Assembly: GCA_030647125.1 (NCBI GenBank) | Contig: JAUSKC010000017.1 | Span: 12,664-76,663 of the forward strand | Length of the DNA stretch: 64,000 nucleotides | Direction of reading: 5' to 3' | Source: Nanobdellota archaeon | GTDB lineage: Archaea > Nanobdellota > Nanobdellia > Pacearchaeales > GW2011-AR1 | Shown here: positions 1-64,000 of the stretch, in pieces | Layout of the letters: each line of letters opens with the position of its first letter | Numbering within the stretch: position 1 is the first letter of the stretch | Position numbers and translations under genes: made by a program | Notes under the pieces: model-generated | What the model was told of the DNA's origin: nothing | Databases searched by the model: none | Seen by the model: the letters and a program-made list of their open reading frames with translations, nothing else

Positions 1-414
1 TGCAATTATTTGTGTGTTTGCTCCGGATGCATAAAGCAATACAGGATCTTTTGCTCCAGTGATTCTTCCAATTTCTTGATGTGCAATGCAATGATTTACC
101 GGAACTACGGGGACGTTCAACTTTAATGCAATTTCTTTTGTGAATTTTAGACCTTCTAATAAACACGGAGCAAGACCAGGACCTTGTGAGAAGGCAACAG
201 CGTCGATATCTTTTTCTTTTATTCCTGCTTCTTTTATTGCGCTTTCATAAACTTTATTTTTAACAGCGGCGTGGTGTTTTGCAACTTCCGTCGGTATCAT
301 GCCACCGCTTCCATCTTTTGTAGTAAATGCATCTTTCACATTTGACAATATTTTTCCATTTTTAACGACGCCAATTCCAAAAGTGTGCGCGGTCGATTCT
401 ATTCCTAGTATCAT
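1..414 (-). CDS. kae1: Kae1/OSGEP-family tRNA threonylcarbamoyltransferase, N-terminal part (the rest lies outside the window)
   Basis: Own minus-strand translation from ATG at 414: MILGIESTAHTFGIGVV...GPGLAPCLLEG...VPVNHCIAHQEIG. This is the typical Kae1/TsaD N-terminus with the HxxH metal motif. It is absent from the ORF track because it runs off the window edge. Confidence 0.8.
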   Translation of the reverse strand, partial: MILGIESTAHTFGIGVVKNGKILSNVKDAFTTKDGSGGMIPTEVAKHHAAVKNKVYESAIKEAGIKEKDIDAVAFSQGPGLAPCLLEGLKFTKEIALKLNVPVVPVNHCIAHQEIGRITGAKDPVLLYASGANTQIIA

Positions 415-464
415 GAATATTAAATTAAATATATCTTTATAAATAATTTGCAATATGATAAATA

Positions 465-878
465 ATGACTAGTGAATTACCTTTTTATGAGTTGTATCCT
501 ACTTTTGAGATTCAAAGAGAGGGAGGAATTTTACCTAGAATATATCTACCAAAAGATTTTATAAAAATTCTACCAAGTTTTTATAATCAAGGAAGAAAAA
601 AGACAGTTGATGATTATGCTCAAAATCTTGGAAGGGTGTTTGAATTTACGCCATTAAAAAGTGAAATAGAATTGTGTTGGGGGAATAAAACGGGAGTAGA
701 ATACGGTGATGAAACTGGACTCATTCATATTAGTGTTGGACTGAGGGAAAGATTAGATTTGGGTTTTAGTTGTGGTGGAGCCTGTTTTATAGAATCTAAT
801 CTAGGGACACATAACTCATTTATCACTGGAGCCATTGCAATGAAATATGTTTCTGAGTTATTAAAAACAATTATATAA
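465..878 (+). CDS. hypothetical protein
   Basis: 137-aa ORF in an otherwise empty interval. No motif recognised. Confidence 0.45.
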   Translation: MTSELPFYELYPTFEIQREGGILPRIYLPKDFIKILPSFYNQGRKKTVDDYAQNLGRVFEFTPLKSEIELCWGNKTGVEYGDETGLIHISVGLRERLDLGFSCGGACFIESNLGTHNSFITGAIAMKYVSELLKTII

Positions 879-1061
879 ATAAAGATAAAAAATTAATTAT
901 AAATAACTTTGCTAAGAGGGAATTTAGGTGAAAGGATTCGTGGGGCGTGTTACCTAAGGTTAATAATCTCACATTTTTTAAAATGTCGAATTCAAAACTA
1001 AACTTTTAAGAGGATTTTTAAAGTTGTAAAACAAAAGTATAATATAAAAAAGTGGTGAAAT

Positions 1062-2015
1062 ATGGTAAACCCTAAAACTCAAATAGTACCTGTCCCATGG
1101 GCTCATACAAAATTGAGGATTGCAATAGTAGTAATTCTGGGCGCTTTTATTACATTGTTGGTAGTGTTTTATATAATTGGATCTTTCAATATTAGAAATT
1201 CTAATGCTAGACAATCAAATGTTCGGGAGTTTCCAGAAAAATGGATTGTGGGTGAATTATATATTTATAATTTCTCTTCTGGATTGAGCTCTTTGTTATA
1301 CCCTAATGGCATTCCAGAAGATGCTCTCTATAATTTCTATCTAGGTTCGGGGTCTCTTCCGGCGGGACTTATTCTTGGTCTTGATGGAGTATTGAAGGGC
1401 ACGCCTACGGGAAAAGGTAGTACCTTTGAAATCTGTATAAAAGATGTTGATGAAAATTCTGCATGCGAAACCTATCTTATTAATACGAATTATGCAGAAG
1501 CAGATATTCCTGATGAATCAGTTGATAATAATATTCCAGTAGTCGATGATACAACAAAACCAGCGTCAGTCACAATTAATAATGGATCTTGTGTCATAAG
1601 TAATAATGGTTACATTGATATTCCTAAAACTATGTGCCAAGTAGGTGGATCATACGCTAAGGCATATGAGATCAAGGTATCGGGTTCTATGACTGGTCCT
1701 GTGGGCACTGTTTTTTCTTTTGGTGAAAATCCACAAATTCCTGATCTAGCTGATGAATCCTTTTCTTGCGGAGGATGGGAAAAAGATAAGATAATGCATT
1801 ACTGCACGAGGAAAGTCAATTCAAATTTCGAGACCGCACAATGGTCCCTTATAAGATATAAGATTGCTGGAGAGATGATTAATGTTAATCCCAATATGCA
1901 AGTAATCATCAATGCAAGTGTAAGAAACGAGACTCGTATGTGGGAAACCGAGGCTAATGCAATATATACTATCTCCTGCCCGAAAATAGACTACTGCTCC
2001 CTGGTGAAATCTTAA
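1062..2015 (+). CDS. membrane-anchored extracellular protein, possible Ig-like domain
   Basis: N-terminal hydrophobic helix (IAIVVILGAFITLLVVFYIIG). The LPAGLILGLDGVLKGTPTGKGSTFEICIKD segment resembles the putative-Ig (LPxGL...G.l.GTP) motif. Confidence 0.5.
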   Translation: MVNPKTQIVPVPWAHTKLRIAIVVILGAFITLLVVFYIIGSFNIRNSNARQSNVREFPEKWIVGELYIYNFSSGLSSLLYPNGIPEDALYNFYLGSGSLPAGLILGLDGVLKGTPTGKGSTFEICIKDVDENSACETYLINTNYAEADIPDESVDNNIPVVDDTTKPASVTINNGSCVISNNGYIDIPKTMCQVGGSYAKAYEIKVSGSMTGPVGTVFSFGENPQIPDLADESFSCGGWEKDKIMHYCTRKVNSNFETAQWSLIRYKIAGEMINVNPNMQVIINASVRNETRMWETEANAIYTISCPKIDYCSLVKS

Positions 2016-2215
2016 AGACAAGGCTGAAAATAACTAATGATTATCTCCTATATAAATTCTTAACAATTAACTTCTTCAGAAAAAATTGATGTTACAAATC
2101 TTATCATATTTTCTGATATAGATCATATAATAAAAAGTATTACACAGAACTCGTGGGAACGCCTCCCTTTTTTATCTAGGAAAAATCTTATATAATCAAA
2201 GATTTTTAATTAATT

Positions 2216-3031
2216 ATGGGAGATATCGCACTTGTATATATGGTTGCTGGACTTTCAAGCAGATTTGGAGGAAAGATAAAACAATTCGCTGAAGTAGGTT
2301 TGCAGGGGGAAACTTTAATTGAAGTTTCTTTAAGTCAAGCTCTTCCTGCTGGTTTCACAAAAATAATATTTATAGTGGGAGAAAAAACAGAGATTCCATT
2401 TAAAGAAAAATTCGGAGATAGGTACAATGGAATTCCAGTTTATTATGCTGTGCAAAATTATGATTCTAAAATAAGAAAAAAGCCGTGGGGAACAAATGAT
2501 TCTTTATGCAGTGCAAAAGGATTAATAGATTGTCCCTTTGTTGTTTGCAATGGGGACGATTTATATGGAAAAGAACCATTCAAGATACTTGTTCAGCATT
2601 TGAAGAGAAAATTAACAGATGCCACCATAGGTTACAAACTTGGAGAAGTTCTTCCAGAAGAGGGAGAAGTAAACAGGGGAATATTCAAAATTAAACAAAA
2701 AACAAACATAATAGAATGTCTTAAAGAAGAATTTAAAATTTCTAAAGCAAACTTAGTTTTAAGGAATCTTTCAAGAGATGACTTATGCAGCATGAATATT
2801 TTTGCACTTTATCCCAAAACTTTAGAATTGTTAAATAAAATACTAATAGAATTTAAAGAAAAACATAAAAATAATCCTGAGATTGAATGTCTACTTCCTG
2901 AAGAGATTAATAGATTAATAACAGCTGGGAAAATAACAATGGAAATATATCCTACAAATGAAAAATGGATGGGTATAACTAATCCAGGGGATGAGATAAT
3001 GGTTAAAGAAAGTCTAAAAAACAAAAATTAG
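2216..3031 (+). CDS. sugar-phosphate nucleotidyltransferase family protein
   Basis: N-terminal MVAGLSSRFGG motif (GxGxRf-type NTP-transferase loop) and a Rossmann-like layout. Confidence 0.6.
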   Translation: MGDIALVYMVAGLSSRFGGKIKQFAEVGLQGETLIEVSLSQALPAGFTKIIFIVGEKTEIPFKEKFGDRYNGIPVYYAVQNYDSKIRKKPWGTNDSLCSAKGLIDCPFVVCNGDDLYGKEPFKILVQHLKRKLTDATIGYKLGEVLPEEGEVNRGIFKIKQKTNIIECLKEEFKISKANLVLRNLSRDDLCSMNIFALYPKTLELLNKILIEFKEKHKNNPEIECLLPEEINRLITAGKITMEIYPTNEKWMGITNPGDEIMVKESLKNKN

Positions 3032-3083
3032 ATGAATTATATAAAAATATATTAATAAAAAAATAAAAATAAATTAAGAAGAA

Positions 3084-3227
3084 TTATCTTTTCTTCTTTT
3101 TCTTAGCAGATTTTTTTCTTTTGCCGCCTCGAGCCATTATTGCTTCACAGACATTACCCTTACCATCAACATAATAAAGGCGTCCTGGCTTTCTCTTAAC
3201 AACGTTCTTTACAATTATAGTTCCCAT
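3084..3227 (-). CDS. small basic protein (47 aa), below the ORF-track size cutoff
   Basis: Own translation: MGTIIVKNVVKRKPGRLYYVDGKGNVCEAIMARGGKRKKSAKKKKKR*. A strong GGAGGTG lies 4 nt upstream of the ATG. Confidence 0.45.
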   Translation of the reverse strand: MGTIIVKNVVKRKPGRLYYVDGKGNVCEAIMARGGKRKKSAKKKKKR

Positions 3228-3257
3228 TTCACACCTCCTTTTTGAATTATAATAATC

Positions 3258-3629
3258 TTAAATCAAAATTCTTTTTAAATCTTTCGAATTATCGTCGAGA
3301 ACGTGCAAAATCTTATTATAATTGGAATTTATAGGTATTTCAACAAGTTTCTTGTATTTTTTTGATGGGGAGATAGAAAAAGCCCATGGAGTAACGACCT
3401 TTTTCTCAAGAATTTTATTGTTTTTATCGAGCCAAAGGACGACAAAAGGGTAGAAAACAAACCAAGAATGAATTGGCATTTTAACATCGTACGAGAATTC
3501 GAACATTAGCGCTTTAGCGCTTTCACGACGGGAAAACATCAATCCGATAATTCTTTCAAAGGAATTGCACTGATAAACATCTAATGAAAATTTACTTCCA
3601 CCACGAATGATTATTTTCTTTTTTTTCAT
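3258..3629 (-). CDS. DUF192-like protein
   Basis: RIIGLMFSR...MPIHSWFVFYPFVVLWLD...VVTPW pattern, as in DUF192/COG1430. Confidence 0.55.
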   Translation of the reverse strand: MKKKKIIIRGGSKFSLDVYQCNSFERIIGLMFSRRESAKALMFEFSYDVKMPIHSWFVFYPFVVLWLDKNNKILEKKVVTPWAFSISPSKKYKKLVEIPINSNYNKILHVLDDNSKDLKRILI

Positions 3630-4023
3630 AAAAAGTTAATTTTTCTTTTGCCTTTTCCTCTTTGGAGTTCATGTAAAGCTTAAAGTGTTTATTAACATTC
3701 GTCTCGCAAACAAAATCATGATGCCTGAAGCCTCCTCCAAATGCCTTTGGAATGTGCATAAGTTCGTGGATTATTACTTTAGTTTGTTCTTCTTTCGGTA
3801 GTTTATCAAAACGCTCGTGAATAAATTCAAGAGGATAAAATGCATCAACGCCAAGAGATATCTGCATTATTTTTGAAAGGGCATGACAGCGGGCAATTGT
3901 TCCGCGCGAACTTGTTCCATAACTTCTGAAACATTTTATTCTTTCCACTTTGATATGGGGGTATAAAAGTCTAGAAATCTCATTCGCTGTTTCTTGAATA
4001 TCGGGCGCAGATTCGTATTTCAT
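3592..4023 (-). CDS. predicted zinc metallopeptidase (HExxH)
   Basis: VIIHELMHIPKAFGGGFRHHD, an HExxH motif in a small archaeal predicted-metallopeptidase-like frame. Confidence 0.55.
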   Translation of the reverse strand: MKYESAPDIQETANEISRLLYPHIKVERIKCFRSYGTSSRGTIARCHALSKIMQISLGVDAFYPLEFIHERFDKLPKEEQTKVIIHELMHIPKAFGGGFRHHDFVCETNVNKHFKLYMNSKEEKAKEKLTFYEKKENNHSWWK

Positions 4024-4079
4024 AATTAGATTATAATAAAGTTCTTTATTAAGATTATTAACCTCGTAAAAGTTATAAA

Positions 4080-4292
4080 TTAATTAATCTCAACCAATTT
4101 CTTCTTTGAGGTTTTCCCAGATCTTATTTTAACTTCTTTTGCTCCAAAATGTTTTTTAAGAAGTTTAATAAGTTCTTCATTTGCTTTGTTGTTTTCCGGA
4201 TGGGATTTTAGGTAAACTTTAAATTCACTTTCAGAAATCTTTTCAATTTCTTGTTTTCCCGACGATGGTTTGACTTTTATAGATAGTATCAT
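4080..4292 (-). CDS. DUF167 (YggU-like) protein
   Basis: 70-aa protein with IKVKPSSGKQEI...KVYLKSHPENNKANEELIKLL...IRSGKTSKKKLVEI, the typical DUF167 pattern. It has a 4-nt overlap with the upstream GTPase gene. Confidence 0.6.
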   Translation of the reverse strand: MILSIKVKPSSGKQEIEKISESEFKVYLKSHPENNKANEELIKLLKKHFGAKEVKIRSGKTSKKKLVEIN

Positions 4293-5479
4293 CTCGTAAC
4301 AATTTCCAAAGCGTCGCGATGTTTTAATTTATGTTCTTTGCCCCAAGCCATCTTTGAGCGGGCGTCAATTGCTTTTATGAAATTCTTTCCGAAGTCAGTA
4401 TGCAAGTGATATGCAAAGTCCAACGCGGTTGATTCAGGAGGCAAGAGGAAACAATCAGGCAAAATATTTCCTTTTGAGTCAGCTAATTTATTTGCGCCTG
4501 CGGGGAAGATTGCAATATATTTTAACAAATCAAAAACCGCGAGATTTAAAATTTCTTGAACTCCTGTTCCTTGATAAACATCCAAAACATTTTTCTTCAT
4601 TTTTTCTAAAGCAGCTTTTTGGCCTGAACTTAAGTTCTTTTTTATTTCAAAATGATCATTTCCTGGAACGTAATCAATTAAACCTGCTTTAGCTGCTTGC
4701 CTTAATGCAAGTTCAGAATCAGTTGAACACGCGTAAATTAATTTATTAGGATAAGCGGACTCCAGCTTTGCAAGATTTGTTTTTGCATTTTCATGGTCGC
4801 ATTTGTTTGCTGCAATTATCATGGGCTTTGAAATTTCGCGAAGTGAAGAAGCAAATTTTAAAATTTGTTCGTTAGTCCATAAAGTTGGTTTTTCCGGCAA
4901 GTTTGCTGAACGCAAGACCGCTTTAACCTGTTCTTCATTAACTTTCAAACCAGAAAATTGTTTTACAACAGCATCGGAGAATTTTGCTTTTTCCATCTCG
5001 GCCTTTCGGGCGAAACCGCGCCAGACCTTGTTTAAGATATTGTAATACCATAAATTTAATTCGTTTTCTAAAAATTTGACGTCCTCGACAGGAGAGTAAG
5101 TGCTTCCTTCAGGTAAGGGTTTTCCTTCTGCGTCGGTCATTCCAGATAAGTCAACAAGATGAATAAATACGTCTGCCTGCCTTAAATCATCTAAAAATTG
5201 ATTTCCAAGGCCCTTTCCTTCTGATGCGCCAGGAACTAAGCCAGCGACGTCCATTAAGTCAACTGGAACGAAACGCCAGTGATTTATGCAAAATCCGTGA
5301 GCGGGATTACATTGAACATTAAACTCTTTATCAATGCATTCAACTTTCACGTATCCGACGCCGTGATTTGGTTTTATTGTAGTAAAAGGATATGCCGCAA
5401 TTTCAACTTCTGCCAGCGTCGCAGCTTTGAAAAAGGTACTTTTTCCTACCGAAGGTTTTCCAACGAGACCGATTAACAT
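4289..5479 (-). CDS. YchF/OLA1-like P-loop GTPase/ATPase with C-terminal TGS-like domain
   Basis: GLVGKPSVGKSTFF Walker A, YPFTTIKPN G2 region, DVAGLV G3 and NKCD G4. Confidence 0.8.
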   Translation of the reverse strand: MLIGLVGKPSVGKSTFFKAATLAEVEIAAYPFTTIKPNHGVGYVKVECIDKEFNVQCNPAHGFCINHWRFVPVDLMDVAGLVPGASEGKGLGNQFLDDLRQADVFIHLVDLSGMTDAEGKPLPEGSTYSPVEDVKFLENELNLWYYNILNKVWRGFARKAEMEKAKFSDAVVKQFSGLKVNEEQVKAVLRSANLPEKPTLWTNEQILKFASSLREISKPMIIAANKCDHENAKTNLAKLESAYPNKLIYACSTDSELALRQAAKAGLIDYVPGNDHFEIKKNLSSGQKAALEKMKKNVLDVYQGTGVQEILNLAVFDLLKYIAIFPAGANKLADSKGNILPDCFLLPPESTALDFAYHLHTDFGKNFIKAIDARSKMAWGKEHKLKHRDALEIVTR

Positions 5480-5542
5480 GACTTAAAAGAATGAAAAACC
5501 TTTAAATATCTTATTAAAATCGTAAATAAAGAATATAAAATC

Positions 5543-5565
5543 GAGCCTATAGCTCAGCCAGGTTA
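5543..5565 (+). repeat. 23-nt exact copy of the 5' end of the downstream tRNA-Ile (orphan tRNA 5' fragment)
   Basis: gagcctatagctcagccaggtta occurs at 5543-5565 and again at 5617-5639. The first copy is not followed by a matching D-stem closure, T-arm or 3' acceptor strand. Confidence 0.8.
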
Positions 5566-5616
5566 AAGTGCTTAAATGCACAAACCCGTCTGGTTATAAT
5601 TGCTCAATATAGAAAC

Positions 5617-5737
5617 GAGCCTATAGCTCAGCCAGGTTAGAGCACCGCTCTTATATGAACGCAGTCCTTAAGGATTGTGATCTCTTGGAGATCTCTGAGA
5701 GAGGCGGGGGTCCACAGTTCAAATCTGTGTAGGCTCA
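5617..5737 (+). tRNA. tRNA-Ile (anticodon UAU) with a 46-nt intron at the canonical 37/38 position (intron 5656-5701)
   Basis: Hand fold:
- Acceptor gagccta/taggctc.
- D arm gctc-agccaggtta-gagc.
- Anticodon stem ccgct/ggcgg, loop c-t-TAT-a.
- T arm cacag-ttcaaat-ctgtg, discriminator a.
- Two 3-nt bulges separated by a 4-bp helix (ctta / tgag) place both splice sites symmetrically (BHB-like). Confidence 0.8.
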
Positions 5738-5743
5738 TGTAAA

Positions 5744-5760
5744 AAGAACCTACGGTTCTT
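5744..5760 (+). terminator. hairpin downstream of tRNA-Ile
   Basis: aagaacc-tac-ggttctt, a 7-bp stem directly after the tRNA 3' end. Confidence 0.3.
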
Positions 5761-5823
5761 CTTACGACATCTCCCTTAAGGTGGTTTATTAAAATTTTTA
5801 AACTAGGTTTTATTAAAATAAAA

Positions 5824-6822
5824 ATGGGAATAATAAGAGGGGGAGCAGTTTTGTTTCTTTCAATTGTACTTTTAATTTTGCTTATTTTGACAAACTCTTT
5901 GCTTACTGTAGGACTTTCTTTGAAATATGAAAATTTGCAGCCAGAATTGGCGAATGCTATCCATGGAACCTTGGATGAAATTAATTTCTCTAGTTTTATA
6001 AATGAACAAGCAGATAATGCAAGAAGCACTTGTGCAAGTCCTGGAAACTTTTATTATACAAATAAAAAGACAAACACAAATGTCTTTGTTCCGTGCACAG
6101 TTGTTGAAAGCGGCAAAGCAAATGTAATAAGTTATGTTTCAAAAGGCACGAATTCAAGCGTTGCTAAAAATGATATTGATAAAATTTACTATACAATGCT
6201 TACAACATGCCAAACAGGGAACTACACTTTAACAGAAGATGGACTCAATCAAACTTTTTCTATTCCGTGTGATATTGCAAACCAAGGTAACGAAGCAACA
6301 GTAAATTACACACTAGGCCAAATTGCACAAAAGGCCTATTATCAAAATTACTCGTGTGATTATTGGACATGTATAAAAGAAGGCAATTCACTTGTCATTG
6401 TTTCAGAAAAATCGCAAGAATACTGGATGAATAAATTTTATCTTGCTCTGCTGATTTCTATAGCAATAATTGTTTTATTGTTTTTTATGTTGGAAAAGAA
6501 GTCGGACTTGCTTATTATCGTCGGTATTTTGCTTGCTCTTTCAGTTCTACCAATTCTTAAAATAAATGAATTAATAGTTTATCTTTTAGGAAATGATATG
6601 CTGCAATTCCTTAAAGTATTTGAAACATTATTCAACCAGGCCGGTTACGTTTTCAAGATTTCATTGACAACTGGAGTAATTCTTTTTGTAATTGGAATAG
6701 CTATAAAGATTGCCGGGGGGCTTGAGGCAATACAAGGATTTTTTACAGGCGATAAAAAAGAAAAGGAAATCAAGGACTTAAAGCAAAAAGTAAATACTCT
6801 TGAAAAAGATAAGAAAAAATAA
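5824..6822 (+). CDS. multi-pass membrane protein with Cys-containing extracellular domain, hypothetical
   Basis: N-terminal TM helix, a roughly 190-aa Asn/Thr/Cys-containing domain, then several hydrophobic helices and a Lys-rich tail. Confidence 0.5.
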   Translation: MGIIRGGAVLFLSIVLLILLILTNSLLTVGLSLKYENLQPELANAIHGTLDEINFSSFINEQADNARSTCASPGNFYYTNKKTNTNVFVPCTVVESGKANVISYVSKGTNSSVAKNDIDKIYYTMLTTCQTGNYTLTEDGLNQTFSIPCDIANQGNEATVNYTLGQIAQKAYYQNYSCDYWTCIKEGNSLVIVSEKSQEYWMNKFYLALLISIAIIVLLFFMLEKKSDLLIIVGILLALSVLPILKINELIVYLLGNDMLQFLKVFETLFNQAGYVFKISLTTGVILFVIGIAIKIAGGLEAIQGFFTGDKKEKEIKDLKQKVNTLEKDKKK

Positions 6823-7437
6823 TTATTTAATCTCCTGAATTAAACTTTTATAGGATTCTTTTGGGTTTCTTGATTTCTGTAAGAAAGAACCAATAACAAA
6901 TTCGTCTGCTCCTGCTTTCTTTGCAAGTTTGATTGTATCTGGATTTATTCCCCCGTCGACTTCAACAATAACTTTTCTGTTTAGTTTCTTTATTTGTTTT
7001 ATCTTAGTCAACGTGCCTGGAATGAACTTTGCGCCATACTTTCCAGGGTGAACTGTCAAGATTAAGACCTTATCAATTTGTTTTATGTATCTCTTTATTT
7101 TGCTTACAGGCGTTTCAGGATTTAATGCAATTCCAATTTTTTGGCCGGACGACCTTACAAACTTAATAATTTGAGCTGCTTGATTAGTAGATTCTATTTG
7201 AAAGATTACACTTTTTACAAAACATATATTTGTAGCAATCCACTCTTCTGGCTTTTTTATCATTAAATGAGCTTCATAGTTCTTTCTTGGCAATTCCAGA
7301 TTTTTATCCAAAGAATTATTCTTAACAAACTTTCCGTCCATAACATCAAGTTGAATTAATTTTGCAAATTTGACTTTTCTAAAACGTTGATTAAACTCTT
7401 TCTGATTGTGTGATATTATTGAGGGTATGATTTTCAT
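6823..7437 (-). CDS. rpe: ribulose-phosphate 3-epimerase
   Basis: DVMDGKFV, HLM, NPETP, LILTVHPG and VDGGIN motifs of the RPE TIM barrel. Confidence 0.8.
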   Translation of the reverse strand: MKIIPSIISHNQKEFNQRFRKVKFAKLIQLDVMDGKFVKNNSLDKNLELPRKNYEAHLMIKKPEEWIATNICFVKSVIFQIESTNQAAQIIKFVRSSGQKIGIALNPETPVSKIKRYIKQIDKVLILTVHPGKYGAKFIPGTLTKIKQIKKLNRKVIVEVDGGINPDTIKLAKKAGADEFVIGSFLQKSRNPKESYKSLIQEIK

Positions 7438-7523
7438 TTTACCTTATGTAAATAATCAAACGATACTTTTATAACTATCTGTTAATTTATTTTTTTATTA
7501 AAAGGGGTATTAAAAAGAGGAGC

Positions 7524-8504
7524 ATGAAAGTTGCAATAAATGGCTTTGGGCGAATAGGGCGTATTGTTTTTAAATTATGTTTAGAGGCAGGAATAAATGT
7601 TGTTGCAATCAATGATTTGACAAGTACTGACGTCCTTTCTTATTTATTAAAATATGATTCTGTTTATGGACATTATAATAAAAGAGTTGAAGCTGGAAAT
7701 GGATTTATTTCTGTTGGAGGAAAAAAATATGATGTCTTTGCAGAAAAAGACCCTTCAAGATTGCCTTGGAAAAAATTAGGAGTTGATATTGTTGTTGAGT
7801 CAACCGGTTTCTTTACTGATAGAGAAGGAGCAGGAAAACATTTGAAAGCGGGAGCTAAAAAAGTTGTTATAACTGCGCCTGCAAAAAATCCTGATATTAC
7901 AATTCTTCCTGGAGTGAATAATAAAGAACTCAAAAAAACAGATAAGATAATTTCTGTCGCTTCATGCACTACTAATGCTTTGTTGCCTGTAATAAAGGTC
8001 TTAGATGATAATTTCGGCGTCGAGAAGGGCTTTATGAATACCGCGCACGCTTATACTGCAACTCAAGGATTAGTTGACGGGCCAAATAAAAGTTTAAGGC
8101 GCGGGCGTGCTGCCGCTCAAAACATTATTCCTTCAACTTCGGGCGCAACAGAAGCAGTAGGGGATGTACTTCCTAAAATGAAAGGAAAAATGAACGGACT
8201 ATCATTAAGAGTTCCTGTACTTGACGGGAGCATAGTTGATTTCGTCGCGATTTTAAAAAAATCTGCAAGTGTTGAACAAATAAATTCCGCATTCAAGAAA
8301 GCCTCAGAAAAAGAATTAAAGGGGATAATGAGATTTAATGAAGATGAAATTGTTTCGTCGGATATTATAGGAGACAAACATAGTTCAATTGTGGATGGAA
8401 CGCTAACACAAAGCATGGGAAATTTTGTAAGAGTTCTTGCATGGTACGACAATGAGTATGGCTATACGAACAGAGTTATTGACGTGCTGAAGATGTTGAG
8501 ATGA
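7524..8504 (+). CDS. gap: glyceraldehyde-3-phosphate dehydrogenase, class I (bacterial/eukaryotic type)
   Basis: MKVAINGFGRIGR N-terminus, the SCTTNAL catalytic-Cys motif and a WYDNEYGY C-terminal motif. Confidence 0.9.
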   Translation: MKVAINGFGRIGRIVFKLCLEAGINVVAINDLTSTDVLSYLLKYDSVYGHYNKRVEAGNGFISVGGKKYDVFAEKDPSRLPWKKLGVDIVVESTGFFTDREGAGKHLKAGAKKVVITAPAKNPDITILPGVNNKELKKTDKIISVASCTTNALLPVIKVLDDNFGVEKGFMNTAHAYTATQGLVDGPNKSLRRGRAAAQNIIPSTSGATEAVGDVLPKMKGKMNGLSLRVPVLDGSIVDFVAILKKSASVEQINSAFKKASEKELKGIMRFNEDEIVSSDIIGDKHSSIVDGTLTQSMGNFVRVLAWYDNEYGYTNRVIDVLKMLR

Positions 8505-8516
8505 AAACATTTAAAT

Positions 8517-8558
8517 ATAACCATTATTTAGGTTATTATAACCATCATTGAGGTTATA
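8517..8558 (+). promoter_or_regulatory. two tandem palindromes ATAACC-N8-GGTTAT directly upstream of the MNT/HEPN pair (candidate operator)
   Basis: ataacc attattta ggttat (8517-8536) and tataacc atcattga ggttata (8537-8558), abutting the ATG at 8559. Confidence 0.5.
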
Positions 8559-9068
8559 ATGACAGATTTAATATATTTTCTAAAATCTAACAAAAGTTCA
8601 AGAAAGATTTTCGGTCAGAGAGAAATCAAAATAATTGAAAAACAACTTTATGGGATTAACTTAACTCAATCAGAAAAAAATCGACTTTCAAGGGATATAA
8701 GGGAAAAACTTAAACTAATCAAAGAACTTTCAAAATTTGAAGATGAATTTAGATTAAAAAAAGGAGCAAAAATCAAAGAAATTATTGAAGAAACAAAAGA
8801 AGTCATTCTTGAAGATGAACTTTCCAAGAAAATCAAGAAAATATTTTTGTTTGGAAGCACAGCAGAAAGACAAAGAAGCTTCAGATCAGATATTGATATA
8901 GCTATCGAATTCAAAGAAATAAATAAAGAGGATGCTAAGCTTTTTATGAAAAGAATGTTTGGGAAATTAAAAGAAGGAGTTCACATAAATATTTATAATA
9001 TTGTTCCAGATAAAATAAAAAAAGGGATTGATGAAAAGGGAGAGGTGATTTTTAATGGCGAGAATTGA
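8559..9068 (+). CDS. minimal nucleotidyltransferase (MNT/MntA-like antitoxin) with roughly 90-aa N-terminal extension
   Basis: LFGSTAERQRSFRSDIDIAIEF gives the GS...DxD NTase motif. It overlaps the downstream HEPN gene by 14 nt. Confidence 0.7.
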   Translation: MTDLIYFLKSNKSSRKIFGQREIKIIEKQLYGINLTQSEKNRLSRDIREKLKLIKELSKFEDEFRLKKGAKIKEIIEETKEVILEDELSKKIKKIFLFGSTAERQRSFRSDIDIAIEFKEINKEDAKLFMKRMFGKLKEGVHINIYNIVPDKIKKGIDEKGEVIFNGEN

Positions 9069-9453
9069 AGATAAAAAAGAGGAAATACAAAATTATCTAG
9101 AAGAGTTAGGGACAATCTTACCTCGAGATTTTGAAGAGTATCAAAGAGATTATGTAAAAAAGGCCGCTTGTGAAAGATATTTTGAAAGAATTATTGGGGC
9201 GGTCACAGACCTGGCATTTATATTTATAAAAGAAAATAAACTAAAAATTCCTGAAGAAGAAAAAGAGATTTTTGATATTCTAGTAAATGAAGAAATAATA
9301 AAAAAAGATCTTGGAGCAAGACTAAAAGATGCTAGGGGAATGAGGAATATTATTGCCCATCAATATGGCAAGGTTGACGATGAGATTGTGTTTGAATCAA
9401 TAACATCTCAATTAATTAAAGATATCGAAGAATTTATGGAGAAAATAGTATGA
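9055..9453 (+). CDS. HEPN/DUF86 (HepT-like) toxin
   Basis: RNIIAHQY matches the Rx4HxY HEPN RNase motif. Size and partner gene fit a type VII/HEPN-MNT toxin-antitoxin pair. Confidence 0.75.
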   Translation: MARIEDKKEEIQNYLEELGTILPRDFEEYQRDYVKKAACERYFERIIGAVTDLAFIFIKENKLKIPEEEKEIFDILVNEEIIKKDLGARLKDARGMRNIIAHQYGKVDDEIVFESITSQLIKDIEEFMEKIV

Positions 9454-10601
9454 AACCTATAATAATTACAAAAATAAAAAACCTGCGAGGAAAGAAAGTT
9501 CTTGTTCGCGTTGACCTTAATTGCACTGTTGTTAAGGGCAGAGTTATTGAAAGCGATAGAATAAAAGCACATGCTGAAACATTGAAATACTTAAAGAAAA
9601 AAGGCGCGAAAGTTGTTGTGCTCGCACATCAAGGAGAAAAAGGTGGAAAAGATTTAATATGTTTAGAACAGCACGCGCGTTTATTAAACAAATATGTTAA
9701 AATTAAATTTGTTGATCAAGTTTTCGGGGAGAAAGCTTGGGAAGCAATGAATTCTTTGAAGAACGGCGACGCTATTTTACTTGATAATGTAAGATTTGTA
9801 AAAGAAGAGTACGAACCTTCAGAAGATAATGGATTTGTTCAGTTTATGAAACAAGAAAATTTTGATTACTTCGTGCAGGATGCATTTTCAGTTTGTCACA
9901 GAAACCAAACGTCTGTAGTTTCTTTTCCTCGCGTTATTACTCCAACAATTGGTTTGGTTATGGAAAAAGAATTAGAAAATGCTTATAAAATAAAAAGAAA
10001 ATCAAAAAATGCTTTATTTATTCTAGGAGGGTTGAAAGTTAAAGATGTTGTTTCTTTGATTAAATACAAGAATATTATTGCAACAGGGAGAGTTGCTTTT
10101 TATGGATTGACTGCTGATGGAATTGATTTGGGAAAAGAAAGTAAAGAGGTCTTGAAAGACAAAGAAAATCTTAAACATGTTAAAGATAATATTAAAAATT
10201 TAATTCTTCCTTCGGACTTGGCCGTTGATTTCAATGGAAGAAGAAAAGATACAGATCTTGGAGAGTTCCCGGTTAATAGGAATATTTTTGATATAGGAAA
10301 GAATTCTGCTAATGAATTTGCAGCGCACATTTTAAAACTCAAAAGCACAGACGTTGTTTTCTACAAAGGGGCTCCTGGAAATTTTGAAACACACGGGTTT
10401 GATTACGGAACAAAAAAGATATTAAACGCTTTGGCCAAAACAAAGGCATACACAATTCTTTCTGGAGGAAGTGGAAGTGACGCACTGAATAAATTTGGCT
10501 TGAGAAAAAAGAACTTTAATTATATTTCATTATCCGGAGGAGCTTTGGTAAGATATATTGCCGGAGAAAAACTTCCAGGGTTGGAAGCGTTGGGGTTGTA
10601 A
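9450..10601 (+). CDS. pgk: phosphoglycerate kinase
   Basis: KKVLVRVDLN N-terminal motif and a GGG/SGGSG-type C-terminal domain. The start overlaps the HEPN stop (ATGA). Confidence 0.85.
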   Translation: MKPIIITKIKNLRGKKVLVRVDLNCTVVKGRVIESDRIKAHAETLKYLKKKGAKVVVLAHQGEKGGKDLICLEQHARLLNKYVKIKFVDQVFGEKAWEAMNSLKNGDAILLDNVRFVKEEYEPSEDNGFVQFMKQENFDYFVQDAFSVCHRNQTSVVSFPRVITPTIGLVMEKELENAYKIKRKSKNALFILGGLKVKDVVSLIKYKNIIATGRVAFYGLTADGIDLGKESKEVLKDKENLKHVKDNIKNLILPSDLAVDFNGRRKDTDLGEFPVNRNIFDIGKNSANEFAAHILKLKSTDVVFYKGAPGNFETHGFDYGTKKILNALAKTKAYTILSGGSGSDALNKFGLRKKNFNYISLSGGALVRYIAGEKLPGLEALGL

Positions 10602-10611
10602 ATTTTTATTC

Positions 10612-12030
10612 TCAACCAAATAACTTACCGAACCAATCAATTATCTTTTGGAATAATCCTGGACTAACACATTTGTTGTCAATACATAAATTTGAAGAAC
10701 ACTCAAAATTATTATCACAAGTTGATTCGCCCTTTAGTTGCTCTGTAAATCCTCCGTTATCAGAACAAAACTGCCCGCCTTTTCTATATCCAAATTGATA
10801 GCACTTTCCATCTAAAGGACATGAATCTTTGCAAGTTAGAATTGGTTCAGTAGATGTTCCTGATTCAGTTTGTCCTGGAAATTTACATTTTCCTTCAACA
10901 CAAGTATATGAAGCACCAATACATTTTTCTTCTTCTGCTTCTTTACATTTATATTGTGGACAATCAGTATCGACTTTACATTCTTGAACAGGAGTAGCAG
11001 TAGGAGTAGTTGATGTTTCTTCAACATAGCATTCATTTGTCACAGAAAAACTATTCACCCCGCATTTCCCTAAACATTTATCTATATTTTCTTGACTTTC
11101 ATCTGGATTTTGTTTACATTTTTTAGGATCATTCTCACAGCGACTAGCACAAAAATTAGATGCAAATTCTTTCCAAAAATCTGCGGTCTTACATGCTTCT
11201 CTTTCAGTTGACTTGCTTTCTTCTCCATCATAACACTGAAAATATGCATTTTTAAATCCTTTATTTTTTATTTGAGTTGTTGTTGTCTCTCCGATTTTAC
11301 ATTCAAATTCAGCATTTTCATTTTGCCCATCAATTATAGTGGGAATATAACTTCCACAAGTGCTTTTCCATATCATTTTTTCATCTTTATATCCTTGAAC
11401 AGTCATTACACAACTATCTTTTCCTAAGCAAAAAAACCTAAAATTATTCTCCGAAAGATAACACTTTTGTTCAGTATCAGAATTTTTAAAAATACAAGTA
11501 ATTTGTTCTGAAATTGGTTCGCCTTTTACACATGCTCCATCTTTACAACCATTAAGACAATTAAATGCTGTTTTTTTTGCTTCATTATTTTCACAATAAT
11601 ATTCTGTAAGAGTATTATAATCTCCGCACAAATCAGTATGTCCTAAATCATCTGCTGCACCTTTCATAATACCTTTTTCATAAAAATTACCATTATCACT
11701 ATCTGTACATATTTGAGTTGGCTGTCCAATTGATTGAACAGGTGTAACAATAACAGGAGTAGGGGTAGTGGTAGCGGGAGGAGTAACCGAGCCTACTGAT
11801 ACAGAGCAAATATTTTCAACACAACGACATTCTTTTGCTTGTAAATTTGCCTTAACACATTCAGGAATTTTATAAGATTGATTCATGCACGAATTATCAT
11901 TACAACTATCAACCTTGCAGTCAGAATCTTGAGAGCATGATTTAAATTCTTCAGCAGTAACTGTAATAGGGCTTAAAAATATTCCCAATAAAAAAATAAC
12001 ACTAATAAATATTATTACTCCCCTTTTCAT
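10612..12030 (-). CDS. secreted cysteine-rich protein (42 Cys by my count in 472 aa)
   Basis: N-terminal signal/anchor helix (VIIFISVIFLLGIFL), Thr/Pro linkers (TPPATTTPTPV, TSTTPTATP) and repeated CxxxxC-type modules, including CTDSDNG...CGDY...EYYC...C.NGCKDGAC. Confidence 0.6.
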   Translation of the reverse strand: MKRGVIIFISVIFLLGIFLSPITVTAEEFKSCSQDSDCKVDSCNDNSCMNQSYKIPECVKANLQAKECRCVENICSVSVGSVTPPATTTPTPVIVTPVQSIGQPTQICTDSDNGNFYEKGIMKGAADDLGHTDLCGDYNTLTEYYCENNEAKKTAFNCLNGCKDGACVKGEPISEQITCIFKNSDTEQKCYLSENNFRFFCLGKDSCVMTVQGYKDEKMIWKSTCGSYIPTIIDGQNENAEFECKIGETTTTQIKNKGFKNAYFQCYDGEESKSTEREACKTADFWKEFASNFCASRCENDPKKCKQNPDESQENIDKCLGKCGVNSFSVTNECYVEETSTTPTATPVQECKVDTDCPQYKCKEAEEEKCIGASYTCVEGKCKFPGQTESGTSTEPILTCKDSCPLDGKCYQFGYRKGGQFCSDNGGFTEQLKGESTCDNNFECSSNLCIDNKCVSPGLFQKIIDWFGKLFG

Positions 12031-12112
12031 TAAATAATAATAAAAACAAGATATATAAAATTAACCACTTAAAATTTTATCTTGGCACAAATAATTCAGG
12101 TCCGGGGAGCAC

Positions 12113-12562
12113 TTAACTTCCTAAATTAGAGAATTTTCTTAAACGCCTTTCGTGTCTTCCACCACCAAATTTTGTTTTTAAAAATTCGCTTATTGCTTTT
12201 TTTGCTTCGGTCTCTTTGACGAAGAAACAGCCTATGCAAAGAATGTTTGCGTCGTTATGTTCCCTTGAAAGTTTTGATATTTTTGAGTTTTTCCCGTAAT
12301 AAACTGCGGCACGAATACCCTTAAATTTATTTGCAAGCATAGCTTCACCTTGGCCAGAGCCGGCAAAGATTAAGCCGACGGACGCCTTTTCTTTTTTAAA
12401 TGCTTTAATCATTGATAAAATATAATCTGGGTAATCGTCGTCTTTATCAAATCTATGTGGCCCAAGATCATTTACCTCGTAACCTTGCTTTTCAAGCCAC
12501 GCTTTTATTTCTTCTTTTAATTTAAATCCTGCATGGTCGCCTGATAAATAAATGGTTTTCAT
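12113..12562 (-). CDS. rpiB: ribose-5-phosphate isomerase B
   Basis: IYLSGDHAGFKLKEEI N-terminus, and GSGQGEAMLANK and CIG motifs of RpiB/LacAB. Confidence 0.85.
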   Translation of the reverse strand: MKTIYLSGDHAGFKLKEEIKAWLEKQGYEVNDLGPHRFDKDDDYPDYILSMIKAFKKEKASVGLIFAGSGQGEAMLANKFKGIRAAVYYGKNSKISKLSREHNDANILCIGCFFVKETEAKKAISEFLKTKFGGGRHERRLRKFSNLGS

Positions 12563-12656
12563 CTCTTTTATTATAATTAGAAAGAAGAGTTTTTTAATTT
12601 ATCTTATTGCAAAAGAAATTAACATCCCGAATATTTAAATAGTTATTAAGAAATCG

Positions 12657-13850
12657 TTGAACATGGACATCTATAAAGAATCGCTTGACTTGCATAAGAA
12701 GAATAAAGGAAAGTTAGGGATAATATCAAAAGTTCCGCTAAAAGACAAAAAGGACTTGAGCTTGGCTTACACCCCTGGAGTCGCAGAACCGTGCAGAGAA
12801 ATTGCAAAAGATGTTTCTAAGGCCTATGAATACACAATAAAACAAAACACTATAGGAGTTGTAACTGACGGCAGCGCAGTGCTTGGATTGGGAAATATAG
12901 GAGCTGAAGCCGCCTTGCCAGTAATGGAAGGAAAATGTATTCTTATGAAAGAATTTGCAGATATTGATGCCTTTCCAATATGCATTAAAACACAAGATCC
13001 AAAAGAAATTGTTAGTATTGTAAAAAATATTGCTCCGGTATTTGGAGGGATAAATTTAGAAGATATTTCTGCGCCGAGATGTTTTGAAATTGAAAAAGAG
13101 TTACAAGGTATTGGAATTCCTGTATTTCATGACGACCAGCACGGAACTGCTATTGTTATTTTAGCTGCATTAATTAATTCATTAAAAATAGTAGGGAAAA
13201 AATTTGAAGATATTACTTTAGTTATAAACGGCGCGGGTGCGGCAGGGATAGCTATAACAAAGTTCCTCAAATGTGTGGATATAAAATCTAGTTTATATCC
13301 TCCGGTAAAAGATATCATTGTTGTGGATACAAAAGGAATAATTCATAGGAACAGAGACGACTTGAACGAAATAAAAAAAGAGATCTCGGTTTTTACAAAC
13401 AAAAATAACATAAAAGGAAGTTTAGCAGACGCCATGAAAAATGCTGATGTTTTTATAGGGGTCTCAGCGCCAAATAGCGTTACGGAAGAAATGATTAAAT
13501 CAATGAATAAAAGAGCAATTGTATTTGCAATGTCTAATCCAGTTCCTGAAATTATGCCGGATATAGCCTTGAAGGCCGGAGCAGAAATTGTAGGCACTGG
13601 AAGAAGCGATTTTCCAAATCAGATAAATAACGTTCTTGCTTTCCCAGGAGTATTCAGAGGAGCGTTAGACGCCAAAGCAAAAGTAATAACCCCAGAAATG
13701 AAATACGCTGCAGCGTATGCTCTTGCAAAGTGTGTTAAGAATCCTAAAAAAGAGGAGGTCTTGCCAAATCCTTTAGATAAAAATGTTCCAAAGGTAATTG
13801 CAGAGGCAGTAAGATTGAAAGCAATTGAACAAGGTGTTGTTAGAGATTAA
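12657..13850 (+). CDS. NAD(P)-dependent malic enzyme (short form)
   Basis: LSLAYTPGVAEPC, FHDDQHGTA and GAGAAG motifs. The track start is TTG at 12657. An ATG at 12663 is an equally plausible start. Confidence 0.85.
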   Translation: MNMDIYKESLDLHKKNKGKLGIISKVPLKDKKDLSLAYTPGVAEPCREIAKDVSKAYEYTIKQNTIGVVTDGSAVLGLGNIGAEAALPVMEGKCILMKEFADIDAFPICIKTQDPKEIVSIVKNIAPVFGGINLEDISAPRCFEIEKELQGIGIPVFHDDQHGTAIVILAALINSLKIVGKKFEDITLVINGAGAAGIAITKFLKCVDIKSSLYPPVKDIIVVDTKGIIHRNRDDLNEIKKEISVFTNKNNIKGSLADAMKNADVFIGVSAPNSVTEEMIKSMNKRAIVFAMSNPVPEIMPDIALKAGAEIVGTGRSDFPNQINNVLAFPGVFRGALDAKAKVITPEMKYAAAYALAKCVKNPKKEEVLPNPLDKNVPKVIAEAVRLKAIEQGVVRD

Positions 13851-13869
13851 AGAGCCATTTATTTTCTAT

Positions 13870-14013
13870 TTATCTTTTATTATCTGCCCATAAGAAAACC
13901 AATCCAATGGCAAGCCAAAATGCTGCCCCAAGCCAGTTTTTATCTTTGAAAACATCCAATGCAGCAACTCCAAAGAATAAAATAAATATAACAAAGTTTG
14001 TTCCGAATTTCAT
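13870..14013 (-). CDS. possible small membrane protein (47 aa), below the ORF-track cutoff
   Basis: Own translation: MKFGTNFVIFILFFGVAALDVFKDKNWLGAAFWLAIGLVFLWADNKR*, with two hydrophobic helices. No other support. Confidence 0.3.
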   Translation of the reverse strand: MKFGTNFVIFILFFGVAALDVFKDKNWLGAAFWLAIGLVFLWADNKR

Positions 14014-14059
14014 ATTGTAAGAAACGAGAGGTGATTTATAAATATGATGAAGAATTAAC

Positions 14060-14506
14060 TTAAAAATTCTCTTTATTGTAAATTGTTCTTTTATTTAGAT
14101 AATATATAATAAACCAATACTTTATCCAATCTTCTCCCCCTACTTTGTTTATATTTCTATTCCAAATATTGCCTATTGCATCAGTTAAAATATGCACAGA
14201 AAAAGAAACAGCAATTACAAAGATTGTTTGAAAATATAAGCCTAAAATAAAAATCAATGTTAGAAATTCAAAAGTGTGAAAGAGATGCATGCTTTTTTGA
14301 CCAGATTGATAATTATATTCCCTATATCTTTTAGGATTCCATAAGTCGGCACTTTTTAACTTTCTCTTTTTAGGAAGCCCCATATCTGTGATGTGGTCTA
14401 AATCTATAAGAACAGATGCTAGAATAAATATAACTACAAAAGGTAAATTTAATCCTAAAATTAAAGCAAAAACTATTCCAACAAGGAGATGGGTTATTAT
14501 ATGCAT
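14060..14506 (-). CDS. membrane-bound metal-dependent hydrolase-like protein (YdjM/DUF457-like)
   Basis: MHIITHLLVG start, a DLDH motif and multiple TM helices. Confidence 0.5.
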   Translation of the reverse strand: MHIITHLLVGIVFALILGLNLPFVVIFILASVLIDLDHITDMGLPKKRKLKSADLWNPKRYREYNYQSGQKSMHLFHTFEFLTLIFILGLYFQTIFVIAVSFSVHILTDAIGNIWNRNINKVGGEDWIKYWFIIYYLNKRTIYNKENF

Positions 14507-14580
14507 AAAGAATAATATTATTTGAAATTTAATAATCTTCTGGAAAGATTTATATTCTTATATTAAGATATATACTAGAG

Positions 14581-16401
14581 GTGAAAATGAATTCAGTTAA
14601 AGACCTGCAATCAATTGCAAATGTTCTAAGAAGAGATGTTCTTATAAGTACGTCCTCTGCTGGAAGCGGACATCCGACATCGTGTTTATCATGCGCTGAA
14701 ATCATTGCAACATTATTCTTCAAGGAAATGAAATGGGACGTTAACAATTCAAATAATAAGGATAACGACGAATTTATCTTATCTAAGGGGCATGCCGCAC
14801 CTATTTTGTATTCTGTATTGAAACGCGCAGGCGCAATAAAAGATGATTTAACAGGACTAAGAAAAGTAAATTCCAGATTAGAAGGACATCCTATACCTTA
14901 TTCTGATTCACATATTAAAGTTGCAACAGGAAGTTTGGGGCAAGGACTTAGCGTCGGAGTTGGAATGGCTTTGGCAGGAAAATTGGAAAAGCGCAGATTC
15001 AGAACTTTTGTTTTACTAGGCGATTCAGAAATGGCTGAAGGTTCGAACTACGAAGCAATGGAAATTGCAGCACATTATAAATTAAATAATTTAATTGCAA
15101 TCGTCGATATAAATCGACTTGGACAAAGAGGAGAAACATTAGATGGTTGGAATTTGGAACATTATAAGAAGAAATTTGAATCATTTGGATGGAGTGTTGC
15201 AGAAGTTAACGGACATAAAATTGATGAATTAATTAAGGCGTTTGAAAAAGCTCAAAAGAATAAAGGAAGACCTTTTGTTATTCTGGCAAAAACGGTAAAA
15301 GGAAAAGGTGTCTCTTTCTTAGAGAATAAAAATGGGTGGCATGGAAGAGCGCTTGACGAGAAAGAACTTGAAAAAGCACTAAAAGGAATTAAAGAAGTTG
15401 AAATGCCCTTGATAAAAATTGAGAAACCAAAGGAGATTCAGATTAAGGAATTTAAGGACAAGAAAATTATTTTTACAAAATATAAAAAAGGGAATGAAGT
15501 GGCAACGCGAGAGGCATATGGAAATGCTTTGGCTTTAATGGCTTCAGCTGAAAGAAATGTTATTGCTATCGATGGAGAGGTTTCTAATTCAACAAAATCA
15601 GAAAATGTCAAGAAAAAAAGTCCTGCGCAGTTTATTGAAGCATACATCGCAGAACAAAATATGATTGGAATGGCTTTGGGATTAAGCAAAAAGGGCCTCC
15701 ATGTTTTTGCTTCAACGTTTGCTGCATTTTTAACGCGCGCTCATGACCAGATAAGAATGTCCGCTTATTCAAAAGGAAATTTCACAATATGCGGCTCGCA
15801 TTCAGGGGTATCAATAGGAAAGGATGGAGCTTCACAAATGGGGTTGGAAGATATAGGAATGTTCCGAGGACTTCCTAATTCAATAATCTTTTATCCTTCC
15901 GACGCTGTTTCAACAGAAAGAATTTTATTTGAATGCAAAAATTTAAGCGGAATAAAATATATCAGAACGACACGAGGTAAAACTCCTGTAATTTATTCTG
16001 AAAATGAAAAATTTGAAGTTGGGGATTTCAAAGTTCTGAGGGAAACGAATAAAGATGTTGCAGTTATTGTTGGGGCAGGAATAACACTTCATGAATCCCT
16101 TAAAGCGCATGACGAGTTAAAAAAGAAAAATAAAAATGTTGCAGTTATTGACTTATATTGTGTTAAGCCGTTTAATTCTAAGAAGTTTATTGACTTCGTG
16201 AAGGGACATGGAAACAAAGTTATTGTTGCTGAGGATCATTACGAAGCTGGAGGAATTGGAGAGATGATCTCAAAAATTTTAGTAGGAACTGGGATTGGGA
16301 TAAAGCATCTTTGCATACGCGCAACACCTCACTCAGGAAAACCAGAAGAGTTATTAGAAAAGTACGGAATTGATGCTAAAGCAATTGTGAAGAGTGTATG
16401 A
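14581..16401 (+). CDS. tkt: transketolase (single polypeptide)
   Basis: GSGHPTS, LSKGHA and GDSEMAEG (ThDP motif) N-domain, plus pyrimidine-binding and C-terminal domains. GTG at 14581 or ATG at 14587 as start. Confidence 0.9.
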   Translation: MKMNSVKDLQSIANVLRRDVLISTSSAGSGHPTSCLSCAEIIATLFFKEMKWDVNNSNNKDNDEFILSKGHAAPILYSVLKRAGAIKDDLTGLRKVNSRLEGHPIPYSDSHIKVATGSLGQGLSVGVGMALAGKLEKRRFRTFVLLGDSEMAEGSNYEAMEIAAHYKLNNLIAIVDINRLGQRGETLDGWNLEHYKKKFESFGWSVAEVNGHKIDELIKAFEKAQKNKGRPFVILAKTVKGKGVSFLENKNGWHGRALDEKELEKALKGIKEVEMPLIKIEKPKEIQIKEFKDKKIIFTKYKKGNEVATREAYGNALALMASAERNVIAIDGEVSNSTKSENVKKKSPAQFIEAYIAEQNMIGMALGLSKKGLHVFASTFAAFLTRAHDQIRMSAYSKGNFTICGSHSGVSIGKDGASQMGLEDIGMFRGLPNSIIFYPSDAVSTERILFECKNLSGIKYIRTTRGKTPVIYSENEKFEVGDFKVLRETNKDVAVIVGAGITLHESLKAHDELKKKNKNVAVIDLYCVKPFNSKKFIDFVKGHGNKVIVAEDHYEAGGIGEMISKILVGTGIGIKHLCIRATPHSGKPEELLEKYGIDAKAIVKSV

Positions 16402-16485
16402 TTCTGATAAAGAATAAAAATAAATGGTTGGAATTGATATATCTAGCAAGTCGTAAGAATTAAAAAATGATTAGGCCTAATTTGA

Positions 16486-16836
16486 TTAGTTCATTAATCT
16501 AAATTTAGTAAACATTAACCCAATAAAGATTCCTTCAGTAATTAATGGAAAAAGGTATCCAAATAAAGTGTAGTTTTCTTGCCCAATATAGATTGTTATA
16601 ATATAATCTATTACCGATATCGCTGTATAAAATATTAATCCCATCTTTTTCATATTCCAAACAAGTATCAACCCGATTAAGAGTAATAACTCAATAATAA
16701 GAGAATACCATACAGAAACATTAGTCAATTTCGAAAGAAAATCTTGAAAGAAAAAAATTCCAATAGTCGATAATACAATCCAAATAAACCCTAAAACACA
16801 TAAAACAGTAATAAGTGTGGGTCTTTCATTGGTCAT
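16486..16836 (-). CDS. small multi-pass membrane protein, hypothetical
   Basis: 116 aa with four hydrophobic segments. Confidence 0.45.
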   Translation of the reverse strand: MTNERPTLITVLCVLGFIWIVLSTIGIFFFQDFLSKLTNVSVWYSLIIELLLLIGLILVWNMKKMGLIFYTAISVIDYIITIYIGQENYTLFGYLFPLITEGIFIGLMFTKFRLMN

Positions 16837-17022
16837 ATCTCTTCTTATTTTTTATTATTTATAAAACTTACTAAATATTAACTTAACACTATAAAACATA
16901 CCTTTATATACTGAATTTTGAATGAATTATTGTAGTATTATAAGGATTATTATTTGTTACAAGTCTTTGAGTCGGTCTCATAAGGCTTGACTCAGGAATA
17001 TTTCTGATTGATATGAAAGCAA

Positions 17023-18348
17023 ATGGAACAATTTGAAAAATTGAAATTAAGTAAAGGTATTTTACAAGTAATTCAAGAACTTAGATTTGAAGCGCCTAGT
17101 GAAATACAAGAAAAAACGATTCCTCTTATTATAGAAGGGAGAGATGTTATTGCTAGCTCGGCAACCGGTTCTGGAAAGACCTTGGCATTTGGTTCTGGTA
17201 TTATAGAAAGAGCAAAGCCCGGCGAAGGAATTCAAGCACTTGTGTTAACGCCGACAAGAGAACTTGCAGAACAAAATGCGCGAAGTTTAAATGTGTTTTC
17301 AAGAAATTATGGATTAAACATAAAAGAAATTTACGGCGGAGTTCCTATGAATCCACAAATAAGAAATTTAAGAAGCGCGGATGTAGTCGTCGGAACTCCA
17401 GGAAGAATCTTGGATCATTTAAGAAATAATACAATTAATCTTAGAAAAGTAAAGGTCTTAGTTTTGGATGAAGCAGACAGAATGCTTGAAATGGGTTTCA
17501 TAAATGACGTCGAGCAAATTATAAATGCATGCCCTAAAGAAAGACAAACACTTTTATTTTCCGCAACAATAGATAGAGATATTGAAGTTATTGGCTCGCG
17601 CTATATGAAGAATCCGGCGAGAGTTGAAGTTAAGTCGTATGTTGATCCGTCAAAATTAAAGCAATTTTTTTATGATGTTCCACAAAGCATGAAATTTTCA
17701 TTGCTTGTTCATTTGCTAAAAAGTGAGAAAGAGGGCTTAGTAATGGTTTTTTGCAATACAAGAATAAACACCGATTTTGTCGCAAACAATTTGAAAAGAC
17801 AAGGAATTAATGCAATGGCAATTCATGGTGGTTTGGCCCAGAATAATCGAAACAGAATTATGAAGGACTTTCATGCAGGAGAGGTTTTAATTTTGGTTTG
17901 CACAGATGTGGCGACACGTGGCTTAGATGTAAAAAACGTTTCACACGTTTATAATTATGACACGCCAATGACTGCAAAAGAATACATTCATAGAATAGGA
18001 AGAACTGCAAGAGCAGGAAAAGAAGGAGTTGCAATTAGTTTAGTTTCTTCACGGGACTATGAAAACTTTGGAAATGTCTGCAATGATGAGTCGTTAAAAA
18101 TTGAGAACGTTCCGGTTCCAGAAGTTGAAAATTTAATGGTTGAAATTGTAAAAAGAAGATATGGCGGAAGAGGAAACTTTAATGGTGGAGGGTCTGATAG
18201 AAATAGGGATTCTGGTAGAGGTAATGGAAGAAGTAATTCTAGGGGCTTCGCAAGAACTTCTGGAGGAAGTTCTAGAGGAAGAACTTCTGGAGGAAGTTCT
18301 AGAGGTTTTAGCCGTGGAAGATCTGATGGACCTAGAAGAAGGTATTAA
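17023..18348 (+). CDS. DEAD-box ATP-dependent RNA helicase with C-terminal RGG/SR-rich tail
   Basis: Q-motif, ATGSGKT, PTRELA, DEAD, SAT and HRIGRTARAG motifs. The tail contains a tandem nucleotide repeat encoding TSGGSSRG twice. Confidence 0.9.
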   Translation: MEQFEKLKLSKGILQVIQELRFEAPSEIQEKTIPLIIEGRDVIASSATGSGKTLAFGSGIIERAKPGEGIQALVLTPTRELAEQNARSLNVFSRNYGLNIKEIYGGVPMNPQIRNLRSADVVVGTPGRILDHLRNNTINLRKVKVLVLDEADRMLEMGFINDVEQIINACPKERQTLLFSATIDRDIEVIGSRYMKNPARVEVKSYVDPSKLKQFFYDVPQSMKFSLLVHLLKSEKEGLVMVFCNTRINTDFVANNLKRQGINAMAIHGGLAQNNRNRIMKDFHAGEVLILVCTDVATRGLDVKNVSHVYNYDTPMTAKEYIHRIGRTARAGKEGVAISLVSSRDYENFGNVCNDESLKIENVPVPEVENLMVEIVKRRYGGRGNFNGGGSDRNRDSGRGNGRSNSRGFARTSGGSSRGRTSGGSSRGFSRGRSDGPRRRY

Positions 18349-18395
18349 CCAAATTATTTAAAAACATCTCTTATTTTCTTAATATATTAAAAGAG

Positions 18396-19094
18396 ATGGA
18401 AAAAATATTTGCTGACGGAAATTTTGAAAAAGAAATTAAAAAGATGAATTTTAGGGTTGCTATATTCGGTTCTGCGAGAGTTAAGAAAGACACTGAAAAT
18501 TATGAGATAGTAAAAAAATTGGCTAAAATAATTGGTGAAAATGATATAGACATTGTAACGGGCGGAGGGCCGGGACTTATGGAAGCAGCAAACAAAGGTC
18601 ATCAAGAAGGGAGTAGAAATAATAATTCACATTCTCTTGGATTATTAATAAAACTTCCAAAAGAACAAAAAGCAAATGAATATCTTACTGCTAAAACAAT
18701 ATTTAAAAAATTTATAGAACGACTTGAAACATTTTTGAAATTAAGTCATGCCGTTGTTGTTGCACCAGGCGGATTTGGAACTTTACTTGAATTAGTTTAT
18801 ACTTTGCAAGTCGTACAAGTTAAGAAAAATGTACGAATACCAATAATATTAATGGGGCCTATGTGGGTTGATTTAGTTAGGTGGATGCAGAAATGGCAAT
18901 TAAGAAGAAGGTTTGTTAACATAGAGGACTTTGATTCTATTTATGTTGTAAAAAAACCTGAAGAAGCAATGGAAATAATAAAAGCAGCAAAGGAATTATA
19001 TAAAAACAAGTCACAAAATTTATGCCCTCCTTTAGATAAATACAAAATTAAATTTGATAAAAGTACAAAGAGATTTGGATTTATTCCGAAATAG
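18396..19094 (+). CDS. LOG family / TIGR00730-type nucleotide-binding protein
   Basis: VAIFGSAR, VTGGGPGLMEAANKG and PGGFGTLLEL motifs. Confidence 0.75.
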   Translation: MEKIFADGNFEKEIKKMNFRVAIFGSARVKKDTENYEIVKKLAKIIGENDIDIVTGGGPGLMEAANKGHQEGSRNNNSHSLGLLIKLPKEQKANEYLTAKTIFKKFIERLETFLKLSHAVVVAPGGFGTLLELVYTLQVVQVKKNVRIPIILMGPMWVDLVRWMQKWQLRRRFVNIEDFDSIYVVKKPEEAMEIIKAAKELYKNKSQNLCPPLDKYKIKFDKSTKRFGFIPK

Positions 19095-19659
19095 ATTTTA
19101 GAATTTTGTTGGGAAATTTAGAATTTGCAATTGCCGAGGAGATAACGACACCTTTGCAACCAAGACGGCGAGCTTCTTGAATGTCTTCCTTATTTGATAT
19201 TCCCGCACCGCACAAAGGAATTATCTTTTTTCCTTTTAATAATTTGGCAAATTCTTTAACTTCATTCGTTTTGTAACTTGTAATACTTTTCCCGGTTCCA
19301 ATAAGTTTTGAGTCTTCGTAAGCAAGCATAGTCGGCTTTAATTTCATAATTCTTCTTGCTTCATTTATATTAGAGGCAAAAACAAGAGTTTTCAACTTTA
19401 ATTTCTTGCATACCTCAACTTGTTTTTTTAAAACTGAAAAACTTAGCTTATGTTCTGAATGATTTAACAAAGTTCCTGAGTTTGTGTTATTATAATAATA
19501 TTGAGAATAAACTTTTAGTTTTGTTTTTGAAGAAACTTCTTTAATCTCTGGAGACGGGACAGCGACAATTGAATTTGGAAGATATTTTTGTATTTTAATC
19601 GCTAAATCTAAGACTTGTTTTCCTTTTTTGTAGTTCTTGAAGTTAATGATAATTAGCAT
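19081..19659 (-). CDS. tpiA: triosephosphate isomerase, short archaeal type
   Basis: IINFKNY start, LLNHSEH catalytic His region, YED..LIGTGKS and CGAGIS motifs. Confidence 0.7.
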   Translation of the reverse strand: MLIIINFKNYKKGKQVLDLAIKIQKYLPNSIVAVPSPEIKEVSSKTKLKVYSQYYYNNTNSGTLLNHSEHKLSFSVLKKQVEVCKKLKLKTLVFASNINEARRIMKLKPTMLAYEDSKLIGTGKSITSYKTNEVKEFAKLLKGKKIIPLCGAGISNKEDIQEARRLGCKGVVISSAIANSKFPNKILKSISE

Positions 19660-20412
19660 TTAACTCCAAATTATCTTTTTTATTTTTTTTGTGAGTTCAA
19701 GAGGATTTTTGCTTTTCCAGACATTTCTTCCTATTGCAAGGCCGCTGGCTCCTGAAGACATTATGTCATGGGATTGTTTCAAGAAGGCATTTTCAGAGGT
19801 CTTTATTCCACCTGCAATTACAACTTTTGTTCTCCCTGCGGATTTAACTGCCCATTTTAAATCATCTTTATTATTTCCGTATTTTATTTTTGCTATGTCT
19901 GCGCCTAATTCCAAAGCTGTTCTTGCTGCATAAGCCAAATTTTCTTTTGATGTATCATTCTTAACGGACTTTCCACGAGGATAAACCCATAAAATAACAG
20001 GAAGACCTTTTGAGTGTGCCTCTTGTTCTATCTTTGAGAACTCTTCAATCATTTGCTCTTCGTATTTTGAGCCGATGTAAATTGTAAAGCCAACGGCCTT
20101 TGCTTTTAACTTTATTGCGTCGGCAACTGTTGCTATTTGTGCAGATAATGGTTCGCCCTTGAATAATTTTGTCTTACCATTTAATTTTAAAATCAAAGGC
20201 ACTTTTGATTTAATAATCTCTGAATGATATTTTTCAGCAATTCCTTTTTGGAAGATTATTCCGTTATACTTTCCTTTTTTTGCTATGTTAAGGATATACA
20301 AAGGATCAACATTTTTGTCATTAAATTCTATAGGCCCGTGCTCAAGCCCTTGATCATAAGCCAAGTAAAGCGCTTTTCCTTTTGTTGTTATCTTGTTTAG
20401 ATTTATTTTCAT
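19660..20412 (-). CDS. fba: class I fructose-bisphosphate aldolase (archaeal DhnA/FbaB type)
   Basis: LAYDQGLEHGP, ADIAKIKY (Schiff-base Lys region) and GLAIGRNVW motifs. Confidence 0.75.
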   Translation of the reverse strand: MKINLNKITTKGKALYLAYDQGLEHGPIEFNDKNVDPLYILNIAKKGKYNGIIFQKGIAEKYHSEIIKSKVPLILKLNGKTKLFKGEPLSAQIATVADAIKLKAKAVGFTIYIGSKYEEQMIEEFSKIEQEAHSKGLPVILWVYPRGKSVKNDTSKENLAYAARTALELGADIAKIKYGNNKDDLKWAVKSAGRTKVVIAGGIKTSENAFLKQSHDIMSSGASGLAIGRNVWKSKNPLELTKKIKKIIWS

Positions 20413-21407
20413 TTCACTAAATTTATAGGTTTATTTTTTATTATTCCTTTTATGTTTTCAATTGAGGTATCAAGAATTCTTTGCAAAGCCTCTGCGCTGT
20501 TGAATGCATTGTGAGGGGTGATAAAAACATTAGGATAATCCATTAACACATGATTCTCAAAAATTAAATGAAGCTGTTTTCTGTTGAAATTCTTTGATAT
20601 CAATTCGCGTTCATCTTTAATTAATTCTTCATCCTCAAGAACGTCCAGGCCGGCAGCGCCAATTTGTTTTGACTTAAGCCCTTCAATTAATGCGTCCGTC
20701 TCAATTATACCACCGCGAGAAGTATTAATTATGTAAGCGCCGTGTTTTACTTTGGACAAATTTCTTTTATTTAACATATGATAAGTTTGTTTAATTAAAG
20801 GAACATGAAAAGTTATTATATCTGATTTTGAATAAAGGTCGTCGAGTTTTGCAAATTTAATTCTTAAAGATCTTTCTAACTTTGGCATTCTTTTAGCGTC
20901 GGCATAAATAACATTCATTTCAAAACCTTTTGCTATGCGCGCAACATGGACCCCTATATTTCCTAAACCAACAATTCCTATTGTTTTGCCTTTTAGATCA
21001 AAGCCAGTAAGTCCGTCACATGAAAAGTCGCCGTCTTTCACTTTTTTCAAGGCCTGTGGAATTTTCCTAGTTAAACTTAAAATTAAAGCAAAAGTGTGTT
21101 CAGCGACGGTGTTTGAGCCGTAATACGGGACGTTGCAGACCTTTATCTTTTTCTTTTTAGCTTCTTTTATATCAATATGATCATATCCGGTTGAACGAGT
21201 TATTATTGCTTTTAATTTTGTAAAACACGAGATTGTTTTTTTATCAAACTTGGAATCTATAAAAGAAGAAACAATATCCGCATCTTTTACTTTTTCTAGA
21301 TTGCTCGAATTTAATTCTTCATGAAATAAAACTAAATTTTCATTCTTGAATGCTTGTTTAAACTTCTCTTTTTCCCATGGTTCGACATCAAATATTGCTA
21401 TTTTCAT
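20409..21407 (-). CDS. D-isomer-specific 2-hydroxyacid dehydrogenase (D-lactate dehydrogenase-like)
   Basis: GIVGLGNIGVHVAR NAD motif and NTSRGGIIE...GLDVLE...TPHNAF. I trimmed the start to MKIAIFD (ATG at 21407), which overlaps the upstream stop as ATGA. The 28 extra track codons run into the upstream gene. Confidence 0.8.
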   Translation of the reverse strand: MKIAIFDVEPWEKEKFKQAFKNENLVLFHEELNSSNLEKVKDADIVSSFIDSKFDKKTISCFTKLKAIITRSTGYDHIDIKEAKKKKIKVCNVPYYGSNTVAEHTFALILSLTRKIPQALKKVKDGDFSCDGLTGFDLKGKTIGIVGLGNIGVHVARIAKGFEMNVIYADAKRMPKLERSLRIKFAKLDDLYSKSDIITFHVPLIKQTYHMLNKRNLSKVKHGAYIINTSRGGIIETDALIEGLKSKQIGAAGLDVLEDEELIKDERELISKNFNRKQLHLIFENHVLMDYPNVFITPHNAFNSAEALQRILDTSIENIKGIIKNKPINLVK

Positions 21408-22303
21408 TTCAACACCATCTTTATTAAGTTTTTTCTTGATCCGTAATGGGACATAACTGCAACTGCCTCTTTTATTCCTAAACCAATACAAAAAGAAATA
21501 TCTTTGTTCCTTATTAAACCTGCTACAAACCCGGATGCAAAAGCATCCCCTGCACCGGTTTTATCTATGATATTTGTTTTTGTTGGCATTGCCGAGTAAA
21601 TTTTATTTTTATACAAACAATAAATCCTTTGGCCTTCATTTGTTATGGCAACTGTTTCAGGTCCGATTTTTTGAATTTGTTTAAGCATTTCAACTTCGGT
21701 TTTTTTCCCGACTAATAAACCAGCTTCTGTTTTATTTAACACAATGACGTCGCAATATTTTAACAAAGGCCTTACATTTAACTCTTTCAACAAATATTCG
21801 CTCGGATTGAAAGCAATTTTTACCCCTTTTTGCTTTAGTCGTTTAGCCAATTCAACCTGTGACTTAAAAGTCTGCCCGCCTGAAGAAGCAAAATAAATCC
21901 ATTTTGTTTGGAAATTTTTAATGTCTTTTAAAAGAATTTCATCATTAATTCCTTTGTAAGTCAAGATTGAACGGTTTTTGTTTTTATTTAATAATATTAT
22001 AGAAAAGCCAGAATTTTCGTCTTTAGTTTTTGAGCCAAGGAAAACGACTCTTTCTTTTTTTAACAAATTTAAAATTTCAATTCCATTTTTATCGCTGCCC
22101 ACTTTTCCTATAAAGCCAGTTTTGAAACCTAAACGCGAGAATGCAACGGCTGTATTCGTTCCGCCTCCGCCAACATCAAAATGAACTTTTTCAATAAGAA
22201 TTTTTGCCCCGTATGGAATTAAAATATTTCCGTTTTTCTCGGACACATCCGCTTTTATCGTTTCATCAATAACCGCTCCGCCAAAAGTAACTATATCAAA
22301 CAT
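21404..22303 (-). CDS. PfkB-family carbohydrate kinase
   Basis: VGGGGTNTAV N-terminal region and the DKTGAGDAFASGF C-terminal PfkB signature. Confidence 0.8.
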   Translation of the reverse strand: MFDIVTFGGAVIDETIKADVSEKNGNILIPYGAKILIEKVHFDVGGGGTNTAVAFSRLGFKTGFIGKVGSDKNGIEILNLLKKERVVFLGSKTKDENSGFSIILLNKNKNRSILTYKGINDEILLKDIKNFQTKWIYFASSGGQTFKSQVELAKRLKQKGVKIAFNPSEYLLKELNVRPLLKYCDVIVLNKTEAGLLVGKKTEVEMLKQIQKIGPETVAITNEGQRIYCLYKNKIYSAMPTKTNIIDKTGAGDAFASGFVAGLIRNKDISFCIGLGIKEAVAVMSHYGSRKNLIKMVLK

Positions 22304-22341
22304 GCTCCCTCTTTTATATAATTGAAAGAATTAAGAATTTT

Positions 22342-22728
22342 TTAAATGTTAGTATCTTTATTTTTGTAATCAAGACAGAATTTATCTGCGCCGTTGAAGA
22401 AAATTGCTAAAGTCGCAAAAGCCAAACCAAAATCCCTTATTGCTATTGCGTTGTATCCCATAGGCAAGGCTATAGCAAATAGGTGGACAGCCAAAACCAG
22501 CGACGAGAAACGGACGTACAATCCTGATATTAAAAATAAACCTAAAATAATTTCTAAAGAACCATTCATAAGCACAACAGTTCCGGGAGAGATTATCGAG
22601 GAGACGAATGGAGGAACAAAACCAGTCCAGCTTGTAGGAGAATAAATTTGGTTAATTCCAAACCATAAGAAGACAAGCGAAAGTGAAATTCGCAAAACTA
22701 TTTTCCCGTTTTCCCCATTAATTTTCAT
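22342..22728 (-). CDS. DoxX-like membrane protein
   Basis: 128 aa with four TM helices and an LRISLSLVFLWFG start typical of DoxX. Confidence 0.5.
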   Translation of the reverse strand: MKINGENGKIVLRISLSLVFLWFGINQIYSPTSWTGFVPPFVSSIISPGTVVLMNGSLEIILGLFLISGLYVRFSSLVLAVHLFAIALPMGYNAIAIRDFGLAFATLAIFFNGADKFCLDYKNKDTNI

Positions 22729-23132
22729 TGTAAATTCCCCTTATCTTGTATGTCTCCCATATAAGTTGCAACTTTCATAAATAACGAGACCTTAGAAGTT
22801 CCGTGTTTTTTTGTGAATGCGTCTTCAAATTCTTTAGCAGTGCCACAATTAGGGAGAATTGTATTTATAGGATGTTTTGGAAGCCATGAAGTTATATCGT
22901 AGGCCTTTCCTTGGAAACCTACCCAACAATCATTTTCAGTATTGTGTTTAGCCAGTTCAGCTAGGGTTATTCCAGAAGAACTTGAATCACTCCCACTTTG
23001 TCCAGTAACAGGTGTTCCTAGTTTAATTGAAGCATCATTATTAGAAGAATTGTTCAAACCTAGAAAGAAAGTTACCCCTATTATTACAAACGCGAGCAAC
23101 AATATTGAAATCAAATATGTTGTTTTTCCCAT
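22725..23132 (-). CDS. membrane-anchored cytochrome b5-like heme-binding domain protein
   Basis: N-terminal TM helix, then LAELAKHNTENDCWVGFQGKAYDITSWLPKHP (cyt b5-like fold motif). It has a 4-nt overlap with the DoxX gene. Confidence 0.6.
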   Translation of the reverse strand: MGKTTYLISILLLAFVIIGVTFFLGLNNSSNNDASIKLGTPVTGQSGSDSSSSGITLAELAKHNTENDCWVGFQGKAYDITSWLPKHPINTILPNCGTAKEFEDAFTKKHGTSKVSLFMKVATYMGDIQDKGNLQ

Positions 23133-23221
23133 ATACAGAAAGATTTTATTTGATTTATAAATTATATGAATTTTAATTATACTACAATAGATTATATAAA
23201 TGAAAGCGAGCTAAAATTATT

Positions 23222-24064
23222 GTGATAAAGATTACTGCAAATCTTGGGGAGTTAAAAAAAGAGATAGCTGAACTTAATATAGATGTTGATATAAATGAAA
23301 TAGTAAGGATAGACCTTCCATTTATAGACAGCCAAGATAAGTTTACTATAATCCATATTCCTTCATATGATAAAGATAATTCAAGCAATATTATTTTTGT
23401 TGCTGGCAGTAATATATTAATTTGCTCCACAATTATGAACGGCAAGATTGAGAAAAAATACGAAAAGATTATTAAGAAAAAGCAAGGAGAAAGCACAGTC
23501 TCAATATTTATACTTCTTAAATCAATTTTGAAAAATTACTCTCATGAGTTCTTAAGAATTCGAGATGTAATGAACGGCTTGGAGTTAGATCCCGTGCTTG
23601 ATTCTATTGAAGATGCAGGAAGACAGCTTAGAAAATTAACTGACAGAATGGAAGGATTATTCCAGATTATTATTGAATTAAAAGAAGAGGAGATTAATTG
23701 CTTTAACACTTCTTTCATAAACTTCGATTATGAAATTTTCAGTGCAGAGGCGAGATACTGGCTTGAGAGATGCAGAAGCCATACTTATAGAATTGCATCC
23801 TTAAGAACAAAATCCGAAATGCGTTCGAACAGGGAGTTGAATGATACGATGAAGAAACTTACAGTTATTATGACTTTTTTAACAATTGTAAGCATAGTTG
23901 TAAATGTGCCTGGAACGGTCGGAGCAATATTTGGAATTCCGGCTTTATCTGACGCTTATTTTGAAGGTCATACGACGCTATTAATTATAACACTTTTTTC
24001 AACAACTATCTTATCAATGCTTCTTGGATTTATTTACTGGAAGTCGCTGAAATTGAAGAGGTGA
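23222..24064 (+). CDS. CorA-like divalent cation transporter, divergent (GMN motif replaced)
   Basis: The C-terminus MKKLTVIMTFLTIV...VPGTVGAIFGIP...two TM helices...YWKS parallels the CorA LTi..ti.lP.t.i.GiyGMN architecture. GTG start. Confidence 0.5.
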   Translation: MIKITANLGELKKEIAELNIDVDINEIVRIDLPFIDSQDKFTIIHIPSYDKDNSSNIIFVAGSNILICSTIMNGKIEKKYEKIIKKKQGESTVSIFILLKSILKNYSHEFLRIRDVMNGLELDPVLDSIEDAGRQLRKLTDRMEGLFQIIIELKEEEINCFNTSFINFDYEIFSAEARYWLERCRSHTYRIASLRTKSEMRSNRELNDTMKKLTVIMTFLTIVSIVVNVPGTVGAIFGIPALSDAYFEGHTTLLIITLFSTTILSMLLGFIYWKSLKLKR

Positions 24065-24082
24065 AGAAATCTTATTTTTATT

Positions 24083-24469
24083 TTAGGCAGTTAATTGTTC
24101 ATTAAAAATACCCTTATCAATATTTATAAAATCTGATATTTCTCTTTTTATTCCCATTCTAATATTGGCATCTTTTATGAAAGCTTCAAAATCATTTACA
24201 GAAGAATATTCTGTCTCTGGTTGCGAGTATATAGTTATTCCATATGAAGAGGGCATTCTTATCTTCATTACTGCTTTTGCTTTTACTTTACCTGTTGGAT
24301 GATAACAAACCATAATAAACAAATAGTTTAATTGTAGGGGGATAGTATCTTCTATTCCCTTACCAAAAGATACTTGAGTATAACCCTGTGTTTGTTTCCA
24401 TAATAAATATTTTAGATCATGAGACAAAAAGTTTCCATTTAAAGTAAGATTTTGATCTGGTCTTTCCAT
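24083..24469 (-). CDS. hypothetical protein
   Basis: Track ORF trimmed to MERPDQN (ATG at 24469), because the longer version overlaps tRNA-Ser. Confidence 0.4.
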   Translation of the reverse strand: MERPDQNLTLNGNFLSHDLKYLLWKQTQGYTQVSFGKGIEDTIPLQLNYLFIMVCYHPTGKVKAKAVMKIRMPSSYGITIYSQPETEYSSVNDFEAFIKDANIRMGIKREISDFINIDKGIFNEQLTA

Positions 24470-24516
24470 GTGCCTACCCTGGTATAGACCATATATAAAA
24501 TTATCTAAACGTCCGA

Positions 24517-24597
24517 CGCCTGCGCCAAGATTCGAACTTGGGGGCCACAAGGGCATGGTTTTCGAGACCATTCCGTTAACCGCTCCGGCACACAGGC
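24517..24597 (-). tRNA. tRNA-Ser (anticodon CGA), type II with long variable arm
   Basis: Hand fold of the reverse complement:
- Acceptor gcctgtg/cgcaggc.
- 3-bp D stem.
- Anticodon arm atggt-ctCGAaa-accat.
- Variable arm gcccttgtggccc.
- T arm ccaag-ttcgaat-cttgg, discriminator g. Confidence 0.85.
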
Positions 24598-24661
24598 ATG
24601 TAAAAATAAAGAATTAATGAATATAAAAACTTTACAAAATAAAAAAAATAAAAAATAACAA

Positions 24662-25396
24662 TTATCTTAACTTATAGACCGCTGTAACACTTGCAGATAT
24701 ATCTTGTTCTGAAGGGGTTATATCGGTAGCAGCTTGCTTGACTTCTGATGCGGACGCTCCGTCACTTGCATAAGCCAACCAAGGCACATAGTTGAAATCG
24801 TTCACACTTGTTGAAACCAATTCTCCTAATTCTTTGTTAAAACCATCTGCGACAGATTGAGCTTTAACTCTAGCATCTTGCGCTGCAAGTTTAATTGCCT
24901 GCGCCTTGTATTCATTTTGTTTTTCCTGGCTTAACTCGAAATTTATGTAACTTATTCCAGCCCCAGCATTAACTCCAGCGTCAACGGACTTGCCGATTTT
25001 GGACGACTGAGAAGCTGGCATTTTTACAACAATTGTGTGAGTTGCTCTATAACCATTCTGAATGTTTTGGCCGTTAACATAATTGTAATCAGGGTAAACG
25101 TTAAAGTCCTGCGTTTTTATTTGGTCTTCAGAAAAACCCTCTGCAATTAAATTTTGAGTCAATTCATTTACAATATCTGCATTTTTCGAAGTTGCTTCTG
25201 CAGAAGTTGTTCCTTTTGTGTCCACAGAGAAATATACAGAAACAACATCTGGTATCGCTTTTATCATTGCTGCACCAGATACGGAAACAGTGTTTGCAGG
25301 ATTAGGATTTAAATTGTTCAGCGAACTTGAAATTAAAAATCCGAGGACGACTAGCCCTAAAACAATTATTCCAGTTATCTTTACTGAATTATCCAT
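24662..25396 (-). CDS. SIMPL/DUF541 domain protein with N-terminal membrane anchor
   Basis: VSGAAMIKAIPD...VYFSV...GYRATHTIVVKM...ITPSEQDISASVTAVYKL pattern. Start set at MDNSVKI (ATG at 25396), with AGGAGGT 9 nt upstream. Confidence 0.7.
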   Translation of the reverse strand: MDNSVKITGIIVLGLVVLGFLISSSLNNLNPNPANTVSVSGAAMIKAIPDVVSVYFSVDTKGTTSAEATSKNADIVNELTQNLIAEGFSEDQIKTQDFNVYPDYNYVNGQNIQNGYRATHTIVVKMPASQSSKIGKSVDAGVNAGAGISYINFELSQEKQNEYKAQAIKLAAQDARVKAQSVADGFNKELGELVSTSVNDFNYVPWLAYASDGASASEVKQAATDITPSEQDISASVTAVYKLR

Positions 25397-25470
25397 ATTT
25401 GTTTTACCTCCTTTCAGATTTTTACTTTTGTAAAAAGATGTATGCAGAATCTTTGATTCTCGCTTCAACA

Positions 25471-26040
25471 TTATAATTTCCTCCAATTTAATAGGACGAA
25501 TAAGATTAAAGTAAAGACCACGCCGGCAAAAAACCAGATCCAAACTGGTGAGGGTTGAGAAAAGAGTAAATTTGAATTTGAAACAATCTCATTTGCTCCG
25601 GTACTTGCCTGCGCCTGCAAAGCAAAATCTTTTGATGTTTGTGAAAGTTCATTTGATTTAGTCATAAAACCAATTAAGGCTGCAACGACGCCGGCAATTA
25701 ATACAACAGGAATTATGGACCTTAACTTTGAGTATGTAGAACGTGAGGGGGAAATAATAATAGATTTATTTGAAATTTTGTAAGTTGGAATCTTCTTACC
25801 CCGAGAACTCCAAAAGAAGTTTTTTGTTTTCTCTATTAAATCAGAGTTGACAAGTTTCTTTAAGTTGTATTCTACCGTGTTTAAAGGCATTTTTAATGCG
25901 TCAGCTATATCCTTTTCAGATGCCTCTTTCTGGTCCGAAAGAAAATCAATTATTTTTTTGCATGTCTTATTACCTAAGATATCTGCAAGTTTTTTTGATT
26001 TTTCATCGTCAAGCGATATTAAAATAAACTTTTTTTCCAT
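25471..26040 (-). CDS. ArsR-like winged-helix protein with C-terminal transmembrane segments
   Basis: KKIIDFLSDQKEASEKDIADALKMPLNTVEYNLKKLVNSDLIE wHTH, followed by two hydrophobic helices. Confidence 0.6.
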   Translation of the reverse strand: MEKKFILISLDDEKSKKLADILGNKTCKKIIDFLSDQKEASEKDIADALKMPLNTVEYNLKKLVNSDLIEKTKNFFWSSRGKKIPTYKISNKSIIISPSRSTYSKLRSIIPVVLIAGVVAALIGFMTKSNELSQTSKDFALQAQASTGANEIVSNSNLLFSQPSPVWIWFFAGVVFTLILFVLLNWRKL

Positions 26041-26196
26041 AAATTAATTAGATAAATGTTATTTATAAAACGCTCGAAGAGTTCAAGGGAGTTTGAAGTT
26101 AAAAAGAACACCCAAAAAATTGTTACTTTTACATGATAATTAAAGTATATACTACAGGATAATAATTGTTAATAAACAGAATTACGAGAAGGCTTT

Positions 26197-26643
26197 ATGA
26201 CTCGTTCAAGTAATATAGACAAATACTGTATCTATCTTAATAAAAAAGGGATTGAATATATAGCGGGAATAAACGGCACGATGCCAGCAAGTATTTCACC
26301 GATACCTCAAAGAGAAAAAGATATCAGTGTGGACAGGCTAGCAAGATTAGTGGATTTATCTGTGCAATACTTTTTATCAAGTCCAAGAACATCAGAAGAA
26401 ATGCAATTTATTTTAGCCCAACAACTTAACAGGGGAACAAGAAAATATCTTGACCATAGGTTTTTATCTGAAAAGAATAAATTAGGGGTAAGATCAAAAG
26501 AGGAAGATAAATTTGTAGTGATATATAAAGGAGTTAATCCTGAAAGATCATTAAACCCATTTTATACTTTGAGGTTAGCAAGAGATAAAGAGTTTCAGAA
26601 ATTATATGCTCGCCAGATTAATTCAGGAAACAAAAATAAGTAA
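26197..26643 (+). CDS. hypothetical protein
   Basis: 148-aa ORF. No motif recognised. Confidence 0.4.
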   Translation: MTRSSNIDKYCIYLNKKGIEYIAGINGTMPASISPIPQREKDISVDRLARLVDLSVQYFLSSPRTSEEMQFILAQQLNRGTRKYLDHRFLSEKNKLGVRSKEEDKFVVIYKGVNPERSLNPFYTLRLARDKEFQKLYARQINSGNKNK

Positions 26644-26907
26644 TTATCTCTTCCTTGATCTTTTTTTAGGAGCTTTTTCTGTTTTAGGGGTCTTCTTCAT
26701 TTCTGAAAAGACATAAATGTAAAGTATTTCCAAGATACCAACAGTATTAACGACTGCGAGGAGAATAAACCAAGTGATTTGATCTTTTCTTGCTGATTTC
26801 CACAAAGCAGCCATCTTCCAAATTGCAGACCAGATTATTATTATAACGAGCAACCAAAGATTTATTCCTATTTGATCAGCGAGCACTTGAAAATAATTTT
26901 CTACCAT
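26644..26907 (-). CDS. small two-helix membrane protein with Lys-rich tail
   Basis: 87 aa with two hydrophobic helices and a C-terminal KKTPKTEKAPKKRSRKR. Confidence 0.45.
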   Translation of the reverse strand: MVENYFQVLADQIGINLWLLVIIIIWSAIWKMAALWKSARKDQITWFILLAVVNTVGILEILYIYVFSEMKKTPKTEKAPKKRSRKR

Positions 26908-26979
26908 TTTACCTCTTATATGTTATAAAATAAAAAGAGGTTTATAAAAGTTTATATAGGGAGCGACAAATGAAAATTT

Positions 26980-27561
26980 ATGTTATTAAATATAATTCAT
27001 CCTTATACTTATCATGGAGATGGAGATACTTTTTGTATAGGTGGGCCAGAAAAATTTGATGAAAGGAACAAGCAAGTTAGAGAATTCGTGCTTTCTTTTG
27101 GAGAGAGAATTCTAATCCATAGATTTCGTAATGGCCTTATAGAAGATAATATACGAGAGATATCGCTTAATATGGATTCGAATTTTGATTATATAAAAAA
27201 ACTAAAAAATATAACAACTACACAATTTGGTATTCCCTTACCAGATGAAAGACCTAAAGAAATAAGTGAAGACAAATGGAAATATTTGTGCGGGATTTAT
27301 TCTATATCATCAGAAATTATGAACGCAATCAATGGAGATGAGGATCATCTTTTTATTGGAGGAGTTCTAGAAAATTGTGTAACAAATGCAATGGCTTATT
27401 TCAGAGAAAATTACTCCCCAGAAGGAAAAATATTATATATTCCAGAGCTTTGTGTATCTGAAAACGGAGAATTATTATCTAAAGTAGAAAAAGAATTAGA
27501 TAAACTTAAGATTTACCCTATTAATCTAGAAGATGCATTATTTTATTCTAAAGCTGCATAA
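26980..27561 (+). CDS. hypothetical protein
   Basis: 193-aa ORF. No secure motif. Confidence 0.4.
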   Translation: MLLNIIHPYTYHGDGDTFCIGGPEKFDERNKQVREFVLSFGERILIHRFRNGLIEDNIREISLNMDSNFDYIKKLKNITTTQFGIPLPDERPKEISEDKWKYLCGIYSISSEIMNAINGDEDHLFIGGVLENCVTNAMAYFRENYSPEGKILYIPELCVSENGELLSKVEKELDKLKIYPINLEDALFYSKAA

Positions 27562-27639
27562 TTTGTGCGAACTTTGGTGTTACTTTTTTATGATAGTTCA
27601 AAATCTTTAAATAAAAGTTTGGTTTGAAACAAGTGCGAA

Positions 27640-27687
27640 ATACAACAGATGGTAAAGTTAATAGGTTATAAGTACAATATGTTGTAT
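27640..27687 (+). promoter_or_regulatory. two NrdR-box-like imperfect palindromes, centres 32 bp apart, upstream of nrdR-nrdA
   Basis: tacaacagatggta (27641-27654) and tacaatatgttgta (27673-27686). By my count they match 10/16 and 12/16 positions of the NrdR box consensus as I recall it (acaCwAtATaTwGtgt). Confidence 0.5.
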
Positions 27688-27701
27688 TACGCGAGGTGAA
27701 T

Positions 27702-28142
27702 ATGGAATGCCCATACTGTTCAAGTACAAGATTTAAAGTAACGAACAAACGCAACTCTGAAGAGGGAATAAGACGAAGAAGGGAGTGTTTAAAGTGCGGG
27801 AAAAGATTTACTACGCAAGAAAAAATAGAGAAAGATGATATTTTTGTAATAAAAAAGGATGGAAGAAGAGAGCAATTTTTGAGAGAGAAGTTGCAGAACG
27901 GAATTTATAGGGCGTTTGAAAAAAGGCCGGTAGCAAAAGACAAGATAGACAAAATAGTTCAAGAAATTGAGGAGCAAATAAGAAAAATGGGTAAAAAAGA
28001 GGTAAAAAGTTCTACGATAGGGGAGATGGCTATAAGAAAGATAAAGAAAATTGATAATATTGCATATATAAGATTTGCTTCGGTTTACAGAGACTTTCAA
28101 GATATTAAAGATTTTAAGGAAGAATTGGAGATATTCGCATGA
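27702..28142 (+). CDS. nrdR: transcriptional repressor NrdR (zinc ribbon + ATP-cone)
   Basis: MECPYCSSTRFKVTNKR...RRRRECLKCGKRFTTQE zinc ribbon followed by an ATP-cone (VIKKDGRREQF...YIRFASVYRDF). GAGGTG lies upstream of the ATG at 27702. The track start GTG at 27696 is an alternative. Confidence 0.85.
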   Translation: MECPYCSSTRFKVTNKRNSEEGIRRRRECLKCGKRFTTQEKIEKDDIFVIKKDGRREQFLREKLQNGIYRAFEKRPVAKDKIDKIVQEIEEQIRKMGKKEVKSSTIGEMAIRKIKKIDNIAYIRFASVYRDFQDIKDFKEELEIFA

Positions 28143-31006
28143 CTGAAACAATTTCGTTAATGATTGTAAAAAGAAATGGGGATGTAGTAGGATTTGAGTC
28201 AGAGAAAATAAAAAATGCTATAATGAAAGCTGTTCGCGCGACGGACAACAAAATAGAAGAGGAATTGATGGATAAACTTATTTTTGATATTCAGCAGGAA
28301 ATTGAAGCGCGCTTCATTGATTTTTATCCTAATGTTGAGAATGTGCAGGACATTGTTGAGAAAAACCTGGTAAAAAATGGATTGTATGAAATCTCAAAGG
28401 CCTATATTCTTTACAGAGAAAAAAGAAAACTCGAAAGAGAAAAAGAAAAAGTTGAGAATCAGAAAAAAGTCCAGCTTGGAAGATTAAAAGTAAAAAAATC
28501 TGATGGAACAGCAGTTCTCTTTGACCTTGGAAAGATAAAGGAAAGTATTTTGGCTGCAGCCAGAGGTTATGAAAAGGACATCTCGGCCGATTCGATTATA
28601 AAAGAACTTGTCAAAAATATTTACGACGGCATAACAACTGAAGATATTCAAAAGTCACTAATTTTAGCATCGGTGACATTTATAGAAAAAGACCCTGCTT
28701 ATAATTATGTTTCTGGGAGATTGTTTTTGCAAAAACTTTTCAAAGAGGCAACAGGTGAATCAATTCTAAAAGCCGGCAAAAGTGAGAATTACAAAAAAGC
28801 ATTTATTTATGGGATACAAAAAGGTGTGGAAGAAAATTTATTTGACAAGCGGCTTTTAAATTTTGATTTAATTAAATTGGGAAATGCCCTTAAGATCGAA
28901 AGAGATGAACTTTTGCAGTTTATGGGAATTCAAACATTATATGAAAGATATTTTGCTAAAGTTGGAGAAAAAAGAATAGAAATGCCACAAGGTTTTTGGA
29001 TGAGAGTTGCTATGGGATTGTCAATTAAAGAAAAAAACAAAGATGAAAAGGCAATTGAATTTTATGACTTGCTTTCTTCACTTAGATATGTTTCCTCAAC
29101 ACCGACGCTGTTTCATTCCGGGACACTTCATCCGCAATTAAGCTCATGTTACTTGAATACTGTAATGGATGATTTGCATCATATTTTTAAGGTCTATGGG
29201 GATAATGCGCAATTATCAAAATGGTCTGGAGGTATTGGAACTGATTGGACAAATGTGCGTGCAACTGGAGCAACTATAAAAACAAATGGAGTTTCAAGCC
29301 AAGGCACCATTCCTTTTTTAAAAATTGCAAATGATGTTACTGTTGCAATAAACCGAAGCGGAAAAAGAAGAGGCGCAACTTGCGTTTATCTTGAGACATG
29401 GCATCTTGATATTGAGGATTTTTTGGATTTAAAAAAGAACACTGGCGATGAAAGAAGGAGAACGCATGACATGAACACGGCAAATTGGATTCCTGATTTA
29501 TTTATGAAAAGAGTTTTAAACGATGAAGAATGGACTTTGTTCTCGCCGGAAGAAGTCCCTGAACTGCATCACTTATATGGAAGAAAATTTGAGAAAAAAT
29601 ATGAAGAGTATGAAGAGGCAGCACGAAACGGCAAAATAAAAAAACACAAAACAGTTTCGGCCTTGAAACTTTGGAAGAAAATGTTAAGCATGCTGTTTGA
29701 GACGGGGCATCCATGGATTACATTCAAAGACCCGTGCAATATTCGCTCGCCTCAAGATCATGTTGGAGTTATACATAATTCTAACTTATGCACTGAAATA
29801 ACTTTGAATACTTCTGAAAAAGAGACCGCTGTCTGCAATCTTGGTTCCATAAATTTTGGAAAACATATAATTAATAATCAATTGGACAAGGAATTAATTG
29901 CAAAAACAGTTAGAACTGCCGTCAGAATGCTTGACAATGTTATTGACATAAATTTCTATCCGACGATAGAAGCAGAAATGTCAAACTTGCAACACAGACC
30001 AATTGGTTTTGGGATAATGGGTTTCCAGGATGCACTTTACATGTTAGATATTGATTTTGGTTCTCCAGAAGCAGTAACTTTTGCTGACAAAAGCATGGAA
30101 TTGGTTTCTTATTATGCAATCCTTGCATCGTCTGAATTAGCAAAAGAAAGAGGAAAATACGAGAGTTATTCTGGTTCGAAATGGGATAAAGGAATTTTCC
30201 CACTAGATACATTAAATTTAGTTGAAGAAGAAAGAGGATTGAAGATAAATGTTTCACGAGACGAGAGTTTGGATTGGACGCCAGTAAGAATGCATGTTAA
30301 ACAATTCGGGATGAGAAATTCAAACGTTATGGCAATTGCGCCGACAGCGACGATATCCACAATTTCTGGATGTTATCCGTGCATCGAACCTATTTACAAA
30401 AACATCTATGTCAAGGCTAATATGAGTGGGGAATTTACAGTTGTCAATCCATACTTAATTGAGGATTTAAAGAAAAATGGGTTATGGAATCAGGAAATGC
30501 TTGAGCAATTGAAATATTACGACGGCAATGTAGGCCTGATTGCAGGAATTCCAGATGAACTTAAAAGAAAATACAAAGAAGTTTTTGATATAGATGCAAA
30601 ACATTTAATTGATATTACTGCAGCTAGAGGAAAATGGATTGACCAATCGCAAAGTTTCAACTTGTTCATAAAAGGAGTTTCAGGAACTAAGTTAAGCGAA
30701 ACATATTTGTATGCTTGGGAAAAAGGGTTGAAAACAACTTATTATTTGAGAAGTTTGGCAGCATCGCAAATTGAGAAGTCTACGCTGAATGCAGAAAAAT
30801 ACGGGTTCACGCAAAAAAGAGAATATAAAAATTTTGATGTGTCAGAAAAAATTCAGGAAGTTGAACGACTTAAAGAAATTACTACAAAACAAAGGGCTGC
30901 CGCTTCAAATTTTGATCTTGAAATCGGCAATGAAATGTCAGCTACTGAATTTACAAATGGCAAAATTTGTTCCTTGCTTGATCCGGACTGCGAAGCGTGT
31001 CAATAA
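28139..31006 (+). CDS. nrdA: class I ribonucleotide reductase large subunit
   Basis: N-terminal ATP-cone, the SSCYLN and NLCTEI active-site motifs, and a C-terminal redox Cys cluster CSLLDPDCEAC. The start overlaps the nrdR stop. Confidence 0.9.
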   Translation: MTETISLMIVKRNGDVVGFESEKIKNAIMKAVRATDNKIEEELMDKLIFDIQQEIEARFIDFYPNVENVQDIVEKNLVKNGLYEISKAYILYREKRKLEREKEKVENQKKVQLGRLKVKKSDGTAVLFDLGKIKESILAAARGYEKDISADSIIKELVKNIYDGITTEDIQKSLILASVTFIEKDPAYNYVSGRLFLQKLFKEATGESILKAGKSENYKKAFIYGIQKGVEENLFDKRLLNFDLIKLGNALKIERDELLQFMGIQTLYERYFAKVGEKRIEMPQGFWMRVAMGLSIKEKNKDEKAIEFYDLLSSLRYVSSTPTLFHSGTLHPQLSSCYLNTVMDDLHHIFKVYGDNAQLSKWSGGIGTDWTNVRATGATIKTNGVSSQGTIPFLKIANDVTVAINRSGKRRGATCVYLETWHLDIEDFLDLKKNTGDERRRTHDMNTANWIPDLFMKRVLNDEEWTLFSPEEVPELHHLYGRKFEKKYEEYEEAARNGKIKKHKTVSALKLWKKMLSMLFETGHPWITFKDPCNIRSPQDHVGVIHNSNLCTEITLNTSEKETAVCNLGSINFGKHIINNQLDKELIAKTVRTAVRMLDNVIDINFYPTIEAEMSNLQHRPIGFGIMGFQDALYMLDIDFGSPEAVTFADKSMELVSYYAILASSELAKERGKYESYSGSKWDKGIFPLDTLNLVEEERGLKINVSRDESLDWTPVRMHVKQFGMRNSNVMAIAPTATISTISGCYPCIEPIYKNIYVKANMSGEFTVVNPYLIEDLKKNGLWNQEMLEQLKYYDGNVGLIAGIPDELKRKYKEVFDIDAKHLIDITAARGKWIDQSQSFNLFIKGVSGTKLSETYLYAWEKGLKTTYYLRSLAASQIEKSTLNAEKYGFTQKREYKNFDVSEKIQEVERLKEITTKQRAAASNFDLEIGNEMSATEFTNGKICSLLDPDCEACQ

Positions 31007-31024
31007 ATAAAGAATAATATTAAA

Positions 31025-32215
31025 ATGGAAATTGAAAATGTAAAACGGCTTTTGGAAGTTAATCAATTGAAAATAGAAAAGATGACTTCCCAAATTATGG
31101 AACTTAATGATGAACTTTCAAATATAAAACTTTTAATGCTTAACTTAGAAAGACCGACGTTAGAAAATAAAGAAAACAAAAATGAATTTCAAGATAGAGA
31201 AGATGAAGATTATAGTAAAATAGGCATAATAAATAATTCAAAAACGGATCCGAATAAGATTTTGCCTATGAGATATTTGTGGGCGCGAGAACATTATAAA
31301 ACGGGCGTCGCAAACAATTGGGTTCCTGAAGAAATCCCCATGCAGGACGACGTTGAGCAATGGAAATCAGACAGGTTTTTGAACGAAACAGAAAGAAGAA
31401 TGATTATTTGGAATTTGGGATTTTTCTCTACTGCAGAATCTCTGACGGCAAACAATATTGTTTTGGCGGTTTATAATCATGTCACAAATCCTGAATGCAG
31501 ACAGTATTTGCTTAGACAAGCCTTTGAAGAGGCAATTCATACTGATACTTTCATTTATTGCTGTGATACTCTTGGTTTGAATCCTGATATGATATATAAT
31601 ATGTATAATACAATTCCTTCAATAAAAGAAAAAGATAATTTTGTAATTGAACTTACTAAGAGTGTCTTCGACCCTAATTTCTCTACGAAAGGAAAAGAAA
31701 ATGTAAGAAAATTTCTGCATGATTTAATAGGATATTATGTTATAATGGAAGGAATTTTCTTTTACGCAGGATTTGCCATGATGCTTGCTTTAAAGAGGCA
31801 GCATAAAATGATTGGAATAGGCGAGCAGTTTGAATTTATTATGAGGGATGAATCAATTCATTTGGCTTTTGGTTGCGATTTAATTAATACAATAAAAACG
31901 GAAAATCCTGAAATATGGAATGAAGAATTCAAAAATGAAGCGATTCAACTTATAAAAAAAGCAGTAGAACTTGAAAAGAAATATGCTTATGATGCATGTC
32001 CTCAAGGAATTTTAGGAATTAATGCTGAGCAATTTTGCAATTATGTTGAATACATTGCTGACAGGCGACTTGAAAGAATTGGTCTATTAAGAGTTTACAA
32101 TACAGAAAATCCTTTTCCTTGGATGTCACAATCAACAGATTTATCGAAGGAGAAAAACTTTTTTGAAACGCGCGTCACAGAATATCAGACCGCAGGAAAT
32201 TTAACTTGGGATTAA
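31025..32215 (+). CDS. nrdB: class I RNR small subunit, class Ic-like (Phe at the radical-Tyr position)
   Basis: YLWAREHYKTGVANNWVPEEIPM start region. Metal ligands are FFSTAES (Glu where class Ia has Asp) and EEAIHTDTF (E-x-x-H then Phe at H+4, codon 31550-31552). There is an N-terminal extension of about 80 aa, so the real start could be internal. Confidence 0.8.
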   Translation: MEIENVKRLLEVNQLKIEKMTSQIMELNDELSNIKLLMLNLERPTLENKENKNEFQDREDEDYSKIGIINNSKTDPNKILPMRYLWAREHYKTGVANNWVPEEIPMQDDVEQWKSDRFLNETERRMIIWNLGFFSTAESLTANNIVLAVYNHVTNPECRQYLLRQAFEEAIHTDTFIYCCDTLGLNPDMIYNMYNTIPSIKEKDNFVIELTKSVFDPNFSTKGKENVRKFLHDLIGYYVIMEGIFFYAGFAMMLALKRQHKMIGIGEQFEFIMRDESIHLAFGCDLINTIKTENPEIWNEEFKNEAIQLIKKAVELEKKYAYDACPQGILGINAEQFCNYVEYIADRRLERIGLLRVYNTENPFPWMSQSTDLSKEKNFFETRVTEYQTAGNLTWD

Positions 32216-32223
32216 TAACAATT

Positions 32224-32330
32224 GAGGACGAAAACATCAATAGATGTTTTAGGGATTAATGGAGGACGAAAACACTGTGGTGTTTTAGGGAATAATAGAG
32301 GACGAAAACACTGTGGTGTTTTAGGGAATA
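32224..32330 (+). repeat. three tandem 36-38 bp repeats, each with a palindrome (AAAACAC-TGTG-GTGTTTT type), between nrdB and nrdD
   Basis: The gaggacgaaaac unit starts at 32224, 32262 and 32298. Palindromes lie at 32231-32250 (aaaacatc aata gatgtttt), 32269-32286 and 32305-32322 (aaaacac tgtg gtgtttt). Confidence 0.9.
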
Positions 32331-32337
32331 AATAAAA

Positions 32338-35300
32338 ATGATAACAAAAGTAAGGAAACGTGATGGGAATGTTGTTCCGTTCGACAAAGAAAAAGTAACG
32401 GAAGCAATTTGGAAAGCTGCAAAAGCCGTTGGCGGACATGATAAAGAAATGGCAAAACACATTTCTGATTTAGTTGTTAAGGACTTAAATGAAAAATACG
32501 GAGACAATGCAATCCCTAGTGTGGAGAATGTGCAAGACATTGTTGAAAAAACTTTAATTGAAGATGGACGCGCAAAAACAGCCAAGGCATACATTCTTTA
32601 TAGAAAAAGTCATGAAGAACTAAGAGAAGTTAAGGGATTATTCGACACGATTGAAGTTGTCGATGATTATTTGGGATTGAATGACTGGATGATTAAGGAG
32701 AATTCAAATATGGGTTTTTCGCTTCAAGGGCTAAATAATTATATTGCGACTAAGATAATTACAAATTACTGGAATAGGCGAGTTTATCCTGAAGCAATAA
32801 GGGCCGCACACGAGAATGCGGAGATTCATATTCATGATTTAGGAACTTTGGGTGCGTATTGCGTCGGATGGGATTTGAAGGATTTGTTAATGACAGGATT
32901 TACTGGAGTTGCAGGAAAGGTTTCGTCAAGACCACCAAAACATTTTAGAACCGCATTAGGGCAGATGGTTAATTTCTTTTATACTTTGCAAGGCGAGACA
33001 GCTGGCGCGCAAGCATTTTCAAATTTTGATAGTTTATTAGCACCTTTTGTAAGATACGACGAATTAAATTACAAAGAAATCAAACAAGCAATGCAAGAAT
33101 TTTTGTTTAACCTTGCTGTTCCGACTCGCGTCGGATTTCAGTGCATGTCTGAAGATACACAAATTTTAACTCCAAATGGATGGAAGAAATATAACGAACT
33201 TAAAGAGGGAGAGATAATAAAAACATTTAACATTAAAGAAAAAGTTATAGAAGACAAACCCATAAAACGATTATTTGTAAGAGAATATAGTGGTGTTATG
33301 TATAACCTAAAAAATAGAATTCAAAACCAATTAATTTCTCCAGGACATAGGGTTGTAAGGAAAAAATTCCAGTCAGATGAGTATATTCTTGAAGAAATAG
33401 AAAAAGTGGAAAAAATGAAATCGCCATTTATAATTCCAATTGCTGCAAAAAATTCTTGTGAAGATATTAATTTATCAGATGAGCAAATAAAATTAATGGC
33501 TTGGATTATTGCTGAAGGCACAATAGAAAATTACACTTCACACAGGCATTCAGGAAGAGTTACAATATATCAATCTGCAATAAAAAACCCATCTAAATAT
33601 CAAGAGATAACTTCTTTACTGCAAGGTTTCAATTTAAATTATTCTGAAAATGATTCTACACCTGCTTTAGGAAGTTCAGTAAAAATGATGAGAATGAATG
33701 CTGAATCTTCCAGATTTGTGCATGCTTTGTTTGAGATGAAGAGAAATGTAAATTTTATTCCAGAGAAATTATTAAATATGAGTTCACGACAATCAAGATT
33801 ATTTTTGGAAACTTACCTTAAAGCAGATGGATTTGAAGGAGCTAAGATTGCCACAACAAATAAAGAAATTTTGCACGGACTGCAACAAATTGTCGTCAAT
33901 GCAGAATATGGTTTTACTGTTTTAAAAAGAGAACCGACTATCGGAACAAAACCAATTTATGTATTAAGACTAATTAAGCACAAGGAGACATATATTCAAG
34001 ATATAAAAAAAGTAGATTATAATGGCATTATTTGGTGCCCTAATACAGATAATGAGACAGTAATAGCCAAGAGAAAGGGAAAGGTCTTCATAACTGGAAA
34101 TACACCTTTTACAAATATAACAATGGATTTGAAAGTTCCGTCTTATATGAAAGAAGAACAAGTCATTATAGGAGGTCAGCCAATGAAAGAAACGTACAAA
34201 GAATTCCAAAAAGAAATGGACATGATTAACAAGGCCTTTGCAGAGTGCATGCTCGAAGGCGACTCACAAGGAAGGGTCTTCACTTTTCCTATACCTACTT
34301 ATAATATCACAAAGGACTTTGACTGGGATAATGAAAATTATAATTTAATATGGGAAATGACTGCAAAATACGGAATTCCTTATTTTAGCAATTTCATAAA
34401 TTCTGACATGAATCCAGAAGATGCGAGAAGTATGTGCTGCCGTCTGCGTTTAGACCAGACAGAATTAAGAAAAAGAGGAGGGGGACTTTTTGGAGCAAAT
34501 CCACAAACTGGCAGTGTTGGGGTTGTGACGATTAACATGCCACGGCTTGGATTTACATGCGTTACTGAAGAAGAATTTTTCTCAAAATTAAACAATTTAA
34601 TGGAGCTTGCAAAAGAAAGTTTGGAAATTAAGAGAAAAACACTAGAACGATATACTGAAATGGGACTTTATCCTTATTCTAAATTTTATTTGAGAAGTGT
34701 CTATCAAAGATTTGGACAATACTGGAAGAATCATTTCTCAACTATAGGATTGTTGGGAATGAATGAATGCATTGTCAACTTTATGCCTGACGAAAATATA
34801 ACAACAGAAAGAGGAAGAAAATTCGCATTGAAGGTCTTGCATTTCATGAGATCTAAATTAGAAGAATACCAAGTTGAGACAGAAAATATTTACAATCTTG
34901 AAGCGACTCCTGGTGAGGGAACGAGCTACAGATTTGCGCGAGAGGACAAAAAAAGATTTGGTAGAATTATTGTTGCAAATGAAAAAGTTGTAAAAGAAGG
35001 TAAGGCAAAACCCTACTACACAAATTCAACCCATATTCCAGTTAATTTTACCGATGATCTTTTTGAAGCGCTTGACTTGCAAGATGAGTTGCAAGTCCAA
35101 TACACTGGCGGAACGGTTCTTCATAGTTTCATAGGAGAGAAAATAAATAAAGATGGGGTAAAAATTCTTGTTAGAAAAATTGCTGAGAATTATCACTTGC
35201 CTTATTTTACTATAACCCCTACATTTTCAGTTTGCCCAATTCATGGGTATCTTGCTGGAGAGCATGAGTATTGCCCTCGGTGCGATGAAGAACACGGAAT

Positions 35301-35343
35301 AAGCAACGAAACGGGTTTGCTGATTAAACAAAAAGATAAATAA
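32338..35343 (+). CDS. nrdD: class III (anaerobic) ribonucleoside-triphosphate reductase, intein-containing, ending before the glycyl-radical loop
   Basis: ATP-cone, the AEIHIHDL motif, GFQ|intein|TPFTNIT, and a C-terminal VCPIHGY...YCPRC zinc motif. The ORF stops at TAA 35341-35343. Confidence 0.9.
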   Translation: MITKVRKRDGNVVPFDKEKVTEAIWKAAKAVGGHDKEMAKHISDLVVKDLNEKYGDNAIPSVENVQDIVEKTLIEDGRAKTAKAYILYRKSHEELREVKGLFDTIEVVDDYLGLNDWMIKENSNMGFSLQGLNNYIATKIITNYWNRRVYPEAIRAAHENAEIHIHDLGTLGAYCVGWDLKDLLMTGFTGVAGKVSSRPPKHFRTALGQMVNFFYTLQGETAGAQAFSNFDSLLAPFVRYDELNYKEIKQAMQEFLFNLAVPTRVGFQCMSEDTQILTPNGWKKYNELKEGEIIKTFNIKEKVIEDKPIKRLFVREYSGVMYNLKNRIQNQLISPGHRVVRKKFQSDEYILEEIEKVEKMKSPFIIPIAAKNSCEDINLSDEQIKLMAWIIAEGTIENYTSHRHSGRVTIYQSAIKNPSKYQEITSLLQGFNLNYSENDSTPALGSSVKMMRMNAESSRFVHALFEMKRNVNFIPEKLLNMSSRQSRLFLETYLKADGFEGAKIATTNKEILHGLQQIVVNAEYGFTVLKREPTIGTKPIYVLRLIKHKETYIQDIKKVDYNGIIWCPNTDNETVIAKRKGKVFITGNTPFTNITMDLKVPSYMKEEQVIIGGQPMKETYKEFQKEMDMINKAFAECMLEGDSQGRVFTFPIPTYNITKDFDWDNENYNLIWEMTAKYGIPYFSNFINSDMNPEDARSMCCRLRLDQTELRKRGGGLFGANPQTGSVGVVTINMPRLGFTCVTEEEFFSKLNNLMELAKESLEIKRKTLERYTEMGLYPYSKFYLRSVYQRFGQYWKNHFSTIGLLGMNECIVNFMPDENITTERGRKFALKVLHFMRSKLEEYQVETENIYNLEATPGEGTSYRFAREDKKRFGRIIVANEKVVKEGKAKPYYTNSTHIPVNFTDDLFEALDLQDELQVQYTGGTVLHSFIGEKINKDGVKILVRKIAENYHLPYFTITPTFSVCPIHGYLAGEHEYCPRCDEEHGISNETGLLIKQKDK
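33142..34101 (+). mobile_element. intein (320 aa) with LAGLIDADG homing-endonuclease domain inside nrdD
   Basis: It starts with Cys (CMSEDTQILTPNGW, block A) and has an SPGH block B-like motif. The LAGLIDADG motifs are LMAWIIAEGT and LFLETYLKADGF. It ends ...KVFITGN followed by Thr+1, and the flanks rejoin as GFQ-TPFTNIT. Confidence 0.85.
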
Positions 35344-35355
35344 AAGGGAGGAAAA

Positions 35356-35511
35356 ATGGAACGAACAAAATGCGAGGTATATTCGAGAGTTGTTGGCTAT
35401 ATAAGGCCGGTACAGCAATGGAATGAAGGGAAGCAGGCAGAATGGGCTGATAGAAAAACTTTTGTTATCGACGGAAAATCAAAAGAACAAATTATTGAAT
35501 GTGTGGCTTAA
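35356..35511 (+). CDS. stand-alone NrdD C-terminal glycyl-radical segment (51 aa), in frame with nrdD, 12 nt after its stop
   Basis: Own translation: MERTKCEVYSRVVGYIRPVQQWNEGKQAEWADRKTFVIDGKSKEQIIECVA*. It carries the RVxGY glycyl-radical motif. GGGAGG lies 4 nt upstream of the ATG. Confidence 0.7.
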   Translation: MERTKCEVYSRVVGYIRPVQQWNEGKQAEWADRKTFVIDGKSKEQIIECVA

Positions 35512-35786
35512 AGGCCCCTATCTCTCGCTGCATATAATATCTCTTCTGTGATAGTAGCTCCTTTGCCGTTATTTATATACTTACCGAAACCATATTTAAC
35601 AAATACAGTCGCTGCAGAATGGGCATTTCTTGAGGCCACTTCTGATAAATCTTCGCTTAAAGAATATTCTAAATTCACTCTTTTGCCAACATGAACAATT
35701 TTAATAGGTGTTCCAAAAAGGTCAACAACTTTTCCAGTTTTTGAATCATACCAAAGCATTTCAAGATTACGTGTCATAAAATTCAA
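35508..35786 (-). CDS. hypothetical protein
   Basis: 92-aa ORF convergent with nrdD. No motif recognised. Confidence 0.4.
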   Translation of the reverse strand: MNFMTRNLEMLWYDSKTGKVVDLFGTPIKIVHVGKRVNLEYSLSEDLSEVASRNAHSAATVFVKYGFGKYINNGKGATITEEILYAARDRGL

Positions 35787-35871
35787 TCCTAGAACTTATT
35801 AAAAAGATTGTGGTTCTTAACAAGCATATTAATTAAGTGAGATTTTTAAACTTGCCAGACCTTTATTTAGA

Positions 35872-36606
35872 ATGAAAAAACCATATGTAAAAAAATACGG
35901 CGAAGTGGCTGGTTTTTCTGTATGGATTATCGATGGAGAATATATCCGGGAAAATATAGATGAAGAATTCACAAATTTCGGACAGCATTTCAGATTCAGG
36001 TTTGTTCCAAAAAATGAGTTCTGGATTGATAAAACACGAAGAGGTGGAGAAGAACAATTTTACATTGATCATATGATAGCGGAGAACCGCATGATGGCTG
36101 AAGGCAAGGATTATTATTACGCTCTTAAAATGGCTGACAAAATAGAAAAAAGAGAACGCTCTACAGTTCGGCTTATAAAAAATTTAAAGAAATCACACAA
36201 AGAAAATGTAATAAAAAGAATTCATAAAAAACTTCTTAAAAAATACAGCAATAAGATAAATGTGTGGATTGTAAATGGGGACCTCGTACGTTCAATGTTT
36301 TTTATAGATTTTACCGAAGGCGGCCATGATATGGTATACAGTTTTATTCCAAAAAACGAGATATGGTTGGACGACGATCTGTCTGAAAAAGAAATGAAAT
36401 TTATCTTACTACATGAAATGCACGAAAGAAATTTGATGGCGCACGGATGGCCTTATGATTTAAAGTCACCAATTCGAGTTAAAAATAACAAGCCCGGCAA
36501 GATAACAAAATCCGCTCACAGGTCAGCAAGTGAAATTGAACATTTTGCAAGAGTTCATCCTGGAACAGTTGATAAATTCTTAAGAAAAGAAATGAAGAAA
36601 GAGTAA
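35872..36606 (+). CDS. internally duplicated protein with HxxxE / HEMHE motif (possible metal-dependent hydrolase), uncharacterised
   Basis: There are two repeats of roughly 110 aa:
- VWIIDGEYIR...FGQH...FVPKNEFWID...FYIDHMIAENRMM
- VWIVNGDLVR...GGHD...FIPKNEIWLD...FILLHEMHERNLM. Confidence 0.5.
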   Translation: MKKPYVKKYGEVAGFSVWIIDGEYIRENIDEEFTNFGQHFRFRFVPKNEFWIDKTRRGGEEQFYIDHMIAENRMMAEGKDYYYALKMADKIEKRERSTVRLIKNLKKSHKENVIKRIHKKLLKKYSNKINVWIVNGDLVRSMFFIDFTEGGHDMVYSFIPKNEIWLDDDLSEKEMKFILLHEMHERNLMAHGWPYDLKSPIRVKNNKPGKITKSAHRSASEIEHFARVHPGTVDKFLRKEMKKE

Positions 36607-36642
36607 CGAAATCAATAAATAGTTAGACGAACTCGGATTTTT

Positions 36643-37347
36643 ATGATAAAAGGGCTGCAGAAATTAACTTTGATTGATTATCCTGGAAAATTGGCGTGCA
36701 CGATCTTTCTTTATGGATGCAATTTCAGATGTGGGTTTTGCCACAATCCTGAGCTAGTTATTTCACCAACAGAAGAAAAATATTCTGAAGAAGAAATTTT
36801 AAAATTTTTGGAAAAAAGAAAAGCACAACTTAATGGAGTTTGTTTTACTGGAGGAGAACCGTTATTGAGTTTGAAGAAAGAGTTTGTAAAGAAAGTAAAA
36901 GAACTTGGTTATGCAATTAAAATTGACACCAACGGAAGCAATCCTGAAAAACTTAAAGAATTAATTAATGAAAATTTAATTGATTATATTGCTATGGATC
37001 TTAAGTCGTCCCCTGAAAAATACGTTGAAGTTGTGAACGCGCAAGTTTCTCTAGAAAAACTTGAAGAAACAATAAAGATTATGGTTTCCTACGGCGGCGA
37101 GTATGAATTCAGAACGACAATTTTGAAAAGGTATCATTCGGAGGAGGAATTAGAAAAAATGTTTAAATGGATCTTAGGATTAACATATGGAGTTAAACCA
37201 AAAAGATATTTTTTGCAAGGTTTTGTCAATAAAGGGAAATTGCTGGACAAGAGTTTTAAAAGCGAACCAGATGTTTATGAGGATTATTTAGGGGGATTAA
37301 AAAAAGTTGCGTATAATTATTTTGAAGAAGTTGGAGTTAGGGTTTGA
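36643..37347 (+). CDS. nrdG: anaerobic RNR activating protein (radical SAM)
   Basis: YPGKLACTIFLYGCNFRCGFCHNPELV carries the CxxxCxxC cluster motif in NrdG-type context, and also GVCFTGGEPLL. Confidence 0.85.
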   Translation: MIKGLQKLTLIDYPGKLACTIFLYGCNFRCGFCHNPELVISPTEEKYSEEEILKFLEKRKAQLNGVCFTGGEPLLSLKKEFVKKVKELGYAIKIDTNGSNPEKLKELINENLIDYIAMDLKSSPEKYVEVVNAQVSLEKLEETIKIMVSYGGEYEFRTTILKRYHSEEELEKMFKWILGLTYGVKPKRYFLQGFVNKGKLLDKSFKSEPDVYEDYLGGLKKVAYNYFEEVGVRV

Positions 37348-37761
37348 ATGAAAATCAAAATAAAAAAATTAAATGAAGAAGCCGTTATCCCAAAATATTC
37401 CAAACATGGCGATGCTGCTATGGATGTTGTCGCTGTTTCAAAAAATGTTACAGAAAAATTTATTGAATATGGAACAGGATTGAGTTTTGAAGTTCCTGAA
37501 AATTATGTTATGTTGATTTTTCCTAGAAGCAGTGTTTCTAACAAAACTTTAAGCCAATGTAATTCCGTCGGTGTTCTTGACTCTGGATATAGGGGAGAAT
37601 TAAAAATTAGATTTTATAAAATTGGAAGTGAAGAATATGAAATCGGAGAAAGAGTTGCACAAATAATGGTTTTACCAAGGCCAGAAGTTGAATTTCAAGA
37701 GGTTGCCGAACTTTCGCCTACGGAAAGGGGTGATGGCGGATTTGGACATACTGGGAAATAG
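37348..37761 (+). CDS. dut: dUTP diphosphatase (trimeric dUTPase)
   Basis: IPKYSKHGDAAMDV, VLDSGYRGEL and a C-terminal RGDGGFGHTG motif. It starts directly after the nrdG stop. Confidence 0.85.
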   Translation: MKIKIKKLNEEAVIPKYSKHGDAAMDVVAVSKNVTEKFIEYGTGLSFEVPENYVMLIFPRSSVSNKTLSQCNSVGVLDSGYRGELKIRFYKIGSEEYEIGERVAQIMVLPRPEVEFQEVAELSPTERGDGGFGHTGK

Positions 37762-37808
37762 CTTTTTTGGAACAGGAATATTTTAAAACAGATTTTCTAT
37801 ATAATTTT

Positions 37809-38402
37809 ATGGCATATCTGCCGGATTTTATGATAAAAAGAGAAGTAAAAGAAGGGAGGATTATTATTGACCCTTATAATGAGAATGATGTTGGCCAAAA
37901 TTCTGTTGACATGCATCTAGGCCCTTTCTTGAAAACTTATAGAGATCACGCCCTTGATGTAAGAAAAGACCCTGAATCAATTAATTTTATTATTCCAGAA
38001 GAAGGATTAGAACTTCATCCGGGAAGACTTTACCTTGGCTCGACTTGGCAAAGAGCGGGCTCTGATTTTTATGTTCCTTCAATTGATGGTACAAGTACTG
38101 TTGGAAGATATGGGATTGTAGTTCATCAAACTGCTTCAAAAGGAAGTGTTGGTTTCAAGGCGAATTGGACTCTTGAAATAAGTGTCCAACAACCAATAAC
38201 AATATACGCTGGTATGAAGATTGCACAAGTATATTTTGAACAAATTCTTAGCCAGCCAGAAAATCTTTATGAAGGGGATTATGCAAATCAGACCGCAGAA
38301 CCACCAGTTCCAAAAAACCTTATGAGGCCAGGCAAGTTCCTTCCTTACAAGACATTTGCGGAAGTAATTGAAAAAAGCAAGAAGGTTAGAAAAATTGCTT
38401 GA
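37809..38402 (+). CDS. dcd: dCTP deaminase family protein
   Basis: LPDFMIKREVKEGRIIIDPY...SVDMHLG...VGRYGIVVH pattern. The start is set at ATG 37809 (MAYLPDF). The track begins at TTG 37767. Confidence 0.75.
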   Translation: MAYLPDFMIKREVKEGRIIIDPYNENDVGQNSVDMHLGPFLKTYRDHALDVRKDPESINFIIPEEGLELHPGRLYLGSTWQRAGSDFYVPSIDGTSTVGRYGIVVHQTASKGSVGFKANWTLEISVQQPITIYAGMKIAQVYFEQILSQPENLYEGDYANQTAEPPVPKNLMRPGKFLPYKTFAEVIEKSKKVRKIA

Positions 38403-38413
38403 TTCAAGAAAAA

Positions 38414-40048
38414 TTAATTTTTTAAAAAACTAAAATCAATTGGCTTGTCTTGTTTATATTCTATTTGTATTCCCGCTTTTCTTAATTGTCTAACGGTATC
38501 GGCTTTTTGCAATTCGGCACCGAGATAAGACATATGAAGCCAGTCACCAACTCTTTTTTCAGCTAGCCATCTTTGTGCTTGTCTTACTGATGAAAAAGTT
38601 TCTGATTCTAAAACAGCGCTGCTTGTTGGATGAAGGTGCTCAATATAAAAATTATTCTCTTGATTAATCGAAATTGAATAATTCCCCCTAGGATCTTGAT
38701 TTAATTTACTCGCTTGATGTAGCGTATAAGTTCTATTATCTATCAAAGGAAATTCTTCTAAAGTTTTTTTAGCATTCTCTAATTGACCTCCATAAAAATG
38801 GGCAGAGCCGGAAATTGTGCTGACTGAACCCAATTCTAAAGAAAGTCCTCTTTGTTCAAAATTTGGCTGAACTCTTTCAAGAACAAGTTTTTGCAATTCT
38901 CTTATTCCTAAAATATTTGCAGGCCAGCCCTCGAACATATCATGAGTCGCAAAATAATTAATAACATGTAATTTAAAACTATCATCTGAATCGGGGCTTA
39001 TAGCCATAAAATGGGCTCCTCTTAAGCAAGGGGTCTCTGGAGCATTCATATGTCGTGCCACATTGTAGGAGGTTGCAAAGGCCTTTCCGGTATGCTCGCC
39101 GCCTTTTTTGGATAATTTTTTCACAGCATAATCAATTTGATTTATTACTTGTCCATCAGCGCGATGAGCAAATAGCTCTTCACCATAACAATAAGCGGAA
39201 CCTTCCAAAGGGTCGCCGTGAGTAAATTGATGAACATATTTTGCAACGGACTTTTCAAATTCAGGAATTCGCCCAAAAATTTCAGGTTTAACCAAAGTTT
39301 TGTAGTCCTCATTTCCTGTAACAATTGCAAAAGTTCCTACAGTATCTTTTTTTGAGTCCTCTCCTTCCAAAATTTTTACTTTTCCAAACCGGATTATATT
39401 ATCTAAAATGTCCAACCAGACCTCTTCAACAGTCACTCCGCGGATCATATATCCCATGTCTTCAGAAGGAAATGTCTCAGCAGTTTCTTTTCCAAGAGGA
39501 TATCTCATTCCAAAGTCCCTCCAAGGATCTTTAGAAAGTGAATGTGAAATCTCCCTTATTGCTGTTGCGGCGCTTTCATAGTCACCTTCGCGAACATTTT
39601 CTCTTAAATCGTGCACTTTAATATTTTTTCTAAGGGCGTCAAACTCTTGCAAAGGGATTTCTTCAGGCAGAATCAAGACCTTTTTATCTATTCCTTTTAT
39701 AGTATAGTCATCGTTAAACCCGTTGTTAAAAAAATTATTTAACATTGATCCTGTATTTGTCGGGTCTCTTCCCCAAGTTACTAATCTTCTTATATTTGGA
39801 TTTGCAAGAAGTTCTCGCAAAATTAAATTAACACCTCTAGGAGAAAAACACTGGCCTATTGCAGAATATTGTGAAACGTCAAGACGTTTTGCTAAGGGCT
39901 GCCTTTCAGTCCATAAAGTTGTTATTGCAAGAGGAGAATCAACATTTCCAACACTAACTTCATTTCTATGATAAACAGGCCAAACGGAAACAAGCTCGTC
40001 CAAAGATAATTTTTCTGGATTTGGAATATCAAACTCTTTTTCAGACAT
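38414..40048 (-). CDS. ThyA-like (thymidylate synthase fold) domain flanked by an MtrA-like N-domain and a DUF4346-like C-terminal segment
   Basis: - N-terminal part: VGNVDSPLAITTLW...LANPNIRRLVTWGRD, which is MtrA-like as I recall that family.
- Middle part: YCYGEELF...INQIDYAVKKL...ETPCLRGAHF...THDMFEGWPANI, which parallels the ThyA YGxxl / dQi / PCl / RSxDxxxGxPxN motifs.
- C-terminal part: HMSYLGAELQKAD...YKQDKP. Confidence 0.5.
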   Translation of the reverse strand: MSEKEFDIPNPEKLSLDELVSVWPVYHRNEVSVGNVDSPLAITTLWTERQPLAKRLDVSQYSAIGQCFSPRGVNLILRELLANPNIRRLVTWGRDPTNTGSMLNNFFNNGFNDDYTIKGIDKKVLILPEEIPLQEFDALRKNIKVHDLRENVREGDYESAATAIREISHSLSKDPWRDFGMRYPLGKETAETFPSEDMGYMIRGVTVEEVWLDILDNIIRFGKVKILEGEDSKKDTVGTFAIVTGNEDYKTLVKPEIFGRIPEFEKSVAKYVHQFTHGDPLEGSAYCYGEELFAHRADGQVINQIDYAVKKLSKKGGEHTGKAFATSYNVARHMNAPETPCLRGAHFMAISPDSDDSFKLHVINYFATHDMFEGWPANILGIRELQKLVLERVQPNFEQRGLSLELGSVSTISGSAHFYGGQLENAKKTLEEFPLIDNRTYTLHQASKLNQDPRGNYSISINQENNFYIEHLHPTSSAVLESETFSSVRQAQRWLAEKRVGDWLHMSYLGAELQKADTVRQLRKAGIQIEYKQDKPIDFSFLKN

Positions 40049-40105
40049 AAGATTTTTTTGGGATTATTATTTTTAAATATAATTATCCTGCAATTGCATG
40101 ATAAA

Positions 40106-40552
40106 CTAACTTTTTCTGTAAACAGAAGAAACTAGTTCATTAATTCCACTCATTACTTTTAGAGCTGCTTCGTAGTCCTTAGGATGAATTGTTGTTAGTG
40201 TTGCTCTGCCCGCTATTACATCTTGGGGATAATCTGTTTTTTCATCATAGTCTACATCTTCCTTAAGATGTAATTTAAACTCATGGGAATTTTTTAAAAT
40301 CTTATCATATCCAATAAGTTGTAACCCCATAACTCCCACTTTAGATTTTATTTCGCTCCAAAGTTTTAAAGGAATCTCTGATTCTCCCCCCCTAGAATTG
40401 TAAATAATAACAGAATCAGTAGGATCAAAACAAAAACCTTCACTACGCAATAACTTAGTTAATTTATCAACAGGAACTTTTGATAATGTTAAATAATCCA
40501 TATTCTGGCCATTGAATTCAGTTATTAATTTTATTTCCTCTTCGAATTTCAT
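40106..40552 (-). CDS. hypothetical protein
   Basis: 148-aa ORF. No motif recognised. Confidence 0.4.
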   Translation of the reverse strand: MKFEEEIKLITEFNGQNMDYLTLSKVPVDKLTKLLRSEGFCFDPTDSVIIYNSRGGESEIPLKLWSEIKSKVGVMGLQLIGYDKILKNSHEFKLHLKEDVDYDEKTDYPQDVIAGRATLTTIHPKDYEAALKVMSGINELVSSVYRKS

Positions 40553-40673
40553 ATTTGTCTTTGCTTATGATTATTTAAAAGGATTTAGATTGGATGATTA
40601 TACTTTTACAAGATATACATCTACGTTTTCAAAATCTTTATAAACATGGTAGTGATGAAAAATAACATGAAGG

Positions 40674-41015
40674 ATGGTTTGGAAAATGCTACAGCAAGAA
40701 CTTGTACCGGAGTTGACGAACGGGGAATTTGAAAAGTTTATTCATGGTAACTTTGTCGTCGTAAGTTTCTTTAAGGACTGGTGTATGAATTGCTTAGTGA
40801 TGGATCCTATTGTTGAAGAAATAAGCGAGAAATTTTACGGAAAAATAAAATTTGCAAAAATTAATGTTGAAGACAACAAAGAAGCCGCAAAGAAATTTGG
40901 AGTTAATTCAACTCCGTGCTTCGCCATATTCAAGGACGGAAGCTTTTATGGGAAATTCTCAGGAACTTCATGCACTGAAGAATTTGAAGATAAGATAAAA
41001 GAGTTTTTGATATAA
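40674..41015 (+). CDS. thioredoxin-fold protein with atypical WCMNC active site
   Basis: VVVSFFKDWCMNCLVMDP...STPCFAIFKDG shows the thioredoxin layout with CxxC = CMNC. Confidence 0.7.
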   Translation: MVWKMLQQELVPELTNGEFEKFIHGNFVVVSFFKDWCMNCLVMDPIVEEISEKFYGKIKFAKINVEDNKEAAKKFGVNSTPCFAIFKDGSFYGKFSGTSCTEEFEDKIKEFLI

Positions 41016-41024
41016 TTTAAAATT

Positions 41025-41043
41025 ATGACCCCGAAGGGATTTG
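41025..41043 (-). repeat. 19-nt exact copy of the 3' end of tRNA-Lys followed by degenerate T-arm-like sequence (tRNA 3' fragment)
   Basis: atgaccccgaagggatttg occurs at 41025-41043 and at 41120-41138. The first copy continues ggcctc..., which gives only a degenerate T arm (gaggcccaaatccctt on the minus strand). Confidence 0.75.
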
Positions 41044-41120
41044 GGCCTCACATTCGCTCGACCTACAAAAATTTGAAGCAAATTTTCATAAACCCAAGGA
41101 TTCAAATCCAAATAACAAAA

Positions 41121-41195
41121 TGACCCCGAAGGGATTTGAACCCTCGACACCTGGATTAAAAGTCCAGTGCTCTAACCAGACTGAGCTACGGAGCC
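41121..41195 (-). tRNA. tRNA-Lys (anticodon UUU)
   Basis: Hand fold of the reverse complement:
- Acceptor ggctccg/cggggtc (two G-U pairs).
- D arm gctc-agtctggtta-gagc.
- Anticodon arm ctgga-ctTTTaa-tccag.
- T arm gaggg-ttcaaat-ccctt, discriminator a. Confidence 0.85.
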
Positions 41196-41478
41196 ATAAT
41201 TGAGTTAGAAATTTTTAGTTTAAAAAATCTTTCTTTATGAAAATCATACAAATCCTTAAATAAACCCTAATTTTGTATAAGAAAGGCATAAAACTACCTC
41301 TAAAATCTTCAGAACAACAAAATATATAAAGTTCTGGCATCTTTATACTTAATCTGCGCTACCTTCTTGAAAACCCAAACATTTTTAAACCGACTTTCGC
41401 AATATTTTATTATTCAATAGTTGTTAAAGATATTACGGCCCTGTTGCAACTATTTTAACTAAATTCCAACCAAAAAAG

Positions 41479-41685
41479 ATGCACATTCTTCAACCAAAAC
41501 ACACGAAACTTAACGAAAAAGACGCTCAAGTTTTGCTTGACAAATTAAATGTTTCTAAATCACAACTTCCAAAAATTCTTTCTAGTGATACTGCTCTTCC
41601 CGAGGGATGTGAAGTTGGGGACATAATTAAAATTGAAAGAAAAGAAAAAGAAAATACTATTCTTTTCCATAGGGTTGTCGTATAA
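41479..41685 (+). CDS. rpoH: DNA-directed RNA polymerase subunit H (Rpb5 C-domain)
   Basis: HILQPKHTKLNEKDAQVLLDKLNVSKSQLPKI...GDIIKIERKE...HRVVV. Confidence 0.85.
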   Translation: MHILQPKHTKLNEKDAQVLLDKLNVSKSQLPKILSSDTALPEGCEVGDIIKIERKEKENTILFHRVVV

Positions 41686-44600
41686 TGTCCAGAAAAAATG
41701 ACCATATAATTGTAAAAAGATATTTGGAAGATCATTCATTAGTTGAGTCAAACATAATTTCTTTTAATCATTTTATAGAAAAAAGAATGCAGGAAATTGT
41801 GAATGATATTAACGAAAATATTGAAAGTGACGAATTTGAGATTCAGCTCGGAAAAATTGAAGTTGGAAAACCACAAATTATAGAAGCGGATGGAAGTTCC
41901 TCGCTGATAACTCCGAATGACGCGCGACTTAGAAATTTAACTTATTCAGCGCCTATAACCATGGAAATGACGGTTAAAAAAGATGATCAAGTTGATTCTC
42001 AAACCGTCGAAATTGGAAGAATTCCTGTAATGGTTAAGAGCAAAGCGTGCAATACTTATGGAATGAATGAAGAAAAATTGATTGAAAATTTTATAGATCC
42101 TAAAGATCCGGGGGGATATTTTATTGTCAATGGAAATGAAAGAGTCATGGTTATGGCTGAAGACCTCGCGGAAAACCAGCCGTTCATAGAAAATAATAAT
42201 AAAGGGGAATTAAAATTAAGGATGTTTTCTCTCAGGGGAACTTACAGAATTCCAGTAACAATTTCAGAAAGCAAAGAAGGAATTTTTGAAACAACATTTT
42301 CAAGATTTAGAGATATCCCTGCAGTCATACTTTTGAAAACATTAGGAATGACAAAAGAATCAGACATTGCAAAATACATCGGAAAAGAAACCGACAGTGT
42401 TATTGTAAATTTGTATGAATTTGCAAACATACAAAATGTCGAAGACGCGATGATGTACATTGCTGAAAAGACCGCGCTGCAAGGAACAAAAAAAGAAATC
42501 TTGGACAGAGTTAAGCAAAGAATTGATTCGTATCTTTTCCCTCACATTGGGACTAAGAAAGAAGACAGGCCGAAAAAAGCAATTACTTTATGCAAATTGA
42601 TAAAACAATTTTTAATTGCAAAAGAAAATCCAAAAATAAGAACTGATAAAGACCATTATGCGAATAAAAGAGTCCGATTAAGCGGCGATCTTTTAGCAAG
42701 TTTGTTCAGAGTCAATCTTGGAATTTTGTTAAGGGACGTTCAGTACTCATTGCAAAAATCTTCGAAGAGAAAAAAATTCTACTCTATAAAAACAATCGCT
42801 AAGTCGACGCTGTTTTCACACAGAGTTGAATCAGCAATAGCAACTGGAAGCTGGACAGGAGAACGTTCTGGGGTTACACAAAATATGGACAAGACAAATT
42901 ATTTAGCTACGATTTCGCAGCTGCAGAGAGTTGCATCTATGCTTGCTTCTGATCAGGAAAATTTCATGGCAAGAACTTTGCACCCAACGCATTACGGTCG
43001 TTTTTGCCCTATTGAAACGCCTGAAGGAACTGAAATTGGTTTGAGAAAAAATCTGGCAATTTTGGCGAGAGTATCTACAAGAATTGATCTTGAAGAAGAG
43101 AAGTTTTCAAAAGAAGCTGAAAAAATCGGCTTAGACAGAGAAGGTATTGAAGGGATGGAAGTTTTCTTCAACGGAAGGTACATTGGAAACGTCAAGGACT
43201 CAGAAAATTTTGTCAGAACCATAAGAGAAAAAAGAAGAGCAAGTGAACTCCCAGTAGAATTAAGCATAAGAAATGATGCGAGCTTGAATGTTATTAATAT
43301 ATCCACGGAGCCGGGAAGGGTCTTAAGACCCTTAATAATTATTGAAAACGAAAAATCAAAATTAAAACCGGAGCACATGGTAAGACTTGAACAAAAAGAA
43401 ATGAGATGGATTGATTTAATAAAAGAAGGCGTTATAGAATATATCGACGCTGCTGAAGAAGAGAATGCTTTAGTTGCTTTATTTGAAAAAGAAATTGGAG
43501 AGAAAAACACCCATTTAGAAGTTGATCCAATGGATTTATTCGGGGTCATAACCTCATTAGTTCCTTACGGAAATCATGACCAGTCATCTAGACTGAACAG
43601 AGGTTCTAAGACGCAGAAACAATCTCTTGGAATTTATGCTGCGAACTATCATGCGCGACTTGACACAGATGTCAGCATATTACAATACCCGCAAAAACCA
43701 ATCGTAAGAAGTTTCATGTACGATACTTTGGAGACATATCCTGCAGGGCAAAATCTTGTTGTTGCTATAATGCCTTATGAAGGTTACAATATGGAAGACG
43801 CTTTGATATTCAATAAAGGAAGTGTTGATAGAGGAGTTGGAAGAAGTTTTTATTATCGTCCGTACTCTTCAGTTGAGATGAATTATGCGGGTGGATTGAA
43901 GGATCAAATTTTAATCCCAGACAAAGATACTTCTGGCTACAAAACTGAAGCAAGTTATAGATATCTTGAAAACGACGGAATTGTTTCCCCTGAAGCCGAA
44001 GTCGGCGAAGGAGAAGTTTTAATTGGAAAAGTCTCGCCGCCAAAATTCCTGTCTGAAGCTAGAGAAATCGCTGTACGAACGAATAAAGAATCTTCAGTCA
44101 CAATGAGGCAAGAAGAACAAGGAATTGTCGATGCTGTTTTCATAACTGAAGACGATGAAGGAAATAAAATTATTCAGATTAAAACACGAGATCAAAGAAT
44201 TCCTGAACTTGGAGATAAATTCGCAACCGCTCACGGACAGAAAGGGGTTATAGGTGCAATAATTGCTGAAGAAAACATGCCTTTCACTTCTCGAGGAATA
44301 AAGCCGGACGTAATGTTTAATCCTCATGGTTTGCCGTCAAGAATGACTGTCGGATACTTATTGGAATTACTTGCCGGAAAAGTTGGATGTTTAAGAGGAG
44401 AAGTTGTCGACGGAACTTCATTCTCCGGAGAAAGCAAGAAAGAATTGGAAGAAGGATTGAAAGAAATGGGATTCAGATACGATGGCAAAGAAACAATGTA
44501 TAACGGAGTTACCGGAAAAAGAATGGATGCAAAGATCTTCATCGGAAATTTGTACTACCTTAAGTTGAAATATATGGTTGGAAATAAAATTCACGGCCGT

Positions 44601-44942
44601 GCTTCCGGAAAGATTGCATTGTTAACACGTCAGCCCGTGGAAGGACGTTCACGAGGAGGAGCATTAAGATTGGGAGAAATGGAACAGCAAGCACTTGTTG
44701 CTCACGGCGCGTCGCTGCTTTTGAAAGAAAGATATGATTCTGACAAAACTGTTTTATACATTGGAAAGAAAAGCGGAGAGATTGCAATCAAAGATAATAT
44801 TCGGGAAAAAATTTACTGTCCAGTTTCTGGAGAGACCGACGTGGAACCAGTTGAAGTTTCATACGCATTTAAATTATTAGTCGATGAATTGTTAGCTATG
44901 CATATTTATGCATCTTTCGATTTAAAGAATAAATACGAATAA
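41685..44942 (+). CDS. rpoB: DNA-directed RNA polymerase subunit B (unsplit)
   Basis: 1085-aa ORF with Rpb2-type motifs (GGYFIVNGNERV, HPTHYGRFCPIETPEG, GDKFATAHGQKG, RQPVEGRSRGGALRLGEME). TAATG overlap with rpoH. Confidence 0.95.
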   Translation: MSRKNDHIIVKRYLEDHSLVESNIISFNHFIEKRMQEIVNDINENIESDEFEIQLGKIEVGKPQIIEADGSSSLITPNDARLRNLTYSAPITMEMTVKKDDQVDSQTVEIGRIPVMVKSKACNTYGMNEEKLIENFIDPKDPGGYFIVNGNERVMVMAEDLAENQPFIENNNKGELKLRMFSLRGTYRIPVTISESKEGIFETTFSRFRDIPAVILLKTLGMTKESDIAKYIGKETDSVIVNLYEFANIQNVEDAMMYIAEKTALQGTKKEILDRVKQRIDSYLFPHIGTKKEDRPKKAITLCKLIKQFLIAKENPKIRTDKDHYANKRVRLSGDLLASLFRVNLGILLRDVQYSLQKSSKRKKFYSIKTIAKSTLFSHRVESAIATGSWTGERSGVTQNMDKTNYLATISQLQRVASMLASDQENFMARTLHPTHYGRFCPIETPEGTEIGLRKNLAILARVSTRIDLEEEKFSKEAEKIGLDREGIEGMEVFFNGRYIGNVKDSENFVRTIREKRRASELPVELSIRNDASLNVINISTEPGRVLRPLIIIENEKSKLKPEHMVRLEQKEMRWIDLIKEGVIEYIDAAEEENALVALFEKEIGEKNTHLEVDPMDLFGVITSLVPYGNHDQSSRLNRGSKTQKQSLGIYAANYHARLDTDVSILQYPQKPIVRSFMYDTLETYPAGQNLVVAIMPYEGYNMEDALIFNKGSVDRGVGRSFYYRPYSSVEMNYAGGLKDQILIPDKDTSGYKTEASYRYLENDGIVSPEAEVGEGEVLIGKVSPPKFLSEAREIAVRTNKESSVTMRQEEQGIVDAVFITEDDEGNKIIQIKTRDQRIPELGDKFATAHGQKGVIGAIIAEENMPFTSRGIKPDVMFNPHGLPSRMTVGYLLELLAGKVGCLRGEVVDGTSFSGESKKELEEGLKEMGFRYDGKETMYNGVTGKRMDAKIFIGNLYYLKLKYMVGNKIHGRASGKIALLTRQPVEGRSRGGALRLGEMEQQALVAHGASLLLKERYDSDKTVLYIGKKSGEIAIKDNIREKIYCPVSGETDVEPVEVSYAFKLLVDELLAMHIYASFDLKNKYE

Positions 44943-44943
44943 A

Positions 44944-47900
44944 ATGTCATTAAAATCAAGACCAGTAAAGAATAAAATTGGAGCAATAAGATTCAGCTTA
45001 GTTAATCCTGAACAAATTAAAAAGTTATCAGTTGCAAAGATTGTGACGCCAGAACTTTATGATATAGACGGGTATCCTGTCGACGGAGGATTAATGGATT
45101 TGAGGATGGGTGTTGTTGATCCTGGATTGAGATGTCGAACAGATGGAGCAGTTATAAAAGAATGTCCTGGATATCCTGGAAGCATTGACTTGGCAAGATC
45201 AGTAATACATTTGAAATATGTTCCGCTAATTGAAATGGGTTTGAGATGTTTCTGCCATGATTGTGGAAAATTAATGTTAAGTGAAAAAGACCTTGCTAAA
45301 TTCAGCCCCGCAAACAGAGCCAAAAAAGCAAAGGACTCAAAGAAATGTCCTTACTGCACCGCAAACCAAGAAAAAATCAAATTAGACAAACCAACAAGTT
45401 TCTATATAGGCAAAAAAAGAATTTTCCCTACGGAAATAAGAGAAATGCTTGTTAAAATTCCTGACGAGGATCTGAGAAAAATAGGAGTAAACCCTGAATC
45501 ATCAAGGCCCGAATGGTCTGTTTTAACGACGTTGTTGGTTCCTGCACCTACAATAAGACCATCAATTATTCTTGAAACAGGAGAAAGAAGTGAAGATGAT
45601 ATAACACATAAATTATCAGATATTATACGGGCTAATCAACGACTTTGGGAAAATTTGAATGCAGGAGCTCCTGAAGTTATAATTGAAGATTTATGGGACT
45701 TGCTTCAGTATCACATTACAACATTCTTTGACAATTCGGTTGCTCGTGTTCCTCCAGCACGTCACAGAAGCGGACAGCCATTAAAAACAATCACCGAAAG
45801 AATAAAGGGTAAAGAAGGAAGAATTAGAAAGAACTTGGCAGGTAAAAGAGTAAATTACTCTGCACGAACAGTTGTTTCACCAGATCCAAGAATTGAAATT
45901 AATGAAGTTGGTGTTCCTTATGAAATTGCAAAGATTGTTACCGTCGCTGAAGCGGTGACTGATTTAAACATTCACAAACTGAAAGAACTGGTTAATAAAG
46001 GAGAAGAATATCCCGGAGCAAATTATATTATAAGACCTGATGGAAAAAGAAAGAAAATAACCAGTGAATTAAAAGAAGAAATAATCAATGAACTTGTTAC
46101 TGGATATAAAGTTGAAAGACATTTGCAAGATGGGGACATAGTTTTATTCAATCGTCACCCTTCGCTGCACAAAGGAAGTTTAATGGCGCACTACGTAAAA
46201 GTTCTTCCTTCCAGAACTTTTAGATTGCATCCTGCAGTAACATTCCCTTACAACGCGGACTTCGACGGGGATGAAATGAATATTCACTCCCCACAGACGG
46301 AAGAAGCGCGCGCTGAAGCAAAGATTTTATTGGATGTAAAGAAAAATTTAATTTCCCCTAAGAACAATTCAAATTTAATCGGAACAAAAGCTGATTCTAT
46401 CACAGGAAATTATTTGCTTGGATTAAACGAGCTTGATAAGGCCTATGCTAATCAATTATTTTTCAAATCTGGAATTGACCTTAAAGTTTCCAAAAAAAGT
46501 ATTTCAGGATTGGAGATTTTCTCACACATAATTCCAAAAGGAACTAATTTTGAAAATGATTCTGTAAAGATCAAAGACGGGAAAATCATCTCCGGGCATA
46601 TTGACGGAAGCACATTTGGAGAAGAAGATGGAGAGTTGGTTAAAGAATTAGACAAAGCATTTGGAAGAACACAGACACTTGAGACATTAAAAAATATCTT
46701 TACTTTAGGTACAAATTACTTAACTGATAAAGGAATTACAATTTCTGTTGAAGATTTGGATTTGGATGAAAGTATTATTGAAAAAGGAAAGGAAATAATT
46801 GCACGCGCTGAGAAAAAAGTTGAAGAGTTAATTGCAAGTTATCACGACGGCACTTTAGAAATTATCCCAGGAAAAACATTTGAAGAAACAAGAGAATTGA
46901 AAATTCTTCAGACATTGAATGAAGTAAGAACAAAAATTGGAGAAGTTGTAAAGAAAGAATTCCCTGAAGATAATCCTGTTAGTAACATGATAAAATCGGG
47001 AGGGGGCGGAAATATCTTAAATATTACACAGATGGCTTCGTGCGTCGGGCAACAAGCATTTGCCGGCGGAAGAGTTGATATTGGTTATGTTGACAGAACA
47101 CTTTCATTTTTTAACAAAGGAGATTTATCCCCTCGTGCAAGAGGATTCATTCACAGTCCTTTCATAAAGGGTCTGCGTCCCGATGAATTTTTCTTCCAGG
47201 CAATTACAGGAAGAGATTCACTTATGGATACAGCGTTGAGAACTCCAAAGTCAGGATATCTTTACAGAAGATTGGCAAATGCGCTGCAGGATATAAGGGT
47301 AGAATACGATGGAACGGTAAGAGACAGTAATAATAATATAATTCAATTTATATATGGAGATGATGGAAAAGACGTTTCAAGGTTACATTTGAAAGAAAGC
47401 AAAGTTGATGCAGGCGAGGCAGTTGGAATTGTAACTGCGCAATCGTTCGGAGAATCATCGACGCAAATGGTCCTTAATACATTCCACATGGCAGGAGTTG
47501 CAGAAATGCAGGTTACTACAGGCCTTCCAAGAATTATAGAAATCTTTGATGCTCGTAAAAAACCTTCATCGCCAAAAATGGAAATTTACCTAGATAAGGA
47601 TTCAAACAATGAAAAAGATGCAAGAACCATCGCTGAAAAAATAAAAGAAGTAAAGCTTAAGGAAATTGCGTCGCATGTCAATTTGGACTTTGGCAATAAG
47701 ATTATTGAAATTGTTCTTGATAAAGAAGGAATGAGAAGAACACACACTAATTTGAAAAAAGTCGCAGAAAAATTAAAAGATCTTGGATACAAAGTCAACG
47801 AAAGAAGCGAGTCCATTGCTATTAACGCAAAAGATTCAACATTCAAGGAGATTTACAAAGTAAAGGAAAAACTTAAGGAAACAATTATTTCCGGACTAAA

Positions 47901-48447
47901 AGGAATCGAACAAATTTTAATTGTCAAGAGAGACAAGGACTTTGTAATTATAACTTTAGGAACTAATTTGAAAAAGATAATTGAGCTTAAAGAAGTCAAC
48001 ATTGAAAGGACAATTACAAATGATTTATATGAACTGGCAGAAGTTTTCGGAATTGAAGCCGCGCGACAATTGATAATAAATGAAATTGATCATACCTTAA
48101 GAAGTCAGGGTTTAGATATTGACATGAGACATTTGAAATTAATTGCAGACACTATGACAACTGCAGGCCTTGTTAAGGGAGTTACAAGAATGGGGATCAT
48201 TGCGCAGAAAGCATCGATACTTGCCAGAGCAACTTTTGAGACGCCAGTAAAACAATTCGTCAACGCCACCATAAAAGGTAACAGGGACTACTTAACAAGC
48301 GTCGTGGAGAATATTATACTAAATCAACCAATTCCCGTCGGAACAGGACTTCCAGGATTAGCAGTTCAAGTTGTTGGTTCTCTAGCAAAGAAAGATTCCG
48401 AAAAGAAAAAAGCTGATTCAAAGATTGTTGAGCAAGTTAATAAATAG
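44944..48447 (+). CDS. rpoA: DNA-directed RNA polymerase subunit A, with A' and A'' parts in one ORF
   Basis: 1167-aa ORF with these elements in one frame:
- NADFDGDEMN active site.
- Bridge helix (GRDSLMDTALRTPKSGYLYRRL).
- About 17 residues after YGDDG, the trigger-loop region that normally opens A'' (GEAVGIVTAQSFGESSTQMVLNTFHMAGV). Confidence 0.9.
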   Translation: MSLKSRPVKNKIGAIRFSLVNPEQIKKLSVAKIVTPELYDIDGYPVDGGLMDLRMGVVDPGLRCRTDGAVIKECPGYPGSIDLARSVIHLKYVPLIEMGLRCFCHDCGKLMLSEKDLAKFSPANRAKKAKDSKKCPYCTANQEKIKLDKPTSFYIGKKRIFPTEIREMLVKIPDEDLRKIGVNPESSRPEWSVLTTLLVPAPTIRPSIILETGERSEDDITHKLSDIIRANQRLWENLNAGAPEVIIEDLWDLLQYHITTFFDNSVARVPPARHRSGQPLKTITERIKGKEGRIRKNLAGKRVNYSARTVVSPDPRIEINEVGVPYEIAKIVTVAEAVTDLNIHKLKELVNKGEEYPGANYIIRPDGKRKKITSELKEEIINELVTGYKVERHLQDGDIVLFNRHPSLHKGSLMAHYVKVLPSRTFRLHPAVTFPYNADFDGDEMNIHSPQTEEARAEAKILLDVKKNLISPKNNSNLIGTKADSITGNYLLGLNELDKAYANQLFFKSGIDLKVSKKSISGLEIFSHIIPKGTNFENDSVKIKDGKIISGHIDGSTFGEEDGELVKELDKAFGRTQTLETLKNIFTLGTNYLTDKGITISVEDLDLDESIIEKGKEIIARAEKKVEELIASYHDGTLEIIPGKTFEETRELKILQTLNEVRTKIGEVVKKEFPEDNPVSNMIKSGGGGNILNITQMASCVGQQAFAGGRVDIGYVDRTLSFFNKGDLSPRARGFIHSPFIKGLRPDEFFFQAITGRDSLMDTALRTPKSGYLYRRLANALQDIRVEYDGTVRDSNNNIIQFIYGDDGKDVSRLHLKESKVDAGEAVGIVTAQSFGESSTQMVLNTFHMAGVAEMQVTTGLPRIIEIFDARKKPSSPKMEIYLDKDSNNEKDARTIAEKIKEVKLKEIASHVNLDFGNKIIEIVLDKEGMRRTHTNLKKVAEKLKDLGYKVNERSESIAINAKDSTFKEIYKVKEKLKETIISGLKGIEQILIVKRDKDFVIITLGTNLKKIIELKEVNIERTITNDLYELAEVFGIEAARQLIINEIDHTLRSQGLDIDMRHLKLIADTMTTAGLVKGVTRMGIIAQKASILARATFETPVKQFVNATIKGNRDYLTSVVENIILNQPIPVGTGLPGLAVQVVGSLAKKDSEKKKADSKIVEQVNK

Positions 48448-48510
48448 TTTACAAAACAAAAGTTTAAAAACAAAATAATTCTTCCCGAATTAACAAAAGA
48501 GTTTTTCAAA

Positions 48511-48927
48511 ATGGTTAGAACAATTGAAATGCAGGATATGCGTTACCTTAATCTTTTCGAAAGAGTTACTAGGGTCACGACGAGGTTCTGTATAAAATAT
48601 AACGACACGCTGATTTTCTGCGTGCCGCAAGCGATGATTGCACGCGCCGTCGGGCCTGAAGGAAGAAATGTAAGAAAGATTCATGAAATTCTAGGGAAAA
48701 GAATTAAAATAATTTCGGCACCGCAAGGAATTGAAGATGTAAGAAAATTCATTTCAGAAATTGTTGCGCCGGTTACATTCAAAGATCTGGAAATCAAGGA
48801 CAATGAAATAATCTTAACTGCAGGAAGCCAAAGCAAAGCAGCGCTGATAGGAAGAAACAAAAGGCGCCTTATGGAAATGCAAAAGATTTCACAGGATTTC
48901 TTTAATATGGATTTCAAGATTGTTTAA
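48511..48927 (+). CDS. nusA: archaeal NusA-like KH-domain protein
   Basis: RYLNLFERVTRV...VGPEGRNVRKI...LIGRNKRR gives two KH-like modules, in the canonical position after rpoA. Confidence 0.8.
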   Translation: MVRTIEMQDMRYLNLFERVTRVTTRFCIKYNDTLIFCVPQAMIARAVGPEGRNVRKIHEILGKRIKIISAPQGIEDVRKFISEIVAPVTFKDLEIKDNEIILTAGSQSKAALIGRNKRRLMEMQKISQDFFNMDFKIV

Positions 48928-48992
48928 CGATAAAGATTATTCATAAAAAATTAATAAGAAACCTTTTTAAACTAAATCTAGTAAACTAACTT

Positions 48993-49415
48993 ATGGGATT
49001 ATTCGGTGCTCAGAAAAAAATAAAGAATGCGAAAAAGTTCAGATGGAAGGACAGAAAATACAAAGTCAGAACCCTAAAGCTTTATGCAAAATCGGATCCT
49101 TTGGGCGGAGCTAATCAGGCGAAGGGAATTGTTCTTCAAAAAGTTCAAAAAGAAGCAAAGCAGCCAAATTCAGCGATGAGAAAATGTTGCAAAGTTCAAC
49201 TAACAAAAAATGGTAAAACTGTTACTGCATTTATTCCAGGTAATTTAGCACAGAAATTTATAGATGAACATGATGAAGTTATAATTGAAAGAATTGGTGG
49301 AAAACAAGGACGTTCGAAAGGAGATATTCCAGGCGTTCGTTATCAAGTTATAAAAGTAAATGATCAGCCATTGCACAGATTGTGGACGGGCCAGATTGAG
49401 AAGGGTAGAAGATAA
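48993..49415 (+). CDS. rps12: 30S ribosomal protein uS12
   Basis: [26 protein letters not shown]...[13 protein letters not shown]. Confidence 0.95.
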
Positions 49416-49466
49416 TGAGAACCGCATCATTTTACTCCGTGAAAATGCTGGAGGGTAGAAGATAAT

Positions 49467-49757
49467 ATGGCTGGCGGAACTGGAACAGGTTATGGTGCTG
49501 ATACAACTATAGTTATTCAAGAAGCACAAAATCGAAGAAGATTAGAAAGTATTATTGATGTTGTAAAAATATTAGGGGTTGATGAAATTTATATCCCAAA
49601 CTCCCGAGGAGTCTCTCATGAAGATTTAATGAATGGCTTTACAGCAGAAGGTTATGATATTAATAAAACAAATTTTAGTTATCAAAATAAAAGATACGAA
49701 TTTGTAGCTTGCAGTATTGGAGAAAAAATGTTAAGGGGGATAAAGAGAACAGAATAA
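49467..49757 (+). CDS. hypothetical protein inserted between rps12 and rps7
   Basis: 96-aa ORF. Its ATG is directly preceded by a 14-nt copy (49453-49466) of the last codons and stop of rps12 (49403-49416). Confidence 0.45.
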   Translation: MAGGTGTGYGADTTIVIQEAQNRRRLESIIDVVKILGVDEIYIPNSRGVSHEDLMNGFTAEGYDINKTNFSYQNKRYEFVACSIGEKMLRGIKRTE

Positions 49758-49758
49758 A

Positions 49759-50373
49759 ATGACAGAAGAAAAACAAATACAAACTTTTAAGGTATTCGAC
49801 AAGTACGATCTCAGCGAAGTGAAAGTTGAAGATATTGGATTAAGAAGCATTATCAATTTAACTCCAACCTTGGTTGTTAAAAGCCAAGGTAGAAATGTCA
49901 TGAAAGCAGGACAAGCAAGGGTAAATATTATTGAACGATTTGCAAACAGAATTGCAACCGCAGGACACCGAAGCAAAAAACACAAAATAGAATTGGGGCA
50001 TGTTACAGGAAAATATTACAAGAACATGAGAATATTCTTGAATGCATTAGATATGATTGAGAAAAAAACAGGAAAAAATCCTGTACAGGTTTTGGTTAAG
50101 GCAGTTGAGAACTCTGCACCAAGAGACGAAATTACAATGATTGAATATGGTGGGGCACGTTATCCTCAAGCTGTTGACGTTTCACCCTTGAGAAGAGCTA
50201 ACTTGGCAATAAGATGGCTTGTTCAAGGCGCATCGGACAAGGCCTTTGGAAAAAAGAAAGATATCACACAAGCACTTGCCGAAGAAATTGTTTTGGCTTC
50301 CGAAAACAACGGAGAAAGTTTTGCAGCAAGAAAGAAAAACGAAGCGGAGAAACAGGCTGATAGCGCACGATAA
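49759..50373 (+). CDS. rps7: 30S ribosomal protein uS7
   Basis: Canonical position and a typical uS7 body (IIERFANRI...KAVENSAPRDE...GGARYPQAVDVSPLRR). Confidence 0.9.
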   Translation: MTEEKQIQTFKVFDKYDLSEVKVEDIGLRSIINLTPTLVVKSQGRNVMKAGQARVNIIERFANRIATAGHRSKKHKIELGHVTGKYYKNMRIFLNALDMIEKKTGKNPVQVLVKAVENSAPRDEITMIEYGGARYPQAVDVSPLRRANLAIRWLVQGASDKAFGKKKDITQALAEEIVLASENNGESFAARKKNEAEKQADSAR

Positions 50374-50425
50374 ATATAGATTTAATAATATAAATAATTA
50401 AAAAGTTTAAAGTAATCTTATTATT

Positions 50426-50683
50426 ATGAAATCAATAGATAAAATTCTTTGTCTTTTTCCTTTTAACCCTCAACTAGAATATAAAACGGCTGATGTAATT
50501 TCTGGGGGAATAGACGCATTCAAAATGATTGGAATGATAACCATAGGATTAGGATTATTTGGAAAAGAAGAGTTGCAAGGAATGAATACTATTTTAACAG
50601 GAATGGGAGTTTATGGAGCTTCTGTTATAATAGATTATGTTGCCCAGAGAATATCGGATAAAAAATTCTATTCTGATCATTAA
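50426..50683 (+). CDS. small membrane protein, hypothetical
   Basis: 85 aa with two Gly-rich hydrophobic helices. Confidence 0.4.
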   Translation: MKSIDKILCLFPFNPQLEYKTADVISGGIDAFKMIGMITIGLGLFGKEELQGMNTILTGMGVYGASVIIDYVAQRISDKKFYSDH

Positions 50684-50733
50684 ATATAATTCTTTAATAA
50701 TCATCTTTTTAAATACATTAAATATTTATTTTT

Positions 50734-51036
50734 ATGGATAAACGAAAGTTATGGTATGAAATAGTTCCTGATGGAGAATATGTTGTTTCTAGTGATAGAA
50801 TTGAAAGAACATTAAAATTCCCTCAAAAAGTTGAACTTGATTCTGTAAAATATGAAATGATAAAGGTTATTACACTCAAAAGTGGAACAAGGTATATTAG
50901 CGAATTTTACGCCAATAATGGATCTTGGAAGAAAATTGATGCAAGAAATGGAAGAGGAGATGACTTACAGGATATTCATAATGATGCTGTTAATTTCTTA
51001 AAAGGCAATTATGTCAATCAGCACGCAAATCATTAA
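50734..51036 (+). CDS. hypothetical protein
   Basis: 100-aa ORF. No motif. Confidence 0.4.
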   Translation: MDKRKLWYEIVPDGEYVVSSDRIERTLKFPQKVELDSVKYEMIKVITLKSGTRYISEFYANNGSWKKIDARNGRGDDLQDIHNDAVNFLKGNYVNQHANH

Positions 51037-51080
51037 TTTAAGATATAAATAATTAAAAACTGTTTTTTTGTTTTCCATTT

Positions 51081-51458
51081 ATGGGGGTAAATTTTCCGAC
51101 AAATTCTACTGAGTTAAACTTATCTGAAGATGGCGACGGAGCTTTTGACAGAATTGGTTTCTCTTTAGACATGAAAGTTTATACATGGGGGTGGAAATAT
51201 TTTATAAGAAAAGATGGAAAATTCAAGCTTACGGAAAAGGTCTTCAAAAAATTTGAAGGAGAGGAAATAACAGGCAGAAATTTAAATTCACTTCTTGCAG
51301 ACATTTTTAAAGAAAGATTTGGAGTTCGTTATCAAACTCACAGGTATGATGATAAAATAAAACGAGATATTCTTTGCACTTATCCTTATCAAACAGAAAG
51401 CTGGCATTTTGAAGGACATGTTGACTTGCTGCCCTTTGCTCCGTATTATAAGATATAA
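51081..51458 (+). CDS. hypothetical protein
   Basis: 125-aa ORF. No motif. Confidence 0.4.
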   Translation: MGVNFPTNSTELNLSEDGDGAFDRIGFSLDMKVYTWGWKYFIRKDGKFKLTEKVFKKFEGEEITGRNLNSLLADIFKERFGVRYQTHRYDDKIKRDILCTYPYQTESWHFEGHVDLLPFAPYYKI

Positions 51459-51617
51459 TAAATAAAACAAGAATATTTTTAAACTCTTTTTATCTGTAGT
51501 TCGAATGTTAAATAAAAGAATTAACTCTAACTGGAATATAACAGCTAGATGTAATTCTAAATCATATTTTAGCCCAGTCAAACATTTTGGCCCGGCTATA
51601 TAATAATTCTGATAAAA

Positions 51618-52019
51618 ATGGCCGAGGCAACAACTTACAAAGATAATAGGAATGATGTTTCTTATAGTTCATCTGGTTTGGAAAAAGAAGTTTTAGTTCA
51701 TCTTAGACAATATTTGGACTTTATGGAAAGAATATCCTACGAACCTTCTAGAATAAAAATTGATTTAAATCATATCTCAAGAAAGATTGCTCCTAAATTA
51801 AACAATAAATATTCAAACATTTTTGCACAAGGAGAAAGTTTCTCGGAAATGATTAGGGGAATAATGAGAAGAAAAATGAAGGACTTTAATTATGAAGAAA
51901 ATGGCAGGCCTTATACCTTCCAATTAACAGATGTTGGGATAGAAAAGGTATCTGAAAGGGACTGGATAAATTATGCAAGAAAACAATTAAAAGAATTAGG
52001 CTACAAACCGAATTATTAA
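51618..52019 (+). CDS. hypothetical protein
   Basis: 133-aa ORF. No motif. Confidence 0.4.
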   Translation: MAEATTYKDNRNDVSYSSSGLEKEVLVHLRQYLDFMERISYEPSRIKIDLNHISRKIAPKLNNKYSNIFAQGESFSEMIRGIMRRKMKDFNYEENGRPYTFQLTDVGIEKVSERDWINYARKQLKELGYKPNY

Positions 52020-52101
52020 TTTTGCAAAACGAAGATTTTAAAAAGCATTTTACCGAATGATAAATATTCTATTTATTTAATAGAGAATTTTATATAGTAA
52101 T

Positions 52102-54294
52102 ATGGCAGAAAAAGAATCACAATTTCACAAGATACAAAGATTAAGTAAGGACCAAAAGCAAATAAGAAATATAGCGACGAGCGCGCACATTCACCACGGA
52201 AAGACCGCTTTGACAGACAACTTATTGGCTGCTTCAGGATATATGGCTGTAAAAAATGCTGGAAACCTTGAAGAGGGAATGGCAACCTGGCAGCACTCTG
52301 ACGAGCAAGAACGACTTATGACTGTCGACTCTGCAAACGTTTCTATGGTCCATGATTATCACAAAGAAGAATTTTTAATTAATTTGATTGACACGCCCGG
52401 ACACGTTGATTTCGGCGGAAATGTTACAAGGGCTATGAGAGCCATCGACGGAACTGTTGTTCTTGTCTGCGCAGTTGAAGGAATGATGCCTCAGACAGAA
52501 ACGGTAATCAAGCAAGCACTTAGAGAAAGAGTAAAGCCGGTTTTGTTCATTAATAAAGTTGACCGTTTGATTAAGGAATTGAAACTGACTCCTGAAAAAA
52601 TGCAGGAAAGATTTATAAAAATTTATCAGGACTTCAACAAACTTGTCAAGAGCGTTGCTGAAAAAGAATACGGAACAAAATGGGCTGTTGATATTTCCGA
52701 TGGAAGCGTTGCTTTCGGTTCAGCTAGAGAAAATTGGGCATTATCAGTCCCGTTCATGAAGAAAAAAGGAATTTCTTTCAAAGATATTTTTAATGCTTAC
52801 ACAGCTATGAGTGATGAAGAAAGAAAAGATTGGTTCTGGAAGAATGCGCCATTGTATGAAGTTCTTTTAGATATGGTTGTAAAACATTTGCCTAATCCTT
52901 TGGAAGCGCAAAAATACAGAATTCCAAAAATATGGAAAGGTGATTTGGATTCAGAATTTGGAAAGGACTTGTTAAGTTGTAATCCCAACGGCAAACTTGG
53001 TTTTGTTATTACAAGAATTGTAATTGATCCGCGCTCGGGAAAAGAAATTTCTGCTGGTCGTTTATTCTCAGGAACGTTAAAGCCGGGAATGGATGTTTAT
53101 TTGAATTTAGCAAAACAGAAAAGAAGAATTCAGCAAGTTTTAATTTACAATGGAGTTAAGCCGGAACTACTTGATGAAATTGGCCCGGGAAATGTTCTTG
53201 CAATTTCTGGAGTCAATGCAGAAGCTGGCGAGACAATAACCTCAGAGCCTGAAACTGCATTTGAAGAATTGAAACATATTTTTGAGCCGGTTATTACTAA
53301 AGCAATTGAAGTCAAAAAAACTGCTGACCTTCCTAAATTAGTTGAAATTTTGAAACAAGTTGCTAAAGAAGATCCATCTATAAAAGTTGAAATTAATGAA
53401 CAGACAGGAGAGTCACTTATTTCTGGAATGGGGGAACTACACCTTGAAATTATTGAAAACAGAATTAAGACAGAAAAAAATCTTGAAGTTAAAACTTCTG
53501 CGCCTATAATTGTTTACAGAGAAACAGTTGCTAAGACGTCCGGCTCAAAAGAAGGAAGGTCTCCAAACAAACACAATAGTTTCTTTATTAAAGTTGAACC
53601 ATTGGAAGATGAAATTTTCAATGCAATACAAAATGGAGATTTGCCTGAAGGAAGAGTAAAGAAAAAAAATGAAGAACTATCTAAAAAATTATATGAAATG
53701 GGATGGAGTGGAGATGAAGTAAGAGACGTCCGCGACATTTTCAAAGGAAGCATGTTTATAGATGAGACACGAGGGGAAGTTCATATGGGGGAAGTTATTG
53801 AAATGATTCTTGACGCGTTCGAAATGGTAATAAAATCAGGACCTTTGGCTCACGAGCCGTGCACAAAAATGAAAGTTACTTTAACGGATATTAAACTTCA
53901 CGAGGATGCGATTCATAGAGGTCCGGCGCAAGTTTATCCTGCTGTTAGAGAAGCAATCACTGAAGCAATGAAAGACGCAAATGCAACTTTGTTAGAACCA
54001 TTGCAAATTCATGTTATCGACGTTCCTGGAGATTTCATGGGAGCTGTAACTAAATTAGTTGGCGGCAAAAGAGGACAAATGCTTGACATGACGCAAGAAG
54101 GAATGAACACTGAAATCACTATGAAGATTCCAGTTGCAGAAATGATTGGGTGGAGTTCGGACTTGCGTTCAGCGACGGAAGGGCGCGGGACGTCTTCATT
54201 AAAAGACCAGTTGTTTGAAAAGATACCAACTTCAATACAAGCGGATATAATTAAGAAGATAAGAGATCGGAAGGGATTGGCTGAAAATCAATAA
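52102..54294 (+). CDS. fusA: translation elongation factor aEF-2
   Basis: AHIHHGKT G1, DTPGHVDF G3, NKVDR G4, and the diphthamide region LHEDAIHRGPAQ. Confidence 0.95.
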   Translation: MAEKESQFHKIQRLSKDQKQIRNIATSAHIHHGKTALTDNLLAASGYMAVKNAGNLEEGMATWQHSDEQERLMTVDSANVSMVHDYHKEEFLINLIDTPGHVDFGGNVTRAMRAIDGTVVLVCAVEGMMPQTETVIKQALRERVKPVLFINKVDRLIKELKLTPEKMQERFIKIYQDFNKLVKSVAEKEYGTKWAVDISDGSVAFGSARENWALSVPFMKKKGISFKDIFNAYTAMSDEERKDWFWKNAPLYEVLLDMVVKHLPNPLEAQKYRIPKIWKGDLDSEFGKDLLSCNPNGKLGFVITRIVIDPRSGKEISAGRLFSGTLKPGMDVYLNLAKQKRRIQQVLIYNGVKPELLDEIGPGNVLAISGVNAEAGETITSEPETAFEELKHIFEPVITKAIEVKKTADLPKLVEILKQVAKEDPSIKVEINEQTGESLISGMGELHLEIIENRIKTEKNLEVKTSAPIIVYRETVAKTSGSKEGRSPNKHNSFFIKVEPLEDEIFNAIQNGDLPEGRVKKKNEELSKKLYEMGWSGDEVRDVRDIFKGSMFIDETRGEVHMGEVIEMILDAFEMVIKSGPLAHEPCTKMKVTLTDIKLHEDAIHRGPAQVYPAVREAITEAMKDANATLLEPLQIHVIDVPGDFMGAVTKLVGGKRGQMLDMTQEGMNTEITMKIPVAEMIGWSSDLRSATEGRGTSSLKDQLFEKIPTSIQADIIKKIRDRKGLAENQ

Positions 54295-54319
54295 TTTTTT
54301 GAATATAAAATAATATTTA

Positions 54320-54943
54320 TTACATATCTCTAAAAACTTCAACTAAATTTTTCTTCCGAGAGGGATGCTTCAATTTTTCTAATGCACTATTTACTAATTG
54401 CCCAACCCTTGCTCCACCAACACCCAGATACTTTCCTATTTCTTCAAAAGTATATTCTCTGTCTTGATCTATACCAAAGTGCATCATAACTGCTGTTCTT
54501 CTTCTTTCATCTAATTCATCTAAAACATTTATAATAGCTGAGTGTATTTCTTCTCCATAAATCTTGTTTGGGGCTTCCGGTTCAACTTGAGGCAATAATC
54601 TTTGGCTTGTGTCAGATAATGAAATAAGATTACTTTCTGGAATCTCTCTTTCTGTAATATACTTACCTTTTACTTTAATTTGTTTTAAACTTTCTGGAAA
54701 AACATCTTCTTCTAAAATAAAATAACCAGCATTTCTATAAGCAAAACAAATTTTCTCTTGCATCCTTTTGCTAGGATATCGGTGTAATAATTCAAGTTGT
54801 CCTAAAACGTAAGGAGCAGTTCCAATTAATTCTGCTGCCTGTCTTTGATTTAGTCCTAATGCTTCTCTTGCTTTGACTAACTCAGCATTTTTTACTCTTA
54901 TTTCTAATCTTACATTAAAGTTTTTATCTTCATAAGTTTCCAT
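54320..54943 (-). CDS. two-HTH protein: XRE-like N-terminal HTH plus C-terminal sigma-70 region 4-like domain
   Basis: The N-terminus has LGLNQRQAAELIGTAPYVLGQLE. The C-terminus has LDERRRTAVMMHFGIDQDREYTFEEIGKYLGVGGARVGQLVNSALEKLKHPSR, which closely parallels the RpoD region 4.2 pattern (...tLEEvG..fgVTRERIRQIE.KALRKLRHPSR). Confidence 0.65.
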   Translation of the reverse strand: METYEDKNFNVRLEIRVKNAELVKAREALGLNQRQAAELIGTAPYVLGQLELLHRYPSKRMQEKICFAYRNAGYFILEEDVFPESLKQIKVKGKYITEREIPESNLISLSDTSQRLLPQVEPEAPNKIYGEEIHSAIINVLDELDERRRTAVMMHFGIDQDREYTFEEIGKYLGVGGARVGQLVNSALEKLKHPSRKKNLVEVFRDM

Positions 54944-55029
54944 ATTTTTACCTGAATAAGAATGGTTTATAAATCTTAAGTTTGGTGGAGAATCAATAAT
55001 TATTTAATCTCATTTTCTTATCTTATTTT

Positions 55030-55632
55030 ATGATACGAAATAAGAAATTAATTTTATCATTAATGTCTTTTATTGCGTTTTTGTTTATATTAATTATAGT
55101 TGTTAATGGAACGCCCTCGATTGATTATTCAGTAAGTTCTGGGATCAATAAATTACGTAATCCTATAATGGATGGCTTTTTTATCTTTCTTGGAAACTTC
55201 TCGAGAGAAATTATGATTGGGTTTGCATTGATTGCTGCATTAATTTTATATAATGGAAAAAGGAAGAAAGAATCTTGGATTTTGCTTTTCAGTTTAATTT
55301 TGGGTTATGTTTTTGAGCAAGCAATAAAATTTTCTGTTCAGCGCGTCCGTCCATTAATGCAACTTATCCAGGAAATTGATTATAGTTTCCCAAGCGGACA
55401 TGCAATATTCTCTATAATTTTATTTTCAATGCTGATTTACTTTTTTAAAGACGAAATAAAAAATAAGACGACACGTTTAATCTTCATCTTAATTAATATA
55501 TTCTTAATTTTACTAATCGGCTTCAGCAGAATTTATTTGAACGTTCACTCGTTTACCGACGTGATTGGGGGATATGCACTTGGTTTCGCAGTTGCTAATT
55601 TTGTATTATACTTGGCGGAATTAAGAAATTAA
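55030..55632 (+). CDS. PAP2-family lipid phosphatase
   Basis: KFSVQRVRP, SFPSGHA and SRIYLNVHSFTDVIGG, the three PAP2 motifs, in a multi-TM protein. Confidence 0.8.
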   Translation: MIRNKKLILSLMSFIAFLFILIIVVNGTPSIDYSVSSGINKLRNPIMDGFFIFLGNFSREIMIGFALIAALILYNGKRKKESWILLFSLILGYVFEQAIKFSVQRVRPLMQLIQEIDYSFPSGHAIFSIILFSMLIYFFKDEIKNKTTRLIFILINIFLILLIGFSRIYLNVHSFTDVIGGYALGFAVANFVLYLAELRN

Positions 55633-55704
55633 GGGGGAGTAGAAATAGAAATCTTTAAAAAGGTATTTTTTTATAGTAGAAATACTAAACAAATTTAATT
55701 TAAT

Positions 55705-56988
55705 ATGGCAAAAACAAAACCAGCAATGAATGTAGTTTTCGTCGGGCACGTTGACGCAGGAAAGTCAACTACAGTTGGACAACTTATGTTCCAAACCGGC
55801 GCTGTTTCTGTACAAGAAATGGAAAAATTAAAGGCCGAAGCTCAAAAGCATGGTAAAGTTGGTTTTGAATTCGCTTACGTTATGGACAAAATCAAAGAGG
55901 AAAGAGAAAGAGGAGTTACAATTGACCTTGCATACAAAAAAATTATAACACAAAAATACGAAATCACAATAATTGACGCTCCAGGACACAGGGACTTTGT
56001 AAAGAACATGATTACTGGTGCTTCACAAGCCGACGCTGCTTTCTTAGTTATTGCTGCACCTTCAGGAGTTCAGCCACAAACAAAAGAACATTTATGGTTG
56101 TTAAGAACAATGGGTGTTTCAAACATTTCAGTTATAATTAACAAGATGGATGAAATTAGTTATGACGAAGCAAAATTCAATAAAGTTAAAGAGGACGTTT
56201 CTGCACTTTTGAAAGTTGTTGGAGTTAAACTTGAAACAGTTCAATTTATCGCTGCTTCAGGTTTGAAAGGGGATAATGTTGCTAAAAAATCTACTAATAT
56301 GTCTTGGTACAAAGGACCAACAATTTTAGAACAATTTGATAATTTCCCAGCTCCGGAAAAACCTACAAACTTGCCTTTGAGAATGCCTGTTCAAGACGTT
56401 TATGAAATTACAGGTATTGGAACTGTTCCAGTAGGAAAAATTGAAACAGGAGTTATGAAACCAGGACAAAAAATTATAGTACTTCCAGGAAGAACTGGAA
56501 AAGGTGTTGCAGGGGAAATAAAAACAGTTGAAGCTCATCATGAAACTTTACCTCAAGCAGAAGCTGGAGATAATGTTGGAGTAAACATAAGAGGAATTGG
56601 AAAGAAAGATATTGCTCGTGGAGACGTAATCTGCGACGCTGCTTCCCCTATACCAATTGTTGCTGAATTCATTGCTCAAATCGCAGTAATAAATCACCCA
56701 ACAGTTTTAGCTAAAGGATATACACCAGTATTCCACGTTCACACAGCTCAAGTTCCGTGCCAATTTGTTGAATTAATTGAACAAATTGATCCTAAATCTG
56801 GTCAAGTTATGAAGAAAAATCCTGACTTTTTGAAAAACGGAGATGTTGCTAAAGTAAGAATAAGACCTCAAGGAAACTTATGCTTGGAAACATTAAAAGA
56901 CAATCCACACATGGCAAGATTCGCTGTAAGAGATGCTGGCGCAACAGTTGCTGCTGGAATGTGTGTTGAGATTGTTGAGAAAAAATAG
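55705..56988 (+). CDS. tuf: translation elongation factor aEF-1alpha
   Basis: GHVDAGKST, DAPGHRDF and NKMD motifs with a typical length. Confidence 0.95.
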   Translation: MAKTKPAMNVVFVGHVDAGKSTTVGQLMFQTGAVSVQEMEKLKAEAQKHGKVGFEFAYVMDKIKEERERGVTIDLAYKKIITQKYEITIIDAPGHRDFVKNMITGASQADAAFLVIAAPSGVQPQTKEHLWLLRTMGVSNISVIINKMDEISYDEAKFNKVKEDVSALLKVVGVKLETVQFIAASGLKGDNVAKKSTNMSWYKGPTILEQFDNFPAPEKPTNLPLRMPVQDVYEITGIGTVPVGKIETGVMKPGQKIIVLPGRTGKGVAGEIKTVEAHHETLPQAEAGDNVGVNIRGIGKKDIARGDVICDAASPIPIVAEFIAQIAVINHPTVLAKGYTPVFHVHTAQVPCQFVELIEQIDPKSGQVMKKNPDFLKNGDVAKVRIRPQGNLCLETLKDNPHMARFAVRDAGATVAAGMCVEIVEKK

Positions 56989-57074
56989 ATTCTTTAATAT
57001 TTTTAATACCACTTTAGTTAAATTGGTTTTATCAACTCAACAATGCTTAAATACTAAAACAATTATTTTTTATT

Positions 57075-57620
57075 ATGCTTAATAAAGGAATGTCAAAGGC
57101 AGAGGTTGAAGAAGAACTTCGAGGAAAAGGCGACTTTGTCAAAGTTGATTATTTGAATAGATATTTGAAAGAGACGCCGTCTATTGATATGCGAAAATTC
57201 GCTTTTCTGAAAATGGCTGAAATTTATGAAAACAAAGGAACTTTCATTGAAGCGGCGCGAAGCTACGAAAATGCGGCAACATCGTCGCTGACTTTTGTGG
57301 AAAAAATTGAGTACCATATTAAAGAATGTCAAAGTTATATCAAAGGAAATGATTTTGTCCGGGCAGACCAGGCCTTGAAAAAAGCTATGGTTGAAGCTAA
57401 CGCGACACAAAGAAATGAAATTTACATTAAAGTAAAGGAATTCTACAAAAGAATGGCGGAGATTTACGAGAGAGAAACAAAAAGAAATCACGCAGTTCGA
57501 ATTTATGAAAAGCTTCTTTTAATGAGAATTTCTGATGTTGAGAAAAGAGAAATAAAAGATAAATTAAAATTCCTGTATGAAAAGCTTGGGAAGATAAAGG
57601 AAGCTAATAAGCTTGGGTGA
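57075..57620 (+). CDS. all-helical TPR-like protein, hypothetical
   Basis: 181 aa with repeated helix pairs (AEIYENKGTFIEAARSYENAA...). It sits where rps10 usually follows tuf. Confidence 0.4.
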   Translation: MLNKGMSKAEVEEELRGKGDFVKVDYLNRYLKETPSIDMRKFAFLKMAEIYENKGTFIEAARSYENAATSSLTFVEKIEYHIKECQSYIKGNDFVRADQALKKAMVEANATQRNEIYIKVKEFYKRMAEIYERETKRNHAVRIYEKLLLMRISDVEKREIKDKLKFLYEKLGKIKEANKLG

Positions 57621-57821
57621 GTTAACCATTAATCTTAACAACATTTAAATACTAGCAACATCTTTAATATATAATTAGAAGAGTATCAAGCTCACAATCC
57701 GACTATTATTGGATTTCACATTCACATTCACTTGAACACCTTTATTATTCGGTGAGACAAGATATTTTTCTAGTCCGAAGTCATAGATTTCGGTTAATTA
57801 AACAAGGAGAATGTTAATAAA

Positions 57822-59000
57822 ATGGCTAAAGTAAGTCCTGTATCAATCAAATATATGATACATGCGAATCTTGTTGCTGAAGGCGCTTTAGAAAAGCCTG
57901 ATGTGATAGGAGCTATATTTGGACAGACAGAAGGTCTTTTAGGATCTGAACTCGAAATGAGGGAACTCCAGAAAGAAGGAAAGATAGGAAGAATTGAAGT
58001 TGACCTTGAACGTTCTGAAAAAAGAACTATGGGAAAAATTCACATTCCTACAGCTTTGGATATGTCTGAAACAGCATTAATAGCTGCAGCTATAGAAACA
58101 ATTGAAAGAGTTGGACCTAGCGATGCGCAAATAGAAATTGACAGAATTGAAGATGTAAGGGGAAGCAAAAGGGACTTCATAATTGAAAGAGCAAAAAAGC
58201 TCATGGGGTCTTTAAGCAGCTCAACTGATTCAAGGGAAATTTCAAACCAAATCAAAGAGTCGACACGAACTAATTCAGTTGGAGAGTATGGTGATGAAAA
58301 ATTGCCGTGCGGAGATCTTAGCGGAAATGAAATTATTGTTGTAGAAGGACGTGCAGATGTTTTAAATCTGTTAAGAGCGGGAGTCAACAATGTTATCGGA
58401 ATGAACGGAACGAAACTTCCTTCAGCGATAAGAGAACTCAGCACAGAAAAAGACATAACACTGTTTGTCGATGGCGACAGAGGCGGAAAGTTAATTGCGC
58501 AAAACGTAGTTGACAATGCTAAAGTCAAATGGATTGCTGTTGCACCGGACGGAAAAGAAGTTGAAGAGCTGGCTGGAAAAGAGATAATCATGAATCTCAG
58601 AAAAAGAATGCCTATTGATGAATTTTTTTCCAAGTTCAGAATGAACAACGGCTTCAATGGTTCTAAAAAAGAATACACTGAAGAAAGAACTTCTAACGGA
58701 GTAATAGAAAAAATTGAACTGACTTCCGAAGACAAAAGAAAGCTTAAGGAACTATCTGGCGAAATTGCTAGAAGCGACAAAGCAATTCTTTTGAACAGCT
58801 CTTTGGAAGAAGACAGACGAATTTCCATTAAGGCGCTTGCACCAACTTTAAGAAAAATCAACAACAAACCGACTATAATTGTGATGGACGGAACAGTTAC
58901 AAAATCAATTGTCGAAGCGGCAGAAGAAGTTGGAGTTCAAGTTATTGTAGCAAAGAATTTCGCAACAACAGATACTCAGATTAAATTGATGAGTTTGTAA
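57822..59000 (+). CDS. dnaG: archaeal DnaG primase (TOPRIM)
   Basis: KYMIHANLVAEGALEKPDVIGAIFGQTEGLLG N-terminus, the VVEGRADV TOPRIM Glu, and DGDRGG. Confidence 0.9.
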   Translation: MAKVSPVSIKYMIHANLVAEGALEKPDVIGAIFGQTEGLLGSELEMRELQKEGKIGRIEVDLERSEKRTMGKIHIPTALDMSETALIAAAIETIERVGPSDAQIEIDRIEDVRGSKRDFIIERAKKLMGSLSSSTDSREISNQIKESTRTNSVGEYGDEKLPCGDLSGNEIIVVEGRADVLNLLRAGVNNVIGMNGTKLPSAIRELSTEKDITLFVDGDRGGKLIAQNVVDNAKVKWIAVAPDGKEVEELAGKEIIMNLRKRMPIDEFFSKFRMNNGFNGSKKEYTEERTSNGVIEKIELTSEDKRKLKELSGEIARSDKAILLNSSLEEDRRISIKALAPTLRKINNKPTIIVMDGTVTKSIVEAAEEVGVQVIVAKNFATTDTQIKLMSL

Positions 59001-59036
59001 ATCAAACTCATTTTGTTTTTTTTATTTTAAGTTAAT

Positions 59037-59498
59037 TTATTCTAGGGGTTTAATTAATGACTCATAAATTTTAATAGATTCTTCATATTTTTTCATTACT
59101 TCTTCAATCCTTTTGTCAGTATTATCTGGGCTTTGATTTCCAATTAAAATTCTTTGAAATTCAGGAAATCTATCATGATTTGGAAAATCAATTGCTTGCC
59201 AAACTATTCCATCAAGAATTGGCTGGTTATTAGCATAAATTGCAAAAGTTCCCCACCATAAAAGGGAACGCTTTGGAGAATAATCTTCAGACGCACCATT
59301 CATAGAATTTAATTTTAATTTAATCAAATGTTTTGAAGCAGAACCCACAAATAAATAAGATATTCCGTGAGCATTAAACAGATTAACTCTTTCATTTTTT
59401 ATATGGTAACACTCTCCACTACGACTATTTGGTTTTTCTTCATCCCAATGAGGTATTAAGGGATTGTAAATATATCCAGATTTTAGTTCTAAATTCAT
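59037..59498 (-). CDS. hypothetical protein
   Basis: 153-aa ORF. No motif. Confidence 0.4.
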   Translation of the reverse strand: MNLELKSGYIYNPLIPHWDEEKPNSRSGECYHIKNERVNLFNAHGISYLFVGSASKHLIKLKLNSMNGASEDYSPKRSLLWWGTFAIYANNQPILDGIVWQAIDFPNHDRFPEFQRILIGNQSPDNTDKRIEEVMKKYEESIKIYESLIKPLE

Positions 59499-59575
59499 AA
59501 TAAGCTTTAAAATAAACCATTTATAAGAATTATTGTGCTAGTTAATTTTATAAACATTCAAGGCATTAATTAATT

Positions 59576-59797
59576 ATGGAATTTACAGCTATAATTGAGA
59601 AAGATGAAGATATGTATGTAGCGAAATGTTCTGAAGTTGGGACAGTCAGTCAGGGCAGCACAATTGAAGAAGCTGTTGAAAATTTAAAAGAAGCTACAGA
59701 GTTATACTTAGAAGATTTTCCCACCCAAAAAAGAAAGAGGTCTTTGTTTACTTTTTTCGAGATAAAAAATGTCCAAGCTAAAGAAAATCTCAGGTAA
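59576..59797 (+). CDS. hicB: HicB-like antitoxin (UPF0150)
   Basis: FTAIIEKDEDMYVAKCSEVGTVSQGSTIEEAVENLKEATELYLE. Confidence 0.7.
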   Translation: MEFTAIIEKDEDMYVAKCSEVGTVSQGSTIEEAVENLKEATELYLEDFPTQKRKRSLFTFFEIKNVQAKENLR

Positions 59798-59999
59798 AGA
59801 GTGTTTGAAAATTCTATGCAATAAATTTGGTTTTGAAATTCTTAGGCAAAGAGGCAGCCATGTTATATTAAAAAAAGAAACATCTTCTGGTAAAATTGGA
59901 ACGGTAGTACCAATGCATCAAGAATTAAAAATTGGAACTTTAAAAAGTATTTTGGAATTAGCTAAGATCAAAGAAGAAGATTTTATGGAATATCAATAG
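59769..59999 (+). CDS. hicA: HicA-like mRNA interferase toxin
   Basis: KISGKECLKILCNKFGFEILRQRGSHVILKK, the HicA/YcfA pattern with a conserved His. It overlaps hicB by 29 nt. Confidence 0.7.
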   Translation: MSKLKKISGKECLKILCNKFGFEILRQRGSHVILKKETSSGKIGTVVPMHQELKIGTLKSILELAKIKEEDFMEYQ

Positions 60000-60037
60000 G
60001 TGGTTAATTTTATAAACAATTTTATTCTTAACTTATT

Positions 60038-60568
60038 ATGAATAAAAGAGGTCACTCGTTTTTCCCTATTGGAAAAAGGGGTTTAGGATGGAAGTTCTTT
60101 TTGGTTGTTGGAATAATTATAGCACTTGCAGTTGCAATTTATTTTATGTTCTTTTTCCATTATAGCTGCGCGGACAATGACATCGCATGCTTCAAATCAT
60201 ACCAAGCAAAATGCCTTAAAACAAAATTTATCAATGATCAGACAGACGCGACATGGAATTATGTGATTCAAAGGAAAAACCAAGGAATTTGTGAAATAGA
60301 AGTTACAATTTTAAAAGTCAAAACAGGAAGTGTTGAAAATAAAGCCCTTGAAGGTCAAAGCATGGTTTGCTCGCTTCCTATAGGCAGCATTGATTCACCC
60401 GAGTCGGACACTTCAAAGTGCCACGGCCGCTTAAAAGAAGAAATGCAGAATTTGATAATTCAAAAACTTCATTCATATGTTGTAGGCAATTTAGGAGAAA
60501 TAGAAACGAGCTTAAATTCAATTAATTCAATTCAAGGGAATACAACGGCTGGGAATTCAACACAATAA
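60038..60568 (+). CDS. membrane-anchored Cys-containing protein, hypothetical
   Basis: N-terminal TM helix (FFLVVGIIIALAVAIYFMFFF) followed by a soluble domain. Confidence 0.4.
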   Translation: MNKRGHSFFPIGKRGLGWKFFLVVGIIIALAVAIYFMFFFHYSCADNDIACFKSYQAKCLKTKFINDQTDATWNYVIQRKNQGICEIEVTILKVKTGSVENKALEGQSMVCSLPIGSIDSPESDTSKCHGRLKEEMQNLIIQKLHSYVVGNLGEIETSLNSINSIQGNTTAGNSTQ

Positions 60569-60642
60569 AATAATTCTTCTTAATTAAAAATAATTGGGCG
60601 GGGCATCAAAAACCTTTTAACCTTGCTTTCTAAAAGTTAATT

Positions 60643-61431
60643 ATGTCATCGTTATGGAAATTCGGTCCTTCTGGACTTGGACCGATTAAAACTGCGCTGG
60701 ATACTTTAGAGGAGTATAATAGATTAGGATTGAAAACATGCGAGATTGCTTTTACTTATTCTGTCTATATAAAAAATAAAGGGGACGCAGAGAAAATTGG
60801 CAAGAGGGCTGAAGAGCTTGGAATTGAATTAAGAATTCACGGGCCGTACTGGGTTAATCTTAACTCTGAAGAACCCCAAAAAATTGAAAATAGCAAGAAC
60901 CTAATTTTAAGATGCCTTGAAGTTGGGACTTGGCTTGGAGCGAAGATTGTGGTTTTTCATCCAGGATTTTATGGCAAAAGGAGTAAAGAAGAAACTTATG
61001 AAAAGATAAAAAAAGGCATTTTGGAAATTGAAAACGAAAGGAAGAAAAGGGGTTACACTACAGAAATGGCGCCTGAAACAATGGGAAAAATAAACGTTTT
61101 TGGAAGCACTGGAGAAATAAGAAAACTTGTGGAAGATACGGGTTGCAATTTTTGTATTGACTTCGCGCATATTCTTGCCCGGGACAAGGATTACAGATTT
61201 GAAGAAGTGCTTAAACTTTTTGAAAAATTTGAAAAATTATATTTGCATTTTTCAGGAATTGTCTATGGAGAAAAAGGAGAGAAGCATCATAGACGAACGG
61301 AAGAAGATGAATGGAAGAAATTCCTGAAAGCTCTGCCAAAAAACAAGGAAATAAGCATCGTAAATGAGTCCCCTACGCCTGTTGAAGATGCTATTGAGGG
61401 TTTAAGTTTATCGAGGATAAATGGAATATAA
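60643..61431 (+). CDS. AP endonuclease family 2 / xylose-isomerase-like TIM-barrel protein (endonuclease IV-like)
   Basis: IHGPYWVNL, VVFHPGFY, CIDFAHI and LHFSG resemble the endonuclease IV metal-ligand positions. Confidence 0.5.
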   Translation: MSSLWKFGPSGLGPIKTALDTLEEYNRLGLKTCEIAFTYSVYIKNKGDAEKIGKRAEELGIELRIHGPYWVNLNSEEPQKIENSKNLILRCLEVGTWLGAKIVVFHPGFYGKRSKEETYEKIKKGILEIENERKKRGYTTEMAPETMGKINVFGSTGEIRKLVEDTGCNFCIDFAHILARDKDYRFEEVLKLFEKFEKLYLHFSGIVYGEKGEKHHRRTEEDEWKKFLKALPKNKEISIVNESPTPVEDAIEGLSLSRINGI

Positions 61432-61572
61432 CTTGCTGTTCCGACAGCTAGTGACAGGTTACCTACTAAATAATTAAACATTATGTTGTCACCACAAAGT
61501 TTATAAAAGAAATTCGGGTGGTAATTCTACCAAAAAACAATGTTTTTTGGACAACTAAATTAAATAAAAAAC

Positions 61573-62832
61573 ATGAAAAAAATGGAAACAAAGAAACTTT
61601 TAGTTTCTTTTTTGGCTATCGCAAGTTTGTTAATTGTAGCAACTGCATTTGTAAGTGCTAACGAACTAGCTAGTGGTGTTTCAACCTTCATTGACAATGC
61701 TGGAGTAGATAATACTGGTATTGTTGCTGGAGATACAATGACTATTCAGGTTATATTCACATCTGATGTGAATGCATCTGATGTCACTGTTGAAGTTGAG
61801 TTAGAAGGCGATAAAGCTGACGCTCAAGTTGAGACAAGATATTTCGATGTTGAAAGCGGCCATAGATACACAAAGTTCTTGAACTTGAAAGTTCCTTACG
61901 AACTTAAAGATCAACTTAGTGATGACGCAACTTTGACTGTTAAAATATCTGGAGACGGCTTCGAAACTGAACAAGTTTACGATGTTAGAATCCAAAGACA
62001 ACCATATGAAGCTAGTGTTATGTCTGTATCTGCAGATCAAACAATAAGCGCTGGGGCAACTTTCCCTGTCGATATTGTTTTGAAAAACACAGGTTACAAT
62101 AACCTTGATGATGTTTATGTTACTGTTATGGTTCCAGAATTAGGACTTCAAAAATCAGCATATTTCGGAGATATTGTCTCTGTTGAATGTGATGATCAAT
62201 TTAGTTCTGTAGAGAACTATAATGTTGACGTTGACAGAAAATGTAATGAAGATGACGATGATAGTGTTGCAGGCAGAATCTTTTTGAATATGCCATACGA
62301 TGCTAAAGCCGGAGCTTATACATTGCAAGTTAAGGTTAAAAATGACGACACAACTACAAGCGCAAGCACACAATTTAATGTGCAAAACAATGTCGCTAAT
62401 GAAGTTGCTGTTGACAGCTCACAAAAATCTGTAGCTGAAGACGAGAACGCTGAGTTCAATTTGTTACTTGTTAACCCAACTAACCAAGTTAAGGTTTACA
62501 GAATAGTAACAGAATCAACAAGCGGTCTTTCTACAAGTACGGACACTTCCGTTGTTGCTGTTCCAGCAGGATCAAGCAAAAACGTTAGAATAATTGCTAG
62601 CGCACAAGATTCAGGAGAATATCAATTCACTACGAGTGTATTCTCTGGAGAGCAATTAGTTGAAAGCGTTCCTATGACTGTAAAAGTCAGTGGAAGTTCA
62701 GCTACAAGCAATCCTCTTGTAATCTTGACAGTAATATTGGCAATAATTTTTGTTGTATTGCTTATTGTATTAATTGTCTTGATGTCTAGAAAGCCAGAAA
62801 GAAGCGAAGAATTTGGAGAAAGTTACTACTAA
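61573..62832 (+). CDS. cell-surface (S-layer-like) protein with signal peptide and C-terminal membrane anchor
   Basis: N-terminal signal-like helix, beta-rich Thr/Ser/Val/Asp composition, and a C-terminal TM helix followed by a short charged tail. Confidence 0.55.
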   Translation: MKKMETKKLLVSFLAIASLLIVATAFVSANELASGVSTFIDNAGVDNTGIVAGDTMTIQVIFTSDVNASDVTVEVELEGDKADAQVETRYFDVESGHRYTKFLNLKVPYELKDQLSDDATLTVKISGDGFETEQVYDVRIQRQPYEASVMSVSADQTISAGATFPVDIVLKNTGYNNLDDVYVTVMVPELGLQKSAYFGDIVSVECDDQFSSVENYNVDVDRKCNEDDDDSVAGRIFLNMPYDAKAGAYTLQVKVKNDDTTTSASTQFNVQNNVANEVAVDSSQKSVAEDENAEFNLLLVNPTNQVKVYRIVTESTSGLSTSTDTSVVAVPAGSSKNVRIIASAQDSGEYQFTTSVFSGEQLVESVPMTVKVSGSSATSNPLVILTVILAIIFVVLLIVLIVLMSRKPERSEEFGESYY

Positions 62833-62888
62833 ATTTTTTAATTTTTATTTTTTCTTTTATAATTTTATTTTTTATGAGCTAGCGGGAG

Positions 62889-64000
62889 CTAAATCTTCAA
62901 ACTCGTAATCTTTGATATTCCGTCGTGCATGCTGACACCGTAAAGATTTGTTGCGTTTGAAATTACTTCGTCATTGTGAGTTATTATAATATACTGGCCT
63001 TTTTGCATGTACTTGTTCAATAAGTTGGCTAAACGCTCTGAATTTCTTTTATCCAACGCGGCATCAATTTCATCAAGAATGTAAAAGCAATACGGACGAA
63101 GTTCTTGTATTGCGAATATTAATGAAAGAGCAACCATTGTTTGCTCGCCGCCGGAGAGCGACGTGACGTCAAAATATTTTCCGTGACCAGTTTTAACCTG
63201 AATAGCAACGCCCGCTTCAAACGGATCTTTTTTATTTTCTAACTCAAGAGAAACAGCGCCTTTTGTTGATATCTGCGCAAAGTTTCGCGAAAAAATTTCA
63301 TTCAAATCCTCTAACGTCTTCAAAAATGTCTTTTTCTTTCTTATATCAATTTCATGAATTATTCTAAATATTCCATCTTTTTCTTTTGTTATTATTTCAA
63401 CTTTATTTTGAATCTGGTCATACTCCGCTTTTATTTCGTCGTAAACCTCAAGAGAACGCAAATTCACAGAACCAATTTTACTTAGTATGTCCTGAACATT
63501 TGCAAGTTTTTCAACCAGCGCTTCTCGCGCTAATTTTATTGGTTCAATACCAGAAAATTCAAGCATTTCAATTTCATAATTTTCAACTTCTGCATCGTAA
63601 CGCGCTTTTTCAATTTTAAAGTTATTAACATCTTGTTCAATAGTATAAACAACATTCTGCTTTTTTGAGATTTCTGTTTCAATCTCACGTATTTTGCTTT
63701 GCAAAGAATCTCTTTGAATAATAAAAGAGTTGAACTGTTTGCTTAAAGTATCTTCTTGCTTCTTCTTTTTTTCAAGAAGCTCTTCCTTTGATTCTATCGT
63801 TGATTTCAGAGAGCCAAGTTCCTCTTCTATTTCCTCTTCTTCACGCGCGATTTGTTTAACTTGAAGCTTTGCCCTTTCAAGTTCCCTTTGCTTAAATGAA
63901 ATTTCAGAATTAACGTTCTCTTCTGAACGCAATGAAATCTCTTGAACTTCAAGACGTGCAGTTTCATATTTATGTTCTATATCAGAATCATTCTCAAAGT
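62889..64000 (-). CDS. smc: SMC chromosome segregation ATPase, C-terminal part (the ORF continues past the window end)
   Basis: Coiled-coil, then LSGGEQTMVALSLIFAIQ (signature motif) and FYILDEIDAALD (Walker B). My translation of 63933-64000 stays open, so the track start is internal. Confidence 0.85.
   Translation of the reverse strand, partial: FENDSDIEHKYETARLEVQEISLRSEENVNSEISFKQRELERAKLQVKQIAREEEEIEEELGSLKSTIESKEELLEKKKKQEDTLSKQFNSFIIQRDSLQSKIREIETEISKKQNVVYTIEQDVNNFKIEKARYDAEVENYEIEMLEFSGIEPIKLAREALVEKLANVQDILSKIGSVNLRSLEVYDEIKAEYDQIQNKVEIITKEKDGIFRIIHEIDIRKKKTFLKTLEDLNEIFSRNFAQISTKGAVSLELENKKDPFEAGVAIQVKTGHGKYFDVTSLSGGEQTMVALSLIFAIQELRPYCFYILDEIDAALDKRNSERLANLLNKYMQKGQYIIITHNDEVISNATNLYGVSMHDGISKITSLKI

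Follow-up and report, generated by a model that had tools for sequence, protein, structure and literature searches.

Small intercistronic repeats of the MIRU, REP and MITE kinds are well known in bacteria. The tiny genomes of DPANN archaea are assumed to be streamlined, and a search of the literature returned no report of a small intercistronic repeat element from these archaea. Here we describe three tandem, hairpin-bearing units that occupy the spacer between nrdB and nrdD in a 64-kb stretch of archaeal DNA (the window, in its full length), together with related units in a sister species.

Among the described classes the MIRUs come closest. These elements form tandem arrays between cistrons and are transcribed along with them, their ORFs reach into the genes on either side, and short direct repeats mark their filled and empty sites (PMC3184786); as far as the account of Supply et al. 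(1997) is relayed in that source, the units measure 40-100 bp and form direct tandem arrays. The array shares with MIRUs the direct tandem units placed between the cistrons of an operon and oriented with the genes, the orthologous sites that are filled in one species and empty in another with short flanking direct repeats, and a copy number that varies among relatives; its small ORFs, which run from the stop of one gene to the start of the next, may be a further parallel. It differs from them in its host, an AT-rich DPANN archaeon, in its shorter units (36-38 nt, with type C at 50 nt) in which a perfect central hairpin is dominant, and in its distribution, as MIRUs occupy some 40-50 dispersed loci compared with two here within a single operon, and there is no sequence similarity between the two. 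With two loci only and no sequence resemblance, the element is best treated as an analogue of MIRUs and not as a member of that family.

The REP and BIME sequences of enterobacteria and pseudomonads are also short extragenic palindromes that often lie within operons, and as stem-loops in mRNA they can stabilise upstream segments and shift the relative expression of cistrons. However, REPs are G+C-rich, present in hundreds of dispersed copies, often alternating in orientation and linked to RAYT transposases, whereas the units described here have A/U-rich stems, stand in direct tandem and are of very low copy number, and neither a transposase nor a gene resembling RAYT was noticed in the window. 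MITEs such as Correia/NEMIS and RUP offer a further parallel, being small non-autonomous inserts with filled and empty sites, direct repeats that resemble target-site duplications and the potential to form RNA stem-loops; co-transcription and the supply of expression signals are possible in both cases. Unlike MITEs, the present units have no terminal inverted repeats around the core or beyond the central hairpin: the inverted repeat is itself central, the flanks are asymmetric, and the unit ends (GAGGAC and AGGGATT) are not complementary, although direct-repeat flanks are present. Moreover, the unit is smaller than a typical MITE and has no known parental IS element.

The statement in the preliminary description of this locus that no element of this exact form had been described holds for Rfam, IMG/VR and the JGI metagenomes as searched. 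No matching family for the spacer was found in Rfam 15, either with the entire window at the gathering score or with positions 32100-32450 even at E<=10. The pattern GGACGAAAAC-N6-16-GTTTTAGGG was encountered at 26 loci in JGI metagenomes and at 2 in IMG/VR, all in unrelated contexts and with non-palindromic cores, that is, as chance matches, and a broader R-containing pattern had 0 matches in IMG/VR.

The nrd operon and the anatomy of the array

The host, an uncultivated DPANN organism from groundwater, is an archaeon and not a bacterium. The window encodes an Rpb1/Rpb2-type RNA polymerase, a 730-aa elongation factor of EF-2 size and an archaeal-type NusA/S12/S7 gene order, a tRNA with an intron was counted as archaeal evidence as well, and the closest relatives carry Woese- or Nanoarchaeota annotation. 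The genome has a GC content of 33% and is mostly SD-poor, with genes of the leaderless type. As the host is archaeal, bacterial terminator logic is not directly applicable to the spacer.

The array lies in an operon in which nrdR is followed by the genes of a class I and a class III ribonucleotide reductase (RNR; Table 1). A promoter matrix trained on 35 leaderless genes in the window points to a promoter upstream of nrdR, with a predicted transcript start at about 27635, and the canonical NrdR boxes of the operon are found upstream of nrdR only. No promoter-like sequence precedes nrdD (-10.2 with the same matrix, in the leaderless register), and for this reason the array most likely resides inside a polycistronic nrdR-nrdA-nrdB-nrdD mRNA. 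Downstream of nrdD there is a 51-aa glycyl-radical ORF.

Table 1. Features of the nrd operon and of the repeat array, in window coordinates
Feature	Position	Strand	Remarks
TATA box TTTAAATA, predicted nrdR-operon promoter	27606..27613	+	matrix score 6.98 (training median 7.6), positional profile
NrdR box 1 ATACAACAGATGGTAA	27640..27655	+	5/6 conserved positions per PMC13584703
NrdR box 2 GTACAATATGTTGTAT	27672..27687	+	6/6 conserved positions; 16-bp linker to box 1
nrdR (Zn-ribbon + ATP-cone)	27702..28142	+	Pfam; true start ATG 27702 after SD GAGGTGA
Empty site GCATGA	28137..28142	+	nrdR stop/nrdA start 4-nt ATGA overlap (gcATGActg); compared with filled sister-species site
nrdA, class I RNR large subunit	28139..31006	+	Pfam
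nrdB, class I RNR small subunit	31025..32215	+	Pfam
Insert leader TAACAATT	32216..32223	+	sequence reading; includes second in-frame stop TAA
Bridging ORF, TTG start, 37 codons	32222..32335	+	starts 6 nt after nrdB stop, ends 2 nt before nrdD ATG
Unit 1, type A, 38 nt	32224..32261	+	hairpin 32231-32250, 8-bp stem AAAACATC/GATGTTTT, loop AATA
Mini-ORF MEDENTVVF* in unit 2	32259..32288	+	sequence reading; ATG overlaps unit-1-frame TAA (TAATG)
Unit 2, type B, 36 nt	32262..32297	+	hairpin 32269-32286, 7-bp stem AAAACAC/GTGTTTT, loop TGTG
Unit 3, type B, 36 nt	32298..32333	+	hairpin 32305-32322; first 34 nt = unit 2
nrdD, class III RNR	32338..35343	+	Pfam; intein-like insert at residues 269-588

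Between the nrdB stop codon, which ends at 32215, and the nrdD ATG at 32338, three units of 38, 36 and 36 nt are arranged head to tail (32224-32333), each with a stem of 7-8 bp and a 4-nt loop. Unit 1 reads GAGGACG-AAAACATC-AATA-GATGTTTT-AGGGATTAATG, and units 2 and 3 both read GAGGACG-AAAACAC-TGTG-GTGTTTT-AGGGAATAA. The three tandem palindrome-bearing repeats had been noted in the preliminary description, as had the inverted repeats with the AATA loop once and the TGTG loop twice and a distance between palindrome centres of 37 and 36 bp; the sequence confirms all of these, and TRF and the unitigs described below agree on the tandem repeats. With TRF the array has a period of 36, 3.1 copies and a score of 164, the top tandem repeat score of the window, and a second repeat search placed the units in the identical register. 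The 32-nt unit (<=3 mismatches) and, searched separately, its 12-nt 5' flank (<=1 mismatch) are each confined to the spacer, with counts that shuffled windows never reach. Folding gives single hairpins of -5.2 to -7.0 kcal/mol each, and the z-score of the complete spacer is -3.4.

When all known units are aligned, including those of the sister species, the flanks are constant (5' AATGGAGGAC(G/A), 3' AG(G/A)G), as is the basal stem AAAACA/TGTTTT. The distal stem is variable in length (1, 2 or 5 bp) and always perfectly paired, and the loop varies as well (3-4 nt), which distinguishes types A, B and C. All known units run in the same direction as the genes of the operon. The last 8 nt of nrdB, GGGATTAA, recur at the 3' ends of three units, namely unit 1 (32252-32259) and both sister-species units at this junction, with GGGAATAA in their place in units 2 and 3, and the insert leader TAACAATT has sister-species counterparts in TAACAATG and TAATAAATG. 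Stop codons and SD-like GGAGG/AGGG motifs are present within the inserts.

The array is not an assembly artefact. Independent k=31 unitigs from the source metagenome span the A-B junction, one 62-nt unitig with a depth of 8.4 spans the B-B junction, and the depth of the 34-nt exact repeat (15.8, compared with 11-11.5 in the flanks) is consistent with one A and two B units. No copies other than the units described here were found in the 64-kb window in a search with filters off, in a covariance-model search of related loci totalling about 1.07 Mb, or among metagenome unitigs of the source and of the sister species at a threshold of at least 80%. The known loci of the element number two, both in the nrd operon; the window has a single one, with a unitig depth of about 1-2x. 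A genome-wide dispersed repeat, an outcome that had been named as one that would count against a link to the nrd genes, was not what the window and the two sets of unitigs revealed.

Filled and empty sites among relatives

In a sister species with a 95% identical NrdB, the nrdB-nrdD spacer is 81 nt long, the same in 10 contigs from several samples, and contains two units in the order B-A, compared with A-B-B in the window. A covariance model built on the five units of types A and B from the window and the sister species located a third sister-species unit, type C, between nrdR and nrdA (20.2 bits). This unit is 50 nt long with a perfect 11-bp stem and matches about 25 of the 29 constant positions, the match being statistically marginal when taken alone (E 0.16-0.31). 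The same junction is empty in the window; in the sister species GCATGA is followed by the 50-nt C-type segment and then by a second GCATGA, so that 56 nt have been added in total. At both junctions, part of the junction sequence stands on either side of the insert as a direct repeat, GGGATTAA between nrdB and nrdD and GCATGA between nrdR and nrdA.

Beyond these two species the element was not encountered. The nrdR-nrdA junctions of outgroups measure 1-23 nt and contain no unit, more distant Woesearchaeota with adjacent nrdB and nrdD genes have spacers of 3-21 nt without units, and none was present with the NrdB relatives at 81-87% identity (n=6) and at 77% (n=1). Among 80 GTDB loci with NrdB relatives, neither a unit nor comparable tandem hairpins were found downstream of nrdB. 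As the element is known in two genomes only, the depth of these comparisons is minimal. Elsewhere in the window, a hydroxyacid dehydrogenase has its next-best match at 71% identity, and the search returned no second orthologous region of the sister species.

Between the window and the sister species, about 15% of synonymous third positions are different and the nrdA-nrdB spacer is scrambled, yet the stems of A and B, 30 nt in all, are unchanged in both (by simple arithmetic, 0.85^30 is about 0.008). Covariation in orthologous spacers, which had been proposed as a check on the repeats, was indeed found: all 48 stem cells pair (48/48), one pair alternates between C-G and U-A (three units each), and a second stem position shows CG, UA and UG among the units. 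A stem that varies in length below a loop held at 3-4 nt fits a folded single strand and not a duplex bound by a dimer. Nevertheless, template switching in DNA palindromes can generate perfect 'compensatory' stems in one step without RNA selection (PMC8794818).

A proposed scenario of insertion, co-transcription and re-initiation

The explanation that we favour, and in which we place middling confidence, is that the array represents a low-copy insertion element of MIRU- or MITE-like character between cistrons, which gains and loses units, forms hairpins in the mRNA and slightly loosens the coupling of nrdD to nrdAB. The filled and empty sites, the flanking direct repeats, and the differences in copy number and order between the sister species all argue for such an element. 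According to this scenario, the spacer would contain three tandem copies of a non-autonomous hairpin element of about 36-50 nt, lodged in the nrd stop/start junctions of one DPANN lineage. The element would have arrived by insertion or duplication at the junction, and its copy number would later have risen and fallen as the direct repeats on its flanks allowed slippage or recombined unequally. The units would be co-transcribed within one nrdR-nrdA-nrdB-nrdD mRNA, each as a modest stem-loop of -5 to -7 kcal/mol, and translation of the downstream cistron would survive through re-initiation; the stop codons, the one or more short bridging ORFs and the SD-like motifs that come with the element may explain why it has been tolerated. 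Overall, the anaerobic RNR (nrdD) would probably be uncoupled from the aerobic one (nrdAB) to a small extent that depends on the number of units, the upstream part of the message may be shielded at its 3' end, and the element is probably not a dedicated switch. The earlier proposal, a signal for mRNA processing or uncoupling, is plausible as a hypothesis; none of the RNA runs searched contains the sequence. A mobile element would hardly be expected to have all of its known copies in one operon, and this confinement could also reflect a function specific to nrd, or purely local duplication and gene conversion.

The short ORFs of the inserts bear on the translational part of this scenario. The ORF that bridges the spacer has no Pfam match and could possibly act as a re-initiation relay as opposed to encoding a conserved protein; a relay chain of this kind arises with a chance of about 0.25 in shuffled spacers. 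Where the mini-ORF of unit 2 has its ATG, unit 1 has ATT and unit 3 has ATA, so that the start codon is lost in two of the three window units; homologous ATG mini-ORFs are present in the sister species. ORFs that span the distance from upstream stop to downstream start exist at all three filled sites, with solutions that differ between the species. As 5-46% of shuffled spacers, depending on the site, offer the same, these ORFs lend the relay component little weight. A coding function of the spacer was considered and set aside, for the 37-aa ORF on the + strand and two antisense ORFs lack Pfam matches and are not conserved. A split-RBS hairpin that would bring the SD near the AUG was rejected on inspection, the folded SD-to-AUG distance being 12-17 nt and not conserved, and inspection of the sequence likewise led to the rejection of a K-turn/L7Ae motif, a bulge-helix-bulge motif and an FNR-box in the units. 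When the operon was compared with GenBank phages by blastn, the matches were weak and limited to RNR genes, and a phage origin was discarded.

Should the insertion-element explanation be correct, the two junctions would represent a clean case of filled and empty sites, where an element sits exactly at stop/start overlaps, has duplicated the junction and carries along the signals that keep the operon translatable. The locus could also offer a compact natural setting in which to study how translation is coupled and re-initiated in an archaeon of mostly leaderless mRNAs. If the number of units tunes the ratio of aerobic to anaerobic RNR, the array would amount to a simple evolvable rheostat for life where oxic and anoxic groundwater meet; even as mere tolerated junk, it would illustrate the origin and turnover of palindromic minisatellites in reduced genomes.

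Alternative explanations

It is conceivable, but in our view rather unlikely, that the hairpins are a dedicated RNA-level regulator of the balance between class I and class III RNR, serving as protein-binding or cleavage sites or as REP-like 3'-end stabilisers, which would give the nrdRAB and nrdD messages different stabilities or translation rates. Such a role would agree with the confinement of the known copies to the nrd operon (between nrdB and nrdD in both species, between nrdR and nrdA in one), their unvarying sense orientation, flanks and stems that are more conserved than the synonymous background, a hairpin backed by covariation and variable stem length, and the placement of the array in a probable polycistronic transcript. 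It is harder to reconcile with unit numbers and orders that differ between sister species, a site that is empty in the window, close outgroups that, where examined, do without units, hairpins as weak as -5 to -7 kcal/mol and the lack of a matching Rfam family. A more specific version, in which a lineage-specific RNA-binding protein or nuclease reads the frame GAGGAC(R)AAAACA...UGUUUUAG(R)G and exerts copy-number-dependent control over nrdD (and, in the sister species, over nrdA), appears distinctly doubtful; if true, the intercistronic control module would add a second, post-transcriptional layer of control over dNTP supply to an NrdR-controlled mRNA, and one that is mobile within the operon. 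At the opposite extreme, the array might be a functionless minisatellite that arose by local tandem duplication, is kept palindromic by mutations of the template-switch kind and leaves expression unaffected. Copy number and order do vary between the species, the element is absent from outgroups, the 34-nt identity of units 2 and 3 implies a recent duplication, and template switching is able to create and keep perfect stems (PMC8794818). Nevertheless, we regard this account as unlikely, since both hairpin types and their flanks are unchanged where synonymous sites and the neighbouring spacer are not, a related unit occurs at a second junction 4 kb away that simple local duplication does not explain, and a structured insert of 122 nt in a mostly SD-poor, leaderless-type genome is unlikely to be neutral for expression.

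The remaining explanations place the array at the level of transcription or of other repeat systems. Archaeal transcription terminates at oligo-T tracts, and every hairpin of the array ends in TTTT, so that three sites in series between the aerobic and anaerobic enzyme genes could make the polymerase pause or stop and reduce read-through into nrdD. Such an attenuator or terminator array is improbable, and the stacked hairpin-and-U-tract terminators suggested in the preliminary description fare poorly: the spacer holds only three T4 runs, compared with runs of T5-T8 within about 40 nt of many gene 3' ends in the window, and T4 is common inside the genes of a genome with 33% GC. Nor does the array resemble a bacterial intrinsic terminator, with its G+C-rich stem and at least five unpaired Ts, as the A/U-rich stems contain one or two G-C pairs and the Ts are paired within them. 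A scan for sigma-70 promoters and bacterial terminators, the models being bacterial and the host archaeal, returned nothing in the spacer, and efficient termination would silence nrdD, which has no promoter of its own, and the 51-aa ORF that follows it. An operator array had also been proposed; one on duplex DNA, through which NrdR or another dimeric factor would control an internal nrdD promoter, is very improbable. Three regularly spaced palindromes in an nrd operon that encodes NrdR do invite the comparison. [quoted passage not shown] The palindrome-centred 16-mer of type B, AAACACTGTGGTGTTT, retains C4 and G13 but only three of the six conserved positions, and that of type A, AACATCAATAGATGTT, has two of six. 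The core pattern CNANATNTNG has no match in 32216-32337, the linkers between units are 21 and 20 bp compared with 16 bp for the box pair upstream of nrdR, which is the true site (27640-27687), and nothing resembling a promoter lies within the array or behind it. The arm spacing of A and B differs by 2 bp, and that of C by more, which a single dimer geometry could not fit. Lastly, an open frame runs through the entire array, which might suggest a small repeat protein (the 37-aa TTG ORF), and in a shifted register the array can be read as a degenerate CRISPR-like mini-array of 28-nt repeats, GTTTTAGGGAATAATAGAGGACGAAAAC, with 'spacers' of 8-10 nt. Many CRISPR repeats start with GTTTTAG and end with GAAAAC, as these do. 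Both are scarcely credible: the 'spacers' are palindromic and far below the CRISPR spacer size of about 25-40 nt, no cas domain occurs among the Pfam-annotated ORFs, which cover part of the window, and the 37-aa frame, without a Pfam match, is interrupted by stops in the sister species, whose sequence essentially refutes this pair of readings.

The nrdB-nrdD array and its operon

The array that fills the spacer between nrdB and nrdD is best supported as an intercistronic insertion element that is MIRU/MITE-like, low in copy number and carries hairpins. The preliminary description's three palindrome-bearing repeats at 32216-32337 were borne out by direct reading of the sequence: three units, one of type A and two of type B (classes set by distal stem and loop), lie head-to-tail and are followed by AAAA and the nrdD ATG at 32338. 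The array is the top-scoring tandem repeat of the window (Tandem Repeats Finder score 164, period 36, 3.1 copies), its hairpins fold individually at -5.2 to -7.0 kcal/mol, and the unit with its 5' flank is confined to the array within the 64 kb, at counts unmatched by any window shuffle. A covariance model of five A/B units, run with filters off, detected no further copy in the 64-kb window at E<0.4. A weak match at 22607-22647 (+) (14.3 bits, E 0.46) has unit-like flanks (AATGGAGGAACAAAAC ... TAGGAGAATAAAT), lacks the palindromic core, and is probably due to chance, as it lies antisense within a minus-strand ORF.

Features of the nrd array and regulatory region, with the corresponding sister-species inserts
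Feature	Position	Strand	Sequence or remark
TATA box	27606-27613		TTTAAATA; upstream of nrdR; predicted transcript start near 27635
NrdR box 1	27640-27655		5/6 defining positions matched
NrdR box 2	27672-27687		6/6 defining positions matched
nrdB stop	32213-32215	+	TAA
Leader	directly after nrdB stop, before unit 1	+	TAACAATT
Unit 1, type A	32224-32261	+	GAGGACG AAAACATC AATA GATGTTTT AGGGATTAATG
Unit 2, type B	32262-32297	+	GAGGACG AAAACAC TGTG GTGTTTT AGGGAATAATA
Unit 3, type B	32298-32333	+	first 34 nt = unit 2
Sister-species spacer	nrdB-nrdD		TAACAATG GAGGACA-AAAACAC-TGCG-GTGTTTT-AGGGATTAATG GAGGACA-AAAACATC-AATA-GATGTTTT-AGGGATTAAA ATG
Sister-species type C unit	nrdR-nrdA		gcATGA TAATAAATGAAGACG AAAACATTTCT TTC AGAAATGTTTT AGAGGTTTTT GCATGA ctg

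An assembly artefact is excluded: in the source run, the metagenome from which the genome derives, independent unitigs (k=31) span the A-B, the single B-B (depth 8.4) and the B-nrdD junctions. The 34-nt exact repeat has a unitig depth of 15.8 versus 11-11.5 in the flanks, which indicates two B units and no extra B copies elsewhere in that genome. At 80% identity, the unitigs of this run and of three sister-species runs gave no array match outside the known loci.

The window (33% GC) is archaeal, as indicated by its RNA polymerase and translation genes, which stand in the archaeal order (RNA polymerase subunits of Rpb2 and Rpb1 type, a NusA-KH protein of 138 aa, S12, S7 and an EF-2-sized elongation factor of 730 aa), by a tRNA that presumably contains an intron, and by its closest relatives, which come from groundwater and carry Woese- or Nanoarchaeota labels. 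Once aligned, 35 gene starts share a TATA box of sequence TTTWTAAA (-29 to -22 relative to the ATG) preceded by a BRE-like A-rich stretch (-36 to -32), positions implying that most mRNAs are leaderless; most window genes have the TATA box at this distance and no SD, and SD-like GGAGG/GGTGA motifs occur mainly ahead of internal cistrons or leadered genes. Along the operon region, nrdR (27702) is followed by nrdA, nrdB, the array, nrdD, a 51-aa ORF, orf244, nrdG, dut and dcd. A promoter matrix derived from the 35 starts (training median 7.6) gives 6.98 for the TATA box upstream of nrdR and 9.44 for orf244, versus -10.2 for nrdD in the leaderless register and a spacer maximum of 2.96. These scores, together with NrdR boxes lying downstream of the nrdR promoter, suggest that the array most likely sits within one polycistronic, NrdR-controlled nrdR-A-B-D transcript.

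The stretch 27597-27701, which the sister species shares almost unchanged, makes up a full NrdR regulatory region of archaeal style, in which an SD (GAGGTGA) follows the boxes and the true nrdR start is the ATG at 27702 (the ORF listing gave GTG 27696).

The sister species and the history of the units

Among NrdB relatives in 80 GTDB genomes no units were found near nrdB, and where nrdD lies directly downstream the spacers measure 3-21 nt. One relative, a sister species recovered on 10 contigs from several groundwater samples, has 95% identical NrdB and 97.7% identical NrdA, and differs at about 15% of synonymous third positions; all its contigs share the same 81-nt nrdB-nrdD spacer. This holds two units in the order B-A, versus A-B-B in the window; hairpin types A and B both predate the species split. 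None of the 30 nucleotides of the A and B stems has changed, the B loop is TGTG in the window versus TGCG in the sister species, and unit position 7 is G in every window unit and A in every sister-species unit, indicating concerted change. Comparison of the two species shows the neighbouring nrdA-nrdB spacer to be scrambled. The N-terminal extension of NrdB (about 64 aa; 31025-31216, residues 1-64) is fully shared by the sister species only (100% coverage versus 83-89% for all other relatives).

Across about 1.07 Mb of related loci the covariance model found one additional related sequence, the type C unit between nrdR and nrdA of the sister species. It has the leader TAAYAA..ATGRAG.AC, basal stem AAAACA/TGTTTT and AGRG tail of types A and B; its distal stem, perfectly paired, differs from theirs and is longer. 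A GCATGA direct repeat brackets this insert; the window junction has no unit, only the ancestral-looking overlap gcATGActg, and outgroup junctions measure 1-23 nt. Likewise, the last 8 nt of nrdB, GGGATTAA, shared with the outgroup locus L003, reappear at the 3' ends of unit 1 in the window and of the two units in the sister species, where window units 2 and 3 carry GGGAATAA.

Hairpins and candidate functions

Every one of the 48 stem cells in the six units is paired, and the six basal pairs are invariant; one pair is C-G in three units and U-A in three, and the next appears as CG, UA and UG. Stems measure 7, 8 or 11 bp, and every loop has 3-4 nt. Because fixed half-site spacing is required by a dimeric DNA-binding protein but not by a folded single strand, this variation favours a hairpin form, in RNA or single-stranded DNA. 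The covariation is suggestive, not proof, since template switching at DNA palindromes can yield 'compensatory' changes in one step without RNA selection (PMC8794818).

The three functions that the preliminary description had proposed for the array are partly supported. An NrdR operator is not supported: the units match 2-3 of the six defining positions (PMC13584703), have linkers of 20-21 bp and contain no match to the strict box core; the true NrdR site lies upstream of nrdR, where the boxes are canonical, with a 16-bp linker, and their position just downstream of the predicted promoter and its TATA box suggests repression of the roadblock type at an archaeal promoter. Stacked terminators are a weak proposal: the bacterial model is inapplicable and its scan of the spacer was empty, many gene 3' ends in the window are followed by T5-T8 runs and the spacer has only T4 runs, paired within stems, and nrdD lacks its own promoter. 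A processing or uncoupling signal is plausible as a candidate role.

The inserts also carry translation signals. An extra stop opens each: TAA after the nrdB TAA, and TAATAA after the nrdR TGA. In the sister species, mini-ORFs link nrdB to nrdD (stop, 5 nt, ATG..TAG of 9 aa, 6 nt, ATG..TAA of 12 aa, 1 nt, nrdD ATG), and a 19-aa ORF runs from an ATGA overlapping the nrdR stop to one overlapping the nrdA start, recreating the original overlap at both ends. Among window units the mini-ORF ATG is kept in unit 2 only, and a TTG ORF (32222-32335) spans the whole array, opening 6 nt past the nrdB stop and closing 2 nt short of the nrdD ATG. A 're-initiation relay' via such ORFs is weakly suggested, as bridging chains appear in 5-46% of shuffled-spacer trials.

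MIRUs are tandem, intercistronic and co-transcribed; their unit ORFs abut neighbouring genes, and their sites, bordered by short direct repeats, may be filled or empty (PMC3184786). The array resembles them in tandem units, intercistronic position, the presence or absence of units at matching junctions beside short direct repeats and, perhaps, abutting ORFs, but it lacks sequence similarity, terminal inverted repeats and high copy number, and is thus an analogue, not a member, of the MIRU, REP or MITE families. Since every known copy lies within the nrd operon, a dedicated nrd-specific RNA regulator is a possible alternative. On the insertion-element reading, the element would have entered nrd stop/start junctions in the common ancestor of the two DPANN species and afterwards expanded, contracted and reshuffled; carried within the operon mRNA, it probably loosens nrdB-nrdD coupling and may protect the upstream mRNA segment.

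Other features of the window

NrdD (1001 aa) contains an insert of about 320 aa (33142-34101, residues ~269-588) that looks like an intein, being missing from outgroup NrdD in L003. The sister-species protein (1656 aa) has the same insert and two others, each about 1 kb long (6509-7483 and 9059-10060 of its locus L110), with weak LAGLIDADG and intein-splicing Pfam matches; intein content thus differs between the two species. The 1001-aa ORF terminates ...CPRCDEEHG...KDK*, and a separate 51-aa ORF (35356-35511, SD GGGAGG ahead) encodes MERTKCEVYSRVVGY... with the glycyl-radical motif RVxGY. This split is kept in the sister species, pointing to either a separate glycyl-radical polypeptide or a recoding event. 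Adjoining dut/dcd, a 544-aa ORF (38414-40048, minus strand) joins a thymidylate-synthase-like segment to MtrA-like and pterin-binding (DUF4346) regions; it may represent an atypical fusion enzyme of thymidylate synthesis.

Rfam and ARAGORN differ on tRNAs: only Rfam reports a 121-nt tRNA at 5617-5737 (53 bits), presumably intron-containing, and only ARAGORN a tRNA-Ser at 24515-24598. Near the 3' end of a DEAD-box helicase gene (17023-18348) stands a perfect 27-nt x 2 tandem repeat (AAGAACTTCTGGAGGAAGTTCTAGAGG, 18252-18305). Two tandem 21-nt palindromes, ATAACC-N8-GGTTAT (8516-8557), are flanked on one side by a TATA-like TTTAAATA and on the other by the start ATG of an MNT-like nucleotidyltransferase gene (Polbeta/NTP_transf_2, 8559-9068) that overlaps a 132-aa ORF (9055-9453); they look like a putative autoregulatory operator of a toxin-antitoxin-type pair.

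Follow-up and report, generated by a model that had tools for sequence, protein, structure and literature searches.

The class III ribonucleotide reductase (RNR) gene nrdD of this Nanobdellota archaeon is divided between two adjacent open reading frames (ORFs), the first encoding the catalytic body of the enzyme and the second, a mere 51 aa in length, its glycyl-radical loop. The layout of the genes, their conservation, the separate initiation signals and the purifying selection on both pieces indicate that this pair probably specifies a two-subunit class III RNR, whose radical loop would be synthesised as a chain of its own and bind to the large subunit in trans. The window (the whole stretch of 64,000 nt that was analysed) is archaeal chromosome, carrying genes for RNA polymerase B and A and for EF-2, and a megablast comparison of its nrdD–nrdG region with phage genomes returned no match. 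The features of the locus are as follows.

32338..35343, plus strand: nrdD large piece, 1001 codons long with its intein; PF13597, NF006126
33142..34101, plus strand: intein, 320 residues (269–588; C...GN / T), inserted at GFQ/TPFTN
34429..34452, plus strand: finger loop SMCCRLRL, residues 698–705, of the double-cysteine MCCR type
35233..35283, plus strand: zinc ribbon CPIH-x9-CPRC, residues 966–982, of the Cys-His-Cys-Cys type, complete in the large piece
35284..35340, plus strand: variable tail DEEHGISNETGLLIKQKDK, the C-terminal end of the large piece
35341..35343, plus strand: TAA stop of the large piece, an ordinary stop in the window
35346..35351, plus strand: Shine-Dalgarno (SD) sequence GGGAGG, 4 nt 5′ of the ATG
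35356..35511, plus strand: nrdD small piece, 51 aa, RVVGY loop and C-terminal tail, with its own SD and ATG
35508..35786, minus strand: 92-aa ORF converging on the small piece with a 4-nt overlap; conserved
35872..36606, plus strand: 244-aa ORF with a HEMHE motif, between the small piece and nrdG; conserved
36643..37347, plus strand: nrdG, radical-SAM activase (TIGR02495 NrdG2, 7.7e-60; Radical_SAM and Fer4_12)

Once its intein is spliced out, the large piece comprises 681 aa and contains an ATP-cone (residues 4–94 of the ORF), an alpha/beta barrel, the finger loop and the zinc ribbon, without a glycyl-radical loop. Its barrel is recognised as that of a class III RNR by PF13597, TIGR02487 and NF006126; the NF006126 match reaches 1015.9 bits (cut-off 548), and that to PF13597 (8.5e-174) extends no further than position 531 of the 562 in the profile. 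The finger-loop motif, which we take to be the site of the catalytic thiyl radical, is invariant among homologues in two alignments. Finger loops of the MCCR and MGCR types form separate classes (PMC9669993). From its sequence, CPIH-x9-CPRC fits a zinc ribbon sited between the barrel and the glycyl loop, which is the position of the ribbon in Thermotoga maritima NrdD, where it follows the last barrel strand and binds Zn via CxxxHx6CxxC (PMC4493059). The stop comes 19 residues past ...VCPIHGYLAGEHEYCPRC, and the ORF call agrees with the initial annotation, which had ended the 1001-codon gene at this TAA, just beyond the zinc motif. The boundaries of the intein are exact, as fixed by alignment with intein-free homologues (P0121, P0123, P0129); it contains LAGLIDADG-like motifs and scores 20.9 bits against the model for intein N-terminal splicing, short of the cut-off of 24.5. 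This element was absent from the initial annotation, and relatives have up to two inteins.

The RVxGY loop, looked for on the same chain as the barrel, is encoded by the other ORF, which begins MERTKCEVYSRVVGYIRPVQQWNEGKQAEW... and has its radical glycine at Gly14 (codon 35395–35397). Taken alone, this small ORF matches NRDD profiles in both Pfam and NCBIfam, covering positions 531–562 of 562 in Pfam NRDD at 39.4 bits (cut-off 26.2), and the matches to TIGR02487 and NF006126 divide between the two ORFs just as that to Pfam NRDD does. The loop had already been placed outside the large ORF, in the same frame and four codons past the stop, and the profiles bear this out. Those four codons, AAG GGA GGA AAA, link the TAA to the ATG at 35356 and harbour the previously reported GGGAGG, 4 nt from the start. 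An SD-like motif stands at just 13 of the 60 ORF starts in the window, and the one ahead of the small ORF is the sole 5-of-5 match to GGAGG among the 13. The GGAGGTG at 3231–3237, with which it had been compared, does lie 4 nt from an ATG, but on the minus strand, where it reads as CACCTCC at 3232–3238.

Alignment to solved structures puts the cut after the zinc ribbon, with the extra linker misaligned; a sequence search of solved structures returned distant NrdDs alone (8P23, 4COI, 4U3E). The glycyl-radical domain of single-chain NrdD moves mostly as a rigid body (PMC11226230) and, since this domain is mobile and the zinc ribbon lies between barrel and glycyl loop, the cut would fall in a natural linker. 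An AlphaFold2 model of a chain in which the small peptide was appended to the spliced large subunit, based on 20 close homologues, has a mean pLDDT of 60, with residues 670–732 below 50, a confidence too low to bear on docking. The cysteine in KCEVYSR of the small peptide was considered as a fourth zinc ligand and rejected, as the large piece already provides Cys-His-Cys-Cys, in the manner of T. maritima NrdD, and Ala or Thr replaces this cysteine in several of the split lineages.

With regard to conservation, the split arrangement is kept in hundreds of related genomes. Amongst the 120 closest homologues of the large subunit (74–85 % identity), 117 end 13–75 residues after CPxC without a glycyl loop, and these tails show little conservation. 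A database search with the small ORF gave 508 matches, the best 120 of which are all stand-alone proteins of 39–81 aa. Its profile, when compared to 1.84 billion cluster representatives, found 4816 at E ≤ 1e-3; the best 150 of these are all stand-alone as well (45–166 aa), nearly all having a Met a few residues ahead of (R)TKCEVYSR. Small pieces start 2–10 residues before the conserved loop, the sequence of which is nearly identical in small ORFs and fused relatives. A stand-alone glycyl-loop ORF occurs in 28 of 80 species genomes, and the split state is coherent within clades of a rough neighbour-joining tree; peptides of ~40–55 aa occur widely in both DPANN archaea and CPR bacteria, and are found also in Thermotogae and Bipolaricaulota. 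RVMGY and RSVGY variants of the loop exist among the loci, and L029 and L051 are not split.

The check proposed initially, that related nrdD loci be aligned at the stop, SD and ATG, finds both the split and the start conserved, and the SD present where the lineage uses one. Specifically, the start codon of the small ORF is retained across split loci, and an SD precedes it in those of DPANN, Thermotogae and Bipolaricaulota, often being absent in CPR. Where the genes overlap, the SD lies within the large ORF, as seen in Thermotogae (TTG start) and Bipolaricaulota (GTG start).

The same loci bear on programmed readthrough or other recoding of the TAA (e.g. bypassing), which the initial annotation had offered as its second reading, and by which a single-chain NrdD with a 26-residue linker would arise and the separate ATG would be irrelevant. 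The shared frame of the two ORFs in the window, 12 nt apart, lends itself to this idea, as do fused relatives with linkers of ~20 residues (L001, P0134). Fused relatives overall have 4–20 residues between CPxC and EVYSR, and thus not always the 'only a few' that the initial annotation supposed for canonical NrdDs. Across the 28 split loci, however, frames 0, 1 and 2 and all three stop codons are represented, the pieces may overlap by as much as 29 nt or lie up to 220 nt apart, and L019 has a 488-aa gene between them; a mere four of ~23 adjacent pairs are in frame, below the one-third expected by chance. The nearest relative, P0001, found on 19 contigs from several samples, has a 22-nt gap that places the small ORF in another frame, with AGGAGG, 4 nt and then ATG in its spacer. 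Closest relatives L081–L085 likewise have their pieces out of frame, with AGGAGG at the identical 4-nt spacing in L081–L084, so that the shared frame in the window is incidental.

Nor does the stop itself suggest recoding. TAA ends 39 of the 60 ORFs in the window and is therefore an ordinary stop here, a count that also rules out its reassignment. An Rfam scan of 34900–36000 yielded nothing but a chance sub-threshold match, and RNA folding of 35330–35430 leaves the stop, SD and ATG unpaired, with no predicted pairing within ~35 nt downstream of the stop. A modest hairpin from ~37 nt past the stop (z = −2.8) was considered as a readthrough signal and judged to be too far downstream. As there is neither a conserved in-frame layout nor a stimulatory context or structure, and the SD and ATG are conserved, readthrough is excluded as a conserved mechanism, and we regard it as a highly improbable account of the locus. 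Low-level readthrough of the TAA may still generate some fused product in this window, the ORFs being in frame.

A third reading attributed the TAA to recent nonsense mutation, or to an error of sequencing or assembly, which would leave nrdD either a pseudogene or really intact. What could prompt such a view is the single stop in an A-rich stretch, and the presence of a class I RNR directly upstream of nrdD (28139–32215), because of which NrdD is not obviously essential. The split nonetheless recurs at the same place in those 117 of 120 homologues, from many independent assemblies, and is thus clade-wide rather than sporadic. Selection is not relaxed either: compared to L081, the small ORF, all of it beyond the stop, has a dN/dS of 0.056 (dS ~1.1), and the large piece 0.04 over its last 250 codons. 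Values of ~0.05 at a dS of ~0.6–1.1 for the two pieces place both under strong purifying selection. Moreover, both ORFs persist in L081 even though its spacer and that of the window differ by a 16-nt indel; the start codon is kept across split loci and the SD in the closest relatives. Mutation or error is hence excluded by the comparative data that dispose of readthrough, and we give it scarcely any weight.

It is also conceivable that the pieces are made apart and then covalently joined, with a split intein or a ligase doing the work. There is a classical intein in the same gene (up to two in relatives), and split inteins are known from nanoarchaeal and metagenomic genes (PMC2677866). At the break, however, the tail of the large piece is short, variable and of low complexity, the small piece begins only 2–10 residues before its loop, no intein-like blocks flank the junction as N- and C-terminal fragments, and Pfam sees NRDD alone in the small ORF; joining of this kind is exceedingly improbable.

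Downstream of the small piece, the activase expected of a class III system is intact, as the initial annotation had stated. It is not contiguous with the small ORF, as the antisense gene and the 244-aa ORF intervene. The former, which displays 81 % identity to its L081 counterpart and no match in Pfam or NCBIfam, is probably outside the RNR system; the latter displays 94 % identity to its counterpart in L081 and no match in Pfam.

The exact division of the profile matches between the ORFs, with catalytic equipment and nrdG intact, supports the two-subunit reading; this had been listed first by the initial annotation, as a class III RNR in two pieces, one of them an autonomous glycyl-radical peptide, and now has strong comparative support from the truncated large subunits, the stand-alone family and selection. 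How the two-piece NrdD assembles, is activated and acts we infer as follows. The spliced catalytic subunit would contribute the ATP-cone, barrel, MCCR finger loop and complete zinc ribbon, and the 51-aa subunit would arise from a translation start of its own, with an SD and with the ATG 12 nt past the stop of the large gene; this spacing makes co-transcription of the two genes probable, and their translational coupling likewise. The peptide would bind non-covalently where the C-terminal loop sits in single-chain NrdD, thereby setting Gly14 beside the finger-loop cysteine. NrdG would take the hydrogen atom from Gly14, in either the free or the flipped-out peptide, after which catalysis would run as in ordinary NrdD. 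Oxygen cleaves glycyl-radical proteins at the glycine, and a speculative benefit of the arrangement is that, after such damage, the 51-aa peptide alone would be replaced, and not the large, intein-containing subunit.

Not every small loop protein has this simple relationship to nrdD. The small ORF of L059 lies among Fe-S assembly genes, away from nrdD, and that of L031 is an orphan. In addition, a second family, of 80–100-aa proteins combining a zinc ribbon and a glycyl loop, adjoins truncated or full-length nrdD genes, and trans-acting loops therefore occur elsewhere; in L016, L060, L074, L075 and L092 such a mini-protein is present in addition to a full-length NrdD. These cases lend something to the view that, instead of being a fixed stoichiometric subunit, the small peptide acts mainly as a radical-carrying module that is exchangeable or free (a store, or shared with another partner), or that the large piece has another role. 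This is unlikely, as in the window and most loci the small ORF directly follows a truncated nrdD, its near identity to the loop of fused relatives implies the same binding site, and no other glycyl-radical enzyme was seen nearby. More tentatively, and as a possibility that falls somewhat short of probable, class III RNRs may own autonomous glycyl-radical proteins in two forms, with a loop that is exchangeable, activated by NrdG off the enzyme and replaced after oxygen damage. One form would be the obligate ~40–55-aa peptide subunit, as in the window; the other would be the zinc-ribbon mini-protein, which could serve as a GrcA-like spare beside full-length NrdD.

Amongst known systems, single-chain MCCR NrdDs, such as that of T. 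maritima (PDB 4COI, 4U3E), have the same domains in the same order and an NrdG gene nearby, whilst in the window the chain stops past the zinc ribbon and a second gene encodes the glycyl loop. GrcA/YfiD, together with T4 Y06I, is similar in being a small stand-alone glycyl-radical loop acting in trans to a large barrel subunit and activase. GrcA, however, is a ~127-aa homologue of the pyruvate formate-lyase (PFL) C-terminus, which coexists with full-length PFL and repairs oxygen damage. The peptide in the window is NrdD-type, lacks PFL C-terminal homology (Gly_radical, PF01228), and would be an obligate subunit because the large piece lacks a loop; the likeness to GrcA suggested earlier thus stands as a concept, but not in the sense of a spare part. 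Closer analogues of GrcA are the zinc-ribbon mini-proteins beside full-length nrdD, where the parent does possess a loop. Stand-alone glycyl-radical proteins are known only for formate lyases, according to a 2026 review (PMC13450708).

Other divided reductases differ more. Class II RNR is split as NrdJa/NrdJb in Pseudomonas aeruginosa (PMC4520616) and, with a 12-nt gap, in Thermus phage phiYS40 (PMC3653736); here too a catalytic subunit is encoded by two consecutive ORFs that must combine, but the RNR class and cut site are different and the radical residue is not parted from the barrel. In phages, too, nrdD may be annotated in pieces, where group I introns, inteins or homing endonucleases interrupt it (PMC3653736); there the mobile element is spliced out, or the cause is unknown, whereas the junction in the window consists of a stop, SD and start alone, with the intein elsewhere in the gene. 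In the class I NrdA/NrdB pair, the radical is also made and stored on a subunit apart from the catalytic barrel, although NrdB, a metalloprotein of the ferritin-like type, relies on long-range radical transfer, and the small piece described here is the enzyme's own C-terminal loop.

To our knowledge, the radical glycine resides on the catalytic polypeptide in all glycyl-radical enzymes characterised so far; we found no description in the literature of a two-piece NrdD, nor of the NrdD-associated zinc-ribbon and glycyl-loop mini-proteins. Across large parts of the DPANN and CPR radiations, the split form seems to be the one that NrdD usually takes. Among the search results, its pieces are annotated with the ordinary reductase name or as 'hypothetical protein', with no sign of a split gene, and gene inventories could consequently miscount them. 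If the two-piece enzyme is real, a ~6 kDa peptide can provide the buried radical loop in trans; it would serve as a minimal natural substrate with which to examine how the activase gains access to the glycine, and the enzyme would offer a way to test whether RNRs can be repaired after oxygen damage. Its bearing on RNR evolution would lie in a modular radical domain and in an analogy with the separate radical subunit of class I. Should class III RNRs indeed own autonomous radical proteins in both forms, the anaerobic enzyme would be repairable in organisms living at oxic–anoxic boundaries.

The window is part of an AT-rich archaeal chromosome (34% GC) carrying genes for RNA polymerase B and A subunits and EF-2, and its closest relatives in the databases carry Nanoarchaeota or Pacearchaeota labels, both groups being members of the DPANN. 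The largest subunit of archaeal RNA polymerase is usually split into A′ and A″; here it appears as one 1167-aa ORF (44944-48447) spanning Rpb1 domains 1-5. Genes for dUTPase and dCTP deaminase lie downstream of nrdD, the class III ribonucleotide reductase (RNR) gene, the surroundings of which are as follows.

28139-31006, nrdA (class I RNR), directly upstream of nrdD
31025-32215, nrdB (class I RNR), directly upstream of nrdD
32338..35343, plus strand, large nrdD ORF, 1001 codons, stop TAA at 35341-35343
33142-34101, intein in the large nrdD ORF, 320 residues (269-588), LAGLIDADG-like motifs, site GFQ/TPFTN
35346-35351, plus strand, GGGAGG, 4 nt upstream of the small-ORF ATG
35356..35511, plus strand, small ORF, 51 codons, ATG at 35356, four codons past the TAA and in the frame of the large ORF
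35508-35786, minus strand, 92-aa ORF, convergent with the small nrdD ORF and overlapping it by 4 nt at its stop
35872-36606, 244-aa ORF with a HEMHE (HExxH-like) motif, between the small nrdD piece and nrdG
36643..37347, intact nrdG (TIGR02495, 7.7e-60)

The initial annotation had described an nrdD ended by a TAA, a glycyl-radical loop in a same-frame ORF behind its own GGGAGG, and an intact nrdG downstream, all of which are borne out. It had also likened the Shine-Dalgarno (SD) spacing to that of a motif near 3231-3237, which is indeed present, but on the minus strand. SD-like motifs precede 13 of the 60 ORF starts in the window, and amongst these the full GGAGG match occurs only before the small ORF.

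The TAA falls 19 residues past the zinc motif VCPIHGYLAGEHEYCPRC, and the product of the small ORF begins MERTKCEVYSRVVGYIRPVQQWNEGKQAEWADRKTF. In profile searches the large ORF covers the Pfam NRDD model (562 positions) up to position 531 (8.5e-174), whilst positions 531-562 fall to the small ORF (39.4 bits; cut-off 26.2 bits); TIGR02487 and NF006126 are divided in the same manner. The profile coordinates thus describe an exact division of nrdD between two ORFs, with the glycyl-loop part on the separate ORF and not on the large one. In the Thermotoga maritima enzyme, the last barrel strand is followed by a zinc ribbon (CxxxHx6CxxC) and then by the C-terminal glycyl loop (PMC4493059). As the corresponding ribbon of the window, CPIH-x9-CPRC, is entire within the large piece, the cut parts barrel and zinc ribbon from glycyl loop and tail. 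At this site the linker of fused relatives measures between 4 and about 20 residues, and therefore tolerates change. The glycyl-radical domain of single-chain NrdD moves largely as a rigid body (PMC11226230), a mobility that would fit a non-covalently associating piece. The finger loop of the window's enzyme is of the double-cysteine MCCR type (classes per PMC9669993).

The division is shared by related loci. Amongst the 120 closest homologues of the C-terminal half of the large subunit (74-85% identity), 117 lack the glycyl loop and end 13-75 residues past CPxC, the other three being fused. In the otherwise variable tail following the zinc ribbon, a subset of split large subunits (P0126, P0128, P0130, P0137-P0139, P0146 and others) share the motif ANRAQ(V/A)(I/M)DA(V/I). 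The small ORF of the nearest relative (protein P0001, locus L081), present on 19 contigs that derive from several groundwater samples, has 88% identity to that of the window. There, 22 nt separate the stop of the large gene from the start of the small one, the frames differ and the spacer carries a 16-nt indel relative to the window, with AGGAGG, 4 nt and ATG retained; in the next relative (L085) the gap is 14 nt, again with differing frames. In the comparison with L081, dN is 0.060 and dS 1.08 for the small ORF of the window (ratio 0.056), and dN/dS is 0.04 over the final 250 codons of its large subunit (239 of 250 residues identical). Given these low ratios, both pieces are maintained as coding sequence. 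A recent nonsense mutation or assembly error, as the initial annotation had offered for the in-frame TAA, is ruled out by the conserved split, by the locus geometry across 80 species genomes and by purifying selection on both pieces.

The 244-aa ORF, for which a Pfam search returned no match, shares 94% identity with the corresponding ORF of L081, compared with 88% in the case of the small nrdD ORF, and its position between small piece and nrdG holds for the window's lineage. The 92-aa minus-strand ORF is kept in L081 (81% identity), with a minus-strand ORF called at a similar place in L085. At its C-terminus, the intein of the window has GN where HN is usual. The number of inteins in relatives ranges from zero to two, and the large ORFs accordingly measure 681 to ~1680 aa (1656 aa in L081, 1366 aa in L085 and 1679 aa in L014). 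One population variant of the nearest relative (L082, 37-4978) has two ORFs called ahead of the small one in place of a single 1656-aa nrdD, namely 689 aa without a Pfam match and a 945-aa NRDD protein with inteins.

A survey of nrdD loci from 80 species genomes comprised 51 fused genes, 28 with a stand-alone Gly-loop ORF and one ended by a contig edge. Amongst archaea, the split is seen for example in Nano-, Woese- and Pacearchaeota and Micrarchaeota, and amongst bacteria in Saccharibacteria, Dojkabacteria, Falkowbacteria and other Patescibacteria. Adjacent split pairs occur in all three frame offsets, only four being in frame; stop-to-start distances range from -29 to +220 nt, and all three stop codons are used. 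Where the pair overlaps, AGGAGG and the start codon of the small ORF lie within the coding sequence of the large one, the start being TTG in Thermotogae (L049, L057) and GTG in Bipolaricaulota (L030, L034). In CPR split loci the SD is often absent. One locus is arranged as follows.

L019, 165-4807, large nrdD piece, unrelated 488-aa ORF, small Gly-loop ORF, nrdG

Here, the intervening ORF sets the nrdD pieces 1.5 kb apart; AGGAGGTG stands ahead of the GTG start of the small ORF, and nrdG follows directly. Programmed readthrough of the TAA, a further reading of the initial annotation, and bypassing both fail, as neither frame nor distance is conserved. TAA is moreover a common stop in the window, no Rfam element was found around the nrdD junction, and the ribosome-binding region is predicted to be unpaired. 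Trans-splicing fails likewise, since nothing intein-like flanks the break on either side. A rough neighbour-joining tree, calculated on the 180 residues preceding the zinc ribbon and indicative only, groups the split forms into coherent clades, with one fused locus (L001) nested within the DPANN split clade.

The small piece belongs to a large family. A word-index search gave 508 matches, the best 120 of which are all stand-alone (39-81 aa), with Met 2-10 residues upstream of (R)TKCEVYSRVVGY. An exhaustive profile search over 1.84 billion cluster representatives yielded 4816 matches at E ≤ 1e-3, of which 2104 reach E ≤ 1e-10; all of the top 150 measure 45-166 aa, and nearly all start with Met. 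Residues invariant in the alignment (C6, E7, S10, R11, V13, G14, R17, P18, Q21, W22, N23, G25, K26, E29, D32 and R33) take in the entire glycyl loop together with the segment after it, where fused relatives display the same pattern.

Many small subunits, and some fused NrdDs, carry one or two C-terminal cysteines (...C, CGC, CDC, ACC; ECVA in the window, family alignment A1), recalling the redox-shuttle cysteines at class I/II RNR C-termini; a thioredoxin gene lies near the nrdD operon of L085. One subfamily (L019, L030, L034, L049, L057; P0270, P0308, P0313, P0330, P0368, P0373) has a conserved N-terminal extension of ~29 residues, (E)NGDL.LEDGT(V/I)IP, before the Gly loop, and in many members (the L loci and P0308) the otherwise invariant cysteine is Ala or Thr. 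Two Gly-loop ORFs lie away from any nrdD: L059 617-796, flanked by iscU-like and nfu/iscS-like genes on a contig of 2.4 kb, and L031 5689-6111, an orphan of zinc-ribbon type (about 110-140 aa) in a Thermodesulfobacteriota genome.

A second family consists of mini-proteins with a zinc ribbon of their own and a Gly loop. In Moranbacteria/Parcubacteria, members of 81-88 aa, with a CxxC...CxxC ribbon and a second Gly loop nearly identical to that of nrdD, stand between nrdG and a full-length nrdD with its own loop.

L016, 6172-6432, mini-protein
L060, 6232-6486, mini-protein, 84 aa
L074, 6225-6479, mini-protein
L075, 6216-6461, mini-protein
L092, 4001-4267, mini-protein

The extra ORF is absent from L070 and L076, close relatives of these loci. 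A database search with the L060 example gave 202 matches, the best 120 all being 67-144 aa. The same type of mini-protein also follows nrdD genes ending right past their own zinc ribbon.

L023, 3441-6126, truncated nrdD and mini-protein
L086, 1758-4261, truncated nrdD and mini-protein
L088, 1828-4261, truncated nrdD and mini-protein
L090, 1868-4327, truncated nrdD and mini-protein

In L023 a decayed loop remnant (…STVYLKVVMAD) is still recognisable in nrdD. This remnant, together with the mini-proteins behind truncated genes, points to a further route by which a two-piece enzyme could arise: duplication of the radical domain, followed by decay and loss of the resident loop. Beside a full-length nrdD, the mini-protein looks like a spare part for class III RNR akin to GrcA, the autonomous glycyl-radical protein of pyruvate formate-lyase, and would be a closer analogue of it than the small piece of the window.

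As judged from sequence comparison, the split of nrdD is conserved rather than accidental, and of the three readings initially proposed, a two-piece class III RNR is the best supported. It is highly probable that each of the two ORFs is translated on its own and is functional, and quite probable that they assemble into an active two-subunit enzyme with a separately translated glycyl-radical peptide. Docking of the small piece on the large one would follow by homology, with the peptide as either a fixed or an exchangeable subunit, and a rationale of repair or exchange for the separate peptide is speculative. The split RNR genes known so far are divided by introns, inteins or homing endonucleases in some cases and are of the class II NrdJa/NrdJb type in others (PMC3653736). 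No description of nrdD split at the glycyl loop was found in the RNR literature (including PMC13450708, PMC3653736, PMC9669993, PMC11226230, PMC4493059 and bioRxiv 258137), the journal coverage of which was incomplete, such that prior mention is possible. What appears to be new here is a variant of a known enzyme class, a class III RNR in two subunits.

Follow-up and report, generated by a model that had tools for sequence, protein, structure and literature searches.

Thymidylate synthesis is essential and a classic drug target, and two forms of it are thought to exist, one that uses ThyA together with FolA and one that uses ThyX. In classical ThyA (EC 2.1.1.45, PF00303), the phosphate of dUMP is held by R126 and R127, which are given by the partner subunit, and by R166, which has come to be regarded from mutagenesis of the L. 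casei and E. coli enzymes as the irreplaceable phosphate-binding arginine. In T4 dCMP hydroxymethylase, D179 is the cytosine-specifying Asp found at the position of N177 of ThyA. A possible analogy for the protein described here is provided by the bifunctional DHFR-TS enzymes of protozoa and plants (3hbb, 8dae), in which a TS is fused to a domain that serves its pterin cofactor; that partner is a known dihydrofolate reductase, whereas the partner domains of our protein are unrelated to DHFR. Short archaeal TS of the M. jannaschii MJ0757 type (TIGR03283, ∼220 aa) are themselves unfused, and their cofactor chemistry has scarcely been followed up by experiment (PMC9931769, PMC9012536). MtrA, the corrinoid subunit of methyl-H4MPT:CoM methyltransferase (5laa, 5l8x), has a Rossmann-like fold in which His84 is the cobalt ligand and Glu54 is its hydrogen-bond partner (PMC4915002). 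The DHPS-like proteins of methanogens and Heimdallarchaeota (DUF6513 + Pterin_bind + DUF4346) carry a C-terminal DUF4346 domain after a pterin-binding catalytic domain.

The window (the 64,000-nucleotide stretch of archaeal DNA that was analyzed) contains on its minus strand a 544-aa open reading frame, from ATG to stop (positions 38414-40048, stop codon included), whose product, P0001, consists of an MtrA-like domain, a TS core, and a DUF4346 tail. A first-pass annotation of this DNA had the size and position of the frame right and left its strand unstated, and all of the sequence motifs that it quoted are found in P0001. It had named the three domains and called for domain searches to confirm the two flanks. 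When P0001 was searched as a single sequence against Pfam, the ThyA fold and both flanks were detected, each by a narrow margin: PF04208 MtrA (residues 21-167, 26.6 bits versus a cut-off of 25), PF00303 Thymidylat_synt (residues 287-435, 25.3 bits versus 24.3), and PF14251 PterinBD-DUF4346 (residues 451-528, 31.3 bits versus 29.6). A family profile built from 110 full-length relatives of P0001 matched ThyA chains in the PDB with an E-value of 1.9e-26 and MtrA (5laa) with an E-value of 4.9e-21, which makes these two assignments firm. In the AlphaFold2 model of P0001 (pLDDT 94.2, pTM 0.87), Foldseek matched E. coli ThyA (E ∼1e-11; TM 0.63-0.67 for the E. coli, Brucella, and VZV TS), and VIA-align recovered the TS fold over residues 195-441 with Z 17-22. 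Together with the VIA-align comparison of the N domain given below, these results bear out all three assignments.

The TS-fold core (residues 195-441, positions 38726-39466, minus strand) is of a short, methanogen-like type, as indicated by TIGR03283, PF00303, Foldseek, and VIA-align. TIGR03283, the short archaeal TS, is the nearest NCBIfam family and the best match of P0001 (E = 2e-23, residues 201-421), and a score of 82.9 bits against the equivalog cut-off of 174.55 places P0001 outside that equivalog. In a tree of TS domains, stand-alone TS of 202-236 aa from the same phylum are the sister group of the fusion cores. Compared with classical ThyA, with which it has the fold in common (VIA-align Z 17-19), P0001 has a shorter core and two extra domains, one of 180 residues at the N terminus and one of 100 residues at the C terminus.

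Active-site residues were mapped by a profile alignment to L. casei ThyA and by an alignment of the fusion family. In both alignments the nucleophile motif Pro340-Cys341 is in place, and Cys341 (codon 39026-39028, minus strand) aligns with the ThyA nucleophile, C146 of E. coli, as the first-pass annotation had proposed. Asp370 is aligned to D169, the pterin-contacting Asp of ThyA; Asn378 (codon 38915-38917, minus strand) to the uracil-specifying N177; and His417 and Tyr419, in the stretch Ser-Ala-His417-Phe-Tyr419, to the sugar-binding H207 and Y209. The YxYG motif is also common to P0001 and classical ThyA. The kept residues suggest a reaction in which the uracil of dUMP would be attacked at C6 by Cys341, with Asn378 providing the selectivity for uracil, His417 and Tyr419 binding the 3′-OH of the deoxyribose, and Asp370 holding the pterin ring of the donor, a methylene-tetrahydropterin.

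The source archaeon is a tiny, symbiotic, heavily host-dependent organism, and its genome sequence (∼0.64 Mb) is 88.6% complete. In a six-frame translation of this genome, P0001 is the sole match to the family profile. A canonical thyA or thyX elsewhere in the genome, a point that had been raised for checking, was not found: neither ThyX nor another ThyA (PF00303) was detected. A second genome, whose fusion belongs to the same subclade (see below), likewise has no ThyX, no PF00303, and no other family match. FolA, GlyA, FolD, GcvT, FolP, MTHFR, Mch, and Fae were searched for in the source genome, and none was found. On the genes seen, a classical ThyA cycle cannot turn over because there is no methylene-pterin source and no FolA. 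The suggestion that the fusion adapts dTMP synthesis to a non-folate C1 carrier would be compatible with the missing folate and methanopterin enzymes. As a separate candidate for the C1 source, formaldehyde from a reverse RuMP pathway was considered and is unsupported (Hps 30 bits versus a cut-off of 200, no Fae).

The three-domain architecture is not unique to this genome; it belongs to a family that is already large. A search at E ≤ 1e-3 gave 749 cluster representatives, and most of the best 150 of these 749 are full length. Some databases label the family "thymidylate synthase", and our literature search found no paper on the fusion family and no measured activity of any member. Of 301 genomes sampled from this archaeon's phylum, 37 contain a full-length fusion. 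ThyX is present in 3 of these 37 genomes versus 144 of the 264 others, and this near mutual exclusion is the pattern of functional equivalents. Unlike the setting of classical ThyA, fusion carriers mostly lack FolA (present in 9 of 37 genomes, absent from 28) and GlyA. In the window's own taxonomic family, the six ThyX genomes are exactly the six without any family-profile match, the five non-ThyX genomes with FolA have only weak family-profile matches, and both fusion carriers are without ThyX and without FolA. A role for the fusions in replacing GlyA was ruled out, since SHMT is equally frequent with the fusion (14/37 genomes versus 95/301 overall). Several genomes hold both the fusion and a separate 220-aa TS, so the two may not be fully equivalent.

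The gene for P0001 lies in the window's dNTP cluster, flanked by dcd/dut and thioredoxin, and nrdAB is in the same cluster. Convergent with it is a dCTP deaminase-like gene (dcd, 37767-38402, plus strand), followed outward by the dUTPase gene dut (37348-37761, plus strand), a supplier of dUMP. On the other side, 57 bp upstream of the fusion and on the same strand, is a 148-aa open reading frame, P0219 (40106-40552, minus strand), and the thioredoxin gene trx (40674-41015, plus strand) is divergent from this pair. At the locus from the second subclade genome (L042), the genes follow in the same order (trx, a small ORF, the fusion, dcd, and a dut-like gene), with the position of trx and the synteny with dcd both kept. 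The small ORF at that locus (L042:2214-2690) is 29% identical to P0219 (E = 1e-14), and the pairing beside a subclade fusion is thus kept in both genomes. For P0219 we found no Pfam or NCBIfam family, no PDB sequence match, and no usable Atlas match; a word search found no homologue, and its AlphaFold model has a pLDDT of 42. A search of the source genome for ParB_N gave no match. The L042 fusion itself is identical or nearly so to another family member, P0003. Across fusion loci, the commonest neighbor is thymidylate kinase (tmk, 13 loci), and dcd (5 loci), dut (3), and 5′-deoxynucleotidase (3) also occur.

Based on the near exclusion of ThyX, the dNTP-related neighbors, and the lack of ThyX or another ThyA in this genome, P0001 most likely serves the cell as its thymidylate synthase, and we consider it probable, if well short of certain, that its gene encodes the only such enzyme of the organism. 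Weighing against this reading are the lack of a methylene-pterin source and of FolA, the genomes that hold both a fusion and a separate TS, the incompleteness of the genome sequence, and, as described below, the replacement of R166, the long stem of the subclade, and the missing thymidylate kinase. The dUMP for this reaction would be supplied by the adjacent dcd and dut. With the ThyA fold found, the Cys aligned, and no other thyA or thyX found in the genome, the ThyA-like assignment of the first-pass annotation stands.

The phosphate-binding arginines of ThyA have a different fate from the residues described above. Where ThyA has PYSRR (E. coli R126/R127), P0001 has H-T-G321-K322 (Gly321-Lys322, positions 39083-39088, minus strand); the earlier reading of TGK in place of SRR agrees with both the profile and the family alignments. 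A further replacement, Ala367 at the position of E. coli R166 (codon 38948-38950, minus strand), had been overlooked. The arginines R126′, R127′, and R166 are therefore represented by G321, K322, and A367, and the equivalent of R21, the fourth of the phosphate-binding arginines, has no confident alignment. Arg343, two residues after the nucleophile (codon 39020-39022, minus strand), occurs only in P0001, the rest of the subclade having Val, and it is a candidate for a compensating charge in the phosphate pocket.

Most relatives of P0001 keep SRR and RSxD, and the loss is confined to a small subclade, the only group with Gly in place of R126 and with Lys or Ala in place of R166. Outside the subclade, every fusion examined has Arg at the R166 position; the eight sequences closest to P0001 have Lys there, and Ala occurs in P0001 alone among all sequences examined. 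Judged from the alignments, the sequences marked by these Arg losses make up a small subclade that evolves fast and whose stem is very long (1.2 substitutions per site). A stem of this length could reflect either decay or a switch to another substrate. The nine subclade sequences share only ∼50% identity, yet all of them have the same Cys, Asp, Asn, His, and Tyr residues and most of the TS motifs unchanged, which indicates purifying selection on the active site. We read the phosphate pocket of P0001 as rearranged, not lost: in the subclade it may have been rebuilt with Gly in place of R126 and Lys in place of R166, and in P0001 with Ala in place of R166, Lys in place of R127, and the new Arg343 near the nucleophile.

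The same replacements could instead reflect a different substrate, with the subclade enzyme methylating C5 of uracil in a nucleotide that is phosphorylated to a different degree, such as dUDP from the neighboring class I ribonucleotide reductase encoded by nrdAB. A dUDP substrate would account both for a phosphate pocket that is wider and less cationic, the Gly at R126 and Lys/Ala at R166 being specific to the subclade, and for the missing thymidylate kinase. PF02223 was undetected in the source genome and in the second subclade genome, though tmk is the commonest neighbor of other fusions, and P0219 occupies the upstream slot that is held by tmk at another fusion locus (L002). We nevertheless regard dUDP as an unlikely substrate. 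The dUMP-making dut and dcd adjoin the gene in both subclade loci, and the subclade genomes in which tmk was sought are incomplete or of unknown completeness. In addition, a 98% complete genome whose fusion has the normal Arg residues (G044) is also without a detectable tmk, so this absence extends beyond the subclade. To our knowledge, no ThyA-family enzyme uses a diphosphate.

The MtrA-like, Rossmann-type domain (residues 16-178, positions 39515-40003, minus strand; PF04208 at 26.6 bits) aligns with 5laa_B over 153 of 159 residues (VIA-align Z 19.0, rmsd 2.4) and has the motif "NPNIR...G" in common with MtrA and its cytoplasmic homologues. Unlike MtrA, the TS fusions lack His84, Glu54, and the membrane anchor. 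In P0001 the His84 position is Thr or a gap (the phmmer alignment to 5laa has a gap at "GH"), and the Glu54 motif "TEN" has become "FSP"; the loss of both residues is common to the TS-fusion family, with the consensus "LYS" and "SG". Stand-alone MtrA-DUF4346 proteins (P0193, P0191, P0201, and P0204) have the His and Glu intact. With this His and its Glu partner lost, the MtrA-like domain of the TS fusions has probably ceased to bind cobalamin in the His-on mode, and for the N domain of P0001, where both residues are absent, we set this mode of binding aside.

The DUF4346 tail (PF14251; residues 448-540, positions 38429-38707, minus strand) carries the family-invariant DPRG, His505, Glu512, and Gln533-Asp534, and the D, G, H, A, and Q columns of the domain alignment are invariant. 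VIA-align found no clear solved fold for residues ∼442-544, with Z ∼7 to unrelated chains only. In the DHPS-like proteins, the same C-terminal domain follows a catalytic TIM barrel, in contrast to the TS fold in P0001. A proposal that DUF6513 of those proteins is a diverged MtrA-like domain is unsupported (hhalign probability 0.4%). The MtrA-like/DUF4346 module is also found with no TS core attached, in genuine corrinoid-type MtrA-DUF4346 proteins, and one family of the phylum keeps "coreless" versions of 379-391 aa, in which the MtrA-like and DUF4346 domains remain and the catalytic core is deleted; the persistence of these versions indicates that the module has a life of its own. In the fusions, a short archaeal-type core is permanently joined to this two-part module, which may help to bind or regenerate a scavenged pterin cofactor. 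Such a role would explain how fusion carriers do without FolA.

The frequent absence of FolA (28 of 37 carriers) could also be explained if the fusion, instead of methylating reductively, modified C5 in another way, as a hydroxymethylase of uracil nucleotides or as some other type of TS-superfamily enzyme, since a hydroxymethylase makes no dihydropterin and needs no FolA. Structural comparison is consistent with such an activity, the VIA-align Z being 20.2 to the CMP hydroxymethylase MilA, 16.9 to T4 dCMP hydroxymethylase, and 19.0 to ThyA, and the cofactor chemistry of short archaeal TS is poorly studied (PMC9931769, PMC9012536). However, the cell needs dTMP and no other maker of it was found in the genome, the fusion and ThyX are nearly mutually exclusive across the phylum, and tmk is the commonest neighbor. 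The first-pass annotation had offered "a different pyrimidine-modifying enzyme" as its alternative; this is made less likely by the kept Asn and Asp, by the distribution of the fusion as an alternative to ThyX and ThyA+FolA, and by the tmk, dcd, and dut neighbors, and we consider hydroxymethylation quite improbable.

It is similarly improbable that P0001 is a decaying or non-catalytic relic in an archaeon that takes thymine nucleotides from its host, the protein being kept for a structural or regulatory role of its flanks. The Ala at the R166 position, unique among the sequences examined, the long branch, the coreless proteins in one family of the phylum, and the heavy host dependence and ∼0.64-Mb genome of the archaeon would all fit a relic. 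Against it, the frame is open over 544 codons, the active-site residues are identical in nine subclade sequences of ∼50% identity, dcd, dut, and trx remain in conserved synteny with the gene, and no thymidine kinase for salvage was found in the source genome. Moreover, all five coreless genomes retain a separate TS, whereas the source genome has none.

A flavin-dependent pyrimidine hydroxylase of the PDB 9iqc type ("monooxygenase dependent on riboflavin, with dCMP and FAD") is very improbable, because although 9iqc_A is the top VIA-align match (Z 21.9, rmsd 2.0 over 202 residues), its sequence identity is only 11%, the Z gap to the ThyA and MilA rows is small, and P0001 keeps Asn378, which specifies uracil and not cytosine, as well as the pterin-contact Asp370.

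Our preferred reading, that P0001 is the thymidylate synthase of this archaeon, can be extended to the role of its flanking domains, although we hold this extension to be doubtful. The module, by descent from corrinoid/pterin methyl transfer, might serve as a built-in cofactor station that allows dTMP to be made without FolA, GlyA, or a folate cycle, and the rebuilt pocket of the subclade might work with P0219 and possibly on another phosphorylation state of deoxyuridine. That last element, if accepted, would explain the missing thymidylate kinase. If the module is a cofactor station, the fusion would be a third mechanistically distinct solution to thymidylate synthesis, beside ThyA+FolA and ThyX.

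In one phylum of ultra-small archaea, the three-domain form has the distribution of an alternative to both ThyX and ThyA+FolA, and it occurs mostly in genomes without dihydrofolate reductase. P0001 itself is a natural experiment on the extent to which ThyA's clamp for the dUMP phosphate tolerates rebuilding. The source of the C1 unit and of the reductant for the fusion bears on the cofactor chemistry of short archaeal TS and on how minimal symbionts sustain DNA synthesis.

The open reading frame at positions 38414-40048 of the window, on the minus strand, translates from ATG to stop over 544 codons, and the plus-strand frame of the same interval has many stops. All of the peptide strings quoted for this protein in the first-pass annotation were found in the translation, and the arrangement proposed there, a ThyA-like domain between MtrA-like and DUF4346-like flanks, was borne out by Pfam, family-profile, and structure searches. 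In single-sequence Pfam searches, the protein (P0001, the fusion) contains MtrA (PF04208, residues 21-167, 26.6 bits, cut-off 25), Thymidylat_synt (PF00303, residues 287-435, 25.3 bits, cut-off 24.3), and PterinBD-DUF4346 (PF14251, residues 451-528, 31.3 bits, cut-off 29.6). When a family profile (A1) built from 110 full-length relatives was compared with the PDB, it matched MtrA (5laa, E 4.9e-21) and ThyA chains (E down to 1.9e-26). Among NCBIfam models, P0001 matches the methanogen-type thymidylate synthase TIGR03283 best (E 2e-23), with a score of 82.9 bits that lies far below the equivalog cut-off of 174.55. An AlphaFold2 model on the family alignment was confident throughout (pLDDT 94.2, pTM 0.87), and Foldseek matched it to E. 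coli, Brucella, M. tuberculosis, and viral ThyA (E ∼1e-11, TM 0.63-0.67, ∼241 columns). VIA-align of the model against 48,161 chains paired residues 16-178 with 5laa_B (Z 19.0, rmsd 2.4 Å, 153/159 residues) and the thymidylate synthase (TS) core, residues 195-441, with 9iqc_A (Z 21.9); for the DUF4346 tail (residues ∼442-544) it returned no clear solved relative, only ribosomal proteins at Z ∼7.

The fusion is part of a dNTP gene cluster in the AT-rich window (∼34% G+C) that also includes nrdA, nrdB, nrdD, nrdG, dut, dcd, a 148-aa ORF, and thioredoxin. Between nrdD and nrdG, a 244-aa ORF (35872-36606, plus strand) matches no Pfam family and has only noise-level NCBIfam matches. Elsewhere in the window, RNA polymerase subunit A is encoded by one 1167-aa ORF (44944-48447, plus strand) with Rpb1 domains 1-5, so that A' and A'' are fused.

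Searched exhaustively with phmmer, 1.84 billion cluster representatives yielded 749 related proteins at E<=1e-3 (108 at E<=1e-30), named, where the source gives a name, "thymidylate synthase" or "hypothetical protein"; the best 150 of the 749 are mostly 460-540 aa and align end to end. In public records, close relatives of P0001 carry the labels Candidatus Nanoarchaeia, Woesearchaeota, Aenigmarchaeota, or Diapherotrites, and a literature search found no paper on the fusion. Among 301 species-level genomes sampled from the phylum of the window, mostly 0.5-1.9 Mb in size, 37 encode the full-length fusion (E<1e-110), counting the genome that carries the window (G000) and G243, an unpublished genome excluded from alignments and trees. 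The same sample contains stand-alone TS cores (202-236 aa), canonical ThyA (∼300 aa), and stand-alone DUF4346 proteins (∼100-140 aa). One family of the phylum has "coreless" proteins of 379-391 aa (L035:1256-2392, L036:1980-3152, L037:2001-3167, L038:1989-3161, and a 387-aa protein on the minus strand of L039) that retain the MtrA-like domain, both end pieces of the TS domain, and DUF4346; they lack the catalytic core together with its Cys, and all five of their genomes encode a separate 220-aa TS. An AAA_18-type kinase neighbors the coreless gene in 5/5 loci, with tmk also present in two (L036 and L037). Two proteins of 446-448 aa (L040:1926-3263 and L041:1926-3269) have the MtrA-like domain and TS core without DUF4346, and carry His at the position of D169 ("FRSHH") and an insertion ahead of the Asn.

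G000 comprises 640 kb in 26 contigs, the window being on contig 11, and is 88.6% complete, so that genes missed by our searches are reported as not found rather than absent. On these terms, the P0001 ORF was the sole match to the family profile in a six-frame translation of G000, searches with PF00303 and ThyX (PF02511) gave no further match, and thymidine kinase was not found. Neither ThyX nor a second family match was found in G301, the genome of locus L042 and the second to carry a member of the subclade described below. ThyX occurs in 147/301 phylum genomes but in only 3/37 fusion genomes, and FolA in 100/301 and 9/37, respectively; at least one of the nine fusion genomes with FolA, G161, carries a thyA-folA-glyA cluster at another location. 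In the taxonomic family of the window (13 genomes besides G000), six genomes have ThyX and no TS-family match, five have a weak family-profile match plus FolA, G000 and G241 have the fusion and neither ThyX nor FolA, and G218 has a weak family-profile match with no FolA or ThyX found. In these raw counts, which ignore relatedness, the solutions are distributed as functional alternatives would be. In most phylum genomes ThyX is a single ORF of ∼450-600 aa with two tandem Thy1 domains (for example, G298:C1:247298-248575 and G035:C147:23890-25155). Within ±1.5-2 kb of the fusion in 38 fetched loci, the adjoining genes encode thymidylate kinase (13 loci), an AAA_18-type small kinase (10), dCTP deaminase (5), dUTPase (3), and 5'-deoxynucleotidase (3). 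The best-supported reading of these sequence data is that P0001 is the thymidylate synthase of the organism.

The classical ThyA cycle takes in methylene-folate and releases dihydrofolate, which is recycled by FolA and GlyA. In G000 (88.6% complete), SHMT, FolA, FolD, GcvT, Fae, Pterin_bind proteins (FolP, MtrH), Mch, and MTHFR were not found, and hexulose-phosphate synthase scored at most 30 bits (cut-off 200); together, these results mean that the genes seen cannot sustain this cycle. The fusion as a simple replacement for GlyA is ruled out, since SHMT is no rarer with it (14/37 fusion genomes versus 95/301 overall). Thymidylate kinase (PF02223) scored at most 17.9 bits in G000, a profile made from the fusions' own tmk neighbors gave no convincing match there, and the kinase was also undetected in fusion genomes G301 and G044; it lies beside the fusion in G241 and G197. 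We infer that the product of P0001 is dTMP and that its C1 carrier is a scavenged pterin.

DUF4346 was found in three settings: behind the TS core, as in P0001; behind a dihydropteroate synthase-like TIM barrel (DUF6513, Pterin_bind, and DUF4346) in methanogens and Heimdallarchaeota; and directly behind strong MtrA domains (P0193, P0191, P0198, P0201, and P0204). No relation between DUF6513, which is N-terminal in these synthase-like proteins, and the MtrA-like domain could be detected. In MtrA, the cobalt-ligand relay consists of a His and the Glu of a "TEN" motif (PMC4915002). Both are retained in P0193 (268 aa, MtrA 185 bits), P0191, P0201, and P0204, metagenome proteins of 268-406 aa that are presumably real corrinoid proteins; P0198 retains the Glu, and its His is out of alignment with the ligand position. 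To our knowledge, direct MtrA-DUF4346 fusions of the P0193, P0191, P0201, and P0204 type have no described function. The TS fusions have "LYS" ("FSP" in P0001) for "TEN" and Ser/Thr for the His. By this comparison, the flanking module descends from a corrinoid protein and is also found together with pterin-binding enzymes, with its cobalt ligands gone in the TS fusions. New invariant residues in the TS fusions, Trp46 ("TLWT") in the MtrA-like domain and Asp452, Gly455, His505, Glu512, and Gln533 in the tail, suggest a conserved ligand site. From the domain associations and the lack of FolA, the module would bind or service a pterin cofactor. In one family of the phylum, an ATP:corrinoid adenosyltransferase gene (CobA/CobO/BtuR) adjoins the fusion (L019:3043-3537, with homologous ORFs in L021 and L023), which could be coincidental, could relate to B12-dependent ribonucleotide reductase, or could hint at an MtrA-like domain that still handles corrinoid.

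The eight nearest relatives of P0001 (P0002-P0008 and the protein of locus L042) are 49-54% identical to it, versus only 24-33% between these nine and the rest of the family. By profile alignment to L. casei ThyA and family alignments (E. coli ThyA numbering), the nucleophile C146 (Cys341 in P0001) and the uracil-specificity residue N177 (Asn378) are kept in the eight relatives and the other fusions; the pterin contact D169 (Asp370), the sugar 3'-OH contacts H207/Y209 (His417/Tyr419), and the YxYG motif of the Y94 region (Tyr286-x-Tyr288-Gly) are kept in the eight and nearly invariant in the rest. The phosphate-binding residues differ. These alignments confirmed the TGK noted earlier in place of SRR: of the two residues contributed by the partner subunit, R126 is Gly321 in P0001, Gly in the eight, and Arg or Lys in all other fusions examined, and R127 is Lys322 in P0001, Arg in the eight, and variable (R, A, S, N, Q) in other fusions. 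The third position, R166, had been overlooked; it is Lys in the eight relatives, Arg in all other fusions examined, and Ala (Ala367) in P0001 alone among the sequences examined. P0001 is also alone among them in having an Arg at the second residue past the nucleophile (Arg343); its relatives have Val there, and we infer that the Arg is a compensating shift of positive charge.

For the TS domain, a maximum-likelihood tree was built with FastTree from 35 randomly chosen full-length fusions, the fusion ORFs of the fetched loci, and 17 stand-alone cores, excluding L014 and the coreless forms; canonical ThyA from this phylum served as the root. The nine sequences are monophyletic (support 1.0) and nested in a fusion-only clade whose backbone support is weak to moderate (0.0-0.88), on a stem of 1.2 substitutions per site versus 0.03-0.16 for the nodes above. 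This position and long stem indicate that the Arg losses are derived, in a fast-evolving lineage. In less likely, rival readings, P0001 may act on a substrate in a different phosphorylation state. It may also hydroxymethylate instead of methylating: in VIA-align, the TS core matched CMP hydroxymethylase MilA at Z 20.2 and T4 dCMP hydroxymethylase at Z 16.9, with Brucella ThyA between them at Z 19.0. P0001 may also be a decaying copy, but the catalytic motifs are identical across all nine subclade sequences, an argument that catalysis has stayed under selection.

The 148-aa ORF P0219 (40106-40552, minus strand) lies 57 bases upstream of the fusion on the same strand. At L042 (Candidatus Nanoarchaeia, contig DATETG010000001.1), the same place is taken by a homolog of 158 aa (29% identity, E 1e-14), and both loci run from thioredoxin through the small ORF, the fusion, and dcd to a dcd/dut-like gene. 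A profile built from P0219 and this homolog had no match beside other fusions, searches with P0219 turned up no match in Pfam, NCBIfam, or the PDB, no lead in the Atlas, and no further homologs, and its AlphaFold model has a pLDDT of 42. ParB_N had no match in G000. Its position makes P0219 a candidate partner specific to the Arg-poor subclade. On the best-supported reading of these sequence comparisons, P0001 belongs to a widespread three-domain family that stands in for ThyX and for ThyA plus FolA in ultra-small archaea, and within it to a derived subclade whose dUMP-phosphate pocket has been rebuilt and which has a partner gene of its own.
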